A program made the translations under genes and the position numbers. The notes under the pieces were generated by a model. It worked only from the letters and a program-made list of their open reading frames with translations. It was not told the DNA's origin and did not search any database. From a virus: 64,000 nucleotides of DNA. Numbering within the stretch: the stretch's first letter is position 1; each line of letters begins with the position of its first letter. Below are positions 1 to 64,000 of the stretch, piece by piece. The stretch lies in IMG/VR virus record IMGVR_UViG_3300044966_000489. One strand, given 5' to 3'.

Positions 1-1156
1 ATATTCTCTAGCTTCTGGAGTTAAGATTAAGAAGCCTTATATCTACGAAAAATTTTTTCCTGTTACCGCTGACAAATATATCACTTTTCATCCAAGCTCT
101 AAGCCTTCAAAGACTTATGATTATTGGCAGGAAGTAGTTAATCTTATTTTTCCTATTCTAAATGAAAAAGGAATAAAAATTATCCAGCTTGGACAAGACA
201 AAGAAAAGGTTTACAGCAATGTTCTAAGTTTTGTTGGATTAACTAATATTAATCAAACAGCTTTCGTTCTAAAAGACTCACTTCTTCATTTTGGAGCAGA
301 TAGCTTCCCTACTCATATTGCTTCTGGTTATGGTAAAAAGATTGTAGCATTGTATTCCAATAACTACATCAATTGCGTGAAGCCTTTCTTCGGAGACCCT
401 AAAGACCATATTTTGCTTGAGCCGAAGAGGACTAACAAGCCAACGTTTTCTTTTGAGGAGAATCCCAAAACAATCAATTCAATAAAGCCAGAGCATATTG
501 CTAATAGTATTCTAAAATTACTAGGCATCCCTCATAACAACTCTATCCAAACTCTTTATTTCGGCACCGAATACAATAACATGAGATTAGAAATGGTGCC
601 TAATCAAATTGTAAACCCAAAACAGTTTAATTCTAATAATATTGTTGTTAGAATGGACTTGGAGCATAACGAGAAATTCCTCAACGAACAGCTTCAAGTT
701 TGTCAATGCTTTATAATCACAGACAAACCTATTGATCCAAATATTATTATTAATAATAAAAATAATATTGGAAGAATTTTTTACGAAATTAAAGAAAACA
801 ACAACATAGGATTTGCAGACTTTTTAGCATCTAGTAATATTTCTTATCAATTGTTTACTTATTTAGAAGGCAAGGAATTAGAAGAAATTAAACTTAAATA
901 CCTTGAACAAGAGCATATTACTCAAATGCCAATTAATCTAAAAAAGAAAACTGGCATCGAATATACTTCCAACGCTTTCTATAAATCAAACAAGAGATTA
1001 ATTAGTAATGGCAAAGTTTACTTGAGTGAATCTTCTTTAAAAAATGGAATTGAAGCAAAGCAGCTTGCTGAACCCGTTATCGACTGTCCAGAGTTCTGGA
1101 AAGAGGTTGAGAATTTCTGGATTTTTAGAGTTGATAAGTCCGCAGTTTCGGCATAG
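1..1156 (+). CDS. Glycosyltransferase family 9 (heptosyltransferase)-like protein, 5'-truncated by the window edge
   Basis: The frame of the listed ORF 350..1156 is open back to position 2. The extra N-terminal part reads ...KYITFHPSSKPSKTYDYWQEVV...IIQLG...LLHFGADSFPTHIASGYGKKIVALY, matching the GT9 pattern (K-x-Y/W-x-x-W; G-x-D-S-x-x-x-H-I-A-x6-V-A-L-Y). Confidence 0.65.
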   Translation, partial: YSLASGVKIKKPYIYEKFFPVTADKYITFHPSSKPSKTYDYWQEVVNLIFPILNEKGIKIIQLGQDKEKVYSNVLSFVGLTNINQTAFVLKDSLLHFGADSFPTHIASGYGKKIVALYSNNYINCVKPFFGDPKDHILLEPKRTNKPTFSFEENPKTINSIKPEHIANSILKLLGIPHNNSIQTLYFGTEYNNMRLEMVPNQIVNPKQFNSNNIVVRMDLEHNEKFLNEQLQVCQCFIITDKPIDPNIIINNKNNIGRIFYEIKENNNIGFADFLASSNISYQLFTYLEGKELEEIKLKYLEQEHITQMPINLKKKTGIEYTSNAFYKSNKRLISNGKVYLSESSLKNGIEAKQLAEPVIDCPEFWKEVENFWIFRVDKSAVSA

Positions 1157-1159
1157 TAT
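1131..1159 (+). promoter_or_regulatory. Candidate sigma70-type promoter (-35 TTGATA, 17-nt spacer, -10 TAGTAT) for the gene at 1166
   Basis: TTGATA at 1131-1136 and TAGTAT at 1154-1159, exactly 17 nt apart. The GTG start at 1166 lies 7 nt after the -10 box and has no Shine-Dalgarno sequence. Confidence 0.45.
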
Positions 1160-1165
1160 ATCTAT

Positions 1166-1864
1166 GTGAATACTGTAAAGAAACTTGTTCGTTCCTCTGA
1201 AGGTCTCATTGAAGGTGTAGAATATCACTTTAATGATGACGGTTCTATTAACTGGCGAAAAATGATCAAGCCAGAATTCCTTGTTCCAAACAGGGATAAG
1301 ACCAATGAAACTGATGTTACTAAGCTAGAAGATAAAGATCTACTCATCCTTCTAGCTGGAATTAAATATGTAGCACAACTTAGAGGATTTCACTCTGTTG
1401 ATTACACCGTAACCTCTCCAAGTTCAGACTATGTAGTAGCAGTTTGTAAAATAGACTGGATTTCAAACTATGAAACAGAAGGAAATTGCATTACATTTTC
1501 TTCTATTGGAGATGCTTCTCCCGGTAACACTAAGGACTTTGCTCGTCATTTCTTGGGTCCAATTGCCGAAAATAGAGCGTTTATTCGCTGCGTCCGAAAC
1601 TTCTTAAAGATCAACATCGTTGGTCAAGATGAAATTGGCAAGTCGAAGAACAATGTTGTTGATGATTCCGCCGAGTCTTCAGCCATCTTTGAGCCTCATG
1701 CTATTCTTGAAAAAGTAATGAAAGAGAAGAGCGTTACTTTTACGAAGCTTAAAGAAAAATTGATTAAAGAAAACTATACTAACGCTGATTCTCTTATGTC
1801 AATAGCTGACATTCCAAAGATTAAAATCTTTGAATTGATTGAAAGAATTCAAAAGCTTAAGTAA
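1166..1864 (+). CDS. Probable single-strand annealing/recombination protein (Rad52/RecT-superfamily-like)
   Basis: 232 aa. Motifs LAGIKYVAQLRG, IGDASPGN and AENRAFIRCVRNFLKINIVGQDE resemble the conserved AE[T/N]RAxxRxxR...[D/E]E helix of phage annealases, followed by a charged C-terminal tail. Confidence 0.5.
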   Translation: MNTVKKLVRSSEGLIEGVEYHFNDDGSINWRKMIKPEFLVPNRDKTNETDVTKLEDKDLLILLAGIKYVAQLRGFHSVDYTVTSPSSDYVVAVCKIDWISNYETEGNCITFSSIGDASPGNTKDFARHFLGPIAENRAFIRCVRNFLKINIVGQDEIGKSKNNVVDDSAESSAIFEPHAILEKVMKEKSVTFTKLKEKLIKENYTNADSLMSIADIPKIKIFELIERIQKLK

Positions 1865-4800
1865 TTAAGAAACTCCGATTCCGGGCGAGCTAGAACCTGC
1901 TCCTACTGAACCTGCAAATATTTTACTTGAAGAGCTTACTGTTCCTAATCCTTTAAATAGAGAAGCTTCTGAATTAATAGTTTCAATTCTAAGTTTTAAG
2001 TATTTAGAGTCAATTGGATCATTTGCAATGACGTAATCTCCAGACGGAGGAATATTGGTAGAAAAATCTACTCTTAAATATTTTCCATTCTTGGAAGGTT
2101 TAGTTGTGGTAAGCATAAACCTCTTTCCGTTATACCCAGTGGGATAAAGGATTGAGGTTTTTAATTGTAAATCCATGCTATTAAAATCAGCATCGTCATT
2201 AGAATAAATCTCATCATATCTAAGTGTTAAATTATTTTTACCAACATATTGATTACCCGTTAAAATAATATCAGCTATTCTTGCGAAGTTATTTGGATTT
2301 TGAATAGTTAAAAATGGCTGATCTGTTGTTTCATAAACTGCTCCATAGTTAGCTAATCTCATGTCTAGTTTTTCACCAACCACGAAACCGTTATCCAATG
2401 GAAACGTAACTGACGGGCTATAATAAGCATAGTATTTAGAACCATCTCCACTTTGTGCAGCAAAGTTGTTTCCAGAAAAAATTAAGTTCGCAGGTGGATT
2501 TTTTAATATAAACCCAGAAGAAGGATTTGATACTATAGCGTTATTGCCTTGCCAGAAATTTGGAGTAGAAGAAGTTGGATTAAATATTATATCTACTCCT
2601 GTAACTTGACCAACATATGGAGGCATGAAAGAAACTAAAGCGTTTGCAGTTGGAACTCCTGCTCCTCCATCTGTAAAGCCTATTGATATTGCAGATGATG
2701 CATAACCAGCACCTCCACTAATAATACTGTATCCAGTAATATTTCCGCCAGCAGAATTAAAGAAATTTATCTTTGCCTGTTTTTTATTAAATTGGAAGAC
2801 TGTTGGGAAATTTTCTACTAGCACTCCATTTACTTTTGTAAAAAAGTTAACACCAGTCAAATACCTAACTCCTTCACCATTGAAAGTAATAACAGAGCCA
2901 TCCCATCCGCTAACCTGAGTTGTTCCATCTAGTCTATATGTTAAGTTATTGTTTAGATAAGCGTCATTGATTGAGATGAATGGAATATAATTAAAATTAC
3001 CAGTAACAGGATACTCTTCTCCTAAATAAGTTTGGAGATAGAACATTCCAGAGATTGGCCTTATGTCTTCTACGTCTTTGCCATGTAAATTCTTTCCTGC
3101 CATTGATGGAGGATAGAATTTTAACTGACCATAATCTTTATAAATAACACTACTATTTAAGTCTCTAGAATCAGTTACTACTGTTATTCCTGATTTATAA
3201 TTAACTGCTAAATAAGGGAAAGACGTAGCTATTGCTCCAGAAGCTCCTCTAGCAAGAGTACCAACTCCCTCAAATTTAATTCCTGTTACATAATTAAGAT
3301 TTTCTCCAGTTAAAGTAATTAGTGATCTATATGTACCTGTTAGAATGTTTAAAGATGAAGTAGAAATAGATGGAGCTTTAATTGTGATAGTTTTGTACAT
3401 GTTATCTGCATCAAAGCTATTTCTTTGGAAAAATATCTGACCACTTCCAACATATCCATCTAAAGTTATGTAACTATTTGAACTTACTGTGGTTCCAATG
3501 CCAATCGTATCTGAACCACTGAGTAGCAATCCTAAGTCAGGTATTTGAGAAGAAACGTCTGATACAATATTTAAATTTCCAGAAAGAATAGAGTATCCAG
3601 TATAAGGTTGAGCTAATCCAGAAAGGGTAGAGATGTCAGCAACTGACATTGCTTGAGAAATTAAATACTGACCTGTTTTATTTGTTAGATTATTAAATCC
3701 ACTAATGTAAAGGTCTCTTGTTTGAAAATTATGAGCATTGATTCCTGTAACTAATATAATATCTCTAGTTCTATAAGTATCAGTATTTGAACCAGAAACA
3801 GTTGTGCTTGGATTAAATGAAGGAGAAAATCCTTTTATTTCAACAGTGGTGCCTGAATTAAAAAATCTAAAAACCCCTTTCTTTACATCTCTCGGCACTC
3901 TTATCAAAGCTCCAGTTGAAGTAGGAGCTACAACATGAGGATATTTTATTATTTCATTATTAAATCCAACGCCATAAAAATCAAGACTACTTAAATTACT
4001 ACCAGACAGAGTTATTGAATCATTAAAATAAGCAGAGTTTGGAGTTATTTTTGAGATAATAGGGTTAATAAAAGTTAAAGAATCTGTCGTAGTTACTCTT
4101 GTACTACCATTAACAACTATTGGACCATCTGTAATATCATAAACTTGAGGAATGAAAAAGCTTAATCCGCTAATGCTTTGCCTTCTAAAAGCTGTAATTA
4201 CCTTGTAAGCACCATCTTGTCTGCCTAGTTCTATAGAAGTAACTGTATTTAAAAATTTTCCAGATAGGGTAATTAAAGTATTTGCGACCCCAGTTATTGG
4301 AGAAAATCCATCTACAACAAGAGTTCCGCTCGCTATAGGCAAACCACTTGGATAAGTATAATTATAGTAATTAGAATTGATAGAAAGAGAATCGCCGCTT
4401 TGAGCAAAATCAGGAACAGTAAATACTATTCTTTGAGAAAACTCTGAACCATCTTGAGATATAGTATAATTGCTAACAGGATAACTTCCTATGTTAATTG
4501 AACCTACATAGTAGATGTCGCTTCCGTATCCAGTTGCTGGCTGACCTTGGGTTAATAATGCGGGATATATTCCTGTTATTGTTGGAGTTTTAAGGAATGT
4601 GAATTGTTTATCAAACCCACCAGTAATTCTAGAATATGTGTTATCTAATACTAAATTAGTTTTTCTAGTTGAAGATAAGTTAGGAGTATTAAGACTTAAA
4701 TAACCGAAAGTCCTAACGTTATCATCTATTAAGTCAGCATTTGCATGAATTAAAACCTCTGTATTTGAATTATTTCTGGCTCTCCTAATAGGAGCAAAAT

Positions 4801-7375
4801 TAGAATATTGATAAGGATTTTCTCTTACAACTCTAACTTCATCTATATAACCGCTCCAATAATTAGCAGGAGTATTTGCATAATCTCTTCCAATATAAAT
4901 ATCAAAAACTGGATTTGTTAAACTCTTGTCGGCATTTAAACTAAAATCAAGATTAGAAGTAGCAAAGTTCAAATTGTAATTAATTCCAGATAAATTAATT
5001 GGTGCGCCATTCAATAATATCTTTCCACTAATACTGCTTCTATTAAAGTAGCTCTTACAAATTGAAAGTCGATTCCAGTCGCTTGTATTTATTTGTCCAG
5101 AAAAGTTTGAATTAAATCCATCCCAATCAATACCAGACACGACTAATTGATTAGAAGTGACAAAGACATTTAATCCACTTTGACTACCTATCAAGAATTT
5201 TTTATCTGAAGAAGAAAAACTAGCCAATGGTCTAAAGTCTAACTCCACTGCAAAAGTGTTTCCATAGCTTAAAGGAATGTTTGGAGATTGACCAGTAATA
5301 GAAAACTTAATGTATGGTCCGGGGCTTCCAGAAAATAAGAAGCTTCTGTCGTCATATTTTGACGTATTGTTGCTTATTCTTACAGAGCTAGAAGCTGTTA
5401 AATCTTTTGCGTTTCTAAATGTCGATTGATAAGAATAGCTATTTGAATTTTCTGTAGCCTCAACTAATGAATTAGCGTCTCCAGTGTCTTGGAAAAGAAT
5501 TTGCGTTTCTGGATACATATTGTGACCAATGATTTCTACTGAACCGCCAATGTAATTTTCAAATGTAGAAACATTTTTTATCATTGGATCTGCTTTTATT
5601 ATTTCAAAATTCTTAAACAAGAAGTCTCTTCCTCCTGAATTTTTTATCGTAATATCGTAACATCCAGCATCAGCATTCGTTCCAGTAAAAGTTAAACTAG
5701 AACCAACAGAGTTTTTTACAAAAGCAGAGATTGGAAATACCTTGTTATAAAGTCCATAATTGTAATCTTCTACATAACCAGATATGTCTCTAATCTTAGA
5801 TAGTTGAGTTCTATCTCCTCTATAATCATAATCAGAATAATTACCTTGCAGCAATATAACTGTATTTTGAGTATCAAATAATCCAGAACCAGTCATTACT
5901 TGACCAATAGAACTATATAATCCAGCACCTTTAATAATTCTGAAATCTTCTATATATCCAGAAAATGGATTTACTCCATAAGCTCCATAAGAACCCGTAT
6001 TATGAGTTCCAATAAATAAGCCGCTACCCGCTGTTATTGTATAAGGAGTTCCAGCAGAAACAGTAGAAAAAGATTGCCTATTAGTACCGCTTATTGCCAC
6101 AAATGTATCACCATTTGCAGAAGTTCTAGATATTATTACTTTAGTCCATTGATTTGCTGGAATCAAAGAAGTCGCAATTGTAGCTTTAGCTGAATTACTA
6201 GCGTAAAATGTCCAATTAGTGCTTGCAGCAGCTTTATAAAAATAAAAACCATTTCCATCCCATCCTTGATCTTGGAACATATCAATTCTTGGAGTTGAAG
6301 TGTATGGCAATGGATTAACTGAAAATTCTATAGTAAATGGATCTGCTCCAAAACTAAAATCACCACCAGAAGGAGAAGGAATTTGCAGATAAGAACTTCC
6401 GCTAAACAGTAAAGATCTACCAAAAAGCCCAACTTGAGAACTTCTAACTCCGCTATTTAATATAGTTTTTGGTTGTCTATAGTTTAGTCCGCTTAGAGTA
6501 ATTCCAGTAGCGTAATTAAAGTTTTTACCGATGGCAATATTAGATTGTCCAGAATTTAAATAGTAATTTAAAGCATTAAATACAACAGGAGCTTTAAGAA
6601 CAGTTATTTGATTTCTGGAAGTAAAAGTAGTGTCGTCTTTTGAATTTATTGTTACAAATCCAGCATTAGCATTTACAGGAACAACGCCCGAAATAATATC
6701 TCCACCTCCAGTAAAAGGAGCAGTCACAAATCCAGTAACTCCATTGTCTACAGAAGTAGTAAAGTTGACAGGGAAGTAGCTTTGATTTACATAAGACAAG
6801 TTAAAATTATTTCCAGATATTCTAAGTATGTCTCCTTCATATGGCAGATTATCACTAAATCCACTTATATAAATGCGACCATAAAAATTAAAATCACTAG
6901 CTACGGAAACTATTCCAGTATTATTATAACCGCTAACTCTAATTGGACCTGTTGTATAACCACTTGGAACCTTAACTAATAGAACGCCGCTATCTGGTTG
7001 ATAAGATAGATTTGTTCCAGTGATATTATTAAAGGATACATATTGTACGCCACTTAATGATTTGCCACTTACTGCAACAAATTGACCAACCTCTTGTGTT
7101 TGTGGTATTATGGCATCCAATCTTGGTATTGGAAAAAAGTCTACTCCACTTACATACATTGGAGAAGAGACCGAATTTCCAGTAATAAAATAAAATTTAG
7201 CCTGACCAAAAGCTACATTTTCTGGAACGTTAAATTCAATATATTCTGGTGAAGCGTCGTAATAAGAAAAATCAATGAAGCCAGCACCGGGAAGCTGCAA
7301 TCCACTTACTGCATAAAGACCCGCGCCCGTGACGCGCATCTTTTGATTTATTAAACCTGTATTGTAGCTTGGCAT
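1865..7375 (-). CDS. Large virion structural protein with multiple IPT/TIG-like repeats and two LamG/concanavalin-A-like domains (putative side fibre or tail-tip appendage)
   Basis: 1836 aa. Repeated IPT-type segments (P-x-I-x-x-[FI]-x-P...ITLSGxN[FL]). LamG signatures FTIEF...FSGYIEDFRIIKG and WSGYIDEVRVV. Confidence 0.6.
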   Translation of the reverse strand: MPSYNTGLINQKMRVTGAGLYAVSGLQLPGAGFIDFSYYDASPEYIEFNVPENVAFGQAKFYFITGNSVSSPMYVSGVDFFPIPRLDAIIPQTQEVGQFVAVSGKSLSGVQYVSFNNITGTNLSYQPDSGVLLVKVPSGYTTGPIRVSGYNNTGIVSVASDFNFYGRIYISGFSDNLPYEGDILRISGNNFNLSYVNQSYFPVNFTTSVDNGVTGFVTAPFTGGGDIISGVVPVNANAGFVTINSKDDTTFTSRNQITVLKAPVVFNALNYYLNSGQSNIAIGKNFNYATGITLSGLNYRQPKTILNSGVRSSQVGLFGRSLLFSGSSYLQIPSPSGGDFSFGADPFTIEFSVNPLPYTSTPRIDMFQDQGWDGNGFYFYKAAASTNWTFYASNSAKATIATSLIPANQWTKVIISRTSANGDTFVAISGTNRQSFSTVSAGTPYTITAGSGLFIGTHNTGSYGAYGVNPFSGYIEDFRIIKGAGLYSSIGQVMTGSGLFDTQNTVILLQGNYSDYDYRGDRTQLSKIRDISGYVEDYNYGLYNKVFPISAFVKNSVGSSLTFTGTNADAGCYDITIKNSGGRDFLFKNFEIIKADPMIKNVSTFENYIGGSVEIIGHNMYPETQILFQDTGDANSLVEATENSNSYSYQSTFRNAKDLTASSSVRISNNTSKYDDRSFLFSGSPGPYIKFSITGQSPNIPLSYGNTFAVELDFRPLASFSSSDKKFLIGSQSGLNVFVTSNQLVVSGIDWDGFNSNFSGQINTSDWNRLSICKSYFNRSSISGKILLNGAPINLSGINYNLNFATSNLDFSLNADKSLTNPVFDIYIGRDYANTPANYWSGYIDEVRVVRENPYQYSNFAPIRRARNNSNTEVLIHANADLIDDNVRTFGYLSLNTPNLSSTRKTNLVLDNTYSRITGGFDKQFTFLKTPTITGIYPALLTQGQPATGYGSDIYYVGSINIGSYPVSNYTISQDGSEFSQRIVFTVPDFAQSGDSLSINSNYYNYTYPSGLPIASGTLVVDGFSPITGVANTLITLSGKFLNTVTSIELGRQDGAYKVITAFRRQSISGLSFFIPQVYDITDGPIVVNGSTRVTTTDSLTFINPIISKITPNSAYFNDSITLSGSNLSSLDFYGVGFNNEIIKYPHVVAPTSTGALIRVPRDVKKGVFRFFNSGTTVEIKGFSPSFNPSTTVSGSNTDTYRTRDIILVTGINAHNFQTRDLYISGFNNLTNKTGQYLISQAMSVADISTLSGLAQPYTGYSILSGNLNIVSDVSSQIPDLGLLLSGSDTIGIGTTVSSNSYITLDGYVGSGQIFFQRNSFDADNMYKTITIKAPSISTSSLNILTGTYRSLITLTGENLNYVTGIKFEGVGTLARGASGAIATSFPYLAVNYKSGITVVTDSRDLNSSVIYKDYGQLKFYPPSMAGKNLHGKDVEDIRPISGMFYLQTYLGEEYPVTGNFNYIPFISINDAYLNNNLTYRLDGTTQVSGWDGSVITFNGEGVRYLTGVNFFTKVNGVLVENFPTVFQFNKKQAKINFFNSAGGNITGYSIISGGAGYASSAISIGFTDGGAGVPTANALVSFMPPYVGQVTGVDIIFNPTSSTPNFWQGNNAIVSNPSSGFILKNPPANLIFSGNNFAAQSGDGSKYYAYYSPSVTFPLDNGFVVGEKLDMRLANYGAVYETTDQPFLTIQNPNNFARIADIILTGNQYVGKNNLTLRYDEIYSNDDADFNSMDLQLKTSILYPTGYNGKRFMLTTTKPSKNGKYLRVDFSTNIPPSGDYVIANDPIDSKYLKLRIETINSEASLFKGLGTVSSSSKIFAGSVGAGSSSPGIGVS

Positions 7376-7376
7376 A

Positions 7377-8456
7377 TTATAATCCTTGAAACTGCGTAGA
7401 TAATCTTATATCATTAACAGATACACTTGTTTTAAAGTTAAAAATAGAAGAAGAAGTCGTCTCTTCTGTCTCTATGAAAATAGCAGCAGCACCTTTTAAA
7501 CTTGTAGGAGCAACCGCAGTAAGCAAAGAAGTAGAAACCGGAGTAAAAGAAGCTGCCTCTGTGTTTCCAAAAAGAATCCTTTTAACGTTTATAAAATTAC
7601 TTCCATTTATTGTCACGGTGGCTCCGGGCAATATAACTCTTGGAGTGAAATCAGTTATTGCTGGTCTAAAATGCGAGAAGTCTTGTTTTAAAGAAAACTC
7701 AGATCTTATGTATCCTTGAGACTCGACAGAAGATCTTTTAGAGGAAATTATTCCCGCAAAAGACAATGTATCAAGAGGAACTGCCCCTGTTTGAAGCGAA
7801 ATATAAAAGTCGCAAGGAACTCCAGAATATGGGAGAGAAACATTAAAGTTATCTATCTCAAAAGAAACCGATTGAGACCTCTTTCCAAGATAAGCCCTAC
7901 CGCTTTGATCAAAAGTAGAAGCTCCTTCTTTATTGTACTTCTGGACCTCTCTTTGGTATTGATAGCTAAAATTTGTAAAATTATAACCGTTAGAATCAAA
8001 AGCAGTACCATCTAGATTTCCAGACAGATAAAAATTTGAAAAATTTAAGGGTGTAATTTCTGGCACATTGGCCGGGGCAGTAGGAGAAAAAGAGCCTTTT
8101 AATGTTTCAAAAACTTTAAGCTCAAGATCTACTTTAGCTAAAGAATCTGGAGACCCTTTTATAGAATAGCTTGTAACGTAACCACTTTGGAAATATAGAC
8201 CACAAAAATTTCCAGAAATACCCTGCTCAGAATTTGCGCCTAAAAGATATTCCTTAACAAAGTCTTTTCCTGTCAAGTAATAAGAAATAGAAAAACTTGT
8301 ATCTACTGTATCTTCTGGAGAATATGTATAAGAGTTCTTTTTAAATTCTTCATTATAAACAGGAGTGTTACTTGAATCAAGAGACATATTTACATTAGTG
8401 GCTAGTATGTCTACGCCACTTAGCTTAAATGTGCAATTTTTATAGTTGAAAAACAT
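7377..8456 (-). CDS. Tail-tube-fold paralog with a C-terminal IPT/TIG domain
   Basis: 359 aa. SGYVTSYSIKG...AKVDLELKVF resembles the tube-protein segment GFLTNYSINAAVGDFPTTSVSL. The C-terminus PAITDFTPRVILPGATVTINGSNFINVKRILFG is a typical IPT domain. Confidence 0.5.
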   Translation of the reverse strand: MFFNYKNCTFKLSGVDILATNVNMSLDSSNTPVYNEEFKKNSYTYSPEDTVDTSFSISYYLTGKDFVKEYLLGANSEQGISGNFCGLYFQSGYVTSYSIKGSPDSLAKVDLELKVFETLKGSFSPTAPANVPEITPLNFSNFYLSGNLDGTAFDSNGYNFTNFSYQYQREVQKYNKEGASTFDQSGRAYLGKRSQSVSFEIDNFNVSLPYSGVPCDFYISLQTGAVPLDTLSFAGIISSKRSSVESQGYIRSEFSLKQDFSHFRPAITDFTPRVILPGATVTINGSNFINVKRILFGNTEAASFTPVSTSLLTAVAPTSLKGAAAIFIETEETTSSSIFNFKTSVSVNDIRLSTQFQGL

Positions 8457-9260
8457 TTAGAAACTCCTTTTTAATGATATTTTATTTTTAGCGAAATCGT
8501 CAATATTAATTGATAGATTGGAAGAGTCAATCTTACTTCCTGAAGTGTTGATAATCATTATTGATTGATCGCCAAAAGTAGTTATGTTTATCTTGGCGTT
8601 TTCTGCTGTTGATAAGTCTGCGTTAGAGAAATTTGAATTAAAATTTTCTACAGTAAAATCAAACGTTTCTTCTCCAGCGGACAAATCAACTTGTCTTGGT
8701 CTTTGTTGACCGACTGAATAAATTGGATTCCAGTTGATAGAGATGCCGTAGTTGAAGTCTAAAACATTATAAAGAGCGGCTGTTCCTGAGACTTTAGCAT
8801 TCCACGAATGAGCTATGCCTGATCCGCTGGCTAAATTATTAATTGCAGTTTTGTCATTAATACTTCCAGAAAGATTAGAAAAACTAGAAAGAGAAACAGA
8901 AGCTTGTACTTTTGAATTAGGATTTACTGTCAATGAATATCTAGAAGGATAAAAAGACCCACTTACCCCTGCCAAAACAACCTGAACAGGAACAACTGCT
9001 TCAGGAAAGCTACCAGTAAAAATTCCTGTTTTTATGTAATCGAAACATTTATATATAGGATCAGAGATGTTTGGAAAATAAGTAAACTCAATATTAGTCT
9101 CATCTGCTTTAGTTTTAAACATCTGAGACGAGTTTTGTCTTCCGATTACATAAGTAGAATTTATGTTTCTATTTACTCCAATAGAAGTATTCTGAGCCAG
9201 AACTAGTCCTGACCCAAAACGCGAATTAAATATTACTTCACACTCATTAAAATATTTCAT
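8457..9260 (-). CDS. Tail-tube-fold paralog (minor tail protein)
   Basis: 267 aa. AQNTSIGVNRNINSTYVIG and FNYGISINWNPIYSVG match the two repeat halves of the tube proteins at 35949-38858. Confidence 0.5.
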   Translation of the reverse strand: MKYFNECEVIFNSRFGSGLVLAQNTSIGVNRNINSTYVIGRQNSSQMFKTKADETNIEFTYFPNISDPIYKCFDYIKTGIFTGSFPEAVVPVQVVLAGVSGSFYPSRYSLTVNPNSKVQASVSLSSFSNLSGSINDKTAINNLASGSGIAHSWNAKVSGTAALYNVLDFNYGISINWNPIYSVGQQRPRQVDLSAGEETFDFTVENFNSNFSNADLSTAENAKINITTFGDQSIMIINTSGSKIDSSNLSINIDDFAKNKISLKRSF

Positions 9261-9269
9261 CCTTTTGCC

Positions 9270-10088
9270 TTATTTCAGATAGCCCCTGTACCTTACCGTT
9301 ATTCCTACAGGAGAATTTACACTAGCAGAGAAGTCTTCGGAAACGTCAATGAAATAACATAACGAACTTCCAAAATTAAAGTTTACTGAATTACCATTAA
9401 AATCTTTAGTGTTAATATAAAAATTACTTATATTCTTCAAGTTATAAGACAAATCAGACAGCTTTTGAAGCACATAGTTGTCTTGAGCTATATTAAAATC
9501 ACAACTCACTTCAAGAGGGTAAATACTTTTAACAGAAAAAGGAGTGGAAGAGCCTAAGTAATAGGCGGGATTTCTATTAACTGCTATGCTTAAATTGAAA
9601 GAATTGACTCTATTTGTTGTGAAATCATTTATTCCTATATCAATAGTGTTTGAGTTTACCAATGCTGTTGAGCTAGTTTGATTAAAAGAACCCGCCGAAG
9701 AAATTGAACCAGCATCATTAAAAATTTGAAAATCTGCTCTAACAGTAGGAATTTCTCCGATTTGGGCACCGCAAGTATAAGAAGTTAAATATCCACTTTG
9801 AAATCCAAATAGGATATTAGAACTAGGATTAGCCTTCTTGGTTACGAAGCCATAATTTCCAGCTTCCCCTGTGCAACCAAGAAAATCATTGGACGTTGTT
9901 AATAAACTAGTCACAGACAAATTAGCAGCCTTTGCTCCTTCTGGAGTGTAAAAGCTGCTATTCATACCAAGATATTTGGTATGTTGAACTGGCATTTGAT
10001 AGGAAGCCTGAATCTCCTGAACGCCATGAACTTGGCTTTGATTCAAGTAAAAATCCAAGTTCTGCTTATTTAGTCGAGATAATGCCAT
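9270..10088 (-). CDS. Tail-tube-fold paralog (minor tail protein)
   Basis: 272 aa. GYLTSYTCGAQIGEIPTVRADF aligns with GFLTNYSINAAVGDFPTTSVSL, and SFNLSIAVNRNPAYYLG...YPLEV aligns with NFSISMGLNRTPLQKIG...FPVTV of the 395-aa tube protein. Confidence 0.6.
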   Translation of the reverse strand: MALSRLNKQNLDFYLNQSQVHGVQEIQASYQMPVQHTKYLGMNSSFYTPEGAKAANLSVTSLLTTSNDFLGCTGEAGNYGFVTKKANPSSNILFGFQSGYLTSYTCGAQIGEIPTVRADFQIFNDAGSISSAGSFNQTSSTALVNSNTIDIGINDFTTNRVNSFNLSIAVNRNPAYYLGSSTPFSVKSIYPLEVSCDFNIAQDNYVLQKLSDLSYNLKNISNFYINTKDFNGNSVNFNFGSSLCYFIDVSEDFSASVNSPVGITVRYRGYLK

Positions 10089-10101
10089 CTTATTTTATTA
10101 T

Positions 10102-10119
10102 TTACACAAAAAAGTGTAA
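10102..10119. promoter_or_regulatory. Back-to-back GTGTAA motifs (candidate divergent late promoters)
   Basis: TTACAC (10102-10107) and GTGTAA (10114-10119) sit in the 57-nt divergent gap, each followed on its own strand by an A/T tract. The same motif precedes four other genes. Confidence 0.5.
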
Positions 10120-10145
10120 TAATAAGTTGGTAAAAGGTAAAAGGT

Positions 10146-10700
10146 ATGTCTAGTTCAATTTTTAATATTAGCTCATGGAGCAATTCTGTCGCATACAATA
10201 AGCATGACATTATTGTGTATACAGATAATCGATACTATTATGCCAAAGCTGGCGTACCCACAAATAATCCTCCAGTCTATTCTAATGTAATCTCTAATAC
10301 TGATGCTTACTGGGGAGGATATTTTCAACACCCAGTCGTCAAGAAAGACTACCCTTTGTTTATTTGGAAGCCTTCTTATCAAACTCAAGCAAATTTTGAT
10401 CCCAAAGTTAATGTAATAAAATATGGAGATGGATACGAAAAGAGAGTTAGCGATCAAATAAACTTTAATCTTCTTAATTTTGAATTAAACTTTGATGGAT
10501 TAACTCTAGATGAATGTACTGCAATACTGCACTTTTTAAGTGCTAGATCTGCGAAAACAGCTTTCATTTACTACCCATCTGCGCCTTATTCAGTTGCATC
10601 AACTGATGCCAAGCTATTTGTTTGTAGAAGATGGAGTTCATCTAATCCATTTTTTAATAACTTTTCCATAAAGGCTACGTTCGAAGAAGTACCAGCATAA
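10146..10700 (+). CDS. Minor tail protein, lambda gpM-like (distal tail protein), with N-terminal extension
   Basis: Contains the gpM signature KYGDGYEKRVSDQIN plus FIWKP and C-terminal ATFEEV. First gene of an M-L-K-I-J module. Confidence 0.8.
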   Translation: MSSSIFNISSWSNSVAYNKHDIIVYTDNRYYYAKAGVPTNNPPVYSNVISNTDAYWGGYFQHPVVKKDYPLFIWKPSYQTQANFDPKVNVIKYGDGYEKRVSDQINFNLLNFELNFDGLTLDECTAILHFLSARSAKTAFIYYPSAPYSVASTDAKLFVCRRWSSSNPFFNNFSIKATFEEVPA

Positions 10701-10704
10701 TCCT

Positions 10705-11826
10705 ATGGCTACTCAACAAGACAAAGATTCATCTTTAAAAGTAAACAGAGAGTTCTTTTCTCTTGAGCCTTCTTCGATAATTTCTTTATTTGAAGTAGAC
10801 TTAACTGAAATTGGATTTGATACTGCTTCTCAGTTTGTAGTTAACATTAAGAATTTTCAAATATCATTGCCGGGAGCAGAAACTGGTGTTTTTAATTATA
10901 GGGTAATTCGCCTTCATAATAATTTAAAGCTCGGAAGAAACATCATTTACTGGAAAGGAAATGCGTATCTACCTGCTCCGCTTTCTACAGAGGGTTTTGA
11001 AATAGCTTCAAGAGGCGTATTTCCTAAGCCTAAAGTTCAGATCAGTTTTTCTGATGATATGCTTGATGTGTTTAGCTTATTTAGAGGAACTGTTAATTTT
11101 GGAGATTTAATTGGAGCTAAGTTTACTAGAATTAGAACATTTGCTAAATTTCTTGACAGATCAAATTTCTATCAAAACGACGGAACCTCTCCTCTGTCGC
11201 CAGATAGACTTATAATACCAGAAGGATTTGATCCTGATCCTAATTGCGAGTTTCCTAGGGATATTTATTATTTTGATAGAAAATCTTCTGAAAACAAAAA
11301 TAGTATTCAATTTGAACTATCAAGTGCTATAGATCTAGACAGAGCTAAACTCCCTAAACGAAGAGTATTAAGTTATATTTGTCCTTGGCAATATAGAGGA
11401 GAAGGCTGTCTCTATGAATATAAAGAAAAACTAACTGAAGATACTCATGGCACTATAACTCCAATACCAAATAAAAGCGATTCTACTGGAGAAAAAGCTC
11501 CTGTTTGCGCCACTGAAGATGATCAAATAATCTCAAAGATGCCAATCTTTTCTGGCACAACAGTAGGAACTAATAAAATAGAATCTTGGAAACTCTCAAC
11601 AACTTATAACAAAGGCGACGTAGTAGTTATTAATAAGAAAAATATTAATTTCTATTTTGTTGCCAAGACAAACGTTCCCATGAATATCCCACCTCCAAAT
11701 GGACAATACTGGATAGCTGACCAATGCTCTAAGAGTATAAAAGGATGTAAGATTAGATTTGGAGAAAATGCTTTACCTTTTGGCGGATTCTATGGAGTAT
11801 CTAATTACAATAGAGGAGCATTGTAA
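10705..11826 (+). CDS. Minor tail protein, lambda gpL-like (Fe-S cluster tail tip protein)
   Basis: Motifs ISLFEVDL, RIRTFAKFLD, FELSSAIDL, CPWQYRGEGC...DQCSKSIKGCKIRFG...LPFGGF, including the four conserved Cys. Confidence 0.85.
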   Translation: MATQQDKDSSLKVNREFFSLEPSSIISLFEVDLTEIGFDTASQFVVNIKNFQISLPGAETGVFNYRVIRLHNNLKLGRNIIYWKGNAYLPAPLSTEGFEIASRGVFPKPKVQISFSDDMLDVFSLFRGTVNFGDLIGAKFTRIRTFAKFLDRSNFYQNDGTSPLSPDRLIIPEGFDPDPNCEFPRDIYYFDRKSSENKNSIQFELSSAIDLDRAKLPKRRVLSYICPWQYRGEGCLYEYKEKLTEDTHGTITPIPNKSDSTGEKAPVCATEDDQIISKMPIFSGTTVGTNKIESWKLSTTYNKGDVVVINKKNINFYFVAKTNVPMNIPPPNGQYWIADQCSKSIKGCKIRFGENALPFGGFYGVSNYNRGAL

Positions 11827-12584
11827 TGGTTTCGGATGAAATAAAAGCAAAAATAAAAGAACACGCACTAAAGGAAAATCCTGAAGAATGCTGCGGTCTT
11901 TTAGTGCTGAATAGAAAAAATATCCTAGAAGCATTTCCATGCAGGAATGTTGCCCAAGATAAAGAAAACGAATTCATTGTATGTCAAATGGACTACTTGA
12001 AAGCAACGATGAATGGCAGAATTACTGGAATTTATCATTCACACTGCATACAAGATAACTCTTTTTCAGAACTAGACAAACAAATAAGCCATAAACTTAA
12101 TCTAAAGAATGTAGTATATATACTAAAAAAAGACTCTTTTGAAGAATATTCTCCAGAAAACTACTATAATAAATACATAAATAAAAACTTTGTTATAAAT
12201 CAATCTGACTGTTTATCAATAGTAGAAAATTACTATAACGAAGAATTTGGAGTTAAAATTTTTCATTACGAAAGAGGCGCAGATTGGGACAAAAACTATC
12301 CAGAATTTGTTAAAAACAAGTTGATCGCGTTTTGTGAATCAGAGGACTTTGATAAGTTTTTTGAAAAAGAAAACTTCATTAAAATAGAAGGTATAGAAAA
12401 CGCTAAAAAACATGATATTATTGTGTTCAAGTATTTAGATAACTATCCTTCTCATTTTGGTATTTACCTTGAACAAGGTTATATCCTACATCAACCAAGA
12501 AATAAAAAGTCAGTAATAGAAAAACTAACAGACGCAGAGAAGAGAAGAATCTATTGTTTTGCAAGGAGTAAACAATTATGCTAA
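11826..12584 (+). CDS. Tail assembly protein gpK-like (JAB/Mov34 + NlpC/P60), copy 1
   Basis: JAB motifs PEECCGLL and YHSH...SELD. NlpC/P60 motifs DCLSIV...HFGIY...ILH. Confidence 0.8.
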   Translation: MVSDEIKAKIKEHALKENPEECCGLLVLNRKNILEAFPCRNVAQDKENEFIVCQMDYLKATMNGRITGIYHSHCIQDNSFSELDKQISHKLNLKNVVYILKKDSFEEYSPENYYNKYINKNFVINQSDCLSIVENYYNEEFGVKIFHYERGADWDKNYPEFVKNKLIAFCESEDFDKFFEKENFIKIEGIENAKKHDIIVFKYLDNYPSHFGIYLEQGYILHQPRNKKSVIEKLTDAEKRRIYCFARSKQLC

Positions 12585-13324
12585 CAGAAGAGCTTAAAAA
12601 TAAAATCATAGAACACGCTAATACTTCTAATAATGAAGTATGTGGCGTTTTAGTACATACAGATAACGGACTAGAGGTACAAAAGAAAGATAACCTTATT
12701 AATTCAGCTACTGAATTTGCGATGGATATTTATAGCCAATCTAATTTTGCGGCTTATTATCATTCTCATATTAATTTTGATTCTATTTCTGATGCAGATA
12801 TAATTGTTTCGGAAAGACTAGGTTTACCTTGTATAGTTTACAATAAACAGAGCGGAACTTTCCATAACTATTATCCCAATGGATACAAAATCCAATACAC
12901 TAAAAGACCTTTCCTTTTAGGATTTGCTGATTGCCTTTGGCTAGTAAAAGATTATTTCTGTCACGATTTAAATATCCATCTATGCCCAGAATTAGAAGTT
13001 CTAAAAGAATCTGTATCTGAAGAAGAATATAACGAGGTCTCGACCAAGAGATTTATAGACGAAGAAGGAGCATTAAAAGAAAAAGATAATTACTTAAAAA
13101 GGTATTTTGAATATAACGGATTTAAAGAAGTTTTTGATTTTAAAAAGAATGATGTTCTAATAATGAGAACAAAAGCTTATAATTTTCCAATACACTGCGC
13201 TGTTTATATTGGAGAAGACACTATTTTGCATCATCCCGGAAATAAGCGTTCTCTTACCGAAAAGCTTTCTAACCAATACAAAAAATGGGTAATTTATATA
13301 ATGAGACATCACCTTTATGACTAG
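12578..13324 (+). CDS. Tail assembly protein gpK-like (JAB/Mov34 + NlpC/P60), copy 2
   Basis: JAB motifs NEVCGVL and YHSH...SDAD. NlpC/P60 motifs DCLWLV...HCAVY...ILHH. Overlaps copy 1 by 7 nt. Confidence 0.8.
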   Translation: MLTEELKNKIIEHANTSNNEVCGVLVHTDNGLEVQKKDNLINSATEFAMDIYSQSNFAAYYHSHINFDSISDADIIVSERLGLPCIVYNKQSGTFHNYYPNGYKIQYTKRPFLLGFADCLWLVKDYFCHDLNIHLCPELEVLKESVSEEEYNEVSTKRFIDEEGALKEKDNYLKRYFEYNGFKEVFDFKKNDVLIMRTKAYNFPIHCAVYIGEDTILHHPGNKRSLTEKLSNQYKKWVIYIMRHHLYD

Positions 13325-14042
13325 TATTACCTTACACGGAGAAATAGCAGAACAAGTAGGAAGAGAAAGTTGGAATTTAAAAGTAAATTCCATAAAGGAA
13401 GCATTGCGAGCTATTCAGGTCTTGTCTAAAGGCAAGCTCTTAAAATATCTAATAGGAGCAGCAGAAAAAAGCGTAGAGTACAAAGTGCTTGTTAATAAGA
13501 GAGAAATAATGAATCCAGAAAATATTTCTCTAGAAAAACCAGACTCTATTCTCAATTCTGAATTAGTAATGATTAATGAAAAGCTAGAAACCTTAGATAT
13601 CGTTCCAATTATTAGGGGTGCTGGTGGGGGAGGCGGAAACAATACAACCAAAGGAGTCTTAGCTTTAGTTCTTGGCGTTTTGTTAATAGCTACAGGCGTT
13701 TTTGCACCTGCTGCATTAGGCTTTGTTGCTGGTTCTACAACAAGCGCAACGATTGCAGGAGCGATGATTGGAGCAGGTATAGGATTAGCTGTAACAGGTA
13801 TTACATTATTAATGATGTCGCCTCCAAAATTTGATGATTTTAGAAAAATACAAGAAGACGGCAGCAAGCCAAACTACTTATTTGATGGACCTTCTAACAT
13901 TCTTGGAGAAGGCGGTCCAGTTCCAATTGGTTACGGTAGAATGAAAATAGGATCTCAGACAGTTGAAGTATCTGTCAATAACATTGAGTTAGATAATAAA
14001 TCAACGGCAGCAGACGTAAAAGCTCAAATAAATAATATATAA
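13317..14042 (+). CDS. Tail assembly protein gpI-like
   Basis: N-terminal ITLHGEIAEQVG (ubiquitin-like), IVPIIRGAGG, a hydrophobic Gly/Ala stretch, then NYLFDGPSN...GGPVPIGYGRMKIGSQ. Confidence 0.85.
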   Translation: MTSITLHGEIAEQVGRESWNLKVNSIKEALRAIQVLSKGKLLKYLIGAAEKSVEYKVLVNKREIMNPENISLEKPDSILNSELVMINEKLETLDIVPIIRGAGGGGGNNTTKGVLALVLGVLLIATGVFAPAALGFVAGSTTSATIAGAMIGAGIGLAVTGITLLMMSPPKFDDFRKIQEDGSKPNYLFDGPSNILGEGGPVPIGYGRMKIGSQTVEVSVNNIELDNKSTAADVKAQINNI

Positions 14043-14043
14043 A

Positions 14044-17000
14044 ATGAACAATCTTGAAGATTTTAAATACATAAAAGGTTTTGGTGGAGGTGGAGGTGGA
14101 GCAAGTGCAGCCCCAACGCCAACTGCTGCATATGAAGATGCTGAAGGATTTGTATATGATGGACTTACTTATAACGTATACCAATTTGCTAAAGTAAAAG
14201 ATCTTTTGTCAGAGGGACCAATTGAAGGTCTTCTTGAGGGACAATATAGCTTTTCAGGTCAAGTTGGAGACCTAGGATTTAAAAAAGTTACTTATAATGA
14301 ATACCCATCAGTTGTGGGTAGCGATGGAGAATCAAAATATTTAAGATCAGTTCAATGGAATCAAACCCCTCTTTTAGACAGCCAAGATAAATACAACTTC
14401 CAGCAAATAAACATTCAAGCAACTAATGGAACCCCAGAAGGGACTTCATCTGGAGGAGAGTTTGACAATGTTTCTTATATCCGCTCAATAGGAGAGAGAC
14501 TTAGAGGTCCAAATCTACTAGCTTCAACTGAAGATGAAACTCTTGATTATCAAAGAACTTATCGCATTTTAAACAGGGAATGCAAAAAGATTTCTCTTAA
14601 TTTTAGAATTTCTTCTCTTTATGTCAGTTTAAAATATCAGGATTTAAAACCAATATCAGAAGGCACTTTAAAAATAGAAGGAGTAACAAGTGCCAATCAA
14701 AGCAGCAGCACATTTACATTAGATCCAGCAAGTAGAGATGTTGAATTAACTAATGGACAAACATTAGATGCTGGGGTGGGTTCTGTAATCCGTCATAACT
14801 TTAAAATAAGAATTAGAATTTCGCCAATTTACAAAGAAGGCTATAATAGCAACTCCGCAGTACTTGATCTAATTTCAGACAAAGCCAAAGTAATTGATGA
14901 TTCTAAAGACTTAGCTGTCACAGTGGACACTTTCCCTCAAATATTCGAACTAGAGTCGAAAGGAAAAATTACTCAAGGATATTCTAAACAAATTATTTTT
15001 GACACCTCTTCCAAGTTTCTATCATTGAACGAAAATGAAAATTGGTTAGGTTGGGATATATCAGTATTAAAGATTACTCCAGAAGACACTTATTCTTCAA
15101 GAGCTTCTTTTATAAATCTAGAAAGCATTACTGAAATATATTCTTCTTCGTTTAGATATACGAATTCTGCTATTGTAACTTCTAAGTTTAATGCTGCCTA
15201 TTTCTCAAAGATTCCAGAAAGATCTTATGATGTTAAACTATTAAAGGTTAAGGTTCCTGCTAATTATGATCCAATAACAAAAACCTATGGAAATACGACT
15301 CCGCTTTCAATTACAGCCACTAATTCATTCGCTAAGACTGATAAAGTAATTACAACAGATTTCTTTGTTGGAGAAAATAACGTATATACAAATTCAGACA
15401 ATGTTAACCCTCCAATTACAGATGGACTAATTGCTCAGTTTGACGCAAGTAATGCTTCTTTAACCACTTCAACAGGATCAGTAACTAATTGGCCCAATAC
15501 TGTAGCTGGATCAACTATAAAATGCGTTTTAGGAAATGGAACTTACGCATCTCCAAATGGAAGTGCTAACAAGCCAACATACGGATCAACATATTCAGAG
15601 CAAAGCCCGAATGGAACTTATGGTGTTTCATTTACGACCACTCAGAAAGCAAGATTCGTTTACCAAACCGAAACAAGTCCATTAGCTGACGCTAGTAATA
15701 ACTATACTGTATTTGCTGTCTGTAAATGGCACGACAGCGCAACCAACACAGAAAGGAATAGGATAATTTCTTCTTATAGTTTGGAAAATACTTTTGTTTT
15801 GGGGTTTGATGGTAAATTTAATAATGCTTTTACAGTAGGTAGTCAAATCTATGGAGTAATGCCTGTTAATTTTTATCAATTCAACCGTTCTAATTATTGG
15901 AATGATGCCAATGATACAAATACCTATATCGTAGGAACAAGCGTAAGCAATTTAAAAGATGTAAATATTTTCTGGCAAAATACTAACTACTTTGTAAGAC
16001 CTATAAATGCAGTAGCTGCTCCAAAAGGTTTAGCTATTAATTCTTCAGCGAGTACAAGTAGATGCACTGTTTTTGAAATATTGGTTTACAATAAAGCTTT
16101 ATCAAAATCAGATGGAATCAAGATAAGAAATTGGTTAAATAAAAAATGGAATCTAATTTCTAGCAATCTATCTTACTCTACATCTGTAGCTGGATCATAT
16201 AATACAAACGTTCTTAATGTAGCATCAAACACTTATTTGAAGATGCCTCTTAAAACTCTATGCGCCAATGGACAAAGAACAAAGGCTTATAGTTATGCTG
16301 GAGGCAGTTTGGCTACTTCGGATTATTATGAATTTGATTTAATACCTCAGAGATATTGGAAAAATTGGAAAACCCCACAAAACTTTTCTTTAAAAGATCA
16401 AGGATTTTGCAGTTTTTATTGCGATTTCTTTATTAAACTAGGAAGCATTGGAGACGGAAATTATACTCTAATTCATAGAAGTAATCAGTTTAATCTTTCT
16501 ATGACTATATCTGGAGAAAACGTAAGTCTAATACTTACAGTTATTTCTCCAAATGAAAGCAAAAATTACACCATAACAAAAGCCCTAGATCCAGCGAAAT
16601 ATTCGACAACCAAACTTAAAGAAAATTTCACAAGAATTAGTTTTTATATACTTCCAAAAGTAGTAAAACCAAGCATATCGTACACCACAAACGCAAGCAA
16701 AGTAAATAACATAAATATATCAGATAGGACTTGGACTAATGACTATATAACAGTCAGAAGAGCAACGGCTGACGGAAACGAAAGAGCATTAGCGCAAGAA
16801 CTAAAAGATTTTTATTTAGTAAAAGCAGTAAGCTTTAAAGAAGATACTTCGTACAGTAGCAATATTAATAACTTACCAGAAACTTGTTATAAATATATAT
16901 ACTGCAATTTTAATGCAGCCTCACAACAGACAGGAGGAAGGTCTTCAACTTTTGTTCCTGTTATTGAAAGAAGACTTACTAAAGAATACTTCCCAGACAT

Positions 17001-20000
17001 ATTGAATGCAGAAATAGACGTTCTAGTTAACCTAGAAAAGCAGATTCAATGCAATATAAATATTTCAAATTACGCTGCTTATCAAACTCTTTGTGTTGGA
17101 GCTTTATATAGACCCGCTACAGATCCTGTTTGGCAAAATGAAATAAATCAAAGGGCACAGATAGCTCCACTTGCTCAAGAAGCCTTAAATACCTACAATA
17201 AACAGGAATACCATAAAACATTTGACGGTTCTTCTACTTCAGTAAGTTTAAGCTCTTCTCAGAGTGAAATTAAAGTACTTATTCCTCTTGCTGCTGGACA
17301 AATTTACGACGCAGTAAATACAAAAACTGGACCTTTTATTCCTTCTTATTTCATAACTAATAATAATCAAATAGAAATCTTTACATCACCCGCTGGTTTC
17401 GGCGGCAAAATAGAAGGCTATGCTGATTCTATTAGAGTAAATCAAATTGATTTTGATAGACTTTCTTTGTCTAAAGCATTTGCAAGAAATCTTTTCTCAG
17501 AAGGTCTTTCTAGAAAAACCACTGTTTATGATGCAGCAGGAGTTTTACCTTATTCTACATCAAATGATTATTGGGATGGAGAATTTAAAACTGAAAAAGA
17601 ATGGACGGACAATCCAGCTTGGTGCTTCTACGATCTTTTAACAAACAAAAGATATGGAGTAGGTAACTATGTCACAGAAAATGACGTAGACAAATGGTCT
17701 CTTTATCAAATAGCTAAATATTGCGATGAACTTGTTTCAGATGGATTTGGAGGAGTAGAACCAAGATTTACATGTAATGTTTATTTACAAACACAAGACG
17801 ATGCTCTTAAAGTGTTGTCTGATATGGCTTCTGTATTTAGGGGAATGTTCTATTATTCAAATGGATTCATTTACGCCATAAATGATATGCCAGAAGATAC
17901 CCCTATTTATTCTTTCACTAATTCAAATGTATCTGATGGTAATTTTACTTACGAATCTACATCATTAAAAGATAGAAATTCTGTAGTCTATATTAGATAT
18001 ATTGATAAGAATAATTTTTATAAACCAGCAGTAGAATATGTAGAAAATATTGAGGCTGTCAGGAAATTTGGTTTTAAAGAAACTGAATTAACCGCCTTTG
18101 GATGCACAAGCAGAGGTCAAGCTCAAAGACTTGGCAGGTGGTTATTAGCTTCAGAATACAATGAAACAGAAACAGTTTCTTTTGAAGCTGGTCCAGAGTG
18201 CGTATACTTAAAACCCGGAGACGTAATTAAAGTTTACGATTACAATAGAAAATATAAAACAGTAGGCGGAAGATTAAATAATATTAACATTTCTGGAGAC
18301 ACAAATGTAACTACTGGAATACTAACTCTAGATAGAAAACTTGATTTTAACTTTTCTGGAAATCAAAATTATAAGCTAACCATACTTTCTCCCAAGTATA
18401 ATCTAGATCCTAGCTTTAAAGACGCAGCAGGAGACAGTATCGTTACTAGTAACCTTGATTATAATGATTATAGAAAGCCTCTTACTAATTCATTCATAGT
18501 AGGAAGCGGCAACTTAATTACTGGTCAATATTATGATTCAATTAGAATTACGGGTCTAGCACCAGTAATGGCTTCTGGATTAAACGTAACTGGACTATCT
18601 TATTTTACTGGAGCGTCTGGAATGTCTCCTAAATCAATAACTTGGGCTTTAGAAAACTCTGGAAACCTTAATGGATCTACTGATAGCGATTATGATTTTT
18701 ATAGAGTATTTAGAATACAAGAGTCTACAGAGGGAAGTAATTATACAGTAATTGGCTCGCAGATGTATCACTTAAAGTATGCTCAAATAGAATCTGGATT
18801 AAATATCACACCAGCAAAACCACCAGCACCAGAAGCTTCTGCGCCTTCAAGAGCATTATTTACTCTTGGCGTTGCAGAGGCTAATGGAGTAATAGATCAA
18901 AGCAAAGTATTGATTGAAATCTTTTATGACTCTTCTATAAAAGACACTACGATAGGCTTCAAGATATTTAACAAAGCCTTTTATGGATCAGACTTTAACC
19001 CAAATAGCTCTAGTGATTTTAAATTTGTTCCAATCGATATTTATGAATCTTATGTAAACACTGTTCTAGACAAGAGCAACATCAAAGGTTCTATAAGAAT
19101 TTATGGAGCAAATATTAATAATAGCTCTCCATTAACTTATGTTGAAGCTTCAAATTCTCAAAACTCAAATGAATTATTTGTCTCTCCAGTTGTTGCGATT
19201 ACTTATGACGATGTAAATACAAGTTCATCTATCACTTTGAATAATAAAGTTTATGCTTTTACCTCTCCAATTGATTTAACGAAAGCACAATACTTTCAGT
19301 CAACAGCACCTTCTCAAATTCAATCTGTTAAACCTCCAGAGTCTTTATCGTTCAACATCCCCTTGCAATTCATAAAGAATCCAAATAAATTCAACAATCT
19401 TGATTACCCTTATAGAATAGCAATAATACCAGAGAAAGTAGACACAAAAGACGCTTTCGGCACTGTTTACAACAAGTACCTTAATGTTTCAAACTGGGAA
19501 GACTATTTAACGTTTGATGAAGATCAAACTAGTGACAATATATACAACTACAAAACTTCAAATGTTTTTGCTAAGTATAGGAACTTCTCTTTGGCAATTG
19601 ATAAAATGACATTTACAGATGTTGGAATGAAATCTACTTCTAATGATTTTAAGAATGTAGATGGATTTTTACTAGTAACTTACGACAATCAAGATGCTGA
19701 TTTAAAAAAATCTTTAAATGCAATTTTAAAAGACACAAGAGCGACCTACTCTATTGTTACAAGCCAAGGATCAAATAGATTAAAATTTACTATTCAGCAA
19801 GATACAGCGAGTTCTTTTATTAACGCTTTTTATCTATTACTAATGCCTAGTGAAAATATATTTGAATTTGGAAAAAATTCAATAAATCACAATCCTGATG
19901 GAAGCCCATTGTCTGTTAACGATAATACTGGAAAAGAAATCATTGACTCTCACTTTATAACAATATCAAATAACCAATCTATATTTAATTTCAATGACTT

Positions 20001-21414
20001 AAGCGATGACAACGGTAAGGGATTTGATTCTACTCAATATAATGCTTATTTGATAGCTGTAGATTCATTCATGTTCGCTTGGCAGTTTAACTCAAATGCA
20101 GCAACAGCAAGAAATATCTTAGACTATTATTCTTCTTTCATTGATAAAGATAATAACATAGGTAAAATTTACCCTCAAATTAGTGACCCAATTGTTATAA
20201 AACAAGAATCATCTACTCCATTATCTTTCTCTCTAGAGTCTGTATTAAAAGATGCTGATACTAGATATCTCCATTTTACAATTAATAAAACTGTACTAAC
20301 TGAAAATATATTTGATACTAGCGTAAATACGCTCCCTTCACCAGCTTATGCAATTTCTAGAAAGAGCGTAATTTATAAGCCTACTACAAACGCAAACCTA
20401 GCAGCAGGAGCTAAAGATGATAGAGTATTATCTTCAGATCCAGACGGCACTATGGCTTATTACAAACTCTCTTTACAAAATAGAGATAATATACCAAATG
20501 CATCATTATCACCGAAAATACCCACTGGCAAGAGAGCTTATGTTTTAAATGGCAATAAAATTTTTACAAGAGCTTTAGTTCCTGACGCAAATACTGTTTC
20601 TTTAAGAGCAGTAGAATCAGAAACAGCTAATGCTTTTAAGTCTAAAGCTAAAATAACAAATAGCTCTTTTGGCGAAGGAAACGAAGAGTTTTTCGACATC
20701 TCTATAACAAGATTAACTAATAGCACGTTTACTGGAAATATAAAGAGTTTAATTCCTGATTATACAAATACTTATTTAATTCCTATAAACGCCTCAAATT
20801 CAAACACTGAAGAAAATGCAAAAAGCAATTTTAATAGTTTATTAAATGATGGATTGCTCAATTCATCTTTCAATGCTATAAACGTTACTCCTGAAAACAA
20901 CTTTTCTGAACTTGGAGTCAATACTAAAAATGTTCAAATGTTGATAAATGCAGAACCAAACAATTTCACTGTTTATACTATAAATCAGCAAACAGCTAAT
21001 TCGTTTAATTTTGGTATAGCAAATTCTTCTTTCTATGCTGGAGTTCCAGTATTAGAAAATGAATCTTTGTCTATTTTCTTTACAATTGGAAGCGTCAACA
21101 AAACAAAAGCTATAAAGGTATATTGCTTTATTGGAGAAGATTTTGTAGCTAGTGAAGTAGATAAAACCCAAATAATACCGGGAGACGATAACATAATTAA
21201 GGTTACATTAAAAAATGTTCCTTATGCAAATTATTACGCCAACGCTTCTTCTTATTCTGCTGATGCATCAATAACTAATCCAACTTTCTGGAAATTCAAG
21301 AGTGCTAAAAACTTAGCTTTTGCACATTTGTCCGCAAGATCTAACAATAGATCATTTCCATTATATAATTTCCATATCCAAGCACTAGAACTATCAGTAG
21401 TAATAACTTACTAA
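14044..21414 (+). CDS. Tail tip/host-specificity protein gpJ-like (central fibre/hub) with a large internal insertion
   Basis: 2456 aa. Motifs DLLSEGPIEGL, KVKVPANYDP, WDGEFK...WTDNPAWCFYDLL, YCDELV.DG.GG.EPRFTCN, AFGCTSRGQAQRLGRW, LKPGDVI. Confidence 0.85.
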   Translation: MNNLEDFKYIKGFGGGGGGASAAPTPTAAYEDAEGFVYDGLTYNVYQFAKVKDLLSEGPIEGLLEGQYSFSGQVGDLGFKKVTYNEYPSVVGSDGESKYLRSVQWNQTPLLDSQDKYNFQQINIQATNGTPEGTSSGGEFDNVSYIRSIGERLRGPNLLASTEDETLDYQRTYRILNRECKKISLNFRISSLYVSLKYQDLKPISEGTLKIEGVTSANQSSSTFTLDPASRDVELTNGQTLDAGVGSVIRHNFKIRIRISPIYKEGYNSNSAVLDLISDKAKVIDDSKDLAVTVDTFPQIFELESKGKITQGYSKQIIFDTSSKFLSLNENENWLGWDISVLKITPEDTYSSRASFINLESITEIYSSSFRYTNSAIVTSKFNAAYFSKIPERSYDVKLLKVKVPANYDPITKTYGNTTPLSITATNSFAKTDKVITTDFFVGENNVYTNSDNVNPPITDGLIAQFDASNASLTTSTGSVTNWPNTVAGSTIKCVLGNGTYASPNGSANKPTYGSTYSEQSPNGTYGVSFTTTQKARFVYQTETSPLADASNNYTVFAVCKWHDSATNTERNRIISSYSLENTFVLGFDGKFNNAFTVGSQIYGVMPVNFYQFNRSNYWNDANDTNTYIVGTSVSNLKDVNIFWQNTNYFVRPINAVAAPKGLAINSSASTSRCTVFEILVYNKALSKSDGIKIRNWLNKKWNLISSNLSYSTSVAGSYNTNVLNVASNTYLKMPLKTLCANGQRTKAYSYAGGSLATSDYYEFDLIPQRYWKNWKTPQNFSLKDQGFCSFYCDFFIKLGSIGDGNYTLIHRSNQFNLSMTISGENVSLILTVISPNESKNYTITKALDPAKYSTTKLKENFTRISFYILPKVVKPSISYTTNASKVNNINISDRTWTNDYITVRRATADGNERALAQELKDFYLVKAVSFKEDTSYSSNINNLPETCYKYIYCNFNAASQQTGGRSSTFVPVIERRLTKEYFPDILNAEIDVLVNLEKQIQCNINISNYAAYQTLCVGALYRPATDPVWQNEINQRAQIAPLAQEALNTYNKQEYHKTFDGSSTSVSLSSSQSEIKVLIPLAAGQIYDAVNTKTGPFIPSYFITNNNQIEIFTSPAGFGGKIEGYADSIRVNQIDFDRLSLSKAFARNLFSEGLSRKTTVYDAAGVLPYSTSNDYWDGEFKTEKEWTDNPAWCFYDLLTNKRYGVGNYVTENDVDKWSLYQIAKYCDELVSDGFGGVEPRFTCNVYLQTQDDALKVLSDMASVFRGMFYYSNGFIYAINDMPEDTPIYSFTNSNVSDGNFTYESTSLKDRNSVVYIRYIDKNNFYKPAVEYVENIEAVRKFGFKETELTAFGCTSRGQAQRLGRWLLASEYNETETVSFEAGPECVYLKPGDVIKVYDYNRKYKTVGGRLNNINISGDTNVTTGILTLDRKLDFNFSGNQNYKLTILSPKYNLDPSFKDAAGDSIVTSNLDYNDYRKPLTNSFIVGSGNLITGQYYDSIRITGLAPVMASGLNVTGLSYFTGASGMSPKSITWALENSGNLNGSTDSDYDFYRVFRIQESTEGSNYTVIGSQMYHLKYAQIESGLNITPAKPPAPEASAPSRALFTLGVAEANGVIDQSKVLIEIFYDSSIKDTTIGFKIFNKAFYGSDFNPNSSSDFKFVPIDIYESYVNTVLDKSNIKGSIRIYGANINNSSPLTYVEASNSQNSNELFVSPVVAITYDDVNTSSSITLNNKVYAFTSPIDLTKAQYFQSTAPSQIQSVKPPESLSFNIPLQFIKNPNKFNNLDYPYRIAIIPEKVDTKDAFGTVYNKYLNVSNWEDYLTFDEDQTSDNIYNYKTSNVFAKYRNFSLAIDKMTFTDVGMKSTSNDFKNVDGFLLVTYDNQDADLKKSLNAILKDTRATYSIVTSQGSNRLKFTIQQDTASSFINAFYLLLMPSENIFEFGKNSINHNPDGSPLSVNDNTGKEIIDSHFITISNNQSIFNFNDLSDDNGKGFDSTQYNAYLIAVDSFMFAWQFNSNAATARNILDYYSSFIDKDNNIGKIYPQISDPIVIKQESSTPLSFSLESVLKDADTRYLHFTINKTVLTENIFDTSVNTLPSPAYAISRKSVIYKPTTNANLAAGAKDDRVLSSDPDGTMAYYKLSLQNRDNIPNASLSPKIPTGKRAYVLNGNKIFTRALVPDANTVSLRAVESETANAFKSKAKITNSSFGEGNEEFFDISITRLTNSTFTGNIKSLIPDYTNTYLIPINASNSNTEENAKSNFNSLLNDGLLNSSFNAINVTPENNFSELGVNTKNVQMLINAEPNNFTVYTINQQTANSFNFGIANSSFYAGVPVLENESLSIFFTIGSVNKTKAIKVYCFIGEDFVASEVDKTQIIPGDDNIIKVTLKNVPYANYYANASSYSADASITNPTFWKFKSAKNLAFAHLSARSNNRSFPLYNFHIQALELSVVITY

Positions 21415-21415
21415 A

Positions 21416-22114
21416 ATGAAACACTACATCGTATATTTTATAAATGGCAGTCACAAATACCTCCAATCTTCTCTCGACTTGATGGAAAATTTAGATCGCC
21501 TAAAGCTTGTAGGAATAGAGTATGAAGTTGTAGACTACATTGTACCTTTAGAAAAACACATTGACCAAAGCATATTAGAACATAGAAAATTTCTTCCTGA
21601 TGGAAACTCTATATGGAAAAAAGAAAATCTCATTGATAAAAAAGTTAAAGAAATGACTGCAAAAAGAAACACTTTATTGCAGAAGCTTGATATTGACTTC
21701 ATTATCTCTCTAGAGACTCCCAACAATAAACAAACAGAAGTCATTAAAAATAACAAAAAGTTTCTAAGAGAACTCTCTTGTAGAACTGAAATGCAACACA
21801 TTCATGATTGCGAAAAGATAAACAAGTTTAACGCCTTTCATAATATTGTTGATATACAAATTATTGACCCCGGATATGGATGCTCAGAACCTGTTCCTTG
21901 CGTCACCATCTCTCCTCCTGAAGAAACCGAATACAACTACGGCTTAACCGCTTCTGCTCATGCTGTTAGAGGCTCAAAAGGAGAGCTACTTTCTTTAACA
22001 ATGGAGAAATTAGGTTGTGGTTATATTTCAGATCCAGAGATTAAAATAAGTGGATATGAATCAGAAAGCGCAAAACATCCTATTGTAAAAGCAGTGATTG
22101 GCAATATAATGTAA
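21416..22114 (+). CDS. Hypothetical protein: tail-fibre-assembly-like helical domain plus a GxGY beta domain
   Basis: KRNTLLQKLDIDFIISLE...KKFLREL resembles phage fibre-assembly chaperones. C-terminal IIDPGYG...P.VTISPP...LGCGYISDPEIKI repeat. Confidence 0.4.
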   Translation: MKHYIVYFINGSHKYLQSSLDLMENLDRLKLVGIEYEVVDYIVPLEKHIDQSILEHRKFLPDGNSIWKKENLIDKKVKEMTAKRNTLLQKLDIDFIISLETPNNKQTEVIKNNKKFLRELSCRTEMQHIHDCEKINKFNAFHNIVDIQIIDPGYGCSEPVPCVTISPPEETEYNYGLTASAHAVRGSKGELLSLTMEKLGCGYISDPEIKISGYESESAKHPIVKAVIGNIM

Positions 22115-22117
22115 CAT

Positions 22118-22945
22118 ATGACGGATGTATTATTTTCTTTTGGCGACGAATACATATATTCTAACAACCTAGCAAACTGGTCTACAATAGAACCCAGTAA
22201 AGAAATAGAAATTATTGGCAACCCAGAGAAGTTCTCTGTTGTGCGAACTGCCGTCATTAACTACAGCAAGCCTTTTACTGTAGAATCAAGTTTATTAATT
22301 AAATTTAGCGGCACAATTAAAGATTTAATCTTAGATGGAGACACTATTGATTGCTATTTTGCTCTTTACTATGCTGCATTAATTAATGACATTACTGAAT
22401 CTGGATCTGGATACAAAGTAAATGAATATGTAACTATTGGTAAAAATTCTTACTTTGAATCGTCCATAGATAAAAACCAAAAAGCTGTCCTTCAAATTAA
22501 AGCTGTCAATAGTGATGGCGGTATTACTGAACTCCATTTAATTAACAATGGAAAATTTACTCAAAATTTTACTGAAGCAGAATTAGAAGGCGGATCTGGT
22601 AAAGGCGCAAAAGTAAGCTTGATTTTGGGTAAAGACAACAAGAAGGCTCTTAAGTTTTTTTCTGTATTGGACGTAAAGCGAGAAAACGCTTCTACTCTTG
22701 TAATGTTAAATGAAAAGATTAAAGACGACTTCCTTACAGGAGAAGTCTATATAAAACGATACCGCATTACATTAAATAAGGCTACGGGCAAGGAATACCT
22801 GAATCAAGCCTTCATTGTAAAGGTAGACAAGACTCCTTTTCTTAATCTACCATTAGCCAAAGACAACAATATAGAGCAAATCTATAATCAGGCTATACTA
22901 ACTATAGATTCTAAGATTAAAGAATTATCTGCTGGCGTAAAGTAA
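22118..22945 (+). CDS. Hypothetical virion-associated protein with a GxGY beta domain
   Basis: 275 aa. ITESGSGYKVNE...GGITELHLINNG...GGSGKGA. Its 3' end overlaps the convergent TMP 3' end by 21 nt. Confidence 0.4.
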   Translation: MTDVLFSFGDEYIYSNNLANWSTIEPSKEIEIIGNPEKFSVVRTAVINYSKPFTVESSLLIKFSGTIKDLILDGDTIDCYFALYYAALINDITESGSGYKVNEYVTIGKNSYFESSIDKNQKAVLQIKAVNSDGGITELHLINNGKFTQNFTEAELEGGSGKGAKVSLILGKDNKKALKFFSVLDVKRENASTLVMLNEKIKDDFLTGEVYIKRYRITLNKATGKEYLNQAFIVKVDKTPFLNLPLAKDNNIEQIYNQAILTIDSKIKELSAGVK

Positions 22946-25900
22946 TCCTCCGGGTCTCTTCTGCTCGACCAATACTTCAACGACTTTGCTTCTGAGTAGT
23001 TCAGCGAGTTTAGCATTGTTTTGAATATTGTTCTGATCTTTATTAGTATTGGAGCCACCATTTTGAGTGGTAGCATTAGCTTCAGAAGTGACTTCGCCGC
23101 TTTGAGCAACATTAATTGAAATGTTATTAACTACAGACATTCCAGATTCTTGATTTGCTCCAGCAGCAGAAATTTTACCTGACTCAGCTTGGGTGATGTC
23201 ATTGCCCTTGGAAAGGTTTTCATTCAATGTATTAAGAGCAGCGACTAGTTCGGTCACGCTAGATTCAGGAGTATTTTGACCTGCTGTATAACTTGTACCA
23301 ACCATTCCTCCGCTGGCATACTTAGGCAATGTACCAGTATTCAATTGATTCATGAAGTCTCTGCCGTACATATCTACAGCTTTCTTGTTCATGACATATT
23401 CGCCGCCCATTAACAAGGCAGGAATATTATCTTTACCTGTTGATCCACCGCCAGCAAATCTAGCTATATAGCCGCCATTTGACCTAAGATTTCTTGCATA
23501 TTGAGCGTTTAATTGAGCTTGAGTTAAGTTGCCTCCGGGTTCTAGACCTCTTGCAGCAGATGTTGCTGCATTAGTTCTCATATTAGCTGCTCCAACCGTA
23601 AGACCAGCAGCACCTAATTGAACAGCAGCAGCAGTTAAACCTGAATAGAAAGTGCTATTTACTTGATTTTTGTAATTTTTAATAGCTTGCTGTTTGTCTT
23701 TCTCATACTGCGATCTGTCTTGCAAGTATTGATCAAGTTTTTCATAGCGATCTTGTCTTAATCTATTTTGAGGATTATTCTCGTCAGTTAAAGCTGCGGC
23801 TGATAGTCTAGAATCAACAGCAAACTCCCCAGAAGTTGGACGATCAGGATTATCATATAAGAACTCATTTTGTAATGGACCCATTGAGAACCCACCTACT
23901 GCATATTTGGGAACAAGTCCGCCATTCAAGGCTCTTAAATAATCAGAACCGTATTTTTTAACAGAAGACTTCTTGATAACGTATTCGCCGCCACTCATCA
24001 TAGCGGGTACATCATCTTTCATTCCAGAGCCACCAACAACCATACCTCCAGAATTATAACCTCTGATTAATCCACCATCTTTTCTGCCAGTTGCAGCTTT
24101 ACCAAAAGCAAATAAAGCATCAACTCCCATCTCTAAAGACTTATCAAGCATTCTATTTAAGATGCCTTGGAACATATCTCTAAATGCATCCTTAAGAGTT
24201 TTAGTTCCTTTGATAGCTTCACCAAATGCACTAGCAATACCTGATTTGAAATCAGTTTGGAAAGTGTCGATCAATTGACCAGTATCTCTAGCAAAATCGG
24301 CTCTATTGTAAGTAGTATTTTTTTCTGTTATAGCTCCAATAGCTACTCTTCCTTGACGAGCTTCATTTTCAATTCTAGCATTAGCAAAAGCCGCTCTTTC
24401 ATCCTTAAAGAAAGTTTCTCCAAACGAACCTTTGTAATATAAATTATACAACTCTTCTGCGACCTTACCTTCTTGCTCTAAAGTTTTCTTTCTTAGCTCA
24501 GTCTGAAGTTTAATTAGGTCTTCTCTTTTCTTTGTATCATTTAGGTCTTCTTTTAAAAGGTTATTTACTTTTTCGTTAAGATCGACAAGCTGTTTATCAT
24601 TTTCTAATCTAGCCAAAAGCAAATTATTGATACTATCTAGATTTGCTCTTCCTTGAGCTAATTGAGTTGGTAAATTTCTTTTAGCACCGCCTTGATCTGC
24701 TAAACCATATTTATCAATGATATCTTGTAAAGAAGGCGCAGTTGATTTATTGCCTACTGACATTAAAGGAGAAGCCGAGTCTAATCTTCTTAACTCTTCT
24801 TGTGCAGATTTAATAGACTTTACAGTCTCCTCTGCCATAGAGACTTTAAAATCTCTATTTATATCTTGAGTTAATCCTTTATAGGTTCCTGAGAGGTTAA
24901 TCTCTGGACGACCAATTGATTTTTCGCGTGAAGCGATTAATTGCTCTAATCTTTTTTGATTTCTTAATTGATCTTCATAGGAAGAGCCTAGATCTTCCTG
25001 CAACACAACTGCATTATTTATAGTTTCTCTAGAAGTACCAGTCCCGTAATAGCCTTTTCCATAGCTAACACCTCCAGTAATATTCCCATAATCATCTCTT
25101 GAAACTTTAGATGGATCTCCAATTAAATTTTTATAAGCTTCTGTAAAAGCTCCTTCTGCTCCGGTTACTGTTACTAAATCAAAACTCTTAAAATAATCTT
25201 GTAATTTTTTAATCTCTTTTTCTCTTGCTAGTCTTATTCCTGCTTCGGCGTTGTTAGTCTGCATAGATATGGACCCTTCTGTATCTCTTAAATTTTGTGA
25301 CGCAGCTATTCTATTCAATATTGCTTGTCTATCTGCTGGAGATACGTCAGCAGGAAGCTTATTAAACATTTCGGATTCAAGAGCGTTTCTTTTTGTAGCA
25401 ACTCCTAATTTGTTAATAACTCCCTGTAATGAAGTAGTTAAGCTATCTAATTTGCTGCCTACTTGTTCTGTTATAACTCTATTAAAGTTCTCATTTATAG
25501 TAGTTGGCAATGTTTTTTCTAAAATAGAATTTTGATCTTGTGTTAGGTCATTTAAGAATCTAGCTTCTTGTTGTAATACGTCAAGATAGTTCCCCATATT
25601 CTCTAACTTAAACTGAGAAGTAATTTGATCTAAAGCAGTTTTAACTGCGCCTTCTTTTGCTTGGTCAAAAGCCGTTCCTAAAGCAGTACCGGCTGTTGGT
25701 TTACCCATTTGAATTTCAGTAACTCTGCGAGCTAAATCTACGCTTTCTCTTATTTGCTGCACTCTGCCAGCAATAGCTGTTCCTACCAAAGGATTTAAAT
25801 CAGAAGACACTTGATTATTAAAAGCACTTCCACTGGCACTGGGTCCAATGAATCCGCTTGGTTGACCAATGCTTCTATTTAATTGTAATTGATTAGTTAA

Positions 25901-28900
25901 TACATCAAGCAATTTAAAAGCACTAGATCCCCTTTGAGCAGCATTTCCAGCAACGTTAGTTTGTCTAAATTCTGAAACTAATTCAGAAATATTATCAAAA
26001 AGTTCAGAAACCCCCGCTTTACCAGTGGAACTCAAAGCTTGTGCGCCACCAGCAAAAGAAAGTCTTTGATTTAGCTCCAAAGACTGTTTTTGATATTCTC
26101 TTTGGGCTTCTTGAATTTGAATATCTATATCGCCTTGAGCTTTTATTTCGGCGAGAGTATTTTGAAACTCTCCAAAAGATACTTCAAGAGTTTGCACAAG
26201 AACATCTCTTTCTTCTGGCTTGAATTGAGAAAATCCTCTTATGTTATTTATTAAATTTGTTTGTATATCTCCTATATTACCACCAGAATTTATTTGTTTT
26301 AATGATTCAGCAATTAAAGGAGTTAATTTCTGAATTTGATTTTGGAAGACGGCTCTTTCTTGTTGAATAGCATTTTCAGACTTGGCACCCTCAATAGCAG
26401 GAATAACTTTTGATCTAGCTTCTTCTGATTTTTTAATTATCGTATTTGAGAAAGAATCTAAAAGTTTATTAGAAGCCTCTTGAATTTTAGAATTTTGTCT
26501 AGAAGTTATCTCATTTAGATCTAATTGATTTTGGATGTCCGATTTTGAAGACTCGCTAATAAATGGAGTAGCTGATTCTAAAAGACCTTTAACTCTAGCT
26601 CTTTGGATTGAAACCGCGCCTTCTGCTTGAATTTTATTTATCTCTCTAATAGTTTGAGCGCGATTTTTTTCTATATCAATTTGATTAGAGATTTGAAGAT
26701 TGATGCTATTGTATTGAGAATTTAAAGATTTAAGAACTTCTTCATTTTCTTTAAGTCTCTTAGTGTTTTCTGCTAAAATTTCTCCAAGGTTTTTCGATCT
26801 TTTGGCGAAATCAAAAACGTCTATTCCTGCTTTTTTGAGCGAGTCGAATAAAGAACTTAATGCTACAGTATCAAATTCAGCAAAAGCTTTGTCAAGCTGA
26901 TCAATTATTTCTTCAGGAATAACTGTATTCTGTTTTAACTGAGCTTTTATATTTTCTACGCTCTCTTTATTAACCATTGGTTGTGCGCCTATGCGGGAAC
27001 CATAAGGCCCAATAGTCTCTTGACTATAAATAATTGCTTGAGATTTTAAAGAATCAATAAATTTAGAAAAGTCTGCTGCGGCATTTTCTCCAGTAAATTT
27101 TTTAGTTATATCTTCTGATCTAATAGAAGAGGTGAATAATCTATTAAACACTTCTTGATCTTTTGGCTTTAAACTACTTCTACCCAAAAAAGAAGATTGC
27201 TTTTCAATAAATTGCGTGATAGCTAATTGTCGCTCTAAATTCTTTTGCGTATTGGCCATTTCTTTATTTACTTCACCAATAGCTTCAGTAACCTTACTTA
27301 TCTCCGTCCCTGCGGCTAACACTTTACTTCTGAACTGTTCAGGAATACTATTTAAAGCTTCTGTTAAATTATTTTGAAACTTTAATAGTGCTTCAGGCTT
27401 TGTCTTAGGATCATTTAAAGCGTTTTGTAAACCTTCTAAAGAAGTAGAGTAATTTTGAGCGGCACCAGAAAACTCAGCAGATCTTTCTTTTGTCTCTCCC
27501 AAAGATTTATTAATTTTATCAATAGCCTCTTCAGCTTTGGCATCTTTTAATTTAATAAGAGCAGATCCAGCTCCTAAAATTACTCCTGCTATTGCTCCGT
27601 AAGGGCCAAACTGTGCCCCTAAGCCAGCAAAAGAAGCTATGTCTCCTAAGCCAGAAGCTGCGGCTCTTCCTGTTTTATTTTCTGGAGATATGAATTGTCC
27701 ACCAATATTTGAAGCTACACTACCAATTAAACCAATTTGAGTGCCAAGCCCTCTAACGTATCTATCTGCTTGCCCTCCAGACGCAAAACTTGCTCTTGAA
27801 AATACAGGAGCTTGAGCCTGTCTTATATTTTCTTGCGCTTGTCTTCGTCCTTCTCTAGCAGCAGATAATTCTTCTCTTGCTTTTTTTCTTAGTTCAGATT
27901 GTTGTTTTCTTAACTCTTCTAATCTAGCTACTTGTTCTGGAGACGCAGCAACAGGAGAGCTTGTAACAATACCAAATTGATCTCTAGTTGTTTTCCCTAC
28001 TAAAGGACCAGTAGCAGTGCCTTGAAGCTTTAAAGTCGTTTTATTTACATTTGTAAATGTTCTTTCAATCTCATCGGATATTGCTTTTTGACTCTTTTTG
28101 AAGTCTTTTGGTATTTGTCCTATCTGTTGAGAATAAGAAGCGGCAGCAGAAGCATTTGATTTAATTAAAGTATCAGAACTACCTTTTAAAGTTCTAAGGC
28201 TTCCTGCAACTTCTTTTAAAGCAGTACTAAGAGTTCCAAAAGCAGCAATTAATATAAAAGCATCTGCGCCCCCAAACTCAGCAAAATTAGGAATATGTCC
28301 TCTTGCAGACATTCCTTTTGTCTTAGGGTCTATTCCAGCTTTCTCTGCCAAGCCAATTCCATTATTAAGAGATCCTTCTGTAGAATTATAAACACCCAAT
28401 CCCATTGGATTGAAGCTAGTCTTTAATTTATCGCTTCTACCTAATCTAACCTGAGAAGCAGAATATCCAGCAGACATCTCTCTATTCATTGCCTCCATAA
28501 CTGGATTAAAATTAGGAATATAACCTGAAGCAAATCTAAAATCATCTTCGTATCCGAGACTACCTAAAGAAGATTTTCTCTTAGAAGCTAGGCCGCTTCC
28601 TAGATTAAACATTCCTGTATCAACTATACTAACTTTACCACCTTTAGTAAAAATAGAGCTTAAAATTCTGTCAATTTGAGCTTCTGCATCTTTGTTGTCT
28701 TTTGATTCAATAGACTTTAGTAATTTCTCATAATTTCTTCTAGAAATCTTCGACAAGATACCTTCAGCTACTTGATTATACATCATATTGCCAAGGTTTT
28801 GAGTTAAATCAACTGCCTCCATTCTACCTCCTGCATTAATTTGAGAAGTAGCTCTGTCGGCTATGATTTCTGCGAGTTGGACAAATCCTCTTCTTTCTCC

Positions 28901-31900
28901 AGTATATTCGTCTAAATTTTCAGAAATTTCTTGTGCTGTTTTTCCAGAAAAAATCTCTTTATAAATAGCACTCTTTTGTATAGCTTTTGACAATGCTCCG
29001 TAAATCTTAGGAGTTTCAAAAATTGGGTTTAATTGTTCTGCATCAATCATCTGGCCAAGTTCTTGTGAAGCTAAGTATTCATTTGCTACATTAGATTTTG
29101 TAGATGATTCGTTATCTGGGAATTGTTTTACTCCTAGATTTCCTCTTAATGCAGAAAATGTTCCAAAAAATCCGGGTTTTCCTAATTGCATTCTAGCAAA
29201 GTTAGGAATATGACCCGATGAATAATTAGATACGAAATCTCTAAACTTTGAAGCTTTGCCCTCATCAATAATAGATTTGTTTTGCTTATAAGTAGAAATG
29301 ATGAAGTTCATCAACTCGGGAGTCAGAGAACCTTGAATTTCTTTTAAATAAGAACCCACTTGCTCTGCGTTAGCTGCCCAAACGCTTGCCATTGATTTAG
29401 CATGAGCTTCTCCTTCTGTTCTATTAACTTGGTGAGCGGCTTCATGAAAAACAGTATCTAATATTTCTCTAGAATAGATGTCTCTAAATTTACCAACTGA
29501 TTTTATTTTCTTTCCTTGTTTAGCTTTTTCTTGAGAAATCTTTCTAATTCTATCTATAACTGTCTCTACATGAGCAAATGGTTCAACTATAGATTTCGTA
29601 CCTACTTCTTTTGATGAAGCAGTATTTAAACCCATCCAATTAGCTCCAACAGCTAAACCTCTAAATGAAGCATTAGCCATTCTTGGATCAAAAATCTCAG
29701 AAGCCTGTCCAATTGTTTGTTCAAAAACGCTTTTTAAAGCAGCACCAAAATTTTGGAATTTAGGATTTCCAGCAATACTCTCCATTGTTCCTTTAGGCAA
29801 AGAAGAAGAAACATCAAGAAGCTCAAGATCAGAACCCATTTGATAAGAAGGGACATTCCTAACGCTATCTTCTTGAGCGCGTTTTAATTGTGCAGCTAAA
29901 TCCTGTACGGCAGATTTTGCCATTTTGCCTAATGGCCCTCTTAACTCAGTTCTGTCAGTATTCCAAGGATAATTTGGATCACCTGCACCAACATTACTCC
30001 TAACATTAAACATTAAACTTTTAGGAATATAGTCTACTCCTTCTACTTTATAGTTAGCATACTTCATTCCCTCTGACAGCATGGGAATCTGAGCGTATCC
30101 ATAAGTTTTTTGAGGATCTCCTTGAGGATCAAACAATATATCTACTTCTCCACCTTCTGCCGTTAAAGTTCTTTGTACTGAAGATTTACTAGGATCAAAT
30201 TTAGAAAAATAATATTTTCTATAGCTAGGATCTTCATTTCTAGTATTAATTGTTTGCCTCAATAAACCAGAAGAAGCAGTAGTAAATTTAAATGGAAGTT
30301 CTGCTACTTTTCCTGCTCTATTCTCTAAATAACTTCCATAAGATATATAACCCTCTTTAGAAGGAGAAGCAGCGAAAGTGGTTCCCATTATTGGAGTATT
30401 CTTTTTTTCTGGATTGACTTCTCTCCAAAACATTTTTAACCCATCAAAATTTAAATCACCTCTTGGTTGATTAAAAAGAGTTTCATCTAAACTTATTTTG
30501 CCCTTTTGTATGAAATTATTCCATCCTTCTGGGGTTCCAGAAACAATTGTTCTTATCTTTCTACCATTTATTTCTTTTATAGTATCAAGAAGGAACTTCT
30601 TGGAACCCATGAAAATAGAAGCTTTTCCCATTCCAAATCCAGATAATCCTTTATTACCTCCTTCATTTCCTGTTTGAGCATATGGTAAAAATTTAGTGAA
30701 TACATCTTCTGGAGACATTCCAGTGCCAACATCACTAATTGCAAACTCATTTGGCTTTCCATATCCGCTTACTCCAATGAAAACTCCCTTTTCTTGTCCT
30801 GATTGACCGTGAGCGACAGCGTTTTGCAAAGACTCTCTAAATACTGTTTCGGGATTAATATCCATTTGTGCTAAATTAATTCCCATTAATCTAGCAGTAT
30901 TTACTGTTTGAAAGTCTTTTTGAGCAAAATTTGGTATAAAACCTTTTGAAAATCCAGTACTAAGTTGACTTACCTTTTTTTCTTGAGCCTTAAAATGCTC
31001 TGCCATTTGTAGGCCGAATTTCTTCTTAACTTTACCAATAAACGATCTTACAGCATCATCATTATTTCTTAATTTATAATCTCCATATTGATCTCCAAAT
31101 CCGGGGAAAAACTGTCTTACATTTCCAATATTTCCCCCAATTACGTCAAAATCTCCAACACCACCACCAGATTGATCTCTTGTGTAATTAGCGGCTAAAT
31201 TAGTAGAAGCTTCAAAAATAGTACCAGCAAGAACAGAATAATTTTTACCTGCCTTATTAAAAAATTCATCAACAGAAGCATCCGAATATTCTCCGGGTCT
31301 AATATAATTAGCAATTTGTTTTGTTGTTCTGCGAGAGAAATCTGCTGTTTGTGTAATTAGATTAGTTTTTTCTTCGTTTTGAGAAGACGAATTTAAAGCA
31401 TAAGATTTAATCTTAAAAGCTCTTCCGTCTTCTTTTCTCTTAGTTAATATTTCTTCGGTCTTTTCATCTGCAAATAGTTCCTTATTTTTTGCATCTAAAT
31501 CAAATACAAGCATTGAAGCAGGAGGAACATAAGGATCATAAACTTGCTTAATTCCTTCTTTGATATTTTCTTGACCTGCTATTTTCTTTCCGGGTGCAAA
31601 GTCGCGTCTAATAGCGTTTAAATCTGATATAGCTCCAGATTTCCATCTTGGATCATCTTTTAAAAGACTATCTGGAACATACTTTCTAATGTCTCCATAA
31701 GTAGCCCCTCTTCTCACAAATGTATTTAAATCATTTGCAGTAAAAGCAGAACCATCAGTTTTATAAAAACCTTTATCTTGACTCCAAGCTGCCGATGTTC
31801 CAGTTGTAATTTGAGAAAGAGAAACGGGAGCAGATAGACCAGACCCAAGCCACCAATCATTATCTCCATAAGAAGGATTGGTTAAAGGTTTTGGAGCAAA

Positions 31901-33796
31901 ATTAGGAATGAATCCTTTAGCCATGTAAGGATTAATTCCATTTTTAGCCATGGATTTTGAAGCTAATTGAGTTGCTGCGCGAGATCCTTGAGGAGGAAGA
32001 ATATAAGGTTGAGCGAAACCGGGAATATATTTAACTGTTTCGGCAGTATTCATTATTCCGCCAATTGACTTTGGAGCAGCAACTACTCTACCGGGAGTAT
32101 AACCACCTTGCATAGCTCCAACCATCTCTGCGGCTTGCTGTTTAGCTGGAATATACCCTTCTGCGCTTCTTCTTCCAACAATAGTATTCTTTTCAGAAAC
32201 TCTTAAGCCTGAAGCTAAAAATCTACCGCCTATATCAATAGAAGAATTTTTAATCTGTTCTGCTAAAGCAGCTTGTTCTATAAGAGTTTGTTTTATTTGC
32301 TGCTCTACTTGCAAGCGAGTTCTAGATCCAGAAATAATGTCTTTAATTAGATCGGGATTATCAGAAAGAATTTTACCAATTTCTGATTGTAAAACAGCTT
32401 GTTGTCTTCCAAGAGTATTAAGTCCCAAAAGATTTTTAGTTGCATCTCCAGCGAATTTAGTAAAGTTAGCTAATAGTTTTCCAATTGCAAACGCTCCAAT
32501 ACCTAAACCGGGACCAGTTATAAAATTAGTAACACCACTTAATACACCAGTCGCAATTTTTTCGCCAACTCCCTCTGCGTCTTTTTCATTGTAAGACTCT
32601 AAGCTTGAATTAATATAGCCCAAAACTTTTCTAATTCCGGGTCCAACGCTTGCTTCTCCAATTGAGGTAGCAAATTTTGTAAAATTAATAGTTGTTTCAT
32701 TAAGCAAAGCAGAAAGACTTTCGTTTAATGCTTTATTCTTTAAGATAGCTTCGTCTGCTGCCTTAGAGGAAGTTCTTGTAGCTTCTGCGAATGCAGAATT
32801 TTGTTTTGATACGTCTGCTAATGCCGCTTTTAAAATGTTAATTTGATAAACACCACCAACAAGTTCAGCAACTTGAGATTTAATAACAGGATTTAAATTT
32901 TGAAATGACTGAGCCAAGTTTTCAATAACTTTAATCGTTGGCAAAGCATTTCCTGAAATATCAGTAACAGCAATACCAAAGTCTTTCAAATCACTGATAA
33001 CTTGAGGTCTTTCTATTCTTGTAAAAATAGTCTTTAAAGCGTTACCGATTACAGCACCACCACGGGCAGTTGTTTGCTGAACAGAAGTAACAATACCTAA
33101 CAATTCATCAAAACTAACTCCAGCTTCGCTGGCTGAAGAACCTACACGCTGAATAGCTTCGGACAAGTCTCTAGAACTAACTGCGAATTTAGCGTCAACG
33201 GCGGCTAACTTATTTACTACATCAGTTGTAGTGAGAGCTTCTTTTGTAAATGAGTTTACAGCAGCAGTAAGAGCCTCAGTACTAGAAACGACATCAAGAC
33301 CAGAAAGACGAGTTAAGATAAGAGCATCTCTTGTTCTCTTTAATGTCTCTTCTAATCCCAAACCTTGTCTTGAAAATTCTGTTGCAGCACTGGCTACATC
33401 TTTAAAAGCCGATCCAGTATTTTTTGCTACACTAAATAACTGATCTCCAAATTGCTTGATACCCTTAGAAGATGTATTTAATACTACATTGATATCAGTA
33501 AGAGACTTTTCTACTTCGATAGTAGTATTTACTAAAGAGGAAAATGACTTTTGAACTGCAAAAATAAGACCAGCAGAAGCTCCGAATGCGACTACACGGG
33601 CATTTGAAGCTTCCAAAGACTTTTGGAATTCATTAGCTAAACCAGTAATTTTACCCAGTGGTTGAGAAAAATTTCTTGTATTTAGAGAAAGATTACTCTT
33701 GCTCTGGATACGGTTCAACGCCGACAACACATCTTTTTCAAGTTGCGCGGCAGCAAATGTCGCTGAAATGGGAATATTTCCTGCTGATGTAGCCAT
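22925..33796 (-). CDS. Tail tape measure protein (TP901-type N-terminal domain) carrying internal enzyme-like cargo domains
   Basis: 3623 aa. N-terminal TMP domain (ATEFSRQG...VDAKFAVSSRDL...TARGGAVIGNALKTIF), long helical regions and hydrophobic segments. Two C-terminal D[DN][VI]PA[ML][ML]xGGEYV repeats typical of TMPs. Lies downstream of tube and chaperone genes. Confidence 0.9.
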   Translation of the reverse strand: MATSAGNIPISATFAAAQLEKDVLSALNRIQSKSNLSLNTRNFSQPLGKITGLANEFQKSLEASNARVVAFGASAGLIFAVQKSFSSLVNTTIEVEKSLTDINVVLNTSSKGIKQFGDQLFSVAKNTGSAFKDVASAATEFSRQGLGLEETLKRTRDALILTRLSGLDVVSSTEALTAAVNSFTKEALTTTDVVNKLAAVDAKFAVSSRDLSEAIQRVGSSASEAGVSFDELLGIVTSVQQTTARGGAVIGNALKTIFTRIERPQVISDLKDFGIAVTDISGNALPTIKVIENLAQSFQNLNPVIKSQVAELVGGVYQINILKAALADVSKQNSAFAEATRTSSKAADEAILKNKALNESLSALLNETTINFTKFATSIGEASVGPGIRKVLGYINSSLESYNEKDAEGVGEKIATGVLSGVTNFITGPGLGIGAFAIGKLLANFTKFAGDATKNLLGLNTLGRQQAVLQSEIGKILSDNPDLIKDIISGSRTRLQVEQQIKQTLIEQAALAEQIKNSSIDIGGRFLASGLRVSEKNTIVGRRSAEGYIPAKQQAAEMVGAMQGGYTPGRVVAAPKSIGGIMNTAETVKYIPGFAQPYILPPQGSRAATQLASKSMAKNGINPYMAKGFIPNFAPKPLTNPSYGDNDWWLGSGLSAPVSLSQITTGTSAAWSQDKGFYKTDGSAFTANDLNTFVRRGATYGDIRKYVPDSLLKDDPRWKSGAISDLNAIRRDFAPGKKIAGQENIKEGIKQVYDPYVPPASMLVFDLDAKNKELFADEKTEEILTKRKEDGRAFKIKSYALNSSSQNEEKTNLITQTADFSRRTTKQIANYIRPGEYSDASVDEFFNKAGKNYSVLAGTIFEASTNLAANYTRDQSGGGVGDFDVIGGNIGNVRQFFPGFGDQYGDYKLRNNDDAVRSFIGKVKKKFGLQMAEHFKAQEKKVSQLSTGFSKGFIPNFAQKDFQTVNTARLMGINLAQMDINPETVFRESLQNAVAHGQSGQEKGVFIGVSGYGKPNEFAISDVGTGMSPEDVFTKFLPYAQTGNEGGNKGLSGFGMGKASIFMGSKKFLLDTIKEINGRKIRTIVSGTPEGWNNFIQKGKISLDETLFNQPRGDLNFDGLKMFWREVNPEKKNTPIMGTTFAASPSKEGYISYGSYLENRAGKVAELPFKFTTASSGLLRQTINTRNEDPSYRKYYFSKFDPSKSSVQRTLTAEGGEVDILFDPQGDPQKTYGYAQIPMLSEGMKYANYKVEGVDYIPKSLMFNVRSNVGAGDPNYPWNTDRTELRGPLGKMAKSAVQDLAAQLKRAQEDSVRNVPSYQMGSDLELLDVSSSLPKGTMESIAGNPKFQNFGAALKSVFEQTIGQASEIFDPRMANASFRGLAVGANWMGLNTASSKEVGTKSIVEPFAHVETVIDRIRKISQEKAKQGKKIKSVGKFRDIYSREILDTVFHEAAHQVNRTEGEAHAKSMASVWAANAEQVGSYLKEIQGSLTPELMNFIISTYKQNKSIIDEGKASKFRDFVSNYSSGHIPNFARMQLGKPGFFGTFSALRGNLGVKQFPDNESSTKSNVANEYLASQELGQMIDAEQLNPIFETPKIYGALSKAIQKSAIYKEIFSGKTAQEISENLDEYTGERRGFVQLAEIIADRATSQINAGGRMEAVDLTQNLGNMMYNQVAEGILSKISRRNYEKLLKSIESKDNKDAEAQIDRILSSIFTKGGKVSIVDTGMFNLGSGLASKRKSSLGSLGYEDDFRFASGYIPNFNPVMEAMNREMSAGYSASQVRLGRSDKLKTSFNPMGLGVYNSTEGSLNNGIGLAEKAGIDPKTKGMSARGHIPNFAEFGGADAFILIAAFGTLSTALKEVAGSLRTLKGSSDTLIKSNASAAASYSQQIGQIPKDFKKSQKAISDEIERTFTNVNKTTLKLQGTATGPLVGKTTRDQFGIVTSSPVAASPEQVARLEELRKQQSELRKKAREELSAAREGRRQAQENIRQAQAPVFSRASFASGGQADRYVRGLGTQIGLIGSVASNIGGQFISPENKTGRAAASGLGDIASFAGLGAQFGPYGAIAGVILGAGSALIKLKDAKAEEAIDKINKSLGETKERSAEFSGAAQNYSTSLEGLQNALNDPKTKPEALLKFQNNLTEALNSIPEQFRSKVLAAGTEISKVTEAIGEVNKEMANTQKNLERQLAITQFIEKQSSFLGRSSLKPKDQEVFNRLFTSSIRSEDITKKFTGENAAADFSKFIDSLKSQAIIYSQETIGPYGSRIGAQPMVNKESVENIKAQLKQNTVIPEEIIDQLDKAFAEFDTVALSSLFDSLKKAGIDVFDFAKRSKNLGEILAENTKRLKENEEVLKSLNSQYNSINLQISNQIDIEKNRAQTIREINKIQAEGAVSIQRARVKGLLESATPFISESSKSDIQNQLDLNEITSRQNSKIQEASNKLLDSFSNTIIKKSEEARSKVIPAIEGAKSENAIQQERAVFQNQIQKLTPLIAESLKQINSGGNIGDIQTNLINNIRGFSQFKPEERDVLVQTLEVSFGEFQNTLAEIKAQGDIDIQIQEAQREYQKQSLELNQRLSFAGGAQALSSTGKAGVSELFDNISELVSEFRQTNVAGNAAQRGSSAFKLLDVLTNQLQLNRSIGQPSGFIGPSASGSAFNNQVSSDLNPLVGTAIAGRVQQIRESVDLARRVTEIQMGKPTAGTALGTAFDQAKEGAVKTALDQITSQFKLENMGNYLDVLQQEARFLNDLTQDQNSILEKTLPTTINENFNRVITEQVGSKLDSLTTSLQGVINKLGVATKRNALESEMFNKLPADVSPADRQAILNRIAASQNLRDTEGSISMQTNNAEAGIRLAREKEIKKLQDYFKSFDLVTVTGAEGAFTEAYKNLIGDPSKVSRDDYGNITGGVSYGKGYYGTGTSRETINNAVVLQEDLGSSYEDQLRNQKRLEQLIASREKSIGRPEINLSGTYKGLTQDINRDFKVSMAEETVKSIKSAQEELRRLDSASPLMSVGNKSTAPSLQDIIDKYGLADQGGAKRNLPTQLAQGRANLDSINNLLLARLENDKQLVDLNEKVNNLLKEDLNDTKKREDLIKLQTELRKKTLEQEGKVAEELYNLYYKGSFGETFFKDERAAFANARIENEARQGRVAIGAITEKNTTYNRADFARDTGQLIDTFQTDFKSGIASAFGEAIKGTKTLKDAFRDMFQGILNRMLDKSLEMGVDALFAFGKAATGRKDGGLIRGYNSGGMVVGGSGMKDDVPAMMSGGEYVIKKSSVKKYGSDYLRALNGGLVPKYAVGGFSMGPLQNEFLYDNPDRPTSGEFAVDSRLSAAALTDENNPQNRLRQDRYEKLDQYLQDRSQYEKDKQQAIKNYKNQVNSTFYSGLTAAAVQLGAAGLTVGAANMRTNAATSAARGLEPGGNLTQAQLNAQYARNLRSNGGYIARFAGGGSTGKDNIPALLMGGEYVMNKKAVDMYGRDFMNQLNTGTLPKYASGGMVGTSYTAGQNTPESSVTELVAALNTLNENLSKGNDITQAESGKISAAGANQESGMSVVNNISINVAQSGEVTSEANATTQNGGSNTNKDQNNIQNNAKLAELLRSKVVEVLVEQKRPGGLLYASR
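28283..31915 (-). repeat. Five copies of the G-[FYH]-I-P-N-F peptide linker inside the TMP
   Basis: GFIPNF 31898-31915 (aa 628), GFIPNF 30926-30943 (aa 952), GHIPNF 29198-29215 (aa 1528), GYIPNF 28508-28525 (aa 1758), GHIPNF 28283-28300 (aa 1833). Degenerate GYIPA near 32147-32158 (aa 547). Confidence 0.9.
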
Positions 33797-33818
33797 ATAT
33801 CCTTAAACCTAAGAATAA

Positions 33819-33824
33819 TTACAC
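33819..33824 (-). promoter_or_regulatory. GTGTAA motif upstream of the TMP gene (candidate late promoter)
   Basis: The minus strand reads TAA-GTGTAATTATTCTTAGGTTTAAGGATATATG, with an AAGGA Shine-Dalgarno before the ATG. Confidence 0.45.
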
Positions 33825-34841
33825 TTAAACGCCGTGTAATTTGATTAAATCTTCAAAACTTAATGAGCCGCCTTTTTTCTTTGCGGCTTCATCTAGAGAG
33901 ATGGCTCCAGTATTGTCTTGCTTTAATTTCTTTAGGTCTTCCTTGGTAGCTCCCATGACAGAAACTGCCTGAACCGCTGTTTCTTTACCTGAAGCAGCGT
34001 TCTTATCTTCATGTAATTTTTCAAGATTACTGCTAGACTCATACCAATCAATAATCTTATCTACATCATCATTATATTCATCAGGATGCTTGACGCTAGA
34101 CTTGCTCATCAAGTCTTTGAAGTATCTAGCGTATCCAAACAATTCAACCTGATAGAATGTCAAATGAGTAACTGGCTTACCAAAGAAAAAGAAGGGATTA
34201 TCCTCTGCTAAGTAAAAATAATTAAGGAAAAATCCGCTAACTCCTATTCTTTTTATATTATGGTTATTGAACTTTTGGGCGCATTTAGAATATGCACCAA
34301 CTAAATTAAATAATTCAACTTGATCTATATCTTCAAATTCTTCTAATGTAAAAGCCTGTTTTTCGCATTTTTCATCAACGTATACAGAATAATAAATATA
34401 AAACTCATTCATTCTTTTGCCCGAATAAGTCTCGCAAGTGTTTTCTAGGAGATCGTCTTTCTTTTGCTGTAACCGATTAGTTTCTTCAGTTATCTCTTTC
34501 ATCTGCCTATCAATATTCTCCAAGTCTCTAGTTAAGTATAATTTGCGGCGAGTTTTCATTAAATTCGCAAGAGTAAGTCTATTATTTTCTATCTTTTTAT
34601 CGTCTTTTTCGTTGTATATATTTTCTTTAATTAGCTCTTTTATCTTTTCTTCGTTTGTTGGAATACCTTGGGATTTAGCTTTGTTATAATAGTAATTTTC
34701 TTGAACTTCAATTGTTCCTGCGTCTTTTGGAGACATATGCTTAACATAGTAAGTCTTACCATTTAATTTAAATGAAGAAGACCCAGTTACTATATCCCAA
34801 TAAAGAGATTTTAGATTTTTATTAAAAGCTTCTAGATCCAT
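33825..34841 (-). CDS. Putative tail assembly chaperone (long, gpGT-like position)
   Basis: 338 aa, immediately upstream of the TMP. Its N-terminal two thirds are paralogous to the 246-aa upstream gene. Confidence 0.55.
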   Translation of the reverse strand: MDLEAFNKNLKSLYWDIVTGSSSFKLNGKTYYVKHMSPKDAGTIEVQENYYYNKAKSQGIPTNEEKIKELIKENIYNEKDDKKIENNRLTLANLMKTRRKLYLTRDLENIDRQMKEITEETNRLQQKKDDLLENTCETYSGKRMNEFYIYYSVYVDEKCEKQAFTLEEFEDIDQVELFNLVGAYSKCAQKFNNHNIKRIGVSGFFLNYFYLAEDNPFFFFGKPVTHLTFYQVELFGYARYFKDLMSKSSVKHPDEYNDDVDKIIDWYESSSNLEKLHEDKNAASGKETAVQAVSVMGATKEDLKKLKQDNTGAISLDEAAKKKGGSLSFEDLIKLHGV

Positions 34842-34845
34842 ATAC

Positions 34846-34872
34846 TAAAAAGCCCCCGCTCTCGCAGGGGCT
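34846..34872 (-). terminator. Rho-independent terminator between the two chaperone-like genes
   Basis: Minus strand AGCCCCTGC-GAGA-GCGGGGGCT followed by TTTTAG: 9-bp stem (one G-U pair), GNRA loop, short U tract. Confidence 0.7.
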
Positions 34873-34893
34873 AGGATTAATTAACGCAAGAAA

Positions 34894-35634
34894 TTAAAAG
34901 ATTTTTTGTTCTAACTTTAGCACATCGAAGTCCTCCTTCGAATTTGCTCTACCGACGTACCAGAAACTAATAAAGTAAATGAAAGCGTTAGCTACTTTTA
35001 CTAGATGAGGATCTTCTGATTCAAAGATTTCGTCATACCTGTTCATTCGGGCTTCATAATCTCCTTCACCAAAGAATGGTTGTTTCTCCCCGTTTTTCTC
35101 ATAGTATGACAAAAATAATATCCACCAAGTAATTACTTTATTACGCGCCCTTGTTTCTGCGGTATTGTCAAACAACGACTCTTTTTGTACCTCTAGTTCT
35201 GTTAGAGAGTTTTTAATTACAGTAATCTTGGTTTCTAGCTCTTCTTTTTTAGCTGTAAAATAATCTGGTCGATCTTTCTCTTCTAAAGCAAGAAGTCTTT
35301 GCAACTCGTTTTGAGCATCATACAAATCCTTATAAGCATCTGCTTCTGCGTTTTTAGTTCTATCTGCTAAAATTCCACCATCATCAACATATCTCTTATT
35401 TAGTAGAGTACGAGTAAGAAGACCAGCTTTTACTCCTTCAGAAAGCTTAACGCCATAAAACAATTCAGCTTCGTCAAACAAAGCTCTAGTAGGCTTTTTG
35501 ATAAAATAGTTATGAGGAATCTGAGTAGTTACATCTTTGGTAATCGTGACTTTTTGACCAGCCTCGTTTACAGACTCTTCTGTCTCTTTTACAACGCCTT
35601 CTTTATTTATTGCAAATTCGTATATCGTTTTCAT
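34894..35634 (-). CDS. Putative tail assembly chaperone (short, gpG-like position)
   Basis: 246 aa, charged and helical, between the tube and TMP genes. Paralogous to the 338-aa gene. Confidence 0.55.
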   Translation of the reverse strand: MKTIYEFAINKEGVVKETEESVNEAGQKVTITKDVTTQIPHNYFIKKPTRALFDEAELFYGVKLSEGVKAGLLTRTLLNKRYVDDGGILADRTKNAEADAYKDLYDAQNELQRLLALEEKDRPDYFTAKKEELETKITVIKNSLTELEVQKESLFDNTAETRARNKVITWWILFLSYYEKNGEKQPFFGEGDYEARMNRYDEIFESEDPHLVKVANAFIYFISFWYVGRANSKEDFDVLKLEQKIF

Positions 35635-35852
35635 TATAAATCTATATTATTTAGTTCTTCTTCGAACTGTCTGATAGTATCATTGCCAGAATCAAGAACT
35701 TTTTTTCTTAGCCTTTGATACTTATCTTCAGAGATATTATAACCATCTTCTTTTAAATCTTCAAGTAAGATTAAAAAGTTTTTATATAGATTAATAACTT
35801 TACGCCGATTTTGAAAGAGAATAAACTCTTTCATTTTTATATCCATAGCCAT
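35634..35852 (-). CDS. Small hypothetical protein
   Basis: 72 aa with an AAAGGT Shine-Dalgarno upstream. Its stop overlaps the next start (TAATG), indicating translational coupling. Confidence 0.6.
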   Translation of the reverse strand: MAMDIKMKEFILFQNRRKVINLYKNFLILLEDLKEDGYNISEDKYQRLRKKVLDSGNDTIRQFEEELNNIDL

Positions 35853-35884
35853 AATACCTTTGAAATACCTTTACCTAATAATCT

Positions 35885-35890
35885 TTACAC
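35885..35890 (-). promoter_or_regulatory. GTGTAA motif (candidate late promoter) just downstream of a terminator
   Basis: Minus strand GCGTGTAAAGATTATTAGGTAAAGG upstream of the 72-aa gene. Confidence 0.45.
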
Positions 35891-35894
35891 GCAT

Positions 35895-35931
35895 AAAAAC
35901 AAAAAAGCCCCAGTTTTTAGGCTGGGGCTTT
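35895..35931 (-). terminator. Rho-independent terminator after the major tail tube gene
   Basis: Minus strand AAAGCCCCAG-CCTAAAAA-CTGGGGCTTT followed by TTTGTTTTT. Confidence 0.8.
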
Positions 35932-35948
35932 GAAGTTAATATTTTAGC

Positions 35949-37136
35949 TTATGCGTCGAGAGGCAATGTCTCAAGCATGAACAATCCTCTGTCATTTTGT
36001 TGAGGAGAGCCAACTTGAGTAGAGAAGTTTAGCGTGACCTGTTTATTGGCTCCGATTGAAGAAGAGAAGTCTTGTGAATCCAAGTTAAGTCTCTTGAGTA
36101 CATATCCAACGCCTTCATCAGGATTCAAATCACTGTTAGCAACAGCAGGAGCAGCGAGTTTGATAACTGCGTCATAGAGACCATCTACATTTACTAGATC
36201 GACCAAGTTACCAGTAGTAAGATCTTGTACCAAAGCTGTAACAGAAAGAGTTACAGTAACTGGGAAATCAATTTCTCTTGAATAAGCATATCTGCTTCCG
36301 ATCTTTTGCAATGGAGTTCTATTTAGACCCATTGAGATTGAGAAGTTTTGAATAGCGGCAGAAGTAGTTAAATCAGTACCGCCATAAGATTGACCCTGAG
36401 TCTTTGATAAAGAGAATGATATATCTCCATGTCTAAGAGCAGAAATCTTTCCCAAAGCGTTTTCACCATTAGGATTGCCTGTAGCTTGAGGTAGAATAAA
36501 CGCACCTCCAGCAATAGCTCCAGCAGGAGTAACACCGGGAGCAGCACCTGAATTTCCATTGCTGAAATTCATGTTTAAGCACTCCAAGCTGACAGAAGTG
36601 GTTGGGAAGTCTCCTACAGCAGCGTTAATAGAGTAATTAGTTAAGAAACCGTTTCCTAATCCAATTGTGCTTCCTATTGTTTGGTTAGCAACAGTATCAT
36701 TAGCAAAAGAAGAAGCATCATTACCTTCAGAAACTGTTCTGATGAAATAATTTTTAGTATTAATGAATCCGCTGGTTAGAATTCCAGATAAGCAAGATTG
36801 AGTAGCATTTGCGCTAGTGATATCAGAAATAGTAGTAATTCCATTGCTAATTACTGAAAATCCAAGGTTCTTTTCGTTGCCCATGTCTGTTAGCAAATAA
36901 GTGAAATCAACTCCTACGGTGGGTTGCTCTAGAATAATACGATCAATAGCAGCTAGATCGCCGAATTGGTTAACGTCTCTTCTTGCAATATTGAAATTAT
37001 AATTACAAGATTGGACGCGAGAAAACTGGTTAATATATAAATTTCCAGTTTGTGGTGGTGCAGAAGCCGCTACGTCAACAATGTCTTTTGTGTTGAATAG
37101 TGCTTCTGATTGGTAAATTACACGATTTCTTGGCAT
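35949..37136 (-). CDS. Major tail tube protein (probable)
   Basis: 395 aa, beta-rich, with internal duplication. Lies between neck genes and chaperone/TMP genes, has an AAAGGA Shine-Dalgarno and its own terminator, and its codons are visibly richer in C-ending forms, consistent with high expression. Confidence 0.65.
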   Translation of the reverse strand: MPRNRVIYQSEALFNTKDIVDVAASAPPQTGNLYINQFSRVQSCNYNFNIARRDVNQFGDLAAIDRIILEQPTVGVDFTYLLTDMGNEKNLGFSVISNGITTISDITSANATQSCLSGILTSGFINTKNYFIRTVSEGNDASSFANDTVANQTIGSTIGLGNGFLTNYSINAAVGDFPTTSVSLECLNMNFSNGNSGAAPGVTPAGAIAGGAFILPQATGNPNGENALGKISALRHGDISFSLSKTQGQSYGGTDLTTSAAIQNFSISMGLNRTPLQKIGSRYAYSREIDFPVTVTLSVTALVQDLTTGNLVDLVNVDGLYDAVIKLAAPAVANSDLNPDEGVGYVLKRLNLDSQDFSSSIGANKQVTLNFSTQVGSPQQNDRGLFMLETLPLDA

Positions 37137-37196
37137 ATTTTTAATCCTTTAAATTTCTTTTTATTATTACATTTTTTATTCTGTTTTGAGAAATTA

Positions 37197-38858
37197 TTAT
37201 ATGATTTCTTGTCTTTGCATCCAATAATCTCCCTGCATAAATACACCTTTAGTGGAATCTTGAGGAGAACTCATTTGACCTCCAAAGGTTAAAGTAGCTG
37301 TTTTGTTAGCTCCAATTGAGGAACTAAAGTCTAAAGATTCTAACTGCGCTGATTTAATTAAATATCTTACACCAGTTATCTTACCATAACTTGAAACTTC
37401 AGTTCCGGGTTTAATAAAAGAGACTGAAGTATTGAATTTAATATCTTTACTAGAAACTACATCAACTAAATTACCAGTTGCTAGTTCTGATACCAAAACA
37501 TTGACAGAGAAAGAGTAGCTAACTGGAAAAGTAATTTCTTTTGCGAAATTAAAAGTATTTCCAAGTTTACTTAAAGATTCTCTAGATAAAGCCATTGATA
37601 AACTGAAACTTTGAGCGTTTAAAGAAGAAGACCTTGTATCAATTCCTAATCCTCCAGAAGCATAAAATGGAGTTAAATCAAGGATGATGCCTCCGGGTCT
37701 AAATGCAGATATATTTTGTGATAGGTCTGATCTGCTGTTAAAATCTGGAAGAGAATATGTCCCATTTACTCTTGTTCCTTCTTCGTCTATTGAAGGCAAT
37801 GGATAACGTCTACCAGCAGAACTAGATTTAAAATCGTTGTCTCCAGTAACTATAGAAAAATTTCTAGCTTCATTACTAATTGCCACATTTGGGATGTCTC
37901 CTACTGCTGCATTAATAGCGTAATTTGTAATAACAGTATTTCCAAAAGCGATAATGGCTTGATCCAGTGTGCCGGTTGTCGCAACACTTACGTCATTTCC
38001 TTGAGGCACAGTTCTTACAAACAAATTTTTTTCGTCACTTGCTTTTGTAAGTATTCCGCTTAAACAGGTTATATCTACAATACTAGAAGTACCTTCTGGA
38101 TAGTTATTTGCTAAAGTTGGAGAAAAAGTTGATTGATTGCTCGTACCGCCAATCCCGACATTAACTGGAATATTAACAATAGAAACTGTGGTTGCGATTT
38201 GAGAATTATTTATATAAATAACTCCTGATCCTTTATCAGTTATTGAGACTCCTGTTGCTTGACCCGCATATAATCCTCCAGTAGCCACGCCAAAAGAAAG
38301 TACAGGAGGCATATTTCCACCGGCTTGTGGCAATGTTAAAGTAAATGAATTTAAATAACCTTGACCGCCATCAGCAATAGAAGCCGCAGTAATTCCAAAT
38401 TCAGATTGCCCAGAAGCAGTAATTGTTAAATTTACAGCAGCACTTCTCTTCAAAGAAGTCGTAGTGAAACCTAATTCTTCTTCATTCTTAAGACCGTTTT
38501 GATAGTAATTAAAATCAATATTTATTACTGGTTGCTCTATAATGATTTTGTCTATTGCGGCTAAATTTCCAAATTGATTTACATCTCTTCTCGTAATATT
38601 AAAGTTGTAATTAATACTTTGTATACGATCTAAATTAGCTAAATTTGGAAGCAAACCTGCTTGCATAGTAGCAAGACTAGCCGTGGTGGTTCCTGCTCCA
38701 GAGGCTAAAGTTCTTGTAGCAAGAGGATCTAATTGATTTAATTTTTGAGTAGGAACATTTACATTGCTTCCTGTAACAAACTTATAGTGACCAGATATGG
38801 CTGGCGAAGGGCCAACGTATAATGCTTCATTTTGGTAAATTACTCTATTTCTTGGCAT
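37197..38858 (-). CDS. Second tail tube paralog with an inserted GxGY beta domain
   Basis: 553 aa. Same N-terminus MPRNRVIYQ, and shares YNFNIxRRDVNQFGxLAAID, CLSGILT, TNYxINAAVGDxP and DFSSSIGANK with the 395-aa protein. Confidence 0.65.
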   Translation of the reverse strand: MPRNRVIYQNEALYVGPSPAISGHYKFVTGSNVNVPTQKLNQLDPLATRTLASGAGTTTASLATMQAGLLPNLANLDRIQSINYNFNITRRDVNQFGNLAAIDKIIIEQPVINIDFNYYQNGLKNEEELGFTTTSLKRSAAVNLTITASGQSEFGITAASIADGGQGYLNSFTLTLPQAGGNMPPVLSFGVATGGLYAGQATGVSITDKGSGVIYINNSQIATTVSIVNIPVNVGIGGTSNQSTFSPTLANNYPEGTSSIVDITCLSGILTKASDEKNLFVRTVPQGNDVSVATTGTLDQAIIAFGNTVITNYAINAAVGDIPNVAISNEARNFSIVTGDNDFKSSSAGRRYPLPSIDEEGTRVNGTYSLPDFNSRSDLSQNISAFRPGGIILDLTPFYASGGLGIDTRSSSLNAQSFSLSMALSRESLSKLGNTFNFAKEITFPVSYSFSVNVLVSELATGNLVDVVSSKDIKFNTSVSFIKPGTEVSSYGKITGVRYLIKSAQLESLDFSSSIGANKTATLTFGGQMSSPQDSTKGVFMQGDYWMQRQEII

Positions 38859-38862
38859 ATTT

Positions 38863-39711
38863 TTATGTTTGTCTTGGCTCTCTAAATTTAACTAACTCGA
38901 AATCAATTAGTCCATAATAAGAACCGGGATTAATATTGTTCTCTCTATCTCTTACACCTGCGACCTTTGAGACGGAAACTCTATCTATCATGCAGTAGTC
39001 TTTGCCGCTTGTAATGTTATTATAATTAAAAACTACCCCGCTCTTAAAGCTGCCTAAAACATTAAATGGATTGTATGTTGGATCAATTAGAGGAACGTTG
39101 TCGTAATTTCTATCTCTAAATAATGAACAAACTGCATCTAATGTATATTGTGAATCAACAATAACAATGGCCCTAAAGTCTACTCTCGTTTCGTCTGTTC
39201 CGCCGAAAGCCCAAGGATCATTTGTGCTTCCATTATTTTTGATGAAAATTACAGGGTAAGTTATCGCATTTTCTTTTAAAGAATCCTTTAAAGACCCAGC
39301 AGGGGTTTTATTTCTTCTAACGTATTGAGTTTCAAATAATAACACTTCTTCTGGTTGAGATGTCATCAACACGTTAAACTCTTTAACCGAATAAGTTCCA
39401 GAAACATTAAGAGATCCAGAACTTAAATAAATCTGACCTTCTGAATAGTTTATACCACTTAGAGGGCTTTGACCTAAATTGTAATTTGCGCCATTTATGC
39501 TAACTCCCGTCATTACTGTTGCTCCAGCAATTGAAGAGTCATATACTAATCCTTTATAAGGACCATTATAAGCATAAAAACCATTCACATAAGAAGAATT
39601 AGCAGGAAATGTAGTATTTACGTTATAGTAAGCCTCACCCTTGGATAGCAGAGTGTGATCAAACCACATTAAAAACGATGAAGATATTTGATTGTCAAAT
39701 TGCGGTTTCAT
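38863..39711 (-). CDS. Putative tail terminator/tail completion protein
   Basis: 282 aa, directly upstream of the tube genes. YPVIFI...GG...C-terminal IDFEL pattern compatible with the gpU-like fold. Mainly assigned by synteny. Confidence 0.4.
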   Translation of the reverse strand: MKPQFDNQISSSFLMWFDHTLLSKGEAYYNVNTTFPANSSYVNGFYAYNGPYKGLVYDSSIAGATVMTGVSINGANYNLGQSPLSGINYSEGQIYLSSGSLNVSGTYSVKEFNVLMTSQPEEVLLFETQYVRRNKTPAGSLKDSLKENAITYPVIFIKNNGSTNDPWAFGGTDETRVDFRAIVIVDSQYTLDAVCSLFRDRNYDNVPLIDPTYNPFNVLGSFKSGVVFNYNNITSGKDYCMIDRVSVSKVAGVRDRENNINPGSYYGLIDFELVKFREPRQT

Positions 39712-40322
39712 TGTTTGAGTTTATCCTTTAGATTTTTTAGTATTGTACTCAAGTATTTCACAGTAGAAAAAGAGCCTGATCTAACTTTGTCATCTGCCTG
39801 AATACCGCCGCCAGATCGGCTAGGCTCAGGAGATTTAAATTTTCCAGACAAGTAATATCCCAATCCAGAAATGCCTCTTTCAATTCCTCTAACCCAGCTT
39901 CTTCCAGCTTCCCAAGGTAATGGAGTTTTTTGTTCTATTGACTTTAATGTAGGAACTGAAACAGGGAATTCGAATTGAACACCTGTTTCTGTAGTTCTTG
40001 TTTTTGGAGTTCTATTTAGTAGAATTTCTTCTTCTAAAGCTTGCCTTACCTGCTGCGTAGGCTGAGAGTCTTGATCAAATCCAATAAATGAAAATAAATT
40101 AGAGTCAGGTTTTGTTCCGGGTAAAGTTTTTGAGATGTTTTTTCCTTCGGCTCCCATTTCTAATTCGACAGTAACTGGGTGCTGATCAAATTCTTTTATT
40201 GTTTGATTTTTAAGTCTTTGAAATTCTTTTTCGGCTCTTTGGTAGGCTAAATTCTGAATGTCTTTACTGAAAAGAAGTTTTTTGACTTCTCTATTTAAAA
40301 TTGTCTTATTTATTGTAGCCAT
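39708..40322 (-). CDS. Putative neck/tail completion protein
   Basis: 204 aa, basic, in the third neck-gene position. Assigned by synteny only. Confidence 0.35.
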   Translation of the reverse strand: MATINKTILNREVKKLLFSKDIQNLAYQRAEKEFQRLKNQTIKEFDQHPVTVELEMGAEGKNISKTLPGTKPDSNLFSFIGFDQDSQPTQQVRQALEEEILLNRTPKTRTTETGVQFEFPVSVPTLKSIEQKTPLPWEAGRSWVRGIERGISGLGYYLSGKFKSPEPSRSGGGIQADDKVRSGSFSTVKYLSTILKNLKDKLKQ

Positions 40323-40762
40323 TACATTATTTCCTTCATCATGTACTCGTAATAAGGTTCATCAATATATCTTTTAACTACAAAACCATATTGCACATTC
40401 CAAGATTTATTGTCGAAAGTTATTCTTTCTGTTTTACCATTTTCAATGTAATCTTTGGCTTCTAAGCGGACTCTTATTCTTGCAGTAGTATTAGGATTTT
40501 TAATCTCAGAATTTAAAGACACAATGTCTTCATCTGGACTACCATAAAATATTCTAGCTTTATAAACACCAGAGACTGGCGTATAAGTTACGCTATCAGG
40601 CAGTTGATCTGTTGGATAACCAAATACTGGAGTTTCGTTAACAGAAGTTATATTTTTAATAGGCTCTTTGTAGACGACAATATCCCTAGATAATGTATCA
40701 AAAAGATCATTATAACTTGATCCAAAACTAAGTCTTTGTGCGTCTGTTATTAAAGATGCCAT
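40322..40762 (-). CDS. Putative head-closure (stopper) protein
   Basis: 146 aa, beta-rich (RIRV...RITFDNKSWNV...YYEY), in the second neck-gene position. Confidence 0.4.
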   Translation of the reverse strand: MASLITDAQRLSFGSSYNDLFDTLSRDIVVYKEPIKNITSVNETPVFGYPTDQLPDSVTYTPVSGVYKARIFYGSPDEDIVSLNSEIKNPNTTARIRVRLEAKDYIENGKTERITFDNKSWNVQYGFVVKRYIDEPYYEYMMKEIM

Positions 40763-40764
40763 AA

Positions 40765-41259
40765 TTAAACTCTATTAAATGGTCTGATTGAATAATACTT
40801 ATCAGTAATATAAGAACCAGCTACAGTATCGTCGCCAGCAACTTGTAGAGGACCAACGTCGTTAATATTGTAATCATTAACCATCGCAGTTAATTCATTA
40901 AGTGAATTTTTCTTTGCTTCTAAGTATATTTTACTGGTTTCGTTTCGGTTGATTCTGCGAACAGTTCCACCGCCATCTGTAACTTCCAACAAGCTATCTC
41001 CATTTATTGCATTTAAAGTTTGCTTGACTTTTAGATCGTAAAAATAACATTCATAGATCTTTTTATAAATAGACTTTTCTGTTTCTCCCAAATTGGGCAC
41101 AAGCTCCAAAGAAGCGTCGTCTATAATAATGTCTTTGTTCAGTTTATTATTAAGAATACCTATATTGCTCCTAAGCCAATAACTAATAGCTGGTACTGAT
41201 AGATCACTTGGTTGACCTAATTCGAAATAGAGTTCTTGAGCCATGTCTACGATTTTCAT
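40765..41259 (-). CDS. Putative head-tail adaptor protein
   Basis: 164 aa, helical with a central beta-hairpin (LEVTDGGGTVRR), in the first neck-gene position. Confidence 0.4.
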   Translation of the reverse strand: MKIVDMAQELYFELGQPSDLSVPAISYWLRSNIGILNNKLNKDIIIDDASLELVPNLGETEKSIYKKIYECYFYDLKVKQTLNAINGDSLLEVTDGGGTVRRINRNETSKIYLEAKKNSLNELTAMVNDYNINDVGPLQVAGDDTVAGSYITDKYYSIRPFNRV

Positions 41260-41260
41260 A

Positions 41261-41641
41261 TTAGTATGTTATTTCTGGATTAATTACAAAATAGCCACCT
41301 TCAACAGTACGAGCATAATTTTCTCCCGAGAAAACTTGAACATCGTATAATAAGTAACTAGATGGTAAAGCCGCCATTCCTGTTCTACCTATGCTGATAT
41401 CGATATATCCGCTGACAAAACTTTCTCCTGCGGCTCCTGATATGATTTTTGGATTTAAGTCTAATAAAATACCAGAGCTTGGTACATACACATTGTCGTT
41501 TGTATATCCTGCCCCATAACTTGCTCTTACATAGCCAGAAGCCGTGAAGCCTGATAAGTTTATGACAACTCCATCAGAGTCACGGGCAACAAGTCTCTTA
41601 TAAAAAGAGTTTCCTTGTGTACCTGTTAAATTCATACACAT
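41261..41641 (-). CDS. Small beta-sandwich virion protein (common phage QG.F...LSGxTA...YDV...P.IT family)
   Basis: 126 aa: QGNSF...INLSGFTASGYVR...YDVQV...VEGGYFVINPEITY. The true start may be the second Met at 41635. Confidence 0.5.
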   Translation of the reverse strand: MCMNLTGTQGNSFYKRLVARDSDGVVINLSGFTASGYVRASYGAGYTNDNVYVPSSGILLDLNPKIISGAAGESFVSGYIDISIGRTGMAALPSSYLLYDVQVFSGENYARTVEGGYFVINPEITY

Positions 41642-41643
41642 TA

Positions 41644-41649
41644 TTACAC
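41644..41649 (-). promoter_or_regulatory. GTGTAA motif (candidate late promoter) directly after a terminator U tract
   Basis: Minus strand TTTTTTT-GTGTAATAATGTGTATG. Confidence 0.45.
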
Positions 41650-41672
41650 AAAAAAAGCCCCTTTCGGGGCTT
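41650..41672 (-). terminator. Rho-independent terminator after the Ig-domain gene
   Basis: Minus strand AAGCCCC-GAAA-GGGGCTT followed by a further T run (7 T in total); GNRA loop. Confidence 0.85.
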
Positions 41673-41692
41673 GAGAAGAGATATTTTAAAAA

Positions 41693-42520
41693 TTAAGGCA
41701 TAATTCCCGTTGGAACTGGCTCAGGAGGAGTTGGAGGAGTTGGTTCAATAATAGAGAGACTTGCTTCAGATGTTTCTATTGATCCAGCTATATTAGTAGC
41801 TTTTGCTTTATAGAATCCTACATTATCTTGTGTGACTCCACTTATGACATACTGAGAGGAATTAGAATCTGGAATAGATTGATCGTCTTTAAACCACTCA
41901 ATAGTAATTGGTTGATCTCCATCAAATACAGCAGAGAAATATGCGTTTGCTCCAGAAGGCATAGATAAGTCACTTGGATTCGATAAGATAAATGGAGCTA
42001 CAAAAGTATTCAATGAAGCTAAATTACTATTTGTACTTCCTACAGGGTTTTGAGCTTTTACATAATAGGTTCCTATATTAGTTTCGGAGACTGAATTTAT
42101 AGTAAGAACTTCTAAATTTGCTCCTGAAATAAGTTCTTGATTCTTATACCATTGATAAGAAATAGGAGCATCTCCAGAAGCTACTACAGTAAATACAGCG
42201 GGAGAACCACTAAGAACTTTTAAATTTTCAGGCTGAGTAGTAAAGTATGGAGCGACTGCTTCAGTATATCCTAAGTTTTGTAATACTACATTTTTTACAT
42301 AATTATAATCTGCTGCGGCTGTTTGCTCAGGGGGCCAATCTTGCCAGTCATCTCCCGCAAGATTAGTAAAAGTTTTATCTAAAACTAATCCTTCAGGATT
42401 TTTCATTACGACTGAAAATCTAATTCCATCATGAGGGTCAAATGCGTTAAAATCAACGCAAAGTTGCGTCACATTTGCGCCAGATGGTTTTGGGTAAACG
42501 GGGATAAATATTGTATTCAT
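41693..42520 (-). CDS. Ig-like (I-set) domain protein, putative virion decoration/adhesion protein
   Basis: Two tandem Ig domains (APYFTTQP...ISYQWYKN...GTYYVKAQN and APFILSNP...IEWFKD...GFYKAKATN) and a Pro-rich C-terminus. Confidence 0.75.
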   Translation of the reverse strand: MNTIFIPVYPKPSGANVTQLCVDFNAFDPHDGIRFSVVMKNPEGLVLDKTFTNLAGDDWQDWPPEQTAAADYNYVKNVVLQNLGYTEAVAPYFTTQPENLKVLSGSPAVFTVVASGDAPISYQWYKNQELISGANLEVLTINSVSETNIGTYYVKAQNPVGSTNSNLASLNTFVAPFILSNPSDLSMPSGANAYFSAVFDGDQPITIEWFKDDQSIPDSNSSQYVISGVTQDNVGFYKAKATNIAGSIETSEASLSIIEPTPPTPPEPVPTGIMP

Positions 42521-42560
42521 TTTCTTATTTTAATCTAAAATTAAGTTATTCTAATATTTT

Positions 42561-42566
42561 TTACAC
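42561..42566 (-). promoter_or_regulatory. GTGTAA motif (candidate late promoter) upstream of the Ig gene
   Basis: Minus strand TAA-A-GTGTAAAAAATATTAG, just after the upstream stop codon. Confidence 0.4.
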
Positions 42567-42567
42567 T

Positions 42568-44622
42568 TTATAATCCAAATCTTCCTTTTGTAGCATTGTA
42601 ATTTTGCAAGACCTGAGCAGCAGATAAAGAAATATTATAAACTCTTGCCTCTCCAACATAACCATATAAAGAAGCAACGTCACTATGCGCTTGCGCGACA
42701 TAAACAGAGCTATTTCCAGTAAAGGTTGTATTTAAATCATTTATTGTATATACGATAGAACCATTCACATAAAGAGTTAAAGAACTACCAGATTTTGTTG
42801 CTATAACATGAGTCCATTTTGAAACTGGATTGTATTCATTAGCTTGATAAACACCTGTAATAGTTGATCCACCTGCTTTATACTGAACATATAATCCTGT
42901 ATATAAACCAGATCTCCATTTTGCAATATATACAAAGTTACTTGAATTTGTGCCTAAGCTTATTATTCCTCTATAAGTATTATCTGATGCAGTTGCCGCA
43001 TCTAAATAAACCCAACACTCCATGCTAAATGAAGCTGATCCTAAATTCAACGCAGAAACTGTTGAAGTATTATAATAACTATTATTATTAGGAAAACTTA
43101 ATAAACCACCGTATAAATTAATATAAGAAGATGTTCCACTTGCAGATGCATTTATTGCATTTCCGCTAACATCATACCATGTTGTACCTGCTCCAGCATA
43201 ACTATATGGATTGCCAGCATCAAGATTTAATACAAGACCATTTTGTACAATTGTATTTGCAAATTTTGACTTTTGAGCTTCATAATTTTGTAATACTTCT
43301 GCGGCACTTAATGCTTTATTATATACTTGCATAGCATATATGTTTCCAGTTAAGTATCTACCGCCAGTAAATCCTTGGACTTGTCCAATCAAAAATCCAT
43401 CAGTCATTCCAGTATAACTCAGACTTCCATTGACAGAAGTCGAAGATGCCATTAATACGCCATCAACATAAATTCGTTGATTTGTTCCATCGTATGTGCC
43501 AACTACATAGTAAATTTGGTCATTATTAGGAGATATGCCTGAATTTAACTGAAGAGATGTTGATCCATTACCTACAAAAAATCGTATAGGTCCGCCAACT
43601 ACTCCTAACCAATAACCCTGTACACCAGTATCTCCATATCCGGCTATAAATTGAACCGATTGTCCATTATTTATAGTCTTAAAAAAAACTCCTAAACTTA
43701 TACTATTACCCCGAAGAATTGCGTTAGCTCCTACACTCACATAATCATTGGAACCATCAAATTTCAAAGTTCCTTTGTTATAATAATCATAAAGCGGCAT
43801 ATTTGCCACAGTTCCATTGCCAAATAATCCATTGTCATCATTTCCCGCTAAATCAACTATACTTCTATCAGTATTAGATATACCCCATTTTTGTCCAAGA
43901 TATGTGTGGACTTGTTTTAATTCTGTAGCTGTTAATTCTCTATTAAAAATAATTACTTCAGCAATCTTTCCATTTAAATAAGTTGATTGTTGACCTAATC
44001 TAATTACACCTGAAGCATCAGAATTTGCAATGACACCTGTTGTTGTTGCAGAAGTTCCATTTAAATATACTTGCCTTGTAGTGCTAGAAGTGCCTTTAAA
44101 AACTTTTGTAAAAATATAAGTCGTAGATGTAGTAATTGAACTAGTCGCATATTTACCACCATCACCATAATATGCATAATAAGTACTTCCATTATGTAAA
44201 GTAAGTCCATTATTTAATGAATTATTTATAGAAACTAATCCAGCATCCTCGGTGCCTGTTGTTTGACTAGCTATAGCGAATATTGTATGAGTAACACTTA
44301 AATCTAATGAATTAGAAGTACTTAAAGAATCATTTGTTCCATCAAAAGTTACTGTTTTTCTAGAATTTGTACTAGAATTTCTAGTTGGTTGATTGGCAGC
44401 GGTGGATTGATTTGCATGATTATTTAATCCACTTTTATCACGCCATTGACTTACTAAAGTTCCTGAACTATAGCTAAAAGAACTATCGTCAGATGAATCT
44501 AACCACAAAATCAAACCATCTTTTACTGATAAATTTGCGCTTGGATATGATTTATTTTGTGATGGGTCTAAGCATAAAACTAGACCATCTAATATAATTT
44601 TTGGAGAGTATGTTAATGACAT
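42568..44622 (-). CDS. LamG/concanavalin-A-like multi-domain virion protein
   Basis: 684 aa. Repeats GLVLxLD...SY...WYDVSGN...VYNxxLSAAxVLQNYxAxKxxF, with three lectin-like domains. Confidence 0.75.
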   Translation of the reverse strand: MSLTYSPKIILDGLVLCLDPSQNKSYPSANLSVKDGLILWLDSSDDSSFSYSSGTLVSQWRDKSGLNNHANQSTAANQPTRNSSTNSRKTVTFDGTNDSLSTSNSLDLSVTHTIFAIASQTTGTEDAGLVSINNSLNNGLTLHNGSTYYAYYGDGGKYATSSITTSTTYIFTKVFKGTSSTTRQVYLNGTSATTTGVIANSDASGVIRLGQQSTYLNGKIAEVIIFNRELTATELKQVHTYLGQKWGISNTDRSIVDLAGNDDNGLFGNGTVANMPLYDYYNKGTLKFDGSNDYVSVGANAILRGNSISLGVFFKTINNGQSVQFIAGYGDTGVQGYWLGVVGGPIRFFVGNGSTSLQLNSGISPNNDQIYYVVGTYDGTNQRIYVDGVLMASSTSVNGSLSYTGMTDGFLIGQVQGFTGGRYLTGNIYAMQVYNKALSAAEVLQNYEAQKSKFANTIVQNGLVLNLDAGNPYSYAGAGTTWYDVSGNAINASASGTSSYINLYGGLLSFPNNNSYYNTSTVSALNLGSASFSMECWVYLDAATASDNTYRGIISLGTNSSNFVYIAKWRSGLYTGLYVQYKAGGSTITGVYQANEYNPVSKWTHVIATKSGSSLTLYVNGSIVYTINDLNTTFTGNSSVYVAQAHSDVASLYGYVGEARVYNISLSAAQVLQNYNATKGRFGL

Positions 44623-44623
44623 A

Positions 44624-46831
44624 TTATTTAATCCACCACCATAGTTTTGTACTAATATTATTTGCTGTAGTTACAGCAGATGTTACCGAAGTAGTATAAG
44701 CTGACCAAACTATATTATCATCATATCCTACTTTGGCAGCGACATTTACATCACGATCTTGACCAGTATAGTTATCACTTGTTGTTGATATTCCAATAGC
44801 AAGAGTACCATCAGCATCAGCACCTGTACCTGCTTCAAAATCGCCAGTTCTAGTTAAATTAAATGCTCCGAATGGTCTACCAGCATACAATAAAGCTTCA
44901 TGAAATCTGCATAAGCCAACCACTGGGGCATTTGTAATTCCTGTATTTGAAACGTCTGCTGTAGGAGTAAAACCATAATCACTTAATCCGTTATATTTAT
45001 GAAAACTATTTTTTACAGAGAATTTTAAATTATAACTTAAATCAAAAGCTTTTAAAGATCCTCTTGGTAGTGATACATTGTTTCCATAACTACTATAGTA
45101 TTGAGTTCTACTAGCATCTGGTGCCCAAACTTCTTTCCATCTTACTTTTGTATTCCATTGATAATACCAATCTGCACTTGCGCTGCTTGTTACCGTAGTA
45201 GCAGCAGCAGAAGCTAAAATTCTAAAATGGTTAATTTTCATATTACCAAAATTAGAAGAAACACAATTCATTGCAGTAGTTCCAAAAACTGAATCGGAAC
45301 TATTTGCTTTTAAACTCCATTGATAATCAGTATCCCAACTTCCTACAAGCATCCAACCAGTTTGCCCATATTCATCTCTTGTAGTCATGTCACAATATAC
45401 TTGTTTTACACCATTTGAAGTAATTATATAATACAAGCCACTTGCGACATCTCCGCGTTTTCTAGTAATATCTAATGCAGAATAAGCGGGATTCGTCAGA
45501 GAAGATCCATAATTTGAATAGCGAGAAGCTTTTAGGATATATATGTTTTTGCTTACTAAATAATCGTTATAAACTTCAGAAGCATTTAATGCTTTTTTAT
45601 AGACTTTTACTTCTTGTATTTTTCCATGCAATAAAGAGGGTCCACAGTTATTTGCAATATAACCCATGTTTATAGCACCATCCCAAAAATATGAATTATT
45701 AGTTAAGGCAGAAGATGTAGAATCCAGAACACCATTTTTATAAATTCTTATTACAAAACCAGTATAAGTTATTACAATGTGAGTCCATTCATTTCTATTG
45801 ATTGTTGTGCTTGTTGATGTTCCTGTATCTGAAGAGGTATGAGTATTATCTGCTGCTGATCTTATTTGAGCTATTAAACTAGTTGTACTAGAGTTAGCAG
45901 ATGCACTAGTTAAGTATGCAAACAATCCTAAATAATAAGCACCCGGAAGGCCAGTTCCCGGCAATTCGAAAATAGTAATTCTTTTATCTCCGCATGCATT
46001 TAGAGGAAAATTACTAGAATTTGGTCTTAACCAAAATTGTAAACTAAAATCATATCTATTATCAATAATAGCTCCTGATGAGTTTTGTGCAGAACTGATA
46101 CTCATTGTATAGCTATTAATTCCATCAAATAATGGACCCTCATCATCAAACAACATAGATGTTAAATCTATGCTTTTATTATTTCCACTTAAATCGACTA
46201 AACCTCCACCGCCAGCTAAAGAATTTGTTCTTGCAGTAGTATTAAAAGCTGTTGGAAAATCAGCTTCTTCAAATTTAAAATTAGCAATATAAACATCCCC
46301 GGCTGGATTATCATCATTATAAGAAGGCAAAGTATAAGTTCCTCTGAAATATGAATAACTATCAACTGGAACATTTGTACAAATAATAGAATAACCAAAA
46401 GTCCATTTTCCCACTATAGTAAGATCAAAAGTACTATACATTTCAGTAGAAACATTATTATATATTCCAGATCCTCCTCTTGGAGTTCCAAAAAATCTAC
46501 TTGACGAAAGAGTAACGATATTTGGAGCCGTTTGATAATACCAAAAGCTTACTATATAAGTTTTGCCATAAGCAACGCTAAAATCACTTGCATTGCCCCA
46601 ATAATTATTTCCACTTACGAGTTTATAAACATCACTTTCTAATTTAAATGGCAATCTTCCTGCTCTTGGATAACTAGTAACTTTTAACCAACGGTCTCCT
46701 GAAAAACCTAAATAAACTCCATTAGCTAAATTTGCACTATCTGGTCCACGAAAACTTTTTGGATCATTTACATTATAATATAAGCTTAATCCTGTTCTTG
46801 ATATTTGTAAACCTTTATTAACTGTACTCAT
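44624..46831 (-). CDS. LamG-domain virion protein with a C-terminal fibrinogen-C-like domain
   Basis: 735 aa. LamG (WTHIVITY...IYKNG...VKVYKKALN) followed by SGLYYI...VYCDMTT...GWMLV, the fibrinogen-related motif. Confidence 0.65.
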   Translation of the reverse strand: MSTVNKGLQISRTGLSLYYNVNDPKSFRGPDSANLANGVYLGFSGDRWLKVTSYPRAGRLPFKLESDVYKLVSGNNYWGNASDFSVAYGKTYIVSFWYYQTAPNIVTLSSSRFFGTPRGGSGIYNNVSTEMYSTFDLTIVGKWTFGYSIICTNVPVDSYSYFRGTYTLPSYNDDNPAGDVYIANFKFEEADFPTAFNTTARTNSLAGGGGLVDLSGNNKSIDLTSMLFDDEGPLFDGINSYTMSISSAQNSSGAIIDNRYDFSLQFWLRPNSSNFPLNACGDKRITIFELPGTGLPGAYYLGLFAYLTSASANSSTTSLIAQIRSAADNTHTSSDTGTSTSTTINRNEWTHIVITYTGFVIRIYKNGVLDSTSSALTNNSYFWDGAINMGYIANNCGPSLLHGKIQEVKVYKKALNASEVYNDYLVSKNIYILKASRYSNYGSSLTNPAYSALDITRKRGDVASGLYYIITSNGVKQVYCDMTTRDEYGQTGWMLVGSWDTDYQWSLKANSSDSVFGTTAMNCVSSNFGNMKINHFRILASAAATTVTSSASADWYYQWNTKVRWKEVWAPDASRTQYYSSYGNNVSLPRGSLKAFDLSYNLKFSVKNSFHKYNGLSDYGFTPTADVSNTGITNAPVVGLCRFHEALLYAGRPFGAFNLTRTGDFEAGTGADADGTLAIGISTTSDNYTGQDRDVNVAAKVGYDDNIVWSAYTTSVTSAVTTANNISTKLWWWIK

Positions 46832-46832
46832 A

Positions 46833-48935
46833 TTATGGTAAATTATGTGTTTTCTTGTGAGCTATATAATTTTGATAAATTTCTTTTTCTGAAAATGCTT
46901 TTCTGTAAATGCTTTGCATATTGCAATAACCTTTAAATGGAGGATAAGCTAATGTTCCTCCACCATCCGCTTGACCTCCCAATCCAATATAAAAATTTCC
47001 AGTTATTCCATTAGCGTAAGTACTTCCAGTAGCAGCAGAATATTGACCTTGAGAAACGCCATTTAAATAAATAGTAAAACTATTGTTTACTGGATTATTG
47101 ACTACAGTTATTAAGTAATTTACGCCAGATGATATTGTTGGAACGGGTGTATTCTGATATCCACCAACAGTTGTTCTAACGTATCCAAATACAGTAATAA
47201 CTCCAGCGGGACTAATATTATAATAAATACAAATACCACCATATCCTGCTCTACCAAATAATACTCCATTTCTATATGGAATTGAAGCACTAATTGTTCC
47301 TGATCCAGTTGTTGTTAAATCAACGGCAGAGCCACCAGAACTAGTTGATACTTGAAAAGTATTAGACGTAGGATTAATTATATAGTATGGAACTACTGTA
47401 CTTGAATCTTGAAGTGGACTTGGCAACGAACCTCCTGAAACTGAAAAGCCAATTCTATCTCCTGCTACTAAATTATGGGTAACACTTGTTGTTATATAAT
47501 TTGTGGTAGTATTAACGCTTGATATTGTAAAAGATGTAGGCGAATAAACTCTTGGAGCATCAAAATTTACAATAGCTTCTATTGTAAATGCTTGAGATGG
47601 GTCAAGATTTGTGATATCAAATCCTGTATCAACATAAGTGCCAATTCCATTATAATAAATCCCATTAGTATCAAAAACACTATTATCAAGACTAGCATTA
47701 AATCTATTTCCACTTAAATCTATTAACCCGCCGCCGCCAGTAATAGTATTTGCTGTGCGAGAACCATTAACAAATGCGGTTTGATATTCTTTTTGTTCTA
47801 ATTGTATTTTTTCTACATAGAAAATATCTCCAATAGAAGGAACGCTCCATAACACTCCTACTTTAATAGTTGAACACCCTGCCGGTATTTTAAATTTACT
47901 GACCACCCAACCATCTGTAGTTCCAAAAGGTGCCCCAGTCCATAAGATATCTGTTCCACTGCTTACATTGTAAACATATAAATAAGCTTCTGCTGAACCA
48001 GATCTATAACCAAATGCACTAAGAGTATAAATAGAGCCAGCAGTTACGCTTATAGAATCAGAAAGAATACCCGGAGTACTACTGCCTTGGTTAGAAACTA
48101 CTTTTATATAAGTTTTTGAATTGATTGTCTCAATAGTAGTTGTTATATTTCCATTATTATTCCAACCTGTGGTTGAAGTAAAATCAGGATTTGATATTAG
48201 ATTTGTAGTCGTTTCTCCTCTATTGCTTAAGTTTGTCAAGTAATCATATTTAACCGCTGGAGTGACGTAAGCTTTTTGTTCAACTTGAAATTTTGCAATA
48301 TACATTGCTCCACTAGTTAATCTGTCATTGTAAATATACCAATTAGAAAAATACTTTACAGTAGAATCAAGTGCCCCATTATTCACGACAGCAACTACTC
48401 TAACCCATTTATTTAAATATGCTGTATTGTATGACCAGTTTTGATCAAGCACACCATTTACATAAAAATACCATCCATAAGATCCATAAAAAGAACTAAC
48501 AAATCCAGTTACAGAACTTGCAATATAAGTATTTATATATCCTGCAAGACCTCCATTGTATCCATTATAAACTTGAGTTAAATAAGCATAAAATGAAAAA
48601 ACAAGATAAGGACCAGATATAGGAATAAGAGAGCCAGAAGTTAACCCTCCATTGTTGTTGTATAAAATAGTATTATTAGAAAAAGCAGGATTAGTAACTT
48701 GATGATATAAAACGCCTCCGCTAGGTACATTTTTGAAAAAATTACCATCACTTAAGTCTTCTGAAAAAGATGGATATGAGGTAGCTACAGTTAAACTTCC
48801 TCCTTGTGCGCCAATAGAAATAGCATTAGCTAAATTAGAAGTAGCTTCTCCCCTAAAGCCTTGAATAACTTTACTGTTGTAATAAAACAGCAAATTATCT
48901 TTAACTATTCCTATGTTTCCCTGCTTGACGCTCAT
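46833..48935 (-). CDS. LamG-type virion protein with inserted carbohydrate-binding-like modules
   Basis: 700 aa. Paralogous framework to the 735-aa gene (FRG...NLAN; GGGLxDLSGN). Contains NLISNPDF...YTLSA...IQLEQK CBM-like segments. Confidence 0.6.
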   Translation of the reverse strand: MSVKQGNIGIVKDNLLFYYNSKVIQGFRGEATSNLANAISIGAQGGSLTVATSYPSFSEDLSDGNFFKNVPSGGVLYHQVTNPAFSNNTILYNNNGGLTSGSLIPISGPYLVFSFYAYLTQVYNGYNGGLAGYINTYIASSVTGFVSSFYGSYGWYFYVNGVLDQNWSYNTAYLNKWVRVVAVVNNGALDSTVKYFSNWYIYNDRLTSGAMYIAKFQVEQKAYVTPAVKYDYLTNLSNRGETTTNLISNPDFTSTTGWNNNGNITTTIETINSKTYIKVVSNQGSSTPGILSDSISVTAGSIYTLSAFGYRSGSAEAYLYVYNVSSGTDILWTGAPFGTTDGWVVSKFKIPAGCSTIKVGVLWSVPSIGDIFYVEKIQLEQKEYQTAFVNGSRTANTITGGGGLIDLSGNRFNASLDNSVFDTNGIYYNGIGTYVDTGFDITNLDPSQAFTIEAIVNFDAPRVYSPTSFTISSVNTTTNYITTSVTHNLVAGDRIGFSVSGGSLPSPLQDSSTVVPYYIINPTSNTFQVSTSSGGSAVDLTTTGSGTISASIPYRNGVLFGRAGYGGICIYYNISPAGVITVFGYVRTTVGGYQNTPVPTISSGVNYLITVVNNPVNNSFTIYLNGVSQGQYSAATGSTYANGITGNFYIGLGGQADGGGTLAYPPFKGYCNMQSIYRKAFSEKEIYQNYIAHKKTHNLP

Positions 48936-48946
48936 ATTTTATTATA

Positions 48947-49222
48947 TTAAGAAGAAGGCAAAAAGACTTTTCCTATTACTGGATTATTTGCAGTTTGGAA
49001 TCTTGTAATAATCGCATCAATTTGTGGTTTTAATTTATTAAATGCCATTTGGCAGATCTCTTCTTCAGTTAAATTATTGGTCTCAGAGAATGGCAAAGTA
49101 TGTTCAATATTTGTATATTTGCTAGAATTAGTGTCCGTGATTAAAAATCCTACAATAGTAGAATTTGGAGATTCACTTGGGCATAACTCATATTTGTATA
49201 TTTTATATTCGATATTTTCCAT
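48947..49222 (-). CDS. Small hypothetical protein, fibre-associated by position
   Basis: 91 aa ORF tightly packed between the fibre and LamG genes. Confidence 0.5.
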   Translation of the reverse strand: MENIEYKIYKYELCPSESPNSTIVGFLITDTNSSKYTNIEHTLPFSETNNLTEEEICQMAFNKLKPQIDAIITRFQTANNPVIGKVFLPSS

Positions 49223-49228
49223 AGAATT

Positions 49229-52200
49229 TTATTTATATAATGGGATGTAAACTGTGTCTCCGGGACTAAGTGCGCCAGTTTGAATTGGCAACCAACCAAC
49301 AAATGTTTTGCCAGCCGTTCCTCCTGCTGCTCCTGCTAATAATGCAGTTTCCACTCTTAAAACAGGGTTAAAGCTATCGCCTTTAATATGTAATCTTGCG
49401 GCATTTGGAGTTACGTTGCCAATTCCAACGTTTGCAGATGTGCTAATTTCAATAGCTTTTGTACCATTTAAGCCTAAGTATCCATAATCTCCAATACCGT
49501 CTCCGCCATTAACATAAAACTGCATTGGTTGAGCGGTACAAGCTATTCTTGCAACACCATCGCCAATAGCAAAAGAAAGTATTTGATTCGCTACTGCTGA
49601 ATTTCTTTCTACTAATCTTAAAGTAGTTACGTCATCTTGTTGTATAACTGCTGTATCATAAAGTCTAGCATTTACAGATTGAACGCCATTATTTACAATA
49701 AATGGCCTGTTTGAACTAGAATAAGAAGGCGTACCAACATGAAGTCTTCCGCTTGGACTTAAAGTGCCAATTCCTACATTATCTCCAAATAGAATAGCAT
49801 TTCCTTGATTATTTACATATAAAGGCTTGGAACCCCAGCTTTGAATATAGGCATAAGAACCATCTGCGCCCAAAGTTAAATCAGTATTATTACTATTTCC
49901 AATTGCGGCTGCATATGTATTTTTTGAAGTTGTAGTAAGAGCGGCTGCGAGAACAGTTAATCTAGATGTCGCGCTATCTGTTCCAACAGCGAGACTTGCT
50001 CCACTTATATAGCAGTCTATTGCCCTTGTAGATCTAATTGAAGATTTCCAATGAACAGAGTCATCCCATAGAGTAACAGCACTTGCAACATTCCAAGAAC
50101 CTGCACCGTCATTTGAAGCGTACCATTTAGTTCCTCCACCCGGAGACATTACAAATAACTGATTATTACTATTAGCATTATGATGAGTCCAAGTTCCTTC
50201 TCTATAATATATTCCTGCGCTTAAATAAACTTCAGAATCCCAAGGAAGGATTCCATAAGCCGCCATACTAGAATTTTTTCTAACAACAATTGCTGAATTA
50301 GAAGTGCCATTTGTGTCAATAGAAATACCAGAAGCTCCTGCAAAATCTGTACCAATTGTTAATCTGGAACTAGGAGCAGCAGTTGAAGTAGCTAAACCTA
50401 AATTACCTCTTTGAGAAATGGCAAATTGTCTATTGACCCCTCCGCTTACATTCCAAACCGCAAATGTAGAATTTTCATCTGCACCAATTCCTCCTTGGCC
50501 AGTAGCACTAGCCGTTCTTCCTAGAACTAATTGAATAGAAGCACTTGCTGCGTTTATTTGCGCTCCATAGTTTACTCTCTTATTAGCAATAGCAACTCCA
50601 ACACCTAACTCATCAGCAACATAAAGATCAGCACCAACAGTAAGATTAGTACCAGCACTAATACTTGTACCTGCGCTTATACTTCCTGTAAAGGTTCTAT
50701 TGCCGGGGTGATAAACTTTTATAATTTTCCATCCAGAAATACGACAGGCTCTTGTTCCAGTTCCTGCTGTATAATTGAATAAAGCTTGAGGAGTCCAATA
50801 TTTTGTACCAGATACAAATTGACCAACTGAGCTTCCAAATCCAGTAATATAACCACTTACTTTAGTCCAACTAGTACCGGGACTATAATTACTCATTACC
50901 CAATAACCATAAGAACCGGGATTGCCTCCTAAACTACTAAAATTGTGATCGAAATCTTGGCTTCCCATGTAGTGACCTTGATTTGTTCCTACATTTTGAA
51001 TCCAACATTCCATGTAGAAAATATCACTAGTGTCTACTGGAATATAAGGGAAGCCAGAATCAGCAAATCCACCAACATTAGCTGATCCATCAATATAAAT
51101 ACAATAACCCCCGGGAGCATCAGCTACTGCTACCCAAGTGACACTACTACTATTAAAATATTTTTGAAGTTCAGCTTGGCTCCATGTGGGGTCTATTTCA
51201 AATACCGTTTCTCCGGGAGAATAGTGGCCAAGCGGATAACCTTCAGAATTACTAATTCTACTATTCGTTCTTAGGATTCCACCTCTAACGTCTAGTTTTT
51301 CGGCTGGATTTGTTGTATTTATTCCTATAGTATTAGCAACATATAAATTACCATTTCCAATAGTAGAAGAAGCAAACGAGCTTCCTAAACTATATCCAAC
51401 ACCAATACTTTTATCTACTGTAAAATTACCCCAACCATCTGATCTAAGTAAACCTTGCTGACTTACATCTGATCTTGAAGTGTTAATTATCGTTCCTTCT
51501 GTATCTTTTACATAATAAATATAGTTACCTGCACCGTCTGCGCCTAACTTTATATTTCCACGAACATCTAATTTTTGTGAGGGATTTGTTGTTCCAATAC
51601 CAACATTACCATTACCATCAATTATCATGTCGGTATTAACGCCTCTATTAAATTTTAAAACAGCAGCGGCGAAATTTCTTGTAATTCTTGCTTCTTCAGT
51701 ACCAGCAATATCATAATATAGTTCTAAATTTGAAGTACTATTCCATCTGCCAAATTTAGTTCTAGATACATATGTTGAAACGTATTCATTCAATATACCC
51801 ATATGATATGTGGCGTCTAAATCTGTTATAAATGAACCACCATTATCATATACATGAAGTTTACTACTAGGACTTGTAGTACCTATACCGACACTACCTT
51901 CAACAATTAATCCATTCGCTGGAGCAGATACATTGTAGCTATTTGAGCCAATGCTCGCGGCTCCAATTACTGATAATTTATTTGCTGGGTTACTCGTACC
52001 AACACCAATTTTATTATTAATTAAAACGAAGTCTCCACTTCCATATTGCCCAGCGACAACCCTATCATCAGCAAAGACTTCTAGGACTGGAAGACCTGCG
52101 GAATTGTTTACTGACATTAACGAATCACTGAGGTCATCAACGACTGAGAATAGGGTTCCGTTTGTACCGTCTGTTCTAAAAACTGTTTCGCCAGCGACAG

Positions 52201-55200
52201 AAGAAACGACATGAAGTTTACCTGTTGGATTTGTCGTTCCAATTCCAACATAAGATCCGGGTTTGATCTTGATTGCGGTTTCCCAAGCATTTCCTGCGGT
52301 ATTCCCTATGTTAAGATTTAAATTATCTGTATAAGAACCCGGATATAAATCAGTTACAAGTTGAACATAACTTAAAGCCCTTAGATATCCCCCTGCAATT
52401 AATGCTCCATCTGTTCTAAGAGTATCTTCCGCGCCACGATAAAGATTAGCTTGAGCATCTGCACCAAATGTTATGCCACTTGCTGCTGTTGTAGAACCCG
52501 CACCACCAACTGACAAGAGAGTAGTTGGAGAAGCCGTTCCTATTCCAAGTTTACCTGCCGCATTTAGTGTCATCAAATTAGTACCGTCACCATAACCTTT
52601 TCCACCTTTGTTCCACTCATATGATCTACTAGCAACAGAATTGGTGTTATCAATTTGAAACACTAAATTATATTTTGCACTTATTACCGCATTATCGTCA
52701 TTATTAAAACCTATACTAGATGCTGTAGTATTTGGTACTTGACCAATTTGCAAAAGACCACCGTTAGTAGTTGATGTCGTAGTCCTAATTAATACATTAC
52801 CAGCAGAATTGATTCTTACTCTTTCCGTTCCGCTAGTCACAAAAGCTATATCAGGATAAGGTCCAGTATCTCTATAAGTAGCATCAATTGTAGCTAATGA
52901 AGCATTTGTATAAAGATGTAAAGCTCTATCAAAACTAGCATTTCCCGGCTCTTGGATTACTAAACCTACATTTGATGATTTTTGCTTAATAAAAACCATT
53001 GCACTTGTCCCAGTGCTTGAAGGCCAATCCCCTCCAAGACCAACATGTAATGGAGCTAATGGAGAAGTTGTCCCAATACCAACATTACCACCATCTCCTT
53101 TGATGGTCATACGAGTAGTCATCGTCCCTGCTACATTTTGTCTAAATCGTATGTCTCCGTAAACTTGTGCAGCACTTACTGGATAGGTATTATCTATAGA
53201 AGAGATAGCACTGTTTGCATTATAAATTAAATTTAATCCGTGTGTTTCAGAATTATTGTAACTTATTTTAATTCCATGATCATCCGCACTTGTATTATTA
53301 ATTCTAACAAATGGATTGGCACCATGTACATTTAACAACGTGCTAGGACTTGTTGTGCCTATACCAACATTGCCTCCAAGTGGTGCTAAAATTATATTCC
53401 TATCATTGTCAACAGCAATATCTGTTGCTTGAATCCATCCATATCCTCCATCTGCGCTAATACCGAAATTGAGTTGAGTAGGACCTACACCGGGGCCTCT
53501 AATTTTTAGCATACCCGCATTGTCATCAGGAGTTCCGTAACTGCCTACTATGTCTAATTTTTGAGTAGGACTTGTTGTACCTATACCAATATTCCCATCA
53601 TATTGAGCCGTAAAAACTTGATGCATATTAGTGTCAGCTTTTCTGACAGAAATGCCAAAATTACTTAACCAATAACTTGTTGCATCAACCTTATAACCAG
53701 CCAACCTTACAGAAGAATGATCATTTTGAACTAATTCAATTACCGCAGGTATATTTAATCCAGTTTGATAATTTACTACTTGTATATTTGAAATATTACC
53801 GGCAGAATTACTATTCCAAGTGCTAGTATTTTTGTTATCATATAAAACCAATTTATTAGGTGGATTTGCTACATTTATACCAACATTACCAATTTCATTT
53901 AAATATAATGCATTTTGTACGCCTGACGGATGAAATGCTATAGGTCCAATAGTTGTATAAATGTTAAGAGAGTCAACTCCTCCCCAACCCGCATTGCTTC
54001 TATTTTTAAAAATTTGAGCGTTACCGTTGCTTGTTACTAAGAAGAGATCAGTATATAATGTATTATTAGTACTTCCTAAAAAGAATTCAAGAGAAGTTTG
54101 ATTATTGTAAAATCTTCCAATGTTTTTGTTAGTATCATAAACATCCAATCTATAAGCAGGATCTGTTGAGCCTATGCCAACGTGACCATTAGCATATTGA
54201 ATTATCATTCTAGTTATAGAATTAGTACTATCTCTAAAATGCAAATCACCATCCGCATTAACAGTATAAGTCTTATCTGTTGTACCAATGTACCATCTGC
54301 TTGTATCTCCTAAAAATAGACCTTCGTTTGGACCACCTTCTATATTTATTGAAGTGCCTATAGAAAGACTCTCCATGAAGTTGCTAGTGCTAGTAGAATA
54401 AAATCCGCCAGCAGCGACTAATTGAGAATCTGTTTTTATTTGAGAAGCCGTGCTTCTGTATAGATTAGCGACAGCATCTCCTCCAAGTGTTATACCGCTT
54501 GCTGGGGCTGTTGAACCTACTCCGCCAATATTTAAAAGAGAACTTGTAGTTCTTGTGCCGATTAAAACTCTTGATCCGCTTATTGCAAAATTTAAATTAC
54601 TAAGATGATCTTCTACAGATAAAGAATAATTTGATGAGTGATCTCTAATTCTTAAACCGGCGTTTGAACTTAATTGATTTGCTGCGGATACGTTATTACC
54701 TCTTTCTAATAAAATTATATTTGTAGCCGCTGGATTTGTGAATAATTCAGAAAAATAGCCAATAGGCTGAGAAGTGTTTGAATTTCTAGTAACATTTAAT
54801 CTTCCTGTGACAATAGTAGTTCCAATACCAACATTTGCACCATTTGGATTTAATAACAATGGATAGTTTGCACTTAAATCTGTTTCGTCCGTGGATTGAA
54901 TCCAAGCACCATTTCCGCCAGCCCTTATGCCAAAATCTAGGACAGCATTGTCTGTAGTATTGCTTATTCTGAAAATTCCACTTTGAGTTGTGGCAATAGA
55001 AGCAGGATTTCCAACTGTACCTTCAATTTGAAGTTTTTGTACAGGTCTTGTCGTGCCAACGCCAACATTACTAGCATAACCAACCGACATTATTACATCA
55101 GCTACTAGATTAGCTGATCTATTAATAGCAAAGTCTATTCTTGTGTCTGTATTACTATTCCAATAAGGAGTAATTTGAGCGCGATAACCAGTAGTAGTAT

Positions 55201-55948
55201 CATATCTTAATTGAATACCCTGCCCTTGAGTAGAAGCAATGTCTAAATTAAAAAGAGCAGTTTGTAGATTTCCTAAACCTAAAAAACCATTATTTCTAAG
55301 AACGAAAATATTACTTCCATTTGTATTTCCATTATAAGCAATATTTAAAAAGTTAGTATCAAGACCAACAGAATAAAAAACTCCACCATTTCTTTGAAGT
55401 CTTACTACTTCAGAAAAAGCTCCCTGAGCATTATTAATATGCAAACCTCCAGAAGGCAATACCGTTCCAATTCCAACGCATCCATCTCTACTTATAGCAA
55501 AATCAGTATTGTCTGTAACTCCAGCTCTAGTACTTCTAAGTATTTCAAATTGTGAATTGTAATTTCCACCATTTCCAGCCCTTGCAACTGTTCCCAATTT
55601 CCATTTCCAAGCATCGCCAAGATTAACAGAGTAATCCTCAACAGAATCAAATTGCAAATAAGCTTTTAAAGCACCCGTTGTCAAATTGAATCCAGCAAAT
55701 GGAAATCTTAAGTATTGACCATATGAGCTATTGTAAACATCATGCCCTACAACAACATTTCCAGATACTTGTAGTTTTTCTGCGGGAGCGGTTGTATTTA
55801 TTCCAACGTTTCCAGCAGAAGTCACATAAAGTCTATTTACATCATTAGTTTTTATTGAAATAGGCTGCGAGTCAGATGTCCTGACTGTCAGCGTCCCTGC
55901 TGTTGAATTTACATCATTAGATGCTGGTGTAATTACGATATCGCCCAT
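49229..55948 (-). CDS. Long tail fibre-like protein built from GNVGIGTTxP repeats
   Basis: 2239 aa with about 20 copies of G-[NK]-[VI]-G-[IV]-G-T-x-x-P separating variable 50-150 aa modules. Confidence 0.75.
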   Translation of the reverse strand: MGDIVITPASNDVNSTAGTLTVRTSDSQPISIKTNDVNRLYVTSAGNVGINTTAPAEKLQVSGNVVVGHDVYNSSYGQYLRFPFAGFNLTTGALKAYLQFDSVEDYSVNLGDAWKWKLGTVARAGNGGNYNSQFEILRSTRAGVTDNTDFAISRDGCVGIGTVLPSGGLHINNAQGAFSEVVRLQRNGGVFYSVGLDTNFLNIAYNGNTNGSNIFVLRNNGFLGLGNLQTALFNLDIASTQGQGIQLRYDTTTGYRAQITPYWNSNTDTRIDFAINRSANLVADVIMSVGYASNVGVGTTRPVQKLQIEGTVGNPASIATTQSGIFRISNTTDNAVLDFGIRAGGNGAWIQSTDETDLSANYPLLLNPNGANVGIGTTIVTGRLNVTRNSNTSQPIGYFSELFTNPAATNIILLERGNNVSAANQLSSNAGLRIRDHSSNYSLSVEDHLSNLNFAISGSRVLIGTRTTSSLLNIGGVGSTAPASGITLGGDAVANLYRSTASQIKTDSQLVAAGGFYSTSTSNFMESLSIGTSINIEGGPNEGLFLGDTSRWYIGTTDKTYTVNADGDLHFRDSTNSITRMIIQYANGHVGIGSTDPAYRLDVYDTNKNIGRFYNNQTSLEFFLGSTNNTLYTDLFLVTSNGNAQIFKNRSNAGWGGVDSLNIYTTIGPIAFHPSGVQNALYLNEIGNVGINVANPPNKLVLYDNKNTSTWNSNSAGNISNIQVVNYQTGLNIPAVIELVQNDHSSVRLAGYKVDATSYWLSNFGISVRKADTNMHQVFTAQYDGNIGIGTTSPTQKLDIVGSYGTPDDNAGMLKIRGPGVGPTQLNFGISADGGYGWIQATDIAVDNDRNIILAPLGGNVGIGTTSPSTLLNVHGANPFVRINNTSADDHGIKISYNNSETHGLNLIYNANSAISSIDNTYPVSAAQVYGDIRFRQNVAGTMTTRMTIKGDGGNVGIGTTSPLAPLHVGLGGDWPSSTGTSAMVFIKQKSSNVGLVIQEPGNASFDRALHLYTNASLATIDATYRDTGPYPDIAFVTSGTERVRINSAGNVLIRTTTSTTNGGLLQIGQVPNTTASSIGFNNDDNAVISAKYNLVFQIDNTNSVASRSYEWNKGGKGYGDGTNLMTLNAAGKLGIGTASPTTLLSVGGAGSTTAASGITFGADAQANLYRGAEDTLRTDGALIAGGYLRALSYVQLVTDLYPGSYTDNLNLNIGNTAGNAWETAIKIKPGSYVGIGTTNPTGKLHVVSSVAGETVFRTDGTNGTLFSVVDDLSDSLMSVNNSAGLPVLEVFADDRVVAGQYGSGDFVLINNKIGVGTSNPANKLSVIGAASIGSNSYNVSAPANGLIVEGSVGIGTTSPSSKLHVYDNGGSFITDLDATYHMGILNEYVSTYVSRTKFGRWNSTSNLELYYDIAGTEEARITRNFAAAVLKFNRGVNTDMIIDGNGNVGIGTTNPSQKLDVRGNIKLGADGAGNYIYYVKDTEGTIINTSRSDVSQQGLLRSDGWGNFTVDKSIGVGYSLGSSFASSTIGNGNLYVANTIGINTTNPAEKLDVRGGILRTNSRISNSEGYPLGHYSPGETVFEIDPTWSQAELQKYFNSSSVTWVAVADAPGGYCIYIDGSANVGGFADSGFPYIPVDTSDIFYMECWIQNVGTNQGHYMGSQDFDHNFSSLGGNPGSYGYWVMSNYSPGTSWTKVSGYITGFGSSVGQFVSGTKYWTPQALFNYTAGTGTRACRISGWKIIKVYHPGNRTFTGSISAGTSISAGTNLTVGADLYVADELGVGVAIANKRVNYGAQINAASASIQLVLGRTASATGQGGIGADENSTFAVWNVSGGVNRQFAISQRGNLGLATSTAAPSSRLTIGTDFAGASGISIDTNGTSNSAIVVRKNSSMAAYGILPWDSEVYLSAGIYYREGTWTHHNANSNNQLFVMSPGGGTKWYASNDGAGSWNVASAVTLWDDSVHWKSSIRSTRAIDCYISGASLAVGTDSATSRLTVLAAALTTTSKNTYAAAIGNSNNTDLTLGADGSYAYIQSWGSKPLYVNNQGNAILFGDNVGIGTLSPSGRLHVGTPSYSSSNRPFIVNNGVQSVNARLYDTAVIQQDDVTTLRLVERNSAVANQILSFAIGDGVARIACTAQPMQFYVNGGDGIGDYGYLGLNGTKAIEISTSANVGIGNVTPNAARLHIKGDSFNPVLRVETALLAGAAGGTAGKTFVGWLPIQTGALSPGDTVYIPLYK
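50491..50539. repeat. 49-nt exact direct repeat, second copy at 62258-62306, inside a shared ~80-codon fibre module
   Basis: ctccttggccagtagcactagccgttcttcctagaactaattgaataga occurs at both positions (encodes SIQLVLGRTASATGQG). Confidence 0.85.
51880..52550 (-). repeat. About 215-codon block shared with the second fibre gene (57890-58565)
   Basis: TTLLSVGGAGST...WETAIKIKPGSYVGIGTT...VVDDLSDSL...LPVLEVFADDR...APANGL is near-identical in both proteins. Confidence 0.85.
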
Positions 55949-55952
55949 ATTT

Positions 55953-58900
55953 TTATTCCGTATACCTTTCAGTTACAAGTTTAGAAACATCCTTACGCTC
56001 TGCAAAAATTGTATAGTAATAATTATATATATTATCATCACTATCTGTATAAATGTACACTTTGTTGTGGCCTATTTGATCTACACTATAGTTTCTTATT
56101 TTACCATCTTTGCGTTTGCCTATTGATGTTAAATCAACGGTTATTGAATCATCATGAACTAAACCTGACCAATAATGAGGTAGGTTTATTTCGCTATTAT
56201 TATTTTGGCCTCTGAAATAGACGCCGTTTTCTGGGCCTTCTAAAGAGGCATGCGCCAATCTCTTGCCAGAAATTGTTGGGTGAGTTATATCGAAACTCTT
56301 TGTCGTAGCCGCAAAACTACCATTAACTTGAAGCCTATAAGTAGTATTACTTACTGTATTTATACCTACATAAGTACCATCATCAAAGATTTGGCTATTT
56401 GTTACTGATTTAGTGCCATTCCATTTCGTAATATAATTTAAAGTACCATTACCAGATACTAGATTTGCGGCAGTAACGTTTCCTACTACTATTAAATTTC
56501 CATCTGATTTAATTGTGTCTTCTGCGGATCTGTAAAAATTAGCTTCAGCATCATTACCAAAACTCATTCCACTTACAGCGGTCACAGAGGAAGTTGGACC
56601 TATATTTAATAAAGCTGGCGGAGTATTTCCAGCATTTCCTGCTATATTTAAACGACCTTCTTTGTTAAGAACCATCGCTATTCTGCCGCTAGAATAGAAA
56701 TAAGTTTGCTGTACGGAAGCTCCATGATTAAATAAAACTAATGATGGAGCATTTCCATCTGTAGTTGTCGCATAAGGACCAACATAAGCGACATTTAAAG
56801 AAGTAATTCCAAGCATTTCAACAGCTAGACCAGTACTGCTAGTGAAAGCAACAGAGCCGCCTGAAATTTGTAGTTTATGTTGTGTGTTTGTTAATCCTAT
56901 TCCAACGTTTCCGTTATTCGCAATTGTCATTCTGGTATTAGCAGCAGATCCTGCTGATGTACCAAATTCAAGTCTATAATAGTCTATTCCAGCACCTTGT
57001 ATACCTCTTACATAAGCTGAATATGGATAATATGTTGATTGAGCGTTGCCTAATTTTAATTCAGCATAGTAACCATCAACATTGCCATCTACTGATACTA
57101 AAATCGTAGAAGGAGAAGCCCCTTGGAATGTAGCTACTGGATCAGTTCTGTTATAATAAGCTGTACCATTAGAAGCTATTACTGATAATTTATTTAATGG
57201 CTCTGTTGTGCCTATGCCAACTTTACCTGCTTCATTTATTGTTATCTTTGCATCTGATAAAGTAGCATTGCTAGAACCAGCTTGAGGTCCATTTAAAATG
57301 TGAACTTTGCCTTGAGCGTTGCTTGAAGTTAAATCTGTTCTTTCAAAAACAATGGCAGATTTTCTATATAAGTTATTGTCTTCTCTATATCCAAAATGTA
57401 TACCGCACCAATTTCCAACGCCTAATGACGTTGCTCCAACAGTTACGAAATCATTACTTGAAGAAATAGCATCAAGAGGTTTTTGAGGAATAGTTAAACC
57501 TACACCTACATTACCATTGCTTAAAATACTTAATCTCTCAACCCCCGCATCATCATCAATAAAACGTAAACGATCATTTGCTATGATGGTCCATTCGCCA
57601 TCTATATTCTTCATTTTGATTCCAGCATTACCCGCGCCAGAATTTCTTGCGTAGAAGAATGTATTACTAGTATTTAAATCATTATATAAATAAACTTGCT
57701 CGCCACGAACGTGCAATCTTTGCGCTGGGCTTGTTGTATTTATTCCTACATTGCCACCATCAGGATTTAATAACAATGAAGTAGCAGAACCGGGGAAAGC
57801 AGTTAATGCTTGAATTTTATCAGTAACATAAGTAATTCCACCTAAAGCAGTTGTACCAATAACTTTTAATTGCGCCCATGAATCTACGGAACTTGTACCA
57901 ATTCCGACTTTGCCTTCAACAGTTAAGCCATTTGCAGGAGCGGCGACATTGAAAGAGTTACTACCTATGCTTGCCGCGCCAATTACAGAGAGTTTATTAG
58001 CTGGATTGGTCGTGCCAATTCCTATTTTATTATTAACTAAAACAAAGTCGCCGCTATTGTACTGTCCAGCTACAATACGGTCATCAGCAAAAACTTCCAA
58101 CACAGGAAGACCTGCTCCATTATTAACAGAGAAAAGCGAATCACTTAAATCATCAACAACGGATAATAAAGTTCCATTCGTTCCATCTACTCTTAGGACA
58201 GTTTCATTAGCAATAGAAGAAACGATATGAAGCTTGCCACTTGGCTGAGTAGTGCCTATGCCTACATAAGATCCGGGTTTGATCTTAATTGCAGTTTCCC
58301 AATTAGTTGCTGAAAGATTTCCTATATTAAGATTTAAATTATCTGTATAAGAATCAGGATATAAATTAGTTAAAAGTTGAACGTAGCTTAAAGCTCTAAT
58401 ATAGCCACCTGCTATAAATGCACCATCTGTTCTAATAGTATCTTCTGCCGAACGATAAAGATTAGCTTGCGCATCTCCGCCAAAAGTTATACCACTTGCT
58501 GGTCCTGTAGAACCGGCACCACCAACCGACAAGAGAGTAGTTGGAGAAGCAGTTCCTATACCTACATTACCACCATTAAAATAAGATGTGCCATTTGCTT
58601 GAATATCTACTTTGGTAGTAGTATCACTTCTCATTAACAAACGAGCATCATTAGAAGCATTGGTTGAAAGTATAAATGTATTTTTGCCAGCAGTATTAGG
58701 CGAAATATATACATCTCCATTTACATCTAATTTAGCACCGGGACTTGCTGTTCCTATTCCAACTTTTCCATCATAAGTGAATCTAACTGACTCCGTTAAA
58801 CTAGTATCTCCAGTAGCTCTTCTAGATGAAAAAGCTAAATCGCCTAATCCATATCCATTTCCATTCAAGAACAAAGATTTAATTGCCCACTGAGGAGTAT

Positions 58901-61900
58901 ATGTTCCAGCATCATTTACATTTGCAAACAATACTGAACCACCTTGATTTGAGTTATTTAAAGAACTTGCTACTAATATTGAGCCGCCTTTGTTACCTGC
59001 ATCAGTTACATTTGCGGTTGCTTGATTTGCGCCAATTACAGTAAGTTGATAATTTGGATTCGTAGTTCCAACTCCAACATTATTGTTGCCCATCAAAGTT
59101 AAAGCAGGAGTAGAGTTAATTGCAGCACTAGAATTGGTATAAAATTTTAATCCCCATCTGTTACCTGCTACGGCTGAATAATATTGGGCTATTCTTGCTG
59201 CAATTTTATGAGCTTCATCATCATAGAAATCAATTCTGTTCTCTGTATTTGTGCCATAACCAGCAGAGTGTTCTAAAACTAAAAGAGTTTGATCTCCTGC
59301 ACTAGCATTTTTAATATGAACATTTCCTGAAAGATTTGCAGATATTCCTGCGCCAATTTTACCATTTGAATCAACTATTAAATCATAACCATTACTTCTT
59401 GAAATACATAATGGGTCATTTGTTTGAGAACCAGCGACACCAATCCATCCAGTAGCTGTAAGCCTAGTTAATAAAAGATGTTTTGAATCTGATAATGAAG
59501 CGGCATCATTTAATCTAAGAGTAGATCCATTTGCTGTAGCTGGACCAGTTATATCTAATTTATAAGCAGGAGCAAATGTTCCTATTCCTACTCTTCCTGA
59601 TTCAGTAGTATATATTTGTTTTGTATTTTCAGAAGTAGAAGTGACATAAGTATAAGGCGAAGTCCATGAACTTGAAGATAATACAAAAGAATTTGGTGTT
59701 GGGCCAGTTGACGTTACCGTAATTACATTAGCGTATCCAGTGCCATAACTACCATTTACTAATCCATTAGTTTTTAATACTAAAGCTACTGATCCATAAC
59801 CATTTGGAGCAGTGTTAGACATTACATTTAATATAACATCATCAGTATTACAGTTATAAGTAGAGCATTCTAATAACTTAACATTGCCCCACATGTCAGT
59901 TGGACGGTAAGAATTAGAAGCATTAGCAACAAAAATACCATTCCAAGATACATTACCACCATCAACAGTAACTTGTATAAGCTGATTAGAGTAACTATTA
60001 TTTCCTAATAATACCGTATATTGACCCCAATTTGCAGTAGTTGATTTAGCGACAGAAGAATAATAAGCATTATTTCCGTTATAAATTAAGCCAGCAACTG
60101 TAAGAGATCCATCTGTTTTAATTGTGTCTTCTGCTACACGATATAGGTTAGCTTGAGCATCATTTCCAAAAGTTAATCCGCTTGCTGCGGTTGTAGAACC
60201 TGCTCCTCCAATACCAAGTAATGTTGCGGGACTAACTATACCTATTCCAACTTTGCCAGCATTAGTTATATTTAATATTTTATTTGCAAGAGGTACTCCG
60301 GGAGCATCATTTCCGATAACATAAGTACTTGTATTATCTGTTGTTACTCTTGTGCGCCAAGTATTAACTCCCGCATGATCAAAATAAATGTAATCACTAT
60401 CGGCTGATTGATATACAGAAAGAGTTCCACGAACATCTAGCTTGGTCTGAGGATTTGTTGTACCTACACCAACATTTCCGCCTCTTAAAATAGTTAATCT
60501 TTGCTGCAATCCACCAGCAACAGAAGGACGAGTATAAAATCCTAAAGCGTAACCATTATCATTTGCATTTTCATTGTAAGCTGCTATTTGAGCATTTTCT
60601 TGAAGTTCATTTCCAGCAGTTCTTCCTTTAAATACAATAGATGATCCAAAATTAGTAGTAGTAGCACTAGCATAATCAGAATTAAGCGTTAGCATTGGCT
60701 GCAAAGTGCCTGAAGTAGCAGGAACTTTATATAGATCTAATAAGTAGCCCGGATTAAATGTGCCAATACCTACATTACCATTAGAAGTGTCTATACGAAC
60801 TCTTTCTGAACCGCCTCTAAAAACAATTGCTCCATTTGCAGAATTACTAATTACTCCAGTTGTATTTTCTTGAGCTATATATAGATAATCACTGCCAGCA
60901 CCAACACCATCAGTACTATCTGGATCTAATACTAAATAAGACCTTCCTCCTATTAAAGTGTCTTTACCTAATAGATAACCTCTAGCTCCATCATCTCCTC
61001 TTAAATTCCCTTGAACAAATACGTCTCCTTTTACATCTAATTTATATTGAGGATTTGTTGTACCTATGCCTACATAATTACTAGTTCTAAAATTTATTGG
61101 AGAATTTAATTGATAAACTCCAGTACTAGCAAATCCATAATTTAAACCAGTAGTTTGATACGCTGACCAACCTTGAGAATAATCGCTAGAACCATTTCTC
61201 GTTGTAATGCAGTCTACAGTAAATCTATTAAAATAACTAGAATCTCCACTATTTCCAAAACAAATAGCTAAATTATTGTTGGCATCTTTAGCAAGGTATT
61301 TTGGCGAACCATCATTTCCTAAATCAATTAAAGAATAATTGATGGGCGCATGGCTAGGACCGTAATCATAAAAAATAACTTTAAAATCGTAAAGTGAAGA
61401 ATTTCCATAGTTATATCCTTTTACATGGACAATTGACATTTCATAATTAACACCTAATTTAAAAGGAGTTTGAATTACATAACCGCCAACACCATAATTA
61501 TCTAAATTAAAAGTAGTAACATTTTTATATTCTTGAAATACTCCTCCATTTGCTCTTTGAGAAAAACTTCCATGTATTCTTAAAGTAGAATTAGGAGATA
61601 CAGTATTTATTCCTACATTTCCATTTGCTGCAATACGAAGTCTTTCGTTACTTGTAGAAACTGATTCAGTACCGGCAGTATTATTTGTATAAAATATTAA
61701 AGATCCTCTTCCGTAATTATCTGTTCTTTCAAAACCAATAGAGCCTTTTACTCCATACTGAGTCGATTCGCCAGCAGCAAAACCTATGCCTACTATATTG
61801 CCGGGGTTAAGTGTACCTAAATTAGTTAATTGAAGTTGATTAAAAATTTGAGAAGTTCCAGTCTCAGAAAATATATTTAATTTAGATACTGGATTTGTTG

Positions 61901-64000
61901 TGCCTATACCAATGTTACCATCTTCTCTTTTAATATTTAAAGATCGATAATGCCCACTAGCATGATATGTTCCAAGAGATACCGTGTTTGCATCAGCATC
62001 ATAACCAATATAACCTCCATAACCAGTATTTCCATAAGCGGCTCTTTCCTCTGAAAAGACTATTCTTTTAAAGTAAGTATCATTTATGTCCAACAACATC
62101 CAAGGTTCATTATTACTTGGATCAGAAATATGAAGTTTAGCAACTGGATTATCTGTTGCTATGCCAACATTTCCTTGCTGAGAAACCACCATTTGCTTGG
62201 AAAGTCCGCCGCTTACATTCCATACAGCAAAAGTATTATTCGCATCTGCTCCAATTGCTCCTTGGCCAGTAGCACTAGCCGTTCTTCCTAGAACTAATTG
62301 AATAGAGGCATTAGCAGTAGCAATTTGTGCGCCATAATTAACTCTCTTATTAGCAATTGGTACGCCAACTCCTAATTCATCAGCTACATAAAGATCTGCT
62401 CCAATATTTAAATTAGTAGTGACTTCTAAAGAGCCATCTGTTTTAATTGTATCTTCAGCAGATCTATATAAATTTGCTTGAGCATCTCCTCCAAAAGTGA
62501 TACCGCTCGCTGCTGAAGTTGATCCAAGTCCACCAAGAGAAAGAAGTGTTTGTGGATTTATAGTTCCAATTCCAACTTTACCATCAGGTTTAAAAATTGC
62601 TAATCCGCTAACTCCAGCAGCTAAAATTATTGAACTTGGATTAAGTGTCGCTAAAAGTAGATCCTCAGAAAAGCCTCCGGTAATTGCAGAAGATGCACCT
62701 ATACTAAATCTTTGATTTGTACCTTTGAAAAATTCAATTTGTGGACCAGCACCATTTCCCGTACTTCCAATTATTCTAACTGTAGAAGTACTTGTCGCTG
62801 CACCTGTGTTAGCTACTACCAATCTTACATTAGGATTAGTAATACCTATACCTACATTACCTTGAAATATAGCTTGTCCGTTTGATAAAGTAGTAGTCTG
62901 ATAAGTATCTCCAACTGCTAATCCTCCATAAATTAAAGAAGAAAAAGATGAATTATTTATTCCTGTAGTTACTCTATCATATCCAATCCATTGATTTCCT
63001 TTACCATCTATTCTTAGTGGTCCCATTGCAGTATCAAAAGAAATAAGAAAAAGAGAAGCTTTTTCGGCATTTGTATCTGATGCTTGGAATCTTGGTAATT
63101 CAAGATTCATTATTCCGTAAATATCAACGCTAGATGGTCCTCCGTCCGCAAGATCAATAATTTTAAATGCTGGAGTTGAAGTCCAAGTGCCGGGATAAGT
63201 TAATGTACCATGTCTTAAAATACCCAAAGAATAGTCTATGTTATTGCCAGAAGCATTTTGTCCAATTTGCAAGCTATAAGTAGGACTTGTTGTTGAAATA
63301 CCGACATTGCCATTAGAAGTTATACTCATTAGAGTATTTCTTCCCCCTCCCCCAACAGTATTTTCGGTGCTAAAATATAAACTTTGACCAGTTGCCCAAT
63401 CAAAATAATTTATTCCATTAGTTCTAAATAAAGAAATTCTTGCATTATTTCCTTCAGTAATTAACTCTCCACTTGCTCTTACTGTACCAATTACATCTAA
63501 CTTATAAATTGGATTATCTGTTCCTATTCCAAGGTTTCCTGCAACTGCATTAATATGGGAATCTCCATTGGCATTTAAAAGAGTTTGAGATCCAGCAGTG
63601 CCATCTCCTTTAAATATTTGAAAATACTTCCCACCGTTTGTATTTGTATTTCTAAATAATCTAAAATAAGCATTAGCACTAGAAATGTCAGGATAGTCAA
63701 TTTCTAAAAATGTATTATTATTTGACCCATCACCAACTTTAAAATTAGCTCCATCTCTTGTTAAAATCTTAACGGCACCAGTGATTGTTAATTTTTCAGA
63801 AGGATTACTTACTCCAATTCCAACATTTGCATTTTGAGACACACTCCAAGCCAAATTACTTGGACCTCTTGTAAATAAAACTGAATCACCACTTATGAAG
63901 TAAAGTCTAGCAGAAGAAGTGGCAAAACCATCTGCATTTTCAAAATAAATACCCCCCTGAGAACCAGTAACTCCTTGCTTTAAAAAAAGAACATTACCAT
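55953..64000 (-). CDS. Long tail fibre-like protein with GNVGIGTTxP repeats and a C-terminal chaperone-like domain; 5'-truncated by the window edge
   Basis: More than 2680 aa; the frame stays open from 63854 to the window end (GNVLFLKQGVTGSQGG...). About 25 repeats. C-terminal KSFDITHP...LAHASLEGPENGVYFRG...YYTIFAERKDV domain, common at phage fibre ends. Confidence 0.75.
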   Translation of the reverse strand, partial: GNVLFLKQGVTGSQGGIYFENADGFATSSARLYFISGDSVLFTRGPSNLAWSVSQNANVGIGVSNPSEKLTITGAVKILTRDGANFKVGDGSNNNTFLEIDYPDISSANAYFRLFRNTNTNGGKYFQIFKGDGTAGSQTLLNANGDSHINAVAGNLGIGTDNPIYKLDVIGTVRASGELITEGNNARISLFRTNGINYFDWATGQSLYFSTENTVGGGGRNTLMSITSNGNVGISTTSPTYSLQIGQNASGNNIDYSLGILRHGTLTYPGTWTSTPAFKIIDLADGGPSSVDIYGIMNLELPRFQASDTNAEKASLFLISFDTAMGPLRIDGKGNQWIGYDRVTTGINNSSFSSLIYGGLAVGDTYQTTTLSNGQAIFQGNVGIGITNPNVRLVVANTGAATSTSTVRIIGSTGNGAGPQIEFFKGTNQRFSIGASSAITGGFSEDLLLATLNPSSIILAAGVSGLAIFKPDGKVGIGTINPQTLLSLGGLGSTSAASGITFGGDAQANLYRSAEDTIKTDGSLEVTTNLNIGADLYVADELGVGVPIANKRVNYGAQIATANASIQLVLGRTASATGQGAIGADANNTFAVWNVSGGLSKQMVVSQQGNVGIATDNPVAKLHISDPSNNEPWMLLDINDTYFKRIVFSEERAAYGNTGYGGYIGYDADANTVSLGTYHASGHYRSLNIKREDGNIGIGTTNPVSKLNIFSETGTSQIFNQLQLTNLGTLNPGNIVGIGFAAGESTQYGVKGSIGFERTDNYGRGSLIFYTNNTAGTESVSTSNERLRIAANGNVGINTVSPNSTLRIHGSFSQRANGGVFQEYKNVTTFNLDNYGVGGYVIQTPFKLGVNYEMSIVHVKGYNYGNSSLYDFKVIFYDYGPSHAPINYSLIDLGNDGSPKYLAKDANNNLAICFGNSGDSSYFNRFTVDCITTRNGSSDYSQGWSAYQTTGLNYGFASTGVYQLNSPINFRTSNYVGIGTTNPQYKLDVKGDVFVQGNLRGDDGARGYLLGKDTLIGGRSYLVLDPDSTDGVGAGSDYLYIAQENTTGVISNSANGAIVFRGGSERVRIDTSNGNVGIGTFNPGYLLDLYKVPATSGTLQPMLTLNSDYASATTTNFGSSIVFKGRTAGNELQENAQIAAYNENANDNGYALGFYTRPSVAGGLQQRLTILRGGNVGVGTTNPQTKLDVRGTLSVYQSADSDYIYFDHAGVNTWRTRVTTDNTSTYVIGNDAPGVPLANKILNITNAGKVGIGIVSPATLLGIGGAGSTTAASGLTFGNDAQANLYRVAEDTIKTDGSLTVAGLIYNGNNAYYSSVAKSTTANWGQYTVLLGNNSYSNQLIQVTVDGGNVSWNGIFVANASNSYRPTDMWGNVKLLECSTYNCNTDDVILNVMSNTAPNGYGSVALVLKTNGLVNGSYGTGYANVITVTSTGPTPNSFVLSSSSWTSPYTYVTSTSENTKQIYTTESGRVGIGTFAPAYKLDITGPATANGSTLRLNDAASLSDSKHLLLTRLTATGWIGVAGSQTNDPLCISRSNGYDLIVDSNGKIGAGISANLSGNVHIKNASAGDQTLLVLEHSAGYGTNTENRIDFYDDEAHKIAARIAQYYSAVAGNRWGLKFYTNSSAAINSTPALTLMGNNNVGVGTTNPNYQLTVIGANQATANVTDAGNKGGSILVASSLNNSNQGGSVLFANVNDAGTYTPQWAIKSLFLNGNGYGLGDLAFSSRRATGDTSLTESVRFTYDGKVGIGTASPGAKLDVNGDVYISPNTAGKNTFILSTNASNDARLLMRSDTTTKVDIQANGTSYFNGGNVGIGTASPTTLLSVGGAGSTGPASGITFGGDAQANLYRSAEDTIRTDGAFIAGGYIRALSYVQLLTNLYPDSYTDNLNLNIGNLSATNWETAIKIKPGSYVGIGTTQPSGKLHIVSSIANETVLRVDGTNGTLLSVVDDLSDSLFSVNNGAGLPVLEVFADDRIVAGQYNSGDFVLVNNKIGIGTTNPANKLSVIGAASIGSNSFNVAAPANGLTVEGKVGIGTSSVDSWAQLKVIGTTALGGITYVTDKIQALTAFPGSATSLLLNPDGGNVGINTTSPAQRLHVRGEQVYLYNDLNTSNTFFYARNSGAGNAGIKMKNIDGEWTIIANDRLRFIDDDAGVERLSILSNGNVGVGLTIPQKPLDAISSSNDFVTVGATSLGVGNWCGIHFGYREDNNLYRKSAIVFERTDLTSSNAQGKVHILNGPQAGSSNATLSDAKITINEAGKVGIGTTEPLNKLSVIASNGTAYYNRTDPVATFQGASPSTILVSVDGNVDGYYAELKLGNAQSTYYPYSAYVRGIQGAGIDYYRLEFGTSAGSAANTRMTIANNGNVGIGLTNTQHKLQISGGSVAFTSSTGLAVEMLGITSLNVAYVGPYATTTDGNAPSLVLFNHGASVQQTYFYSSGRIAMVLNKEGRLNIAGNAGNTPPALLNIGPTSSVTAVSGMSFGNDAEANFYRSAEDTIKSDGNLIVVGNVTAANLVSGNGTLNYITKWNGTKSVTNSQIFDDGTYVGINTVSNTTYRLQVNGSFAATTKSFDITHPTISGKRLAHASLEGPENGVYFRGQNNNSEINLPHYWSGLVHDDSITVDLTSIGKRKDGKIRNYSVDQIGHNKVYIYTDSDDNIYNYYYTIFAERKDVSKLVTERYTE

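Follow-up and report, generated by a model that had tools for sequence, protein, structure and literature searches.

Exchangeable enzyme-like domains bounded by a repeated hexapeptide within a siphophage tape measure protein

Introduction

Polyvalent proteins are large multi-enzyme proteins encoded in virion gene regions, which combine domains such as an MPTase (HExxH), a truncated kinase, GNAT, ART and ParB, shuffle these domains among relatives and have been proposed to be injected together with the DNA (Iyer et al. 2017, PMC5512222). Their carriage is assigned to the head, often via MuF, and the words "tape", "GHKL" and "linker" are absent from the paper describing them (PMC5512222). For tape measure proteins (TMPs), a fused enzyme is known from Thermus phage P23-45, whose giant 5002-aa TMP gp96 is fused to the virion RNA polymerase that transcribes the pre-early genes. 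Hereby, a single fixed N-terminal enzyme serves the phage's own transcription, and neither a variable array nor a repeated joint is described (PMC10770324). Enzyme-TMP fusion thus has precedent, and an enzyme joined to a TMP can be active ahead of phage gene expression. In Tme and Sle1 of Streptomyces CIS, a TMP-related scaffold in a tail-like tube carries a functional domain that varies, being an endonuclease in Tme, with toxin-antitoxin pairing in one case (PMC11126660, PMC13277306). Unlike the protein described here, these belong to headless bacterial contractile systems and carry a single C-terminal domain rather than an internal multi-domain train. A literature search found no publication on motif-jointed TMP arrays.

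The TMP analyzed here works like a polyvalent protein, but on a TMP scaffold with internal domains, each bounded by one hexapeptide as a fixed joint. Several unrelated conflict-type catalytic domains are combined in one large protein encoded among virion genes, and the architecture is variable, with 51 arrangements in 172 distinct cassettes. The hub domains MuF, LPD, DarB-type methylase/helicase and Kinase-PolyVal gave no Pfam match in this TMP or in the homologs of its kinase-like block, a search that divergent members may escape.

Results and Discussion

Genomic setting of the tape measure protein

The window, a stretch of 64,000 nucleotides, is part of the IMG/VR virus record IMGVR_UViG_3300044966_000489 (74,912 bases, completeness estimate 47%); the same TMP protein cluster is also found on a 168-kb contig. 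The very long TMP gene (Table 1) encodes the PhageMin_Tail/TMP domain PF10145 (E 5e-28, Pfam scan), and its product matches several PHROG TMP families. Since lambda M/L/K/I/J-like tail-tip genes lie nearby on the opposite strand and the proteins scanned from the record gave zero matches to any sheath family, we read the phage as a siphophage, its TMP being part of a tail module. Cultured phages match nothing beyond the N-terminal TMP domain, and bracket module A is absent from every cultured phage in the collection searched.

The tail-tip block (10146-22945, + strand) and the TMP gene are antiparallel and converge. In other relatives (e.g. L062-L089) the gene following the TMP lies on the same strand, so the tail-tip block has been inverted or replaced. 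Lambda has a single gpK gene; the two gpK-like JAB/NlpC proteins of this phage are candidate TMP-processing proteases. Two probable assembly chaperones are encoded downstream of the unannotated paralog pair. The C-terminal module of the TMP is homologous to residues 722-788 of lambda gpH (E 7e-6), and some TMPs of the family (P0051, P0056, P0062 and others) also contain a PF01832 glucosaminidase.

Table 1. Features of the TMP gene and its surroundings; positions refer to the window, residue numbers to the TMP.
Feature	Position	Strand	Remarks
Tape measure protein (TMP) gene	22925..33796	-	3623 aa, zero cysteine
N-terminal TMP scaffold, conserved	32159..33796	-	aa 1-546; PF10145 at aa 124-310
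Gly/Ala-rich weakly hydrophobic stretch before cassette	32468..32524	-	aa 425-443; in 12/14 homologs tested
Bracket module A	31898..32158	-	aa 547-633 including two motifs; small alpha/beta domain, family-wide, not cargo
Motif copy 0, degenerate GYIPAK	32141..32158	-	aa 547; canonical in many homologs
Motif copy 1	31898..31915	-	aa 628-633
Cargo 1 (block B), PD-(D/E)xK-like nuclease candidate	30944..31897	-	aa 634-951; by residue pattern
Motif copy 2, crossover point	30926..30943	-	aa 952-957
Cargo 2, Hsp90/HtpG-like GHKL ATPase + HExxH zincin-like domain	29216..30925	-	aa 958-1527
HExxH motif	29432..29446	-	aa 1451-1455; invariant in 50-sequence alignment
Motif copy 3, crossover point	29198..29215	-	aa 1528-1533
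Cargo 3, protein-kinase-like domain	28526..29197	-	aa 1534-1757
Motif copy 4, crossover point	28508..28525	-	aa 1758-1763
Bracket module E	28301..28507	-	aa 1764-1832; conserved closing module
Motif copy 5, cassette end	28283..28300	-	aa 1833-1838
Weakly hydrophobic stretch after cassette	28202..28285	-	aa 1838-1865
Second hydrophobic stretch after cassette	27548..27610	-	aa 2063-2083
C-terminal lambda-gpH-type module 1	23864..24085	-	aa 3238-3311; ends GLVPKYAVGG, joint look-alike
C-terminal lambda-gpH-type module 2	23282..23482	-	aa 3439-3505
Lambda-gpK-like genes, tandem pair	11826-12584, 12578-13324	+	both JAB HSH...D + NlpC/P60 DC, motifs intact
Unannotated paralog pair, 39-42% identical	37197-38858, 35949-37136	-	position expected for tail tube genes

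A hexapeptide joint and two bracket modules

A preliminary description of this DNA had placed the hexapeptide G[FYH][IV]PNF at five positions of the TMP, a degenerate GYIPA ahead of them and discrete blocks in between; motif positions and block coordinates all proved correct (Table 1). From composition, 2.2e-4 matches per protein would be expected by chance. The motif occurs in no other ORF of the 74,912-base record, 345 times in the TMPs of related loci vs 0 times in 313,840 aa of their other frames, and in all of the 119 homologs listed. Over 367 distinct contexts the consensus extends to [SA]-x-G-[FYH]-[IV]-P-N-[FY], followed in 85% of them by Ala, Ser or Asn. According to AlphaFold models from a 75-sequence alignment, bracket A and block B fold confidently, and the linkers between the folded domains, in which motifs 1 and 2 lie, are modelled with low confidence. 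In a distant TMP clade (P0278-P0280) a further pair of motifs, 88 aa apart, is found near the C-terminus (~aa 3080-3460).

Differing linker codons had been taken as evidence for conservation at the protein level. Synonymous variation between the copies is indeed present, but the copies also retain near-identity over 14-18 nt and act as crossover points. Most motif codons are used at close to background frequencies, the exception being Pro CCT with 75% vs 39% (the sequences are not independent). The peptide is thus constrained; the 18 bases encoding it also supply microhomology.

Of the train of blocks described earlier only the three central ones are cargo, whereas aa 547-627 and 1764-1832 belong to family-wide brackets. 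Among 172 distinct cassettes, chosen for having both brackets, the motif is found at the end of A in 171 and at the start of E in 165. An alignment of A with E extends over 98% of their length, with a similarity that is non-significant once the motifs are trimmed; bracket E is probably a distant paralog of bracket A. Neither bracket gave a profile match beyond 8 residues to gpH, pb2 or the TMP's own C-terminal module. The hydrophobic segments said to flank the cassette do exist (aa 425-443, 1838-1865 and 2063-2083), but with Kyte-Doolittle values of 1.46-1.56 they are weak and leave the topology of the TMP unfixed. The cassette itself is richer in aromatics and proline than the helical TMP flanks.

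Three enzyme-like cargo blocks

In block B, the residues E862, D884, D906, K908 and K922 are 89-99% conserved in 113 sequences, and an AlphaFold model places the conserved E...D...(D/E)xK residues on one helix and two short strands. Fold searches with the 423-aa multi-domain model yielded no significant match that would confirm a restriction-endonuclease core, and the block B profile is weakly linked (E 0.1) to the clearer REase-like cargos of relatives. The proposed nuclease thus stands at the level of PD-(D/E)xK-type motifs and not of the fold, and we regard a nuclease identity of block B as fairly likely.

The GHKL and HExxH assignments for cargo 2 are well supported. The GHKL residues E988, N992, D1022, G1024, G1026, G1055 and K1058 are in place, the Bergerat motifs ExxxN, DxGxG, GxxGxG/K and TGT are invariant in 50 sequences, and the GHKL profile matches HtpG/Hsp90 (E 5e-13); the HExxH domain is zincin-like and a putative metallopeptidase (MPTase). 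Both parts are present at the same spacing in 141 of 150 database matches and therefore form one module. Nearly all of these matches are in giant non-TMP proteins, mostly of 1000-5800 aa and devoid of the hexapeptide; an Hsp90-like GHKL domain fused to HExxH is a common module of giant phage proteins. The non-TMP carriers (P0122-P0270; L123:10001-16948; L124:10001-17542) are nearly cysteine-free. Two of them were checked, and on its phage-like contig each closes a run of genes on one strand; one of the two, which shares the module with the present TMP, carries LPD38, a polyvalent-type hub domain seen in this non-TMP carrier only.

Cargo 3 keeps the kinase order of Gly loop, beta3 Lys, helix-C Glu, catalytic Asp...Asn and DFG-like Asp, with K1557, E1573, D1663, N1670, D1726 and G1728 invariant in 12 homologs. 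The catalytic loop has a 2-residue insert, and the PDB matches are individually non-significant (best E 0.14) but mostly kinases. Judged by these ordered residues, the earlier kinase assignment is probable and a kinase fold very likely. The domain stops ~30 aa past its DFG-like motif, much as polyvalent proteins contain kinases that are truncated (PMC5512222).

Exchange of cargo at the joint

The idea that the motif marks domain boundaries and serves as a join point for swapping predicts conserved flanks around blocks of varying number and identity. This is what we observe: five TMPs (P0001-P0005) are 98-100% identical across aa 1-540, yet carry five different loads, so homologous TMPs clearly differ in content. 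DNA alignments of relatives end at aa 958-963 or 1533 and restart at 1755-1760. In comparison with the related locus L046, 18/60 nt are identical before motif 2 and 58/60 after it; the values are 60/60 and 16/60 for motif 3 and 19/60 and 57/60 for motif 4. DNA identity is thus turned on and off inside the motif codons, which identifies the motif as the exchange joint. The alignments show related phages to add, drop or exchange whole predicted domains in frame at the hexapeptide coding sequence, and the load hence turns over much faster than the scaffold. Exchange also reaches across larger distances: a TMP with an 84%-identical scaffold has a GHKL block of 98% identity, a kinase block is 58% identical between TMPs with 43%-identical scaffolds, and cargo moved between distant scaffolds takes the first, second or third slot. 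The exact recombination joint represents a rare clean case of domain shuffling in a TMP, a process for which a recent survey failed to obtain confirmation in these proteins (PMC10684548).

A census of the 172 cassettes comprises 340 blocks, 1-9 per cassette, in 74 BLAST clusters; the number of families is lower than that of clusters, and the choice of query sequences biases the sample. Only ~6 of the 74 have a Pfam name. Matches in relatives include SNase (E 2e-9), PcfJ (3e-7), GNAT (8e-6) and DUF7178 (3e-21), with weaker ones to ParB and HTH; ART-like and many REase-like blocks were recognized by eye only. GNAT-like cargo, the commonest non-nuclease cargo of the relatives and absent from the window's own TMP, has its best solved-structure match in AcrVA5 (PDB 6IUF, E 0.002; PMC13131331), a likeness of the GNAT-type fold that carries no anti-CRISPR inference. 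It occurs in up to three tandem divergent copies (P0003:1091-1703 and relatives). A long block in P0037 (641-1319) apparently consists of three tandem cargo copies joined by degenerate motifs, so that there are more domains than a strict motif count suggests.

When blocks were assigned manually, 163/172 cassettes had a nuclease-like block in first place, and in multi-block cassettes nuclease-like blocks are found in 57/65 first slots vs 29/168 later ones. Such a bias, reminiscent of a homing-type element, and tandem duplications such as the three GNAT-like copies in P0003 could also be accounted for if the domains were largely passengers, the motif being a structural repeat that tolerates insertions and the slot being filled by nuclease-driven or neutral recombination without benefit. 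We consider this very unlikely, as the catalytic residues are invariant across divergent copies, the insertions are always in frame and always between the brackets, the Pfam scans detected no Hint/intein family, the blocks are mutually unrelated, and the load is like that of polyvalent proteins (PMC5512222).

No cargo-matched immunity genes were seen adjoining the TMP in related loci, the neighbours being constant whatever the cargo; toxic domains would therefore need another route of inactivation in the producer cell. Orphan cassettes or motifs outside TMPs were not found in the flanks examined (up to 10 kb). A polymorphic toxin system was rejected, since variation is confined to internal domains, with a conserved C-terminus, and adjoining immunity genes and orphan cassettes are missing from these flanks.

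A proposed model for delivery of the cargo

While architecture and swapping are solid, delivery, activity and cutting are inferred as follows. We favor as probable a polyvalent-type effector package that was grafted into the TMP and is delivered at infection. Two fixed brackets flank a series of enzyme domains, and the same hexapeptide closes every one of them. As a stretch of the TMP chain, the cargo would be carried inside the tail, probably in an extended state, since the tube could not hold several folded copies. Leaving the tail together with the TMP at infection, it would arrive at the cytoplasmic face of the inner membrane, where it would fold; nuclease, kinase, acetylase and ATP-driven GHKL/peptidase might then act on host DNA and proteins before phage gene expression, for host takeover or counter-defence. 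The enzyme classes concerned require ATP, acetyl-CoA or nucleic acid, from which we infer cytoplasmic action. Ejection of the cargo is suggested by the behavior of other TMPs, which are ejected and span the envelope, lambda gpH* forming a trans-envelope channel (PMC12617516). The cargo contains only 7 cysteines in 85,165 residues, which fits extracellular carriage but proves nothing.

Alternatively, ejected cargo could act in the periplasm or on the envelope, as muralytic TMP domains do. TMP peptidoglycan hydrolases are well known (PMC12617516), the PF01832 glucosaminidase of some relatives is of this kind, and envelope peptides could be the substrate of the HExxH domain. Kinase, GHKL, GNAT and DNA nucleases, on the other hand, lack periplasmic cofactors or substrates, and none of the 74 cassette clusters belonged to a wall-hydrolase family that could be recognized, so that an envelope target is hardly plausible. 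We assign an equally slim chance to cargo whose targets are rival phages or mobile elements residing in the cell, and not host machinery or defences. A load dominated by nucleases would suit that role, which has been discussed for polyvalent proteins (PMC5512222), and fast turnover fits any arms race; the delivery step would be the same as in the favored reading, with only the target differing.

Within the effector-package model, the motif would be a recognition signal: either a protease site that frees the domains or otherwise a chaperone or threading signal, the domains then staying tethered to the TMP channel. Release by a protease cutting at the motif is a tentative proposal. Small residues follow the joint, a point for cleavage. 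T5 pb2 is cut after R1127 in SFVPR/AEGG, which splits off an enzymatic fragment (PMC10038345), and this site resembles GFVPNFA and GLVPKYAVGG; the joint shares 3-4 residues with it but lacks the P1 Arg, and the likeness was noticed post hoc. Lambda gpH and T5 pb2 are moreover cut once near the C-terminus, whereas the joint described here is internal and has neither Arg nor GG.

Cleavage could also have the opposite consequence, namely excision of the cassette during tail assembly, with the domains being used late in the producer cell or discarded instead of delivered. Lambda gpH and T5 pb2 are cleaved at assembly (PMC12617516, PMC10038345), and two gpK-like candidate proteases are encoded in the record. 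In line with excision, the cassette varies from 678 to 1377 aa among 18 close relatives and the rest of the TMP from 2278 to 2426 aa without compensation; thus, unless the tails differ in length by ~30%, the cargo does not contribute to the ruler. However, an internal cut would split the ruler in two, the cut fragments of lambda and T5 remain in the virion, a late function requires no fusion to a TMP, and the near-absence of cysteine from cargo and non-TMP GHKL carriers suits extracellular carriage. We therefore judge excision to be quite unlikely and retain delivery at infection as the preferred reading.

If delivery holds true, long-tailed phages would inject many ready-made enzymes through the tail, beyond the head route. 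The joint provides a precise rule for excising candidate effectors as expressible domains for anti-defence or takeover screens, and the 74 clusters from a small sample are already bounded by it. Two old questions become testable: whether tail length is increased by globular inserts, and which protease cuts TMPs at which site. A broader reading, in which the TMP is a general polyprotein injector of widespread uncultured siphophages and the hexapeptide both crossover point and protease release signal, appears rather unlikely at present; if true, it would open a large library from which pre-early enzymes for anti-defence and takeover could be mined directly.

Two further observations concern individual family members. 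In L099 (8378-11413) the TMP frame ends just past bracket E (1012 aa) and the next ORF lies on the same strand, reflecting either a split gene or an assembly error. Two short contigs were binned with CPR bacteria, L033 in a Baikal Paceibacterota MAG and L042 in a Nomurabacteria MAG; L033 is 61% identical to the present TMP across bracket A and block B, and the binning could be erroneous or a clue to the host.

Follow-up and report, generated by a model that had tools for sequence, protein, structure and literature searches.

In polyvalent proteins, many enzyme domains, among them zincin peptidases, kinases and GNATs, are carried by one virion-delivered polypeptide (Iyer et al., 2017; PMC5512222); the main text of that paper makes no mention of GHKL, HSP90 or tape measure. 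Enzymes are also known in tape measure proteins (TMPs). The 5002-aa TMP of Thermus phage P23-45, gp96, includes an enzyme that is folded and active in the cytoplasm, and also a metallopeptidase domain (PMC10770324), and a metallopeptidase motif lies inside pb2, the TMP of siphovirus T5 (bioRxiv 10.1101/2022.09.20.507954). Finally, a GHL ATPase and a Wss1-like fold are present in one chain in Tiamat, NO VEIN and sacsin, in a setting of phage-host conflict (bioRxiv 10.64898/2026.09.30.754977).

The locus described here lies in the window, by which we mean the whole 64,000-nucleotide stretch of viral DNA that was analysed (IMG/VR record IMGVR_UViG_3300044966_000489). One block of its TMP joins a GHL ATPase, a transducer domain and a zincin. 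The P23-45 RNA polymerase and the T5 pb2 peptidase motif are already described in TMPs; our literature search, with subscription papers outside its coverage, found no description of a GHL ATPase-zincin fusion. The module is real, conserved and mobile, and it works like the cargo of polyvalent proteins. As in these proteins, several unrelated conflict enzymes are carried by one polypeptide and vary among relatives, with delivery suggested by their location, and LPD38 or LPD39 is present in some module carriers. The module differs in that the peptidase is the obligate partner of a GHL ATPase and in that the carrier is a TMP with peptide linkers.

The other systems differ more. The RNA polymerase of gp96 is N-terminal and conserved in related phages, whereas the module is an optional, swappable mid-protein cassette. 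The T5 peptidase is C-terminal, muralytic, cut off during assembly and devoid of an ATPase, whereas the module is located mid-TMP and has one. Tiamat is the nearest architecture; however, it is a host defence protein with a Wss1-like fold that lacks HExxH, TPR-like folds in place of S5 and a terminal nuclease, whereas the module is phage-borne, has kept the S5 fold and an intact HExxH, and has no nuclease. The TPR-like middle and the C-terminal PD-(D/E)xK nuclease of Tiamat are absent from our model, and PADLOC gave no match for this copy and matched only the ATPase stretch of one family member, to TmtA. T4 rIIA-like phage GHKL proteins also combine a GHL ATPase with a transducer, are linked to counter-defence and are the top named viral fold matches, but they are stand-alone proteins (about 700 aa) whose C-terminus is different and variable, and the matches cover only about 370 columns. 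No rIIA PHROG matched this copy, and in two members only an N-terminal stretch was matched; moreover, the module is embedded in a TMP. The Wss1/SPRTN DNA-protein crosslink proteases (WLM, SprT) give the best match to the C-domain, by fold and by sequence, and share with it HExxH and a third ligand six residues further on; in this copy of the module the ligand is Glu, and Wss1 has no fused GHL ATPase.

The tape measure gene and its cassette array

The block lies in one stop-free frame (29216–30925, minus strand) within an ORF of 3623 aa. This ORF scored 98.9 bits with PF10145 (cut-off 33.2) and 111.4 bits with TIGR01760 (cut-off 28.8), and it is preceded by two tail-tube-like and two chaperone-like genes, assigned by position and sequence; a core domain above the curated cut-off and a place behind tail-tube and chaperone genes identify it as a TMP. 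A lambda-like tip module, including a Phage-tail_3 protein, is encoded on the strand opposite to the TMP. The TMP, the gene order and this tip module indicate a siphovirus-like phage, the DNA of which is found in lake-water metagenomes. The cassette array lies between two weak hydrophobic segments (aa 425–443 and aa 1846–1864, mean hydropathy 1.4–1.5) and is organized as follows.

22925–33796, minus strand: TMP gene carrying the cassette array (PF10145, TIGR01760 and gene order; position and sequence)
32867–33427, minus strand: PhageMin_Tail (PF10145) TMP core, aa 124–310 (E 4.6e-28)
31895–31915, minus strand: first array linker (motif, array comparison)
30944–31894, minus strand: upstream cassette, which the nearest relatives have in a divergent form
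30923–30943, minus strand: GxIPNF linker before the cassette, exchange boundary (motif, identity steps)
29216–30922, minus strand: cassette of GHL ATPase, transducer and zincin, TMP aa 959–1527 (array comparison, model, fold matches, identity steps of relatives)
29195–29215, minus strand: GxIPNF linker behind the cassette, exchange boundary (motif, identity steps)
28526–29194, minus strand: neighbouring cassette, the sequence of which shows kinase-like motifs; homologues in L004 and P0004, no Pfam match
28505–28525, minus strand: linker at which the variable array ends and identity with relatives sets in again
28280–28300, minus strand: last linker, followed by the hydrophobic segment aa 1846–1864 (motif, hydropathy)

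An assembly artefact was considered and rejected: the cassette is 98–100% identical in three IMG/VR contigs, and most of it is covered without differences by X13, a run that carries no flag as a source. No joints across the cassette were seen in four runs. Among RNA runs, of each of which small shares were covered, X17 contains a 199-base piece of the cassette, which is not proof of transcription.

Three other features of the region were observed. The tail-tube-like genes form a paralogous pair of 395 and 553 aa with the same N-terminus (window 35949–38858). The tail-tip gene block (10146–22945) is on the plus strand, inverted with respect to the flanking structural genes (1865–10088 and 22925–63854). 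At the C-terminus of the TMP (window 22925–24100), a GG-rich, linker-like motif is present twice, which suggests that the linker derives from a general TMP repeat.

A GHL ATPase followed by a transducer domain

The initial annotation had placed the four ATPase boxes and the HExxH motif inside the TMP; all of them are there, between the linkers at aa 952 and 1528. An AlphaFold model of the whole block (570 residues in three parts) had a pLDDT of 88 and a pTM of 0.84. Of 20,000 shuffled sequences, none contained the motifs in this order and 36 contained HExxH alone; this check is only rough, as the pattern was written after the sequence had been seen. The parts of the module are listed below; those that go beyond the initial annotation are the transducer with its invariant R325, between ATPase and zincin, and the likely third zinc ligand E504.

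30266–30925, minus strand: GHL (Bergerat-fold) ATP-binding domain, module aa 1 to about 220 (profile and fold matches; boundary approximate)
30821–30835, minus strand: N-box ExxQN with catalytic E31 and Mg-binding N35 (invariant in 139 of 139 members, which were chosen on the N-box)
30719–30733, minus strand: G1 box DxGxG (D65, G67, G69; 99–100% conserved)
30623–30649, minus strand: G2 box or ATP lid, including G98 and K101 (motif position, family alignment)
30380–30385, minus strand: G3 box GT (G181, T182; 98% and 86% conserved)
29855–30193, minus strand: S5-2-like transducer (middle) domain, module aa about 245–357 (GHL fold matches; boundary approximate)
29951–29953, minus strand: R325, predicted equivalent of the Hsp90 catalytic-loop arginine (100% of 139 members; equivalence from motif and fold)
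29216–29854, minus strand: Wss1/WLM-like zincin domain and closing helices, module aa 358–570 (model, fold and sequence matches)
29432–29446, minus strand: HExxH zinc-binding motif (H494, E495, H498; motif, invariant in the family)
29414–29416, minus strand: E504, likely third zinc ligand (predicted; aligns with the third His of Wss1)

The N-box E and N, DxGxG, a Gly-rich lid and the GT box follow each other in the order expected of a GHL ATPase, with the D of NAxDA replaced by Ala in this copy, and after the Bergerat fold comes an S5-2-like transducer in which a basic residue, R325, is conserved. This residue is most likely the Hsp90-type catalytic-loop arginine, judging from motif and fold. 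Model residues ~10–357 matched GRP94 (Z 16.1, rmsd 4.7, 276 aligned), topoisomerase II (Z 15.7, rmsd 4.4, 261 aligned), SMCHD1 (Z 14.4, rmsd 5.1, 289 aligned) and MORC3 (Z 13.6, rmsd 4.7, 277 aligned), GHL proteins as a whole (GRP94, type II topoisomerases, SMCHD1, MORC, MutL) scoring between Z 12 and 16. As these matches span residues ~10–357, this part of the block comprises an ATP-binding domain and an S5-like transducer.

By sequence, Pfam HATPase_c remained below its cut-off on this copy alone (E 2e-4), and the module family profile matched HtpG with E 4e-16, over the N-domain only. The module is thus not a full-length Hsp90/HtpG; NCBIfam Hsp90 gave no match for this copy (the best member tested scored 41 bits, against 455), and no C-terminal dimerisation domain is evident in the module. 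MORC proteins were absent from the 60 best sequence matches of the family profile, and the MORC fold match was lower than those of Hsp90 and topoisomerase II. In the description as an "Hsp90/MORC-type" ATPase, the MORC part is probably too specific; Hsp90/HtpG is the closest by sequence, and the fold is that of a generic GHL protein. A phmmer search of the PDB with a single module gave no matches, and an Atlas structure search returned generic HATPase clusters only (TM ~0.5). Several viral clusters of 495–631 aa in the ESM Atlas score 0.97–0.98 for HATPase_c_3 by features and may be stand-alone relatives.

A homodimer model of residues 1–358 with ATP and Mg scored 0.79, with 0.00 for the best control, and had an N-terminal strap interface; a resemblance to the solved GHL dimers may account for this score, which does not imply binding. 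Among solved pairs 20 of 30 attained the score mark, and among single chains 1 of 23; the runs agreed in at least 98% of contacts, with a pLDDT of at least 83. The TMP clade of the window departs from near-invariant ATPase residues at five positions (Y19A, D38A, K87N, G95S and Q289Y), so that the ATPase of this copy may be altered.

The zincin domain

Folded alone, the C-domain gave a pLDDT of 94. In this model H494 and H498 lie on a helix under a small beta sheet, with E504 as the likely third ligand, which is the arrangement of a zincin. The best fold match was Wss1, with a moderate score (Z 7.7, rmsd 3.0, 111 aligned); members of the YbeY ribonuclease family tie with it (Z 7.2 and 6.1), most of the top matches being zincins. 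Foldseek on the zincin domain gave no match at E ≤0.001. By sequence, the profile matched Wss1 with E 0.0035, and the C-domain matched WLM, YgjP and SprT peptidases, not YbeY. WLM was the commonest Pfam match in the family (24 of 109 members at E ≤0.05, best 2.9e-6, none for this copy), and no MPTase-type Pfam match was obtained among family members. A strict WLM/Wss1 definition asks for His six residues past HExxH, and this copy has Glu; a nearby His is present in 73 of 139 members and a Glu in 45, including this copy, and E504 is invariant within its subfamily. The zincin assignment thus combines a moderate fold match of the model with sequence matches in agreement.

In conclusion, the GHKL ATPase and the HExxH zincin read from the letters by the initial annotation were both matched as folds, and their catalytic residues are invariant in 139 homologous modules. 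The annotation would have been abandoned for want of a HATPase_c or zincin structural match or of residue conservation; all of these were found.

Exchange of the module at the linkers

Searching with the TMP N-terminus yielded 57 loci, with TMPs of ~1800 to more than 3700 aa that differ mostly in linker-bounded blocks. The first 399 aa of the TMPs of L008 and L009 are identical to those of the window, yet the blocks are others and L008 has no module; DNA identity with the window ends at aa 963 and restarts at aa 1754, both at linkers. Conversely, L011 has a backbone 60–89% identical to that of the window and a cassette that is 92–100% identical, with the steps at linkers. The module is therefore an accessory cassette, gained, lost or swapped as a unit exactly at GxIPNF linkers.

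Three distant TMPs (P0002, L038 and P0004) have it as well, again flanked by linkers. In trees P0004 stands apart from the clade of the window, P0002 and L038, and an AU test did not reject a single origin (p 0.09). Other blocks of the arrays have kinase-like motifs or weak GNAT and PcfJ matches. Homologues of the kinase-like cassette adjoin the module in P0004, where they follow it, and in L004, where they precede it, and are absent beside the module in L010 and L011: the pairing is frequent, not obligatory.

Further cassettes were noted in these arrays. L008 (13274–15109, TMP aa 1092–1703), L012 and L014 have three tandem paralogous blocks of ~200 aa, related to the block after the module in L010 and L011; they are GNAT-like by eye and have no Pfam match. 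A 638-aa cassette in L022 and L023 (TMP aa 1499–2136) has a PcfJ-like match (E 1e-6), with a kinase-like block at aa 1165–1367 of the same array. L004, which represents the TMP array of P0002, has a DUF7178 cassette at TMP aa 664–868 (E 2e-19), and in L038 (TMP aa 1748–2670) an insertion of ~300 aa lies inside the ATPase domain of the module, with the motifs retained.

The module family and its carriers

A homologue search in 1.84 billion representatives gave 199 matches, and 151 proteins were examined. N-box and HExxH are 380–560 residues apart in 139 of them; since both motifs are kept at similar spacing, the ATPase-zincin fusion is a stable family. The alignment of the 139 members is invariant at E31, Q34, N35, D65, G69, G98, Y319, R325, H494, E495 and H498; N-box and HExxH were the criteria by which members were selected, and D65, G69, G98, Y319 and R325 were not selected on. 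Compared with L010 and L011, the pN/pS of the cassette is ~0.1, which shows that it is under purifying selection.

All but three of the 139 carriers (136) are not TMPs and have neither TMP core nor linker; a length of 1000 aa or more was found for 129 of the 139. In the 12 carrier loci that were read, the module gene closes a structural block of podovirus-like type, a position that is the ejection-protein slot of T7/P22-like genomes; two or three smaller genes, and sometimes a GNAT-like gene, precede it, and it often faces a DNA polymerase A gene. The module is optional in this slot: L080 and L082 have the C-terminal anchor of P0064 without the module, which is nearly the sole insert of P0064 (1356 aa) relative to L080 (768 aa). 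Three further carriers are on short contigs. The short carriers L064:950-3112 and L069:2494-4680 (720–728 aa) may be stand-alone genes that lie outside a virion block. The module is thus found almost only in large proteins, of the TMP type or, where checked, in the ejection slot. The initial annotation had called such a module highly unusual in a ruler protein; this is right within TMPs, where it was seen in four lineages. Among the giant proteins of podovirus-like ejection slots, however, the module is common, and TMP-borne enzymes have precedents in P23-45 gp96 and T5 pb2.

No full module was found in cultured phages, the sole match being an ATPase stretch in gp154 of Arthrobacter phage Atuin. 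Two word-index homologue searches, at near and at longer lengths, gave none; they are weak evidence, the 3623-aa class lying outside the lengths searched. Broad alignments were too diverse for locus scans. Two podovirus-like module contigs of another subfamily, L071 and L072, are in Nitrosotalea and Nitrososphaerales MAGs; these short, phage-like contigs from one genome scan are either viruses of ammonia-oxidising archaea or misbinned.

Discussion

We propose that the block is accessory virion-delivered cargo, a zinc endopeptidase gated by a GHL clamp ATPase that would act on a host protein, and we hold this reading with a little better than even confidence. The TMP, its cassette in an unfolded or partly folded state, would be packaged and then expelled at infection. 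A folded 570-aa module should exceed the lumen of the tail, so that refolding must be assumed. The array, which lies between the two hydrophobic segments, would come to face the cytoplasm; the cassette would refold there, and neighbouring TMP copies would supply the dimer partner. ATP binding would then close the N-terminal gate round a client gripped by the transducer domains, and the zincin would cut it. As its client we envisage a protein of the host that is encountered in the first minutes and is probably bound to DNA or part of a defence. A need for cytoplasmic ATP, as put forward in the initial annotation, is in line with these results, and the host-directed effector that it suggested, still putative, gains support from conservation, swapping and the kinases carried as co-cargo. 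In a more specific version the module would be a phage-injected prokaryotic counterpart of Wss1/SPRTN with its own motor, its GHL clamp closing on DNA or a DNA-bound protein and proteolytically clearing the incoming genome of defence or nucleoid proteins of the host, in podovirus ejection proteins and siphovirus tape measures alike; this is speculative, and we give it a fairly low probability.

It had also been suggested that the zincin processes the TMP itself at the GxIPNF linkers. Among 38 TMP loci with at least two linkers (near-duplicates included), the module is missing from 32, of which 31 lack any HExxH, and the linker was found in 0 of the 136 carriers that are not TMPs. The independence of linkers and module is clear in both directions and leaves linker cutting unsupported. 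The linker peptide is strongly conserved (129 distinct copies), and some recognition role would fit; however, DNA identity switches exactly at linkers, and recombination explains this. We regard cleavage at the linkers by the zincin as highly improbable. As far as sequence comparison can tell, the linkers behave as recombination joints, not as substrate of the protease. A cis-acting chaperone-protease could instead, after ejection, refold the remaining domains of the polyprotein to which it belongs and release them, cutting elsewhere than at GxIPNF. Autoproteolytic release by the metallopeptidases of polyvalent proteins is proposed by Iyer et al. (2017; PMC5512222), the closeness of the ATPase to Hsp90/HtpG would suit such a role, and the module is nearly always inside a giant protein. 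We nevertheless judge it unlikely, because close relatives have equally long arrays without the module, mostly without any HExxH, because the module swaps like other cargo, and because P0064 has little else to release.

The module might also act late in the producing cell, for example against superinfection or lysis-time defences, being cut off or undelivered, with the TMP as its expression site only. This would remove the problem of tail-lumen size, TMPs are cleaved during assembly in T5 and lambda, a few short carriers exist and the rIIA proteins, which are related in structure, are to our knowledge not carried in virions. Such a role is nonetheless quite unlikely, given the strong association with two unrelated kinds of ejected protein and the fact that excision of a mid-TMP block would split the ruler. 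That the C-domain is a metal-dependent hydrolase of RNA or DNA (YbeY-like) or of peptidoglycan (T5 pb2-like), rather than of a cytoplasmic protein, would agree with the tie between YbeY-family folds and Wss1, with the nucleases driven by many GHL ATPases and with the muralytic metallopeptidase of the T5 TMP. We consider it very unlikely: HExxH with its general-base Glu is invariant, the sequence matches are to WLM, YgjP and SprT peptidases, and the obligate ATPase fusion speaks against a periplasmic role. Finally, the substitutions at several near-invariant ATPase positions might mark this copy as a decaying or catalytically dead passenger, but most of them are common to P0002, at 48% identity, and all core residues are retained. 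Departure at the same positions in P0002 and the low pN/pS make decay unlikely and, with the recent spread of the module between backbones, leave this reading scarcely probable.

Under the host-directed reading that we prefer, the near-exclusive presence of the module in probably injected proteins points to a counter-defence or takeover activity that precedes transcription. We know of no ATP-dependent protease with a motor other than AAA+, and a GHL clamp coupled directly to an intact zincin would be a different design. As the module is compact, well modelled and naturally bounded by linkers, its direct expression and assay are feasible. Natural phage pairs with and without the cassette, of the window and L008 types, make it possible to ask whether TMPs carry folded cytoplasmic enzymes through the tail and whether tail length counts cassettes. 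If the Wss1/SPRTN-like version were true, such a stripping machine would be widespread and undescribed.
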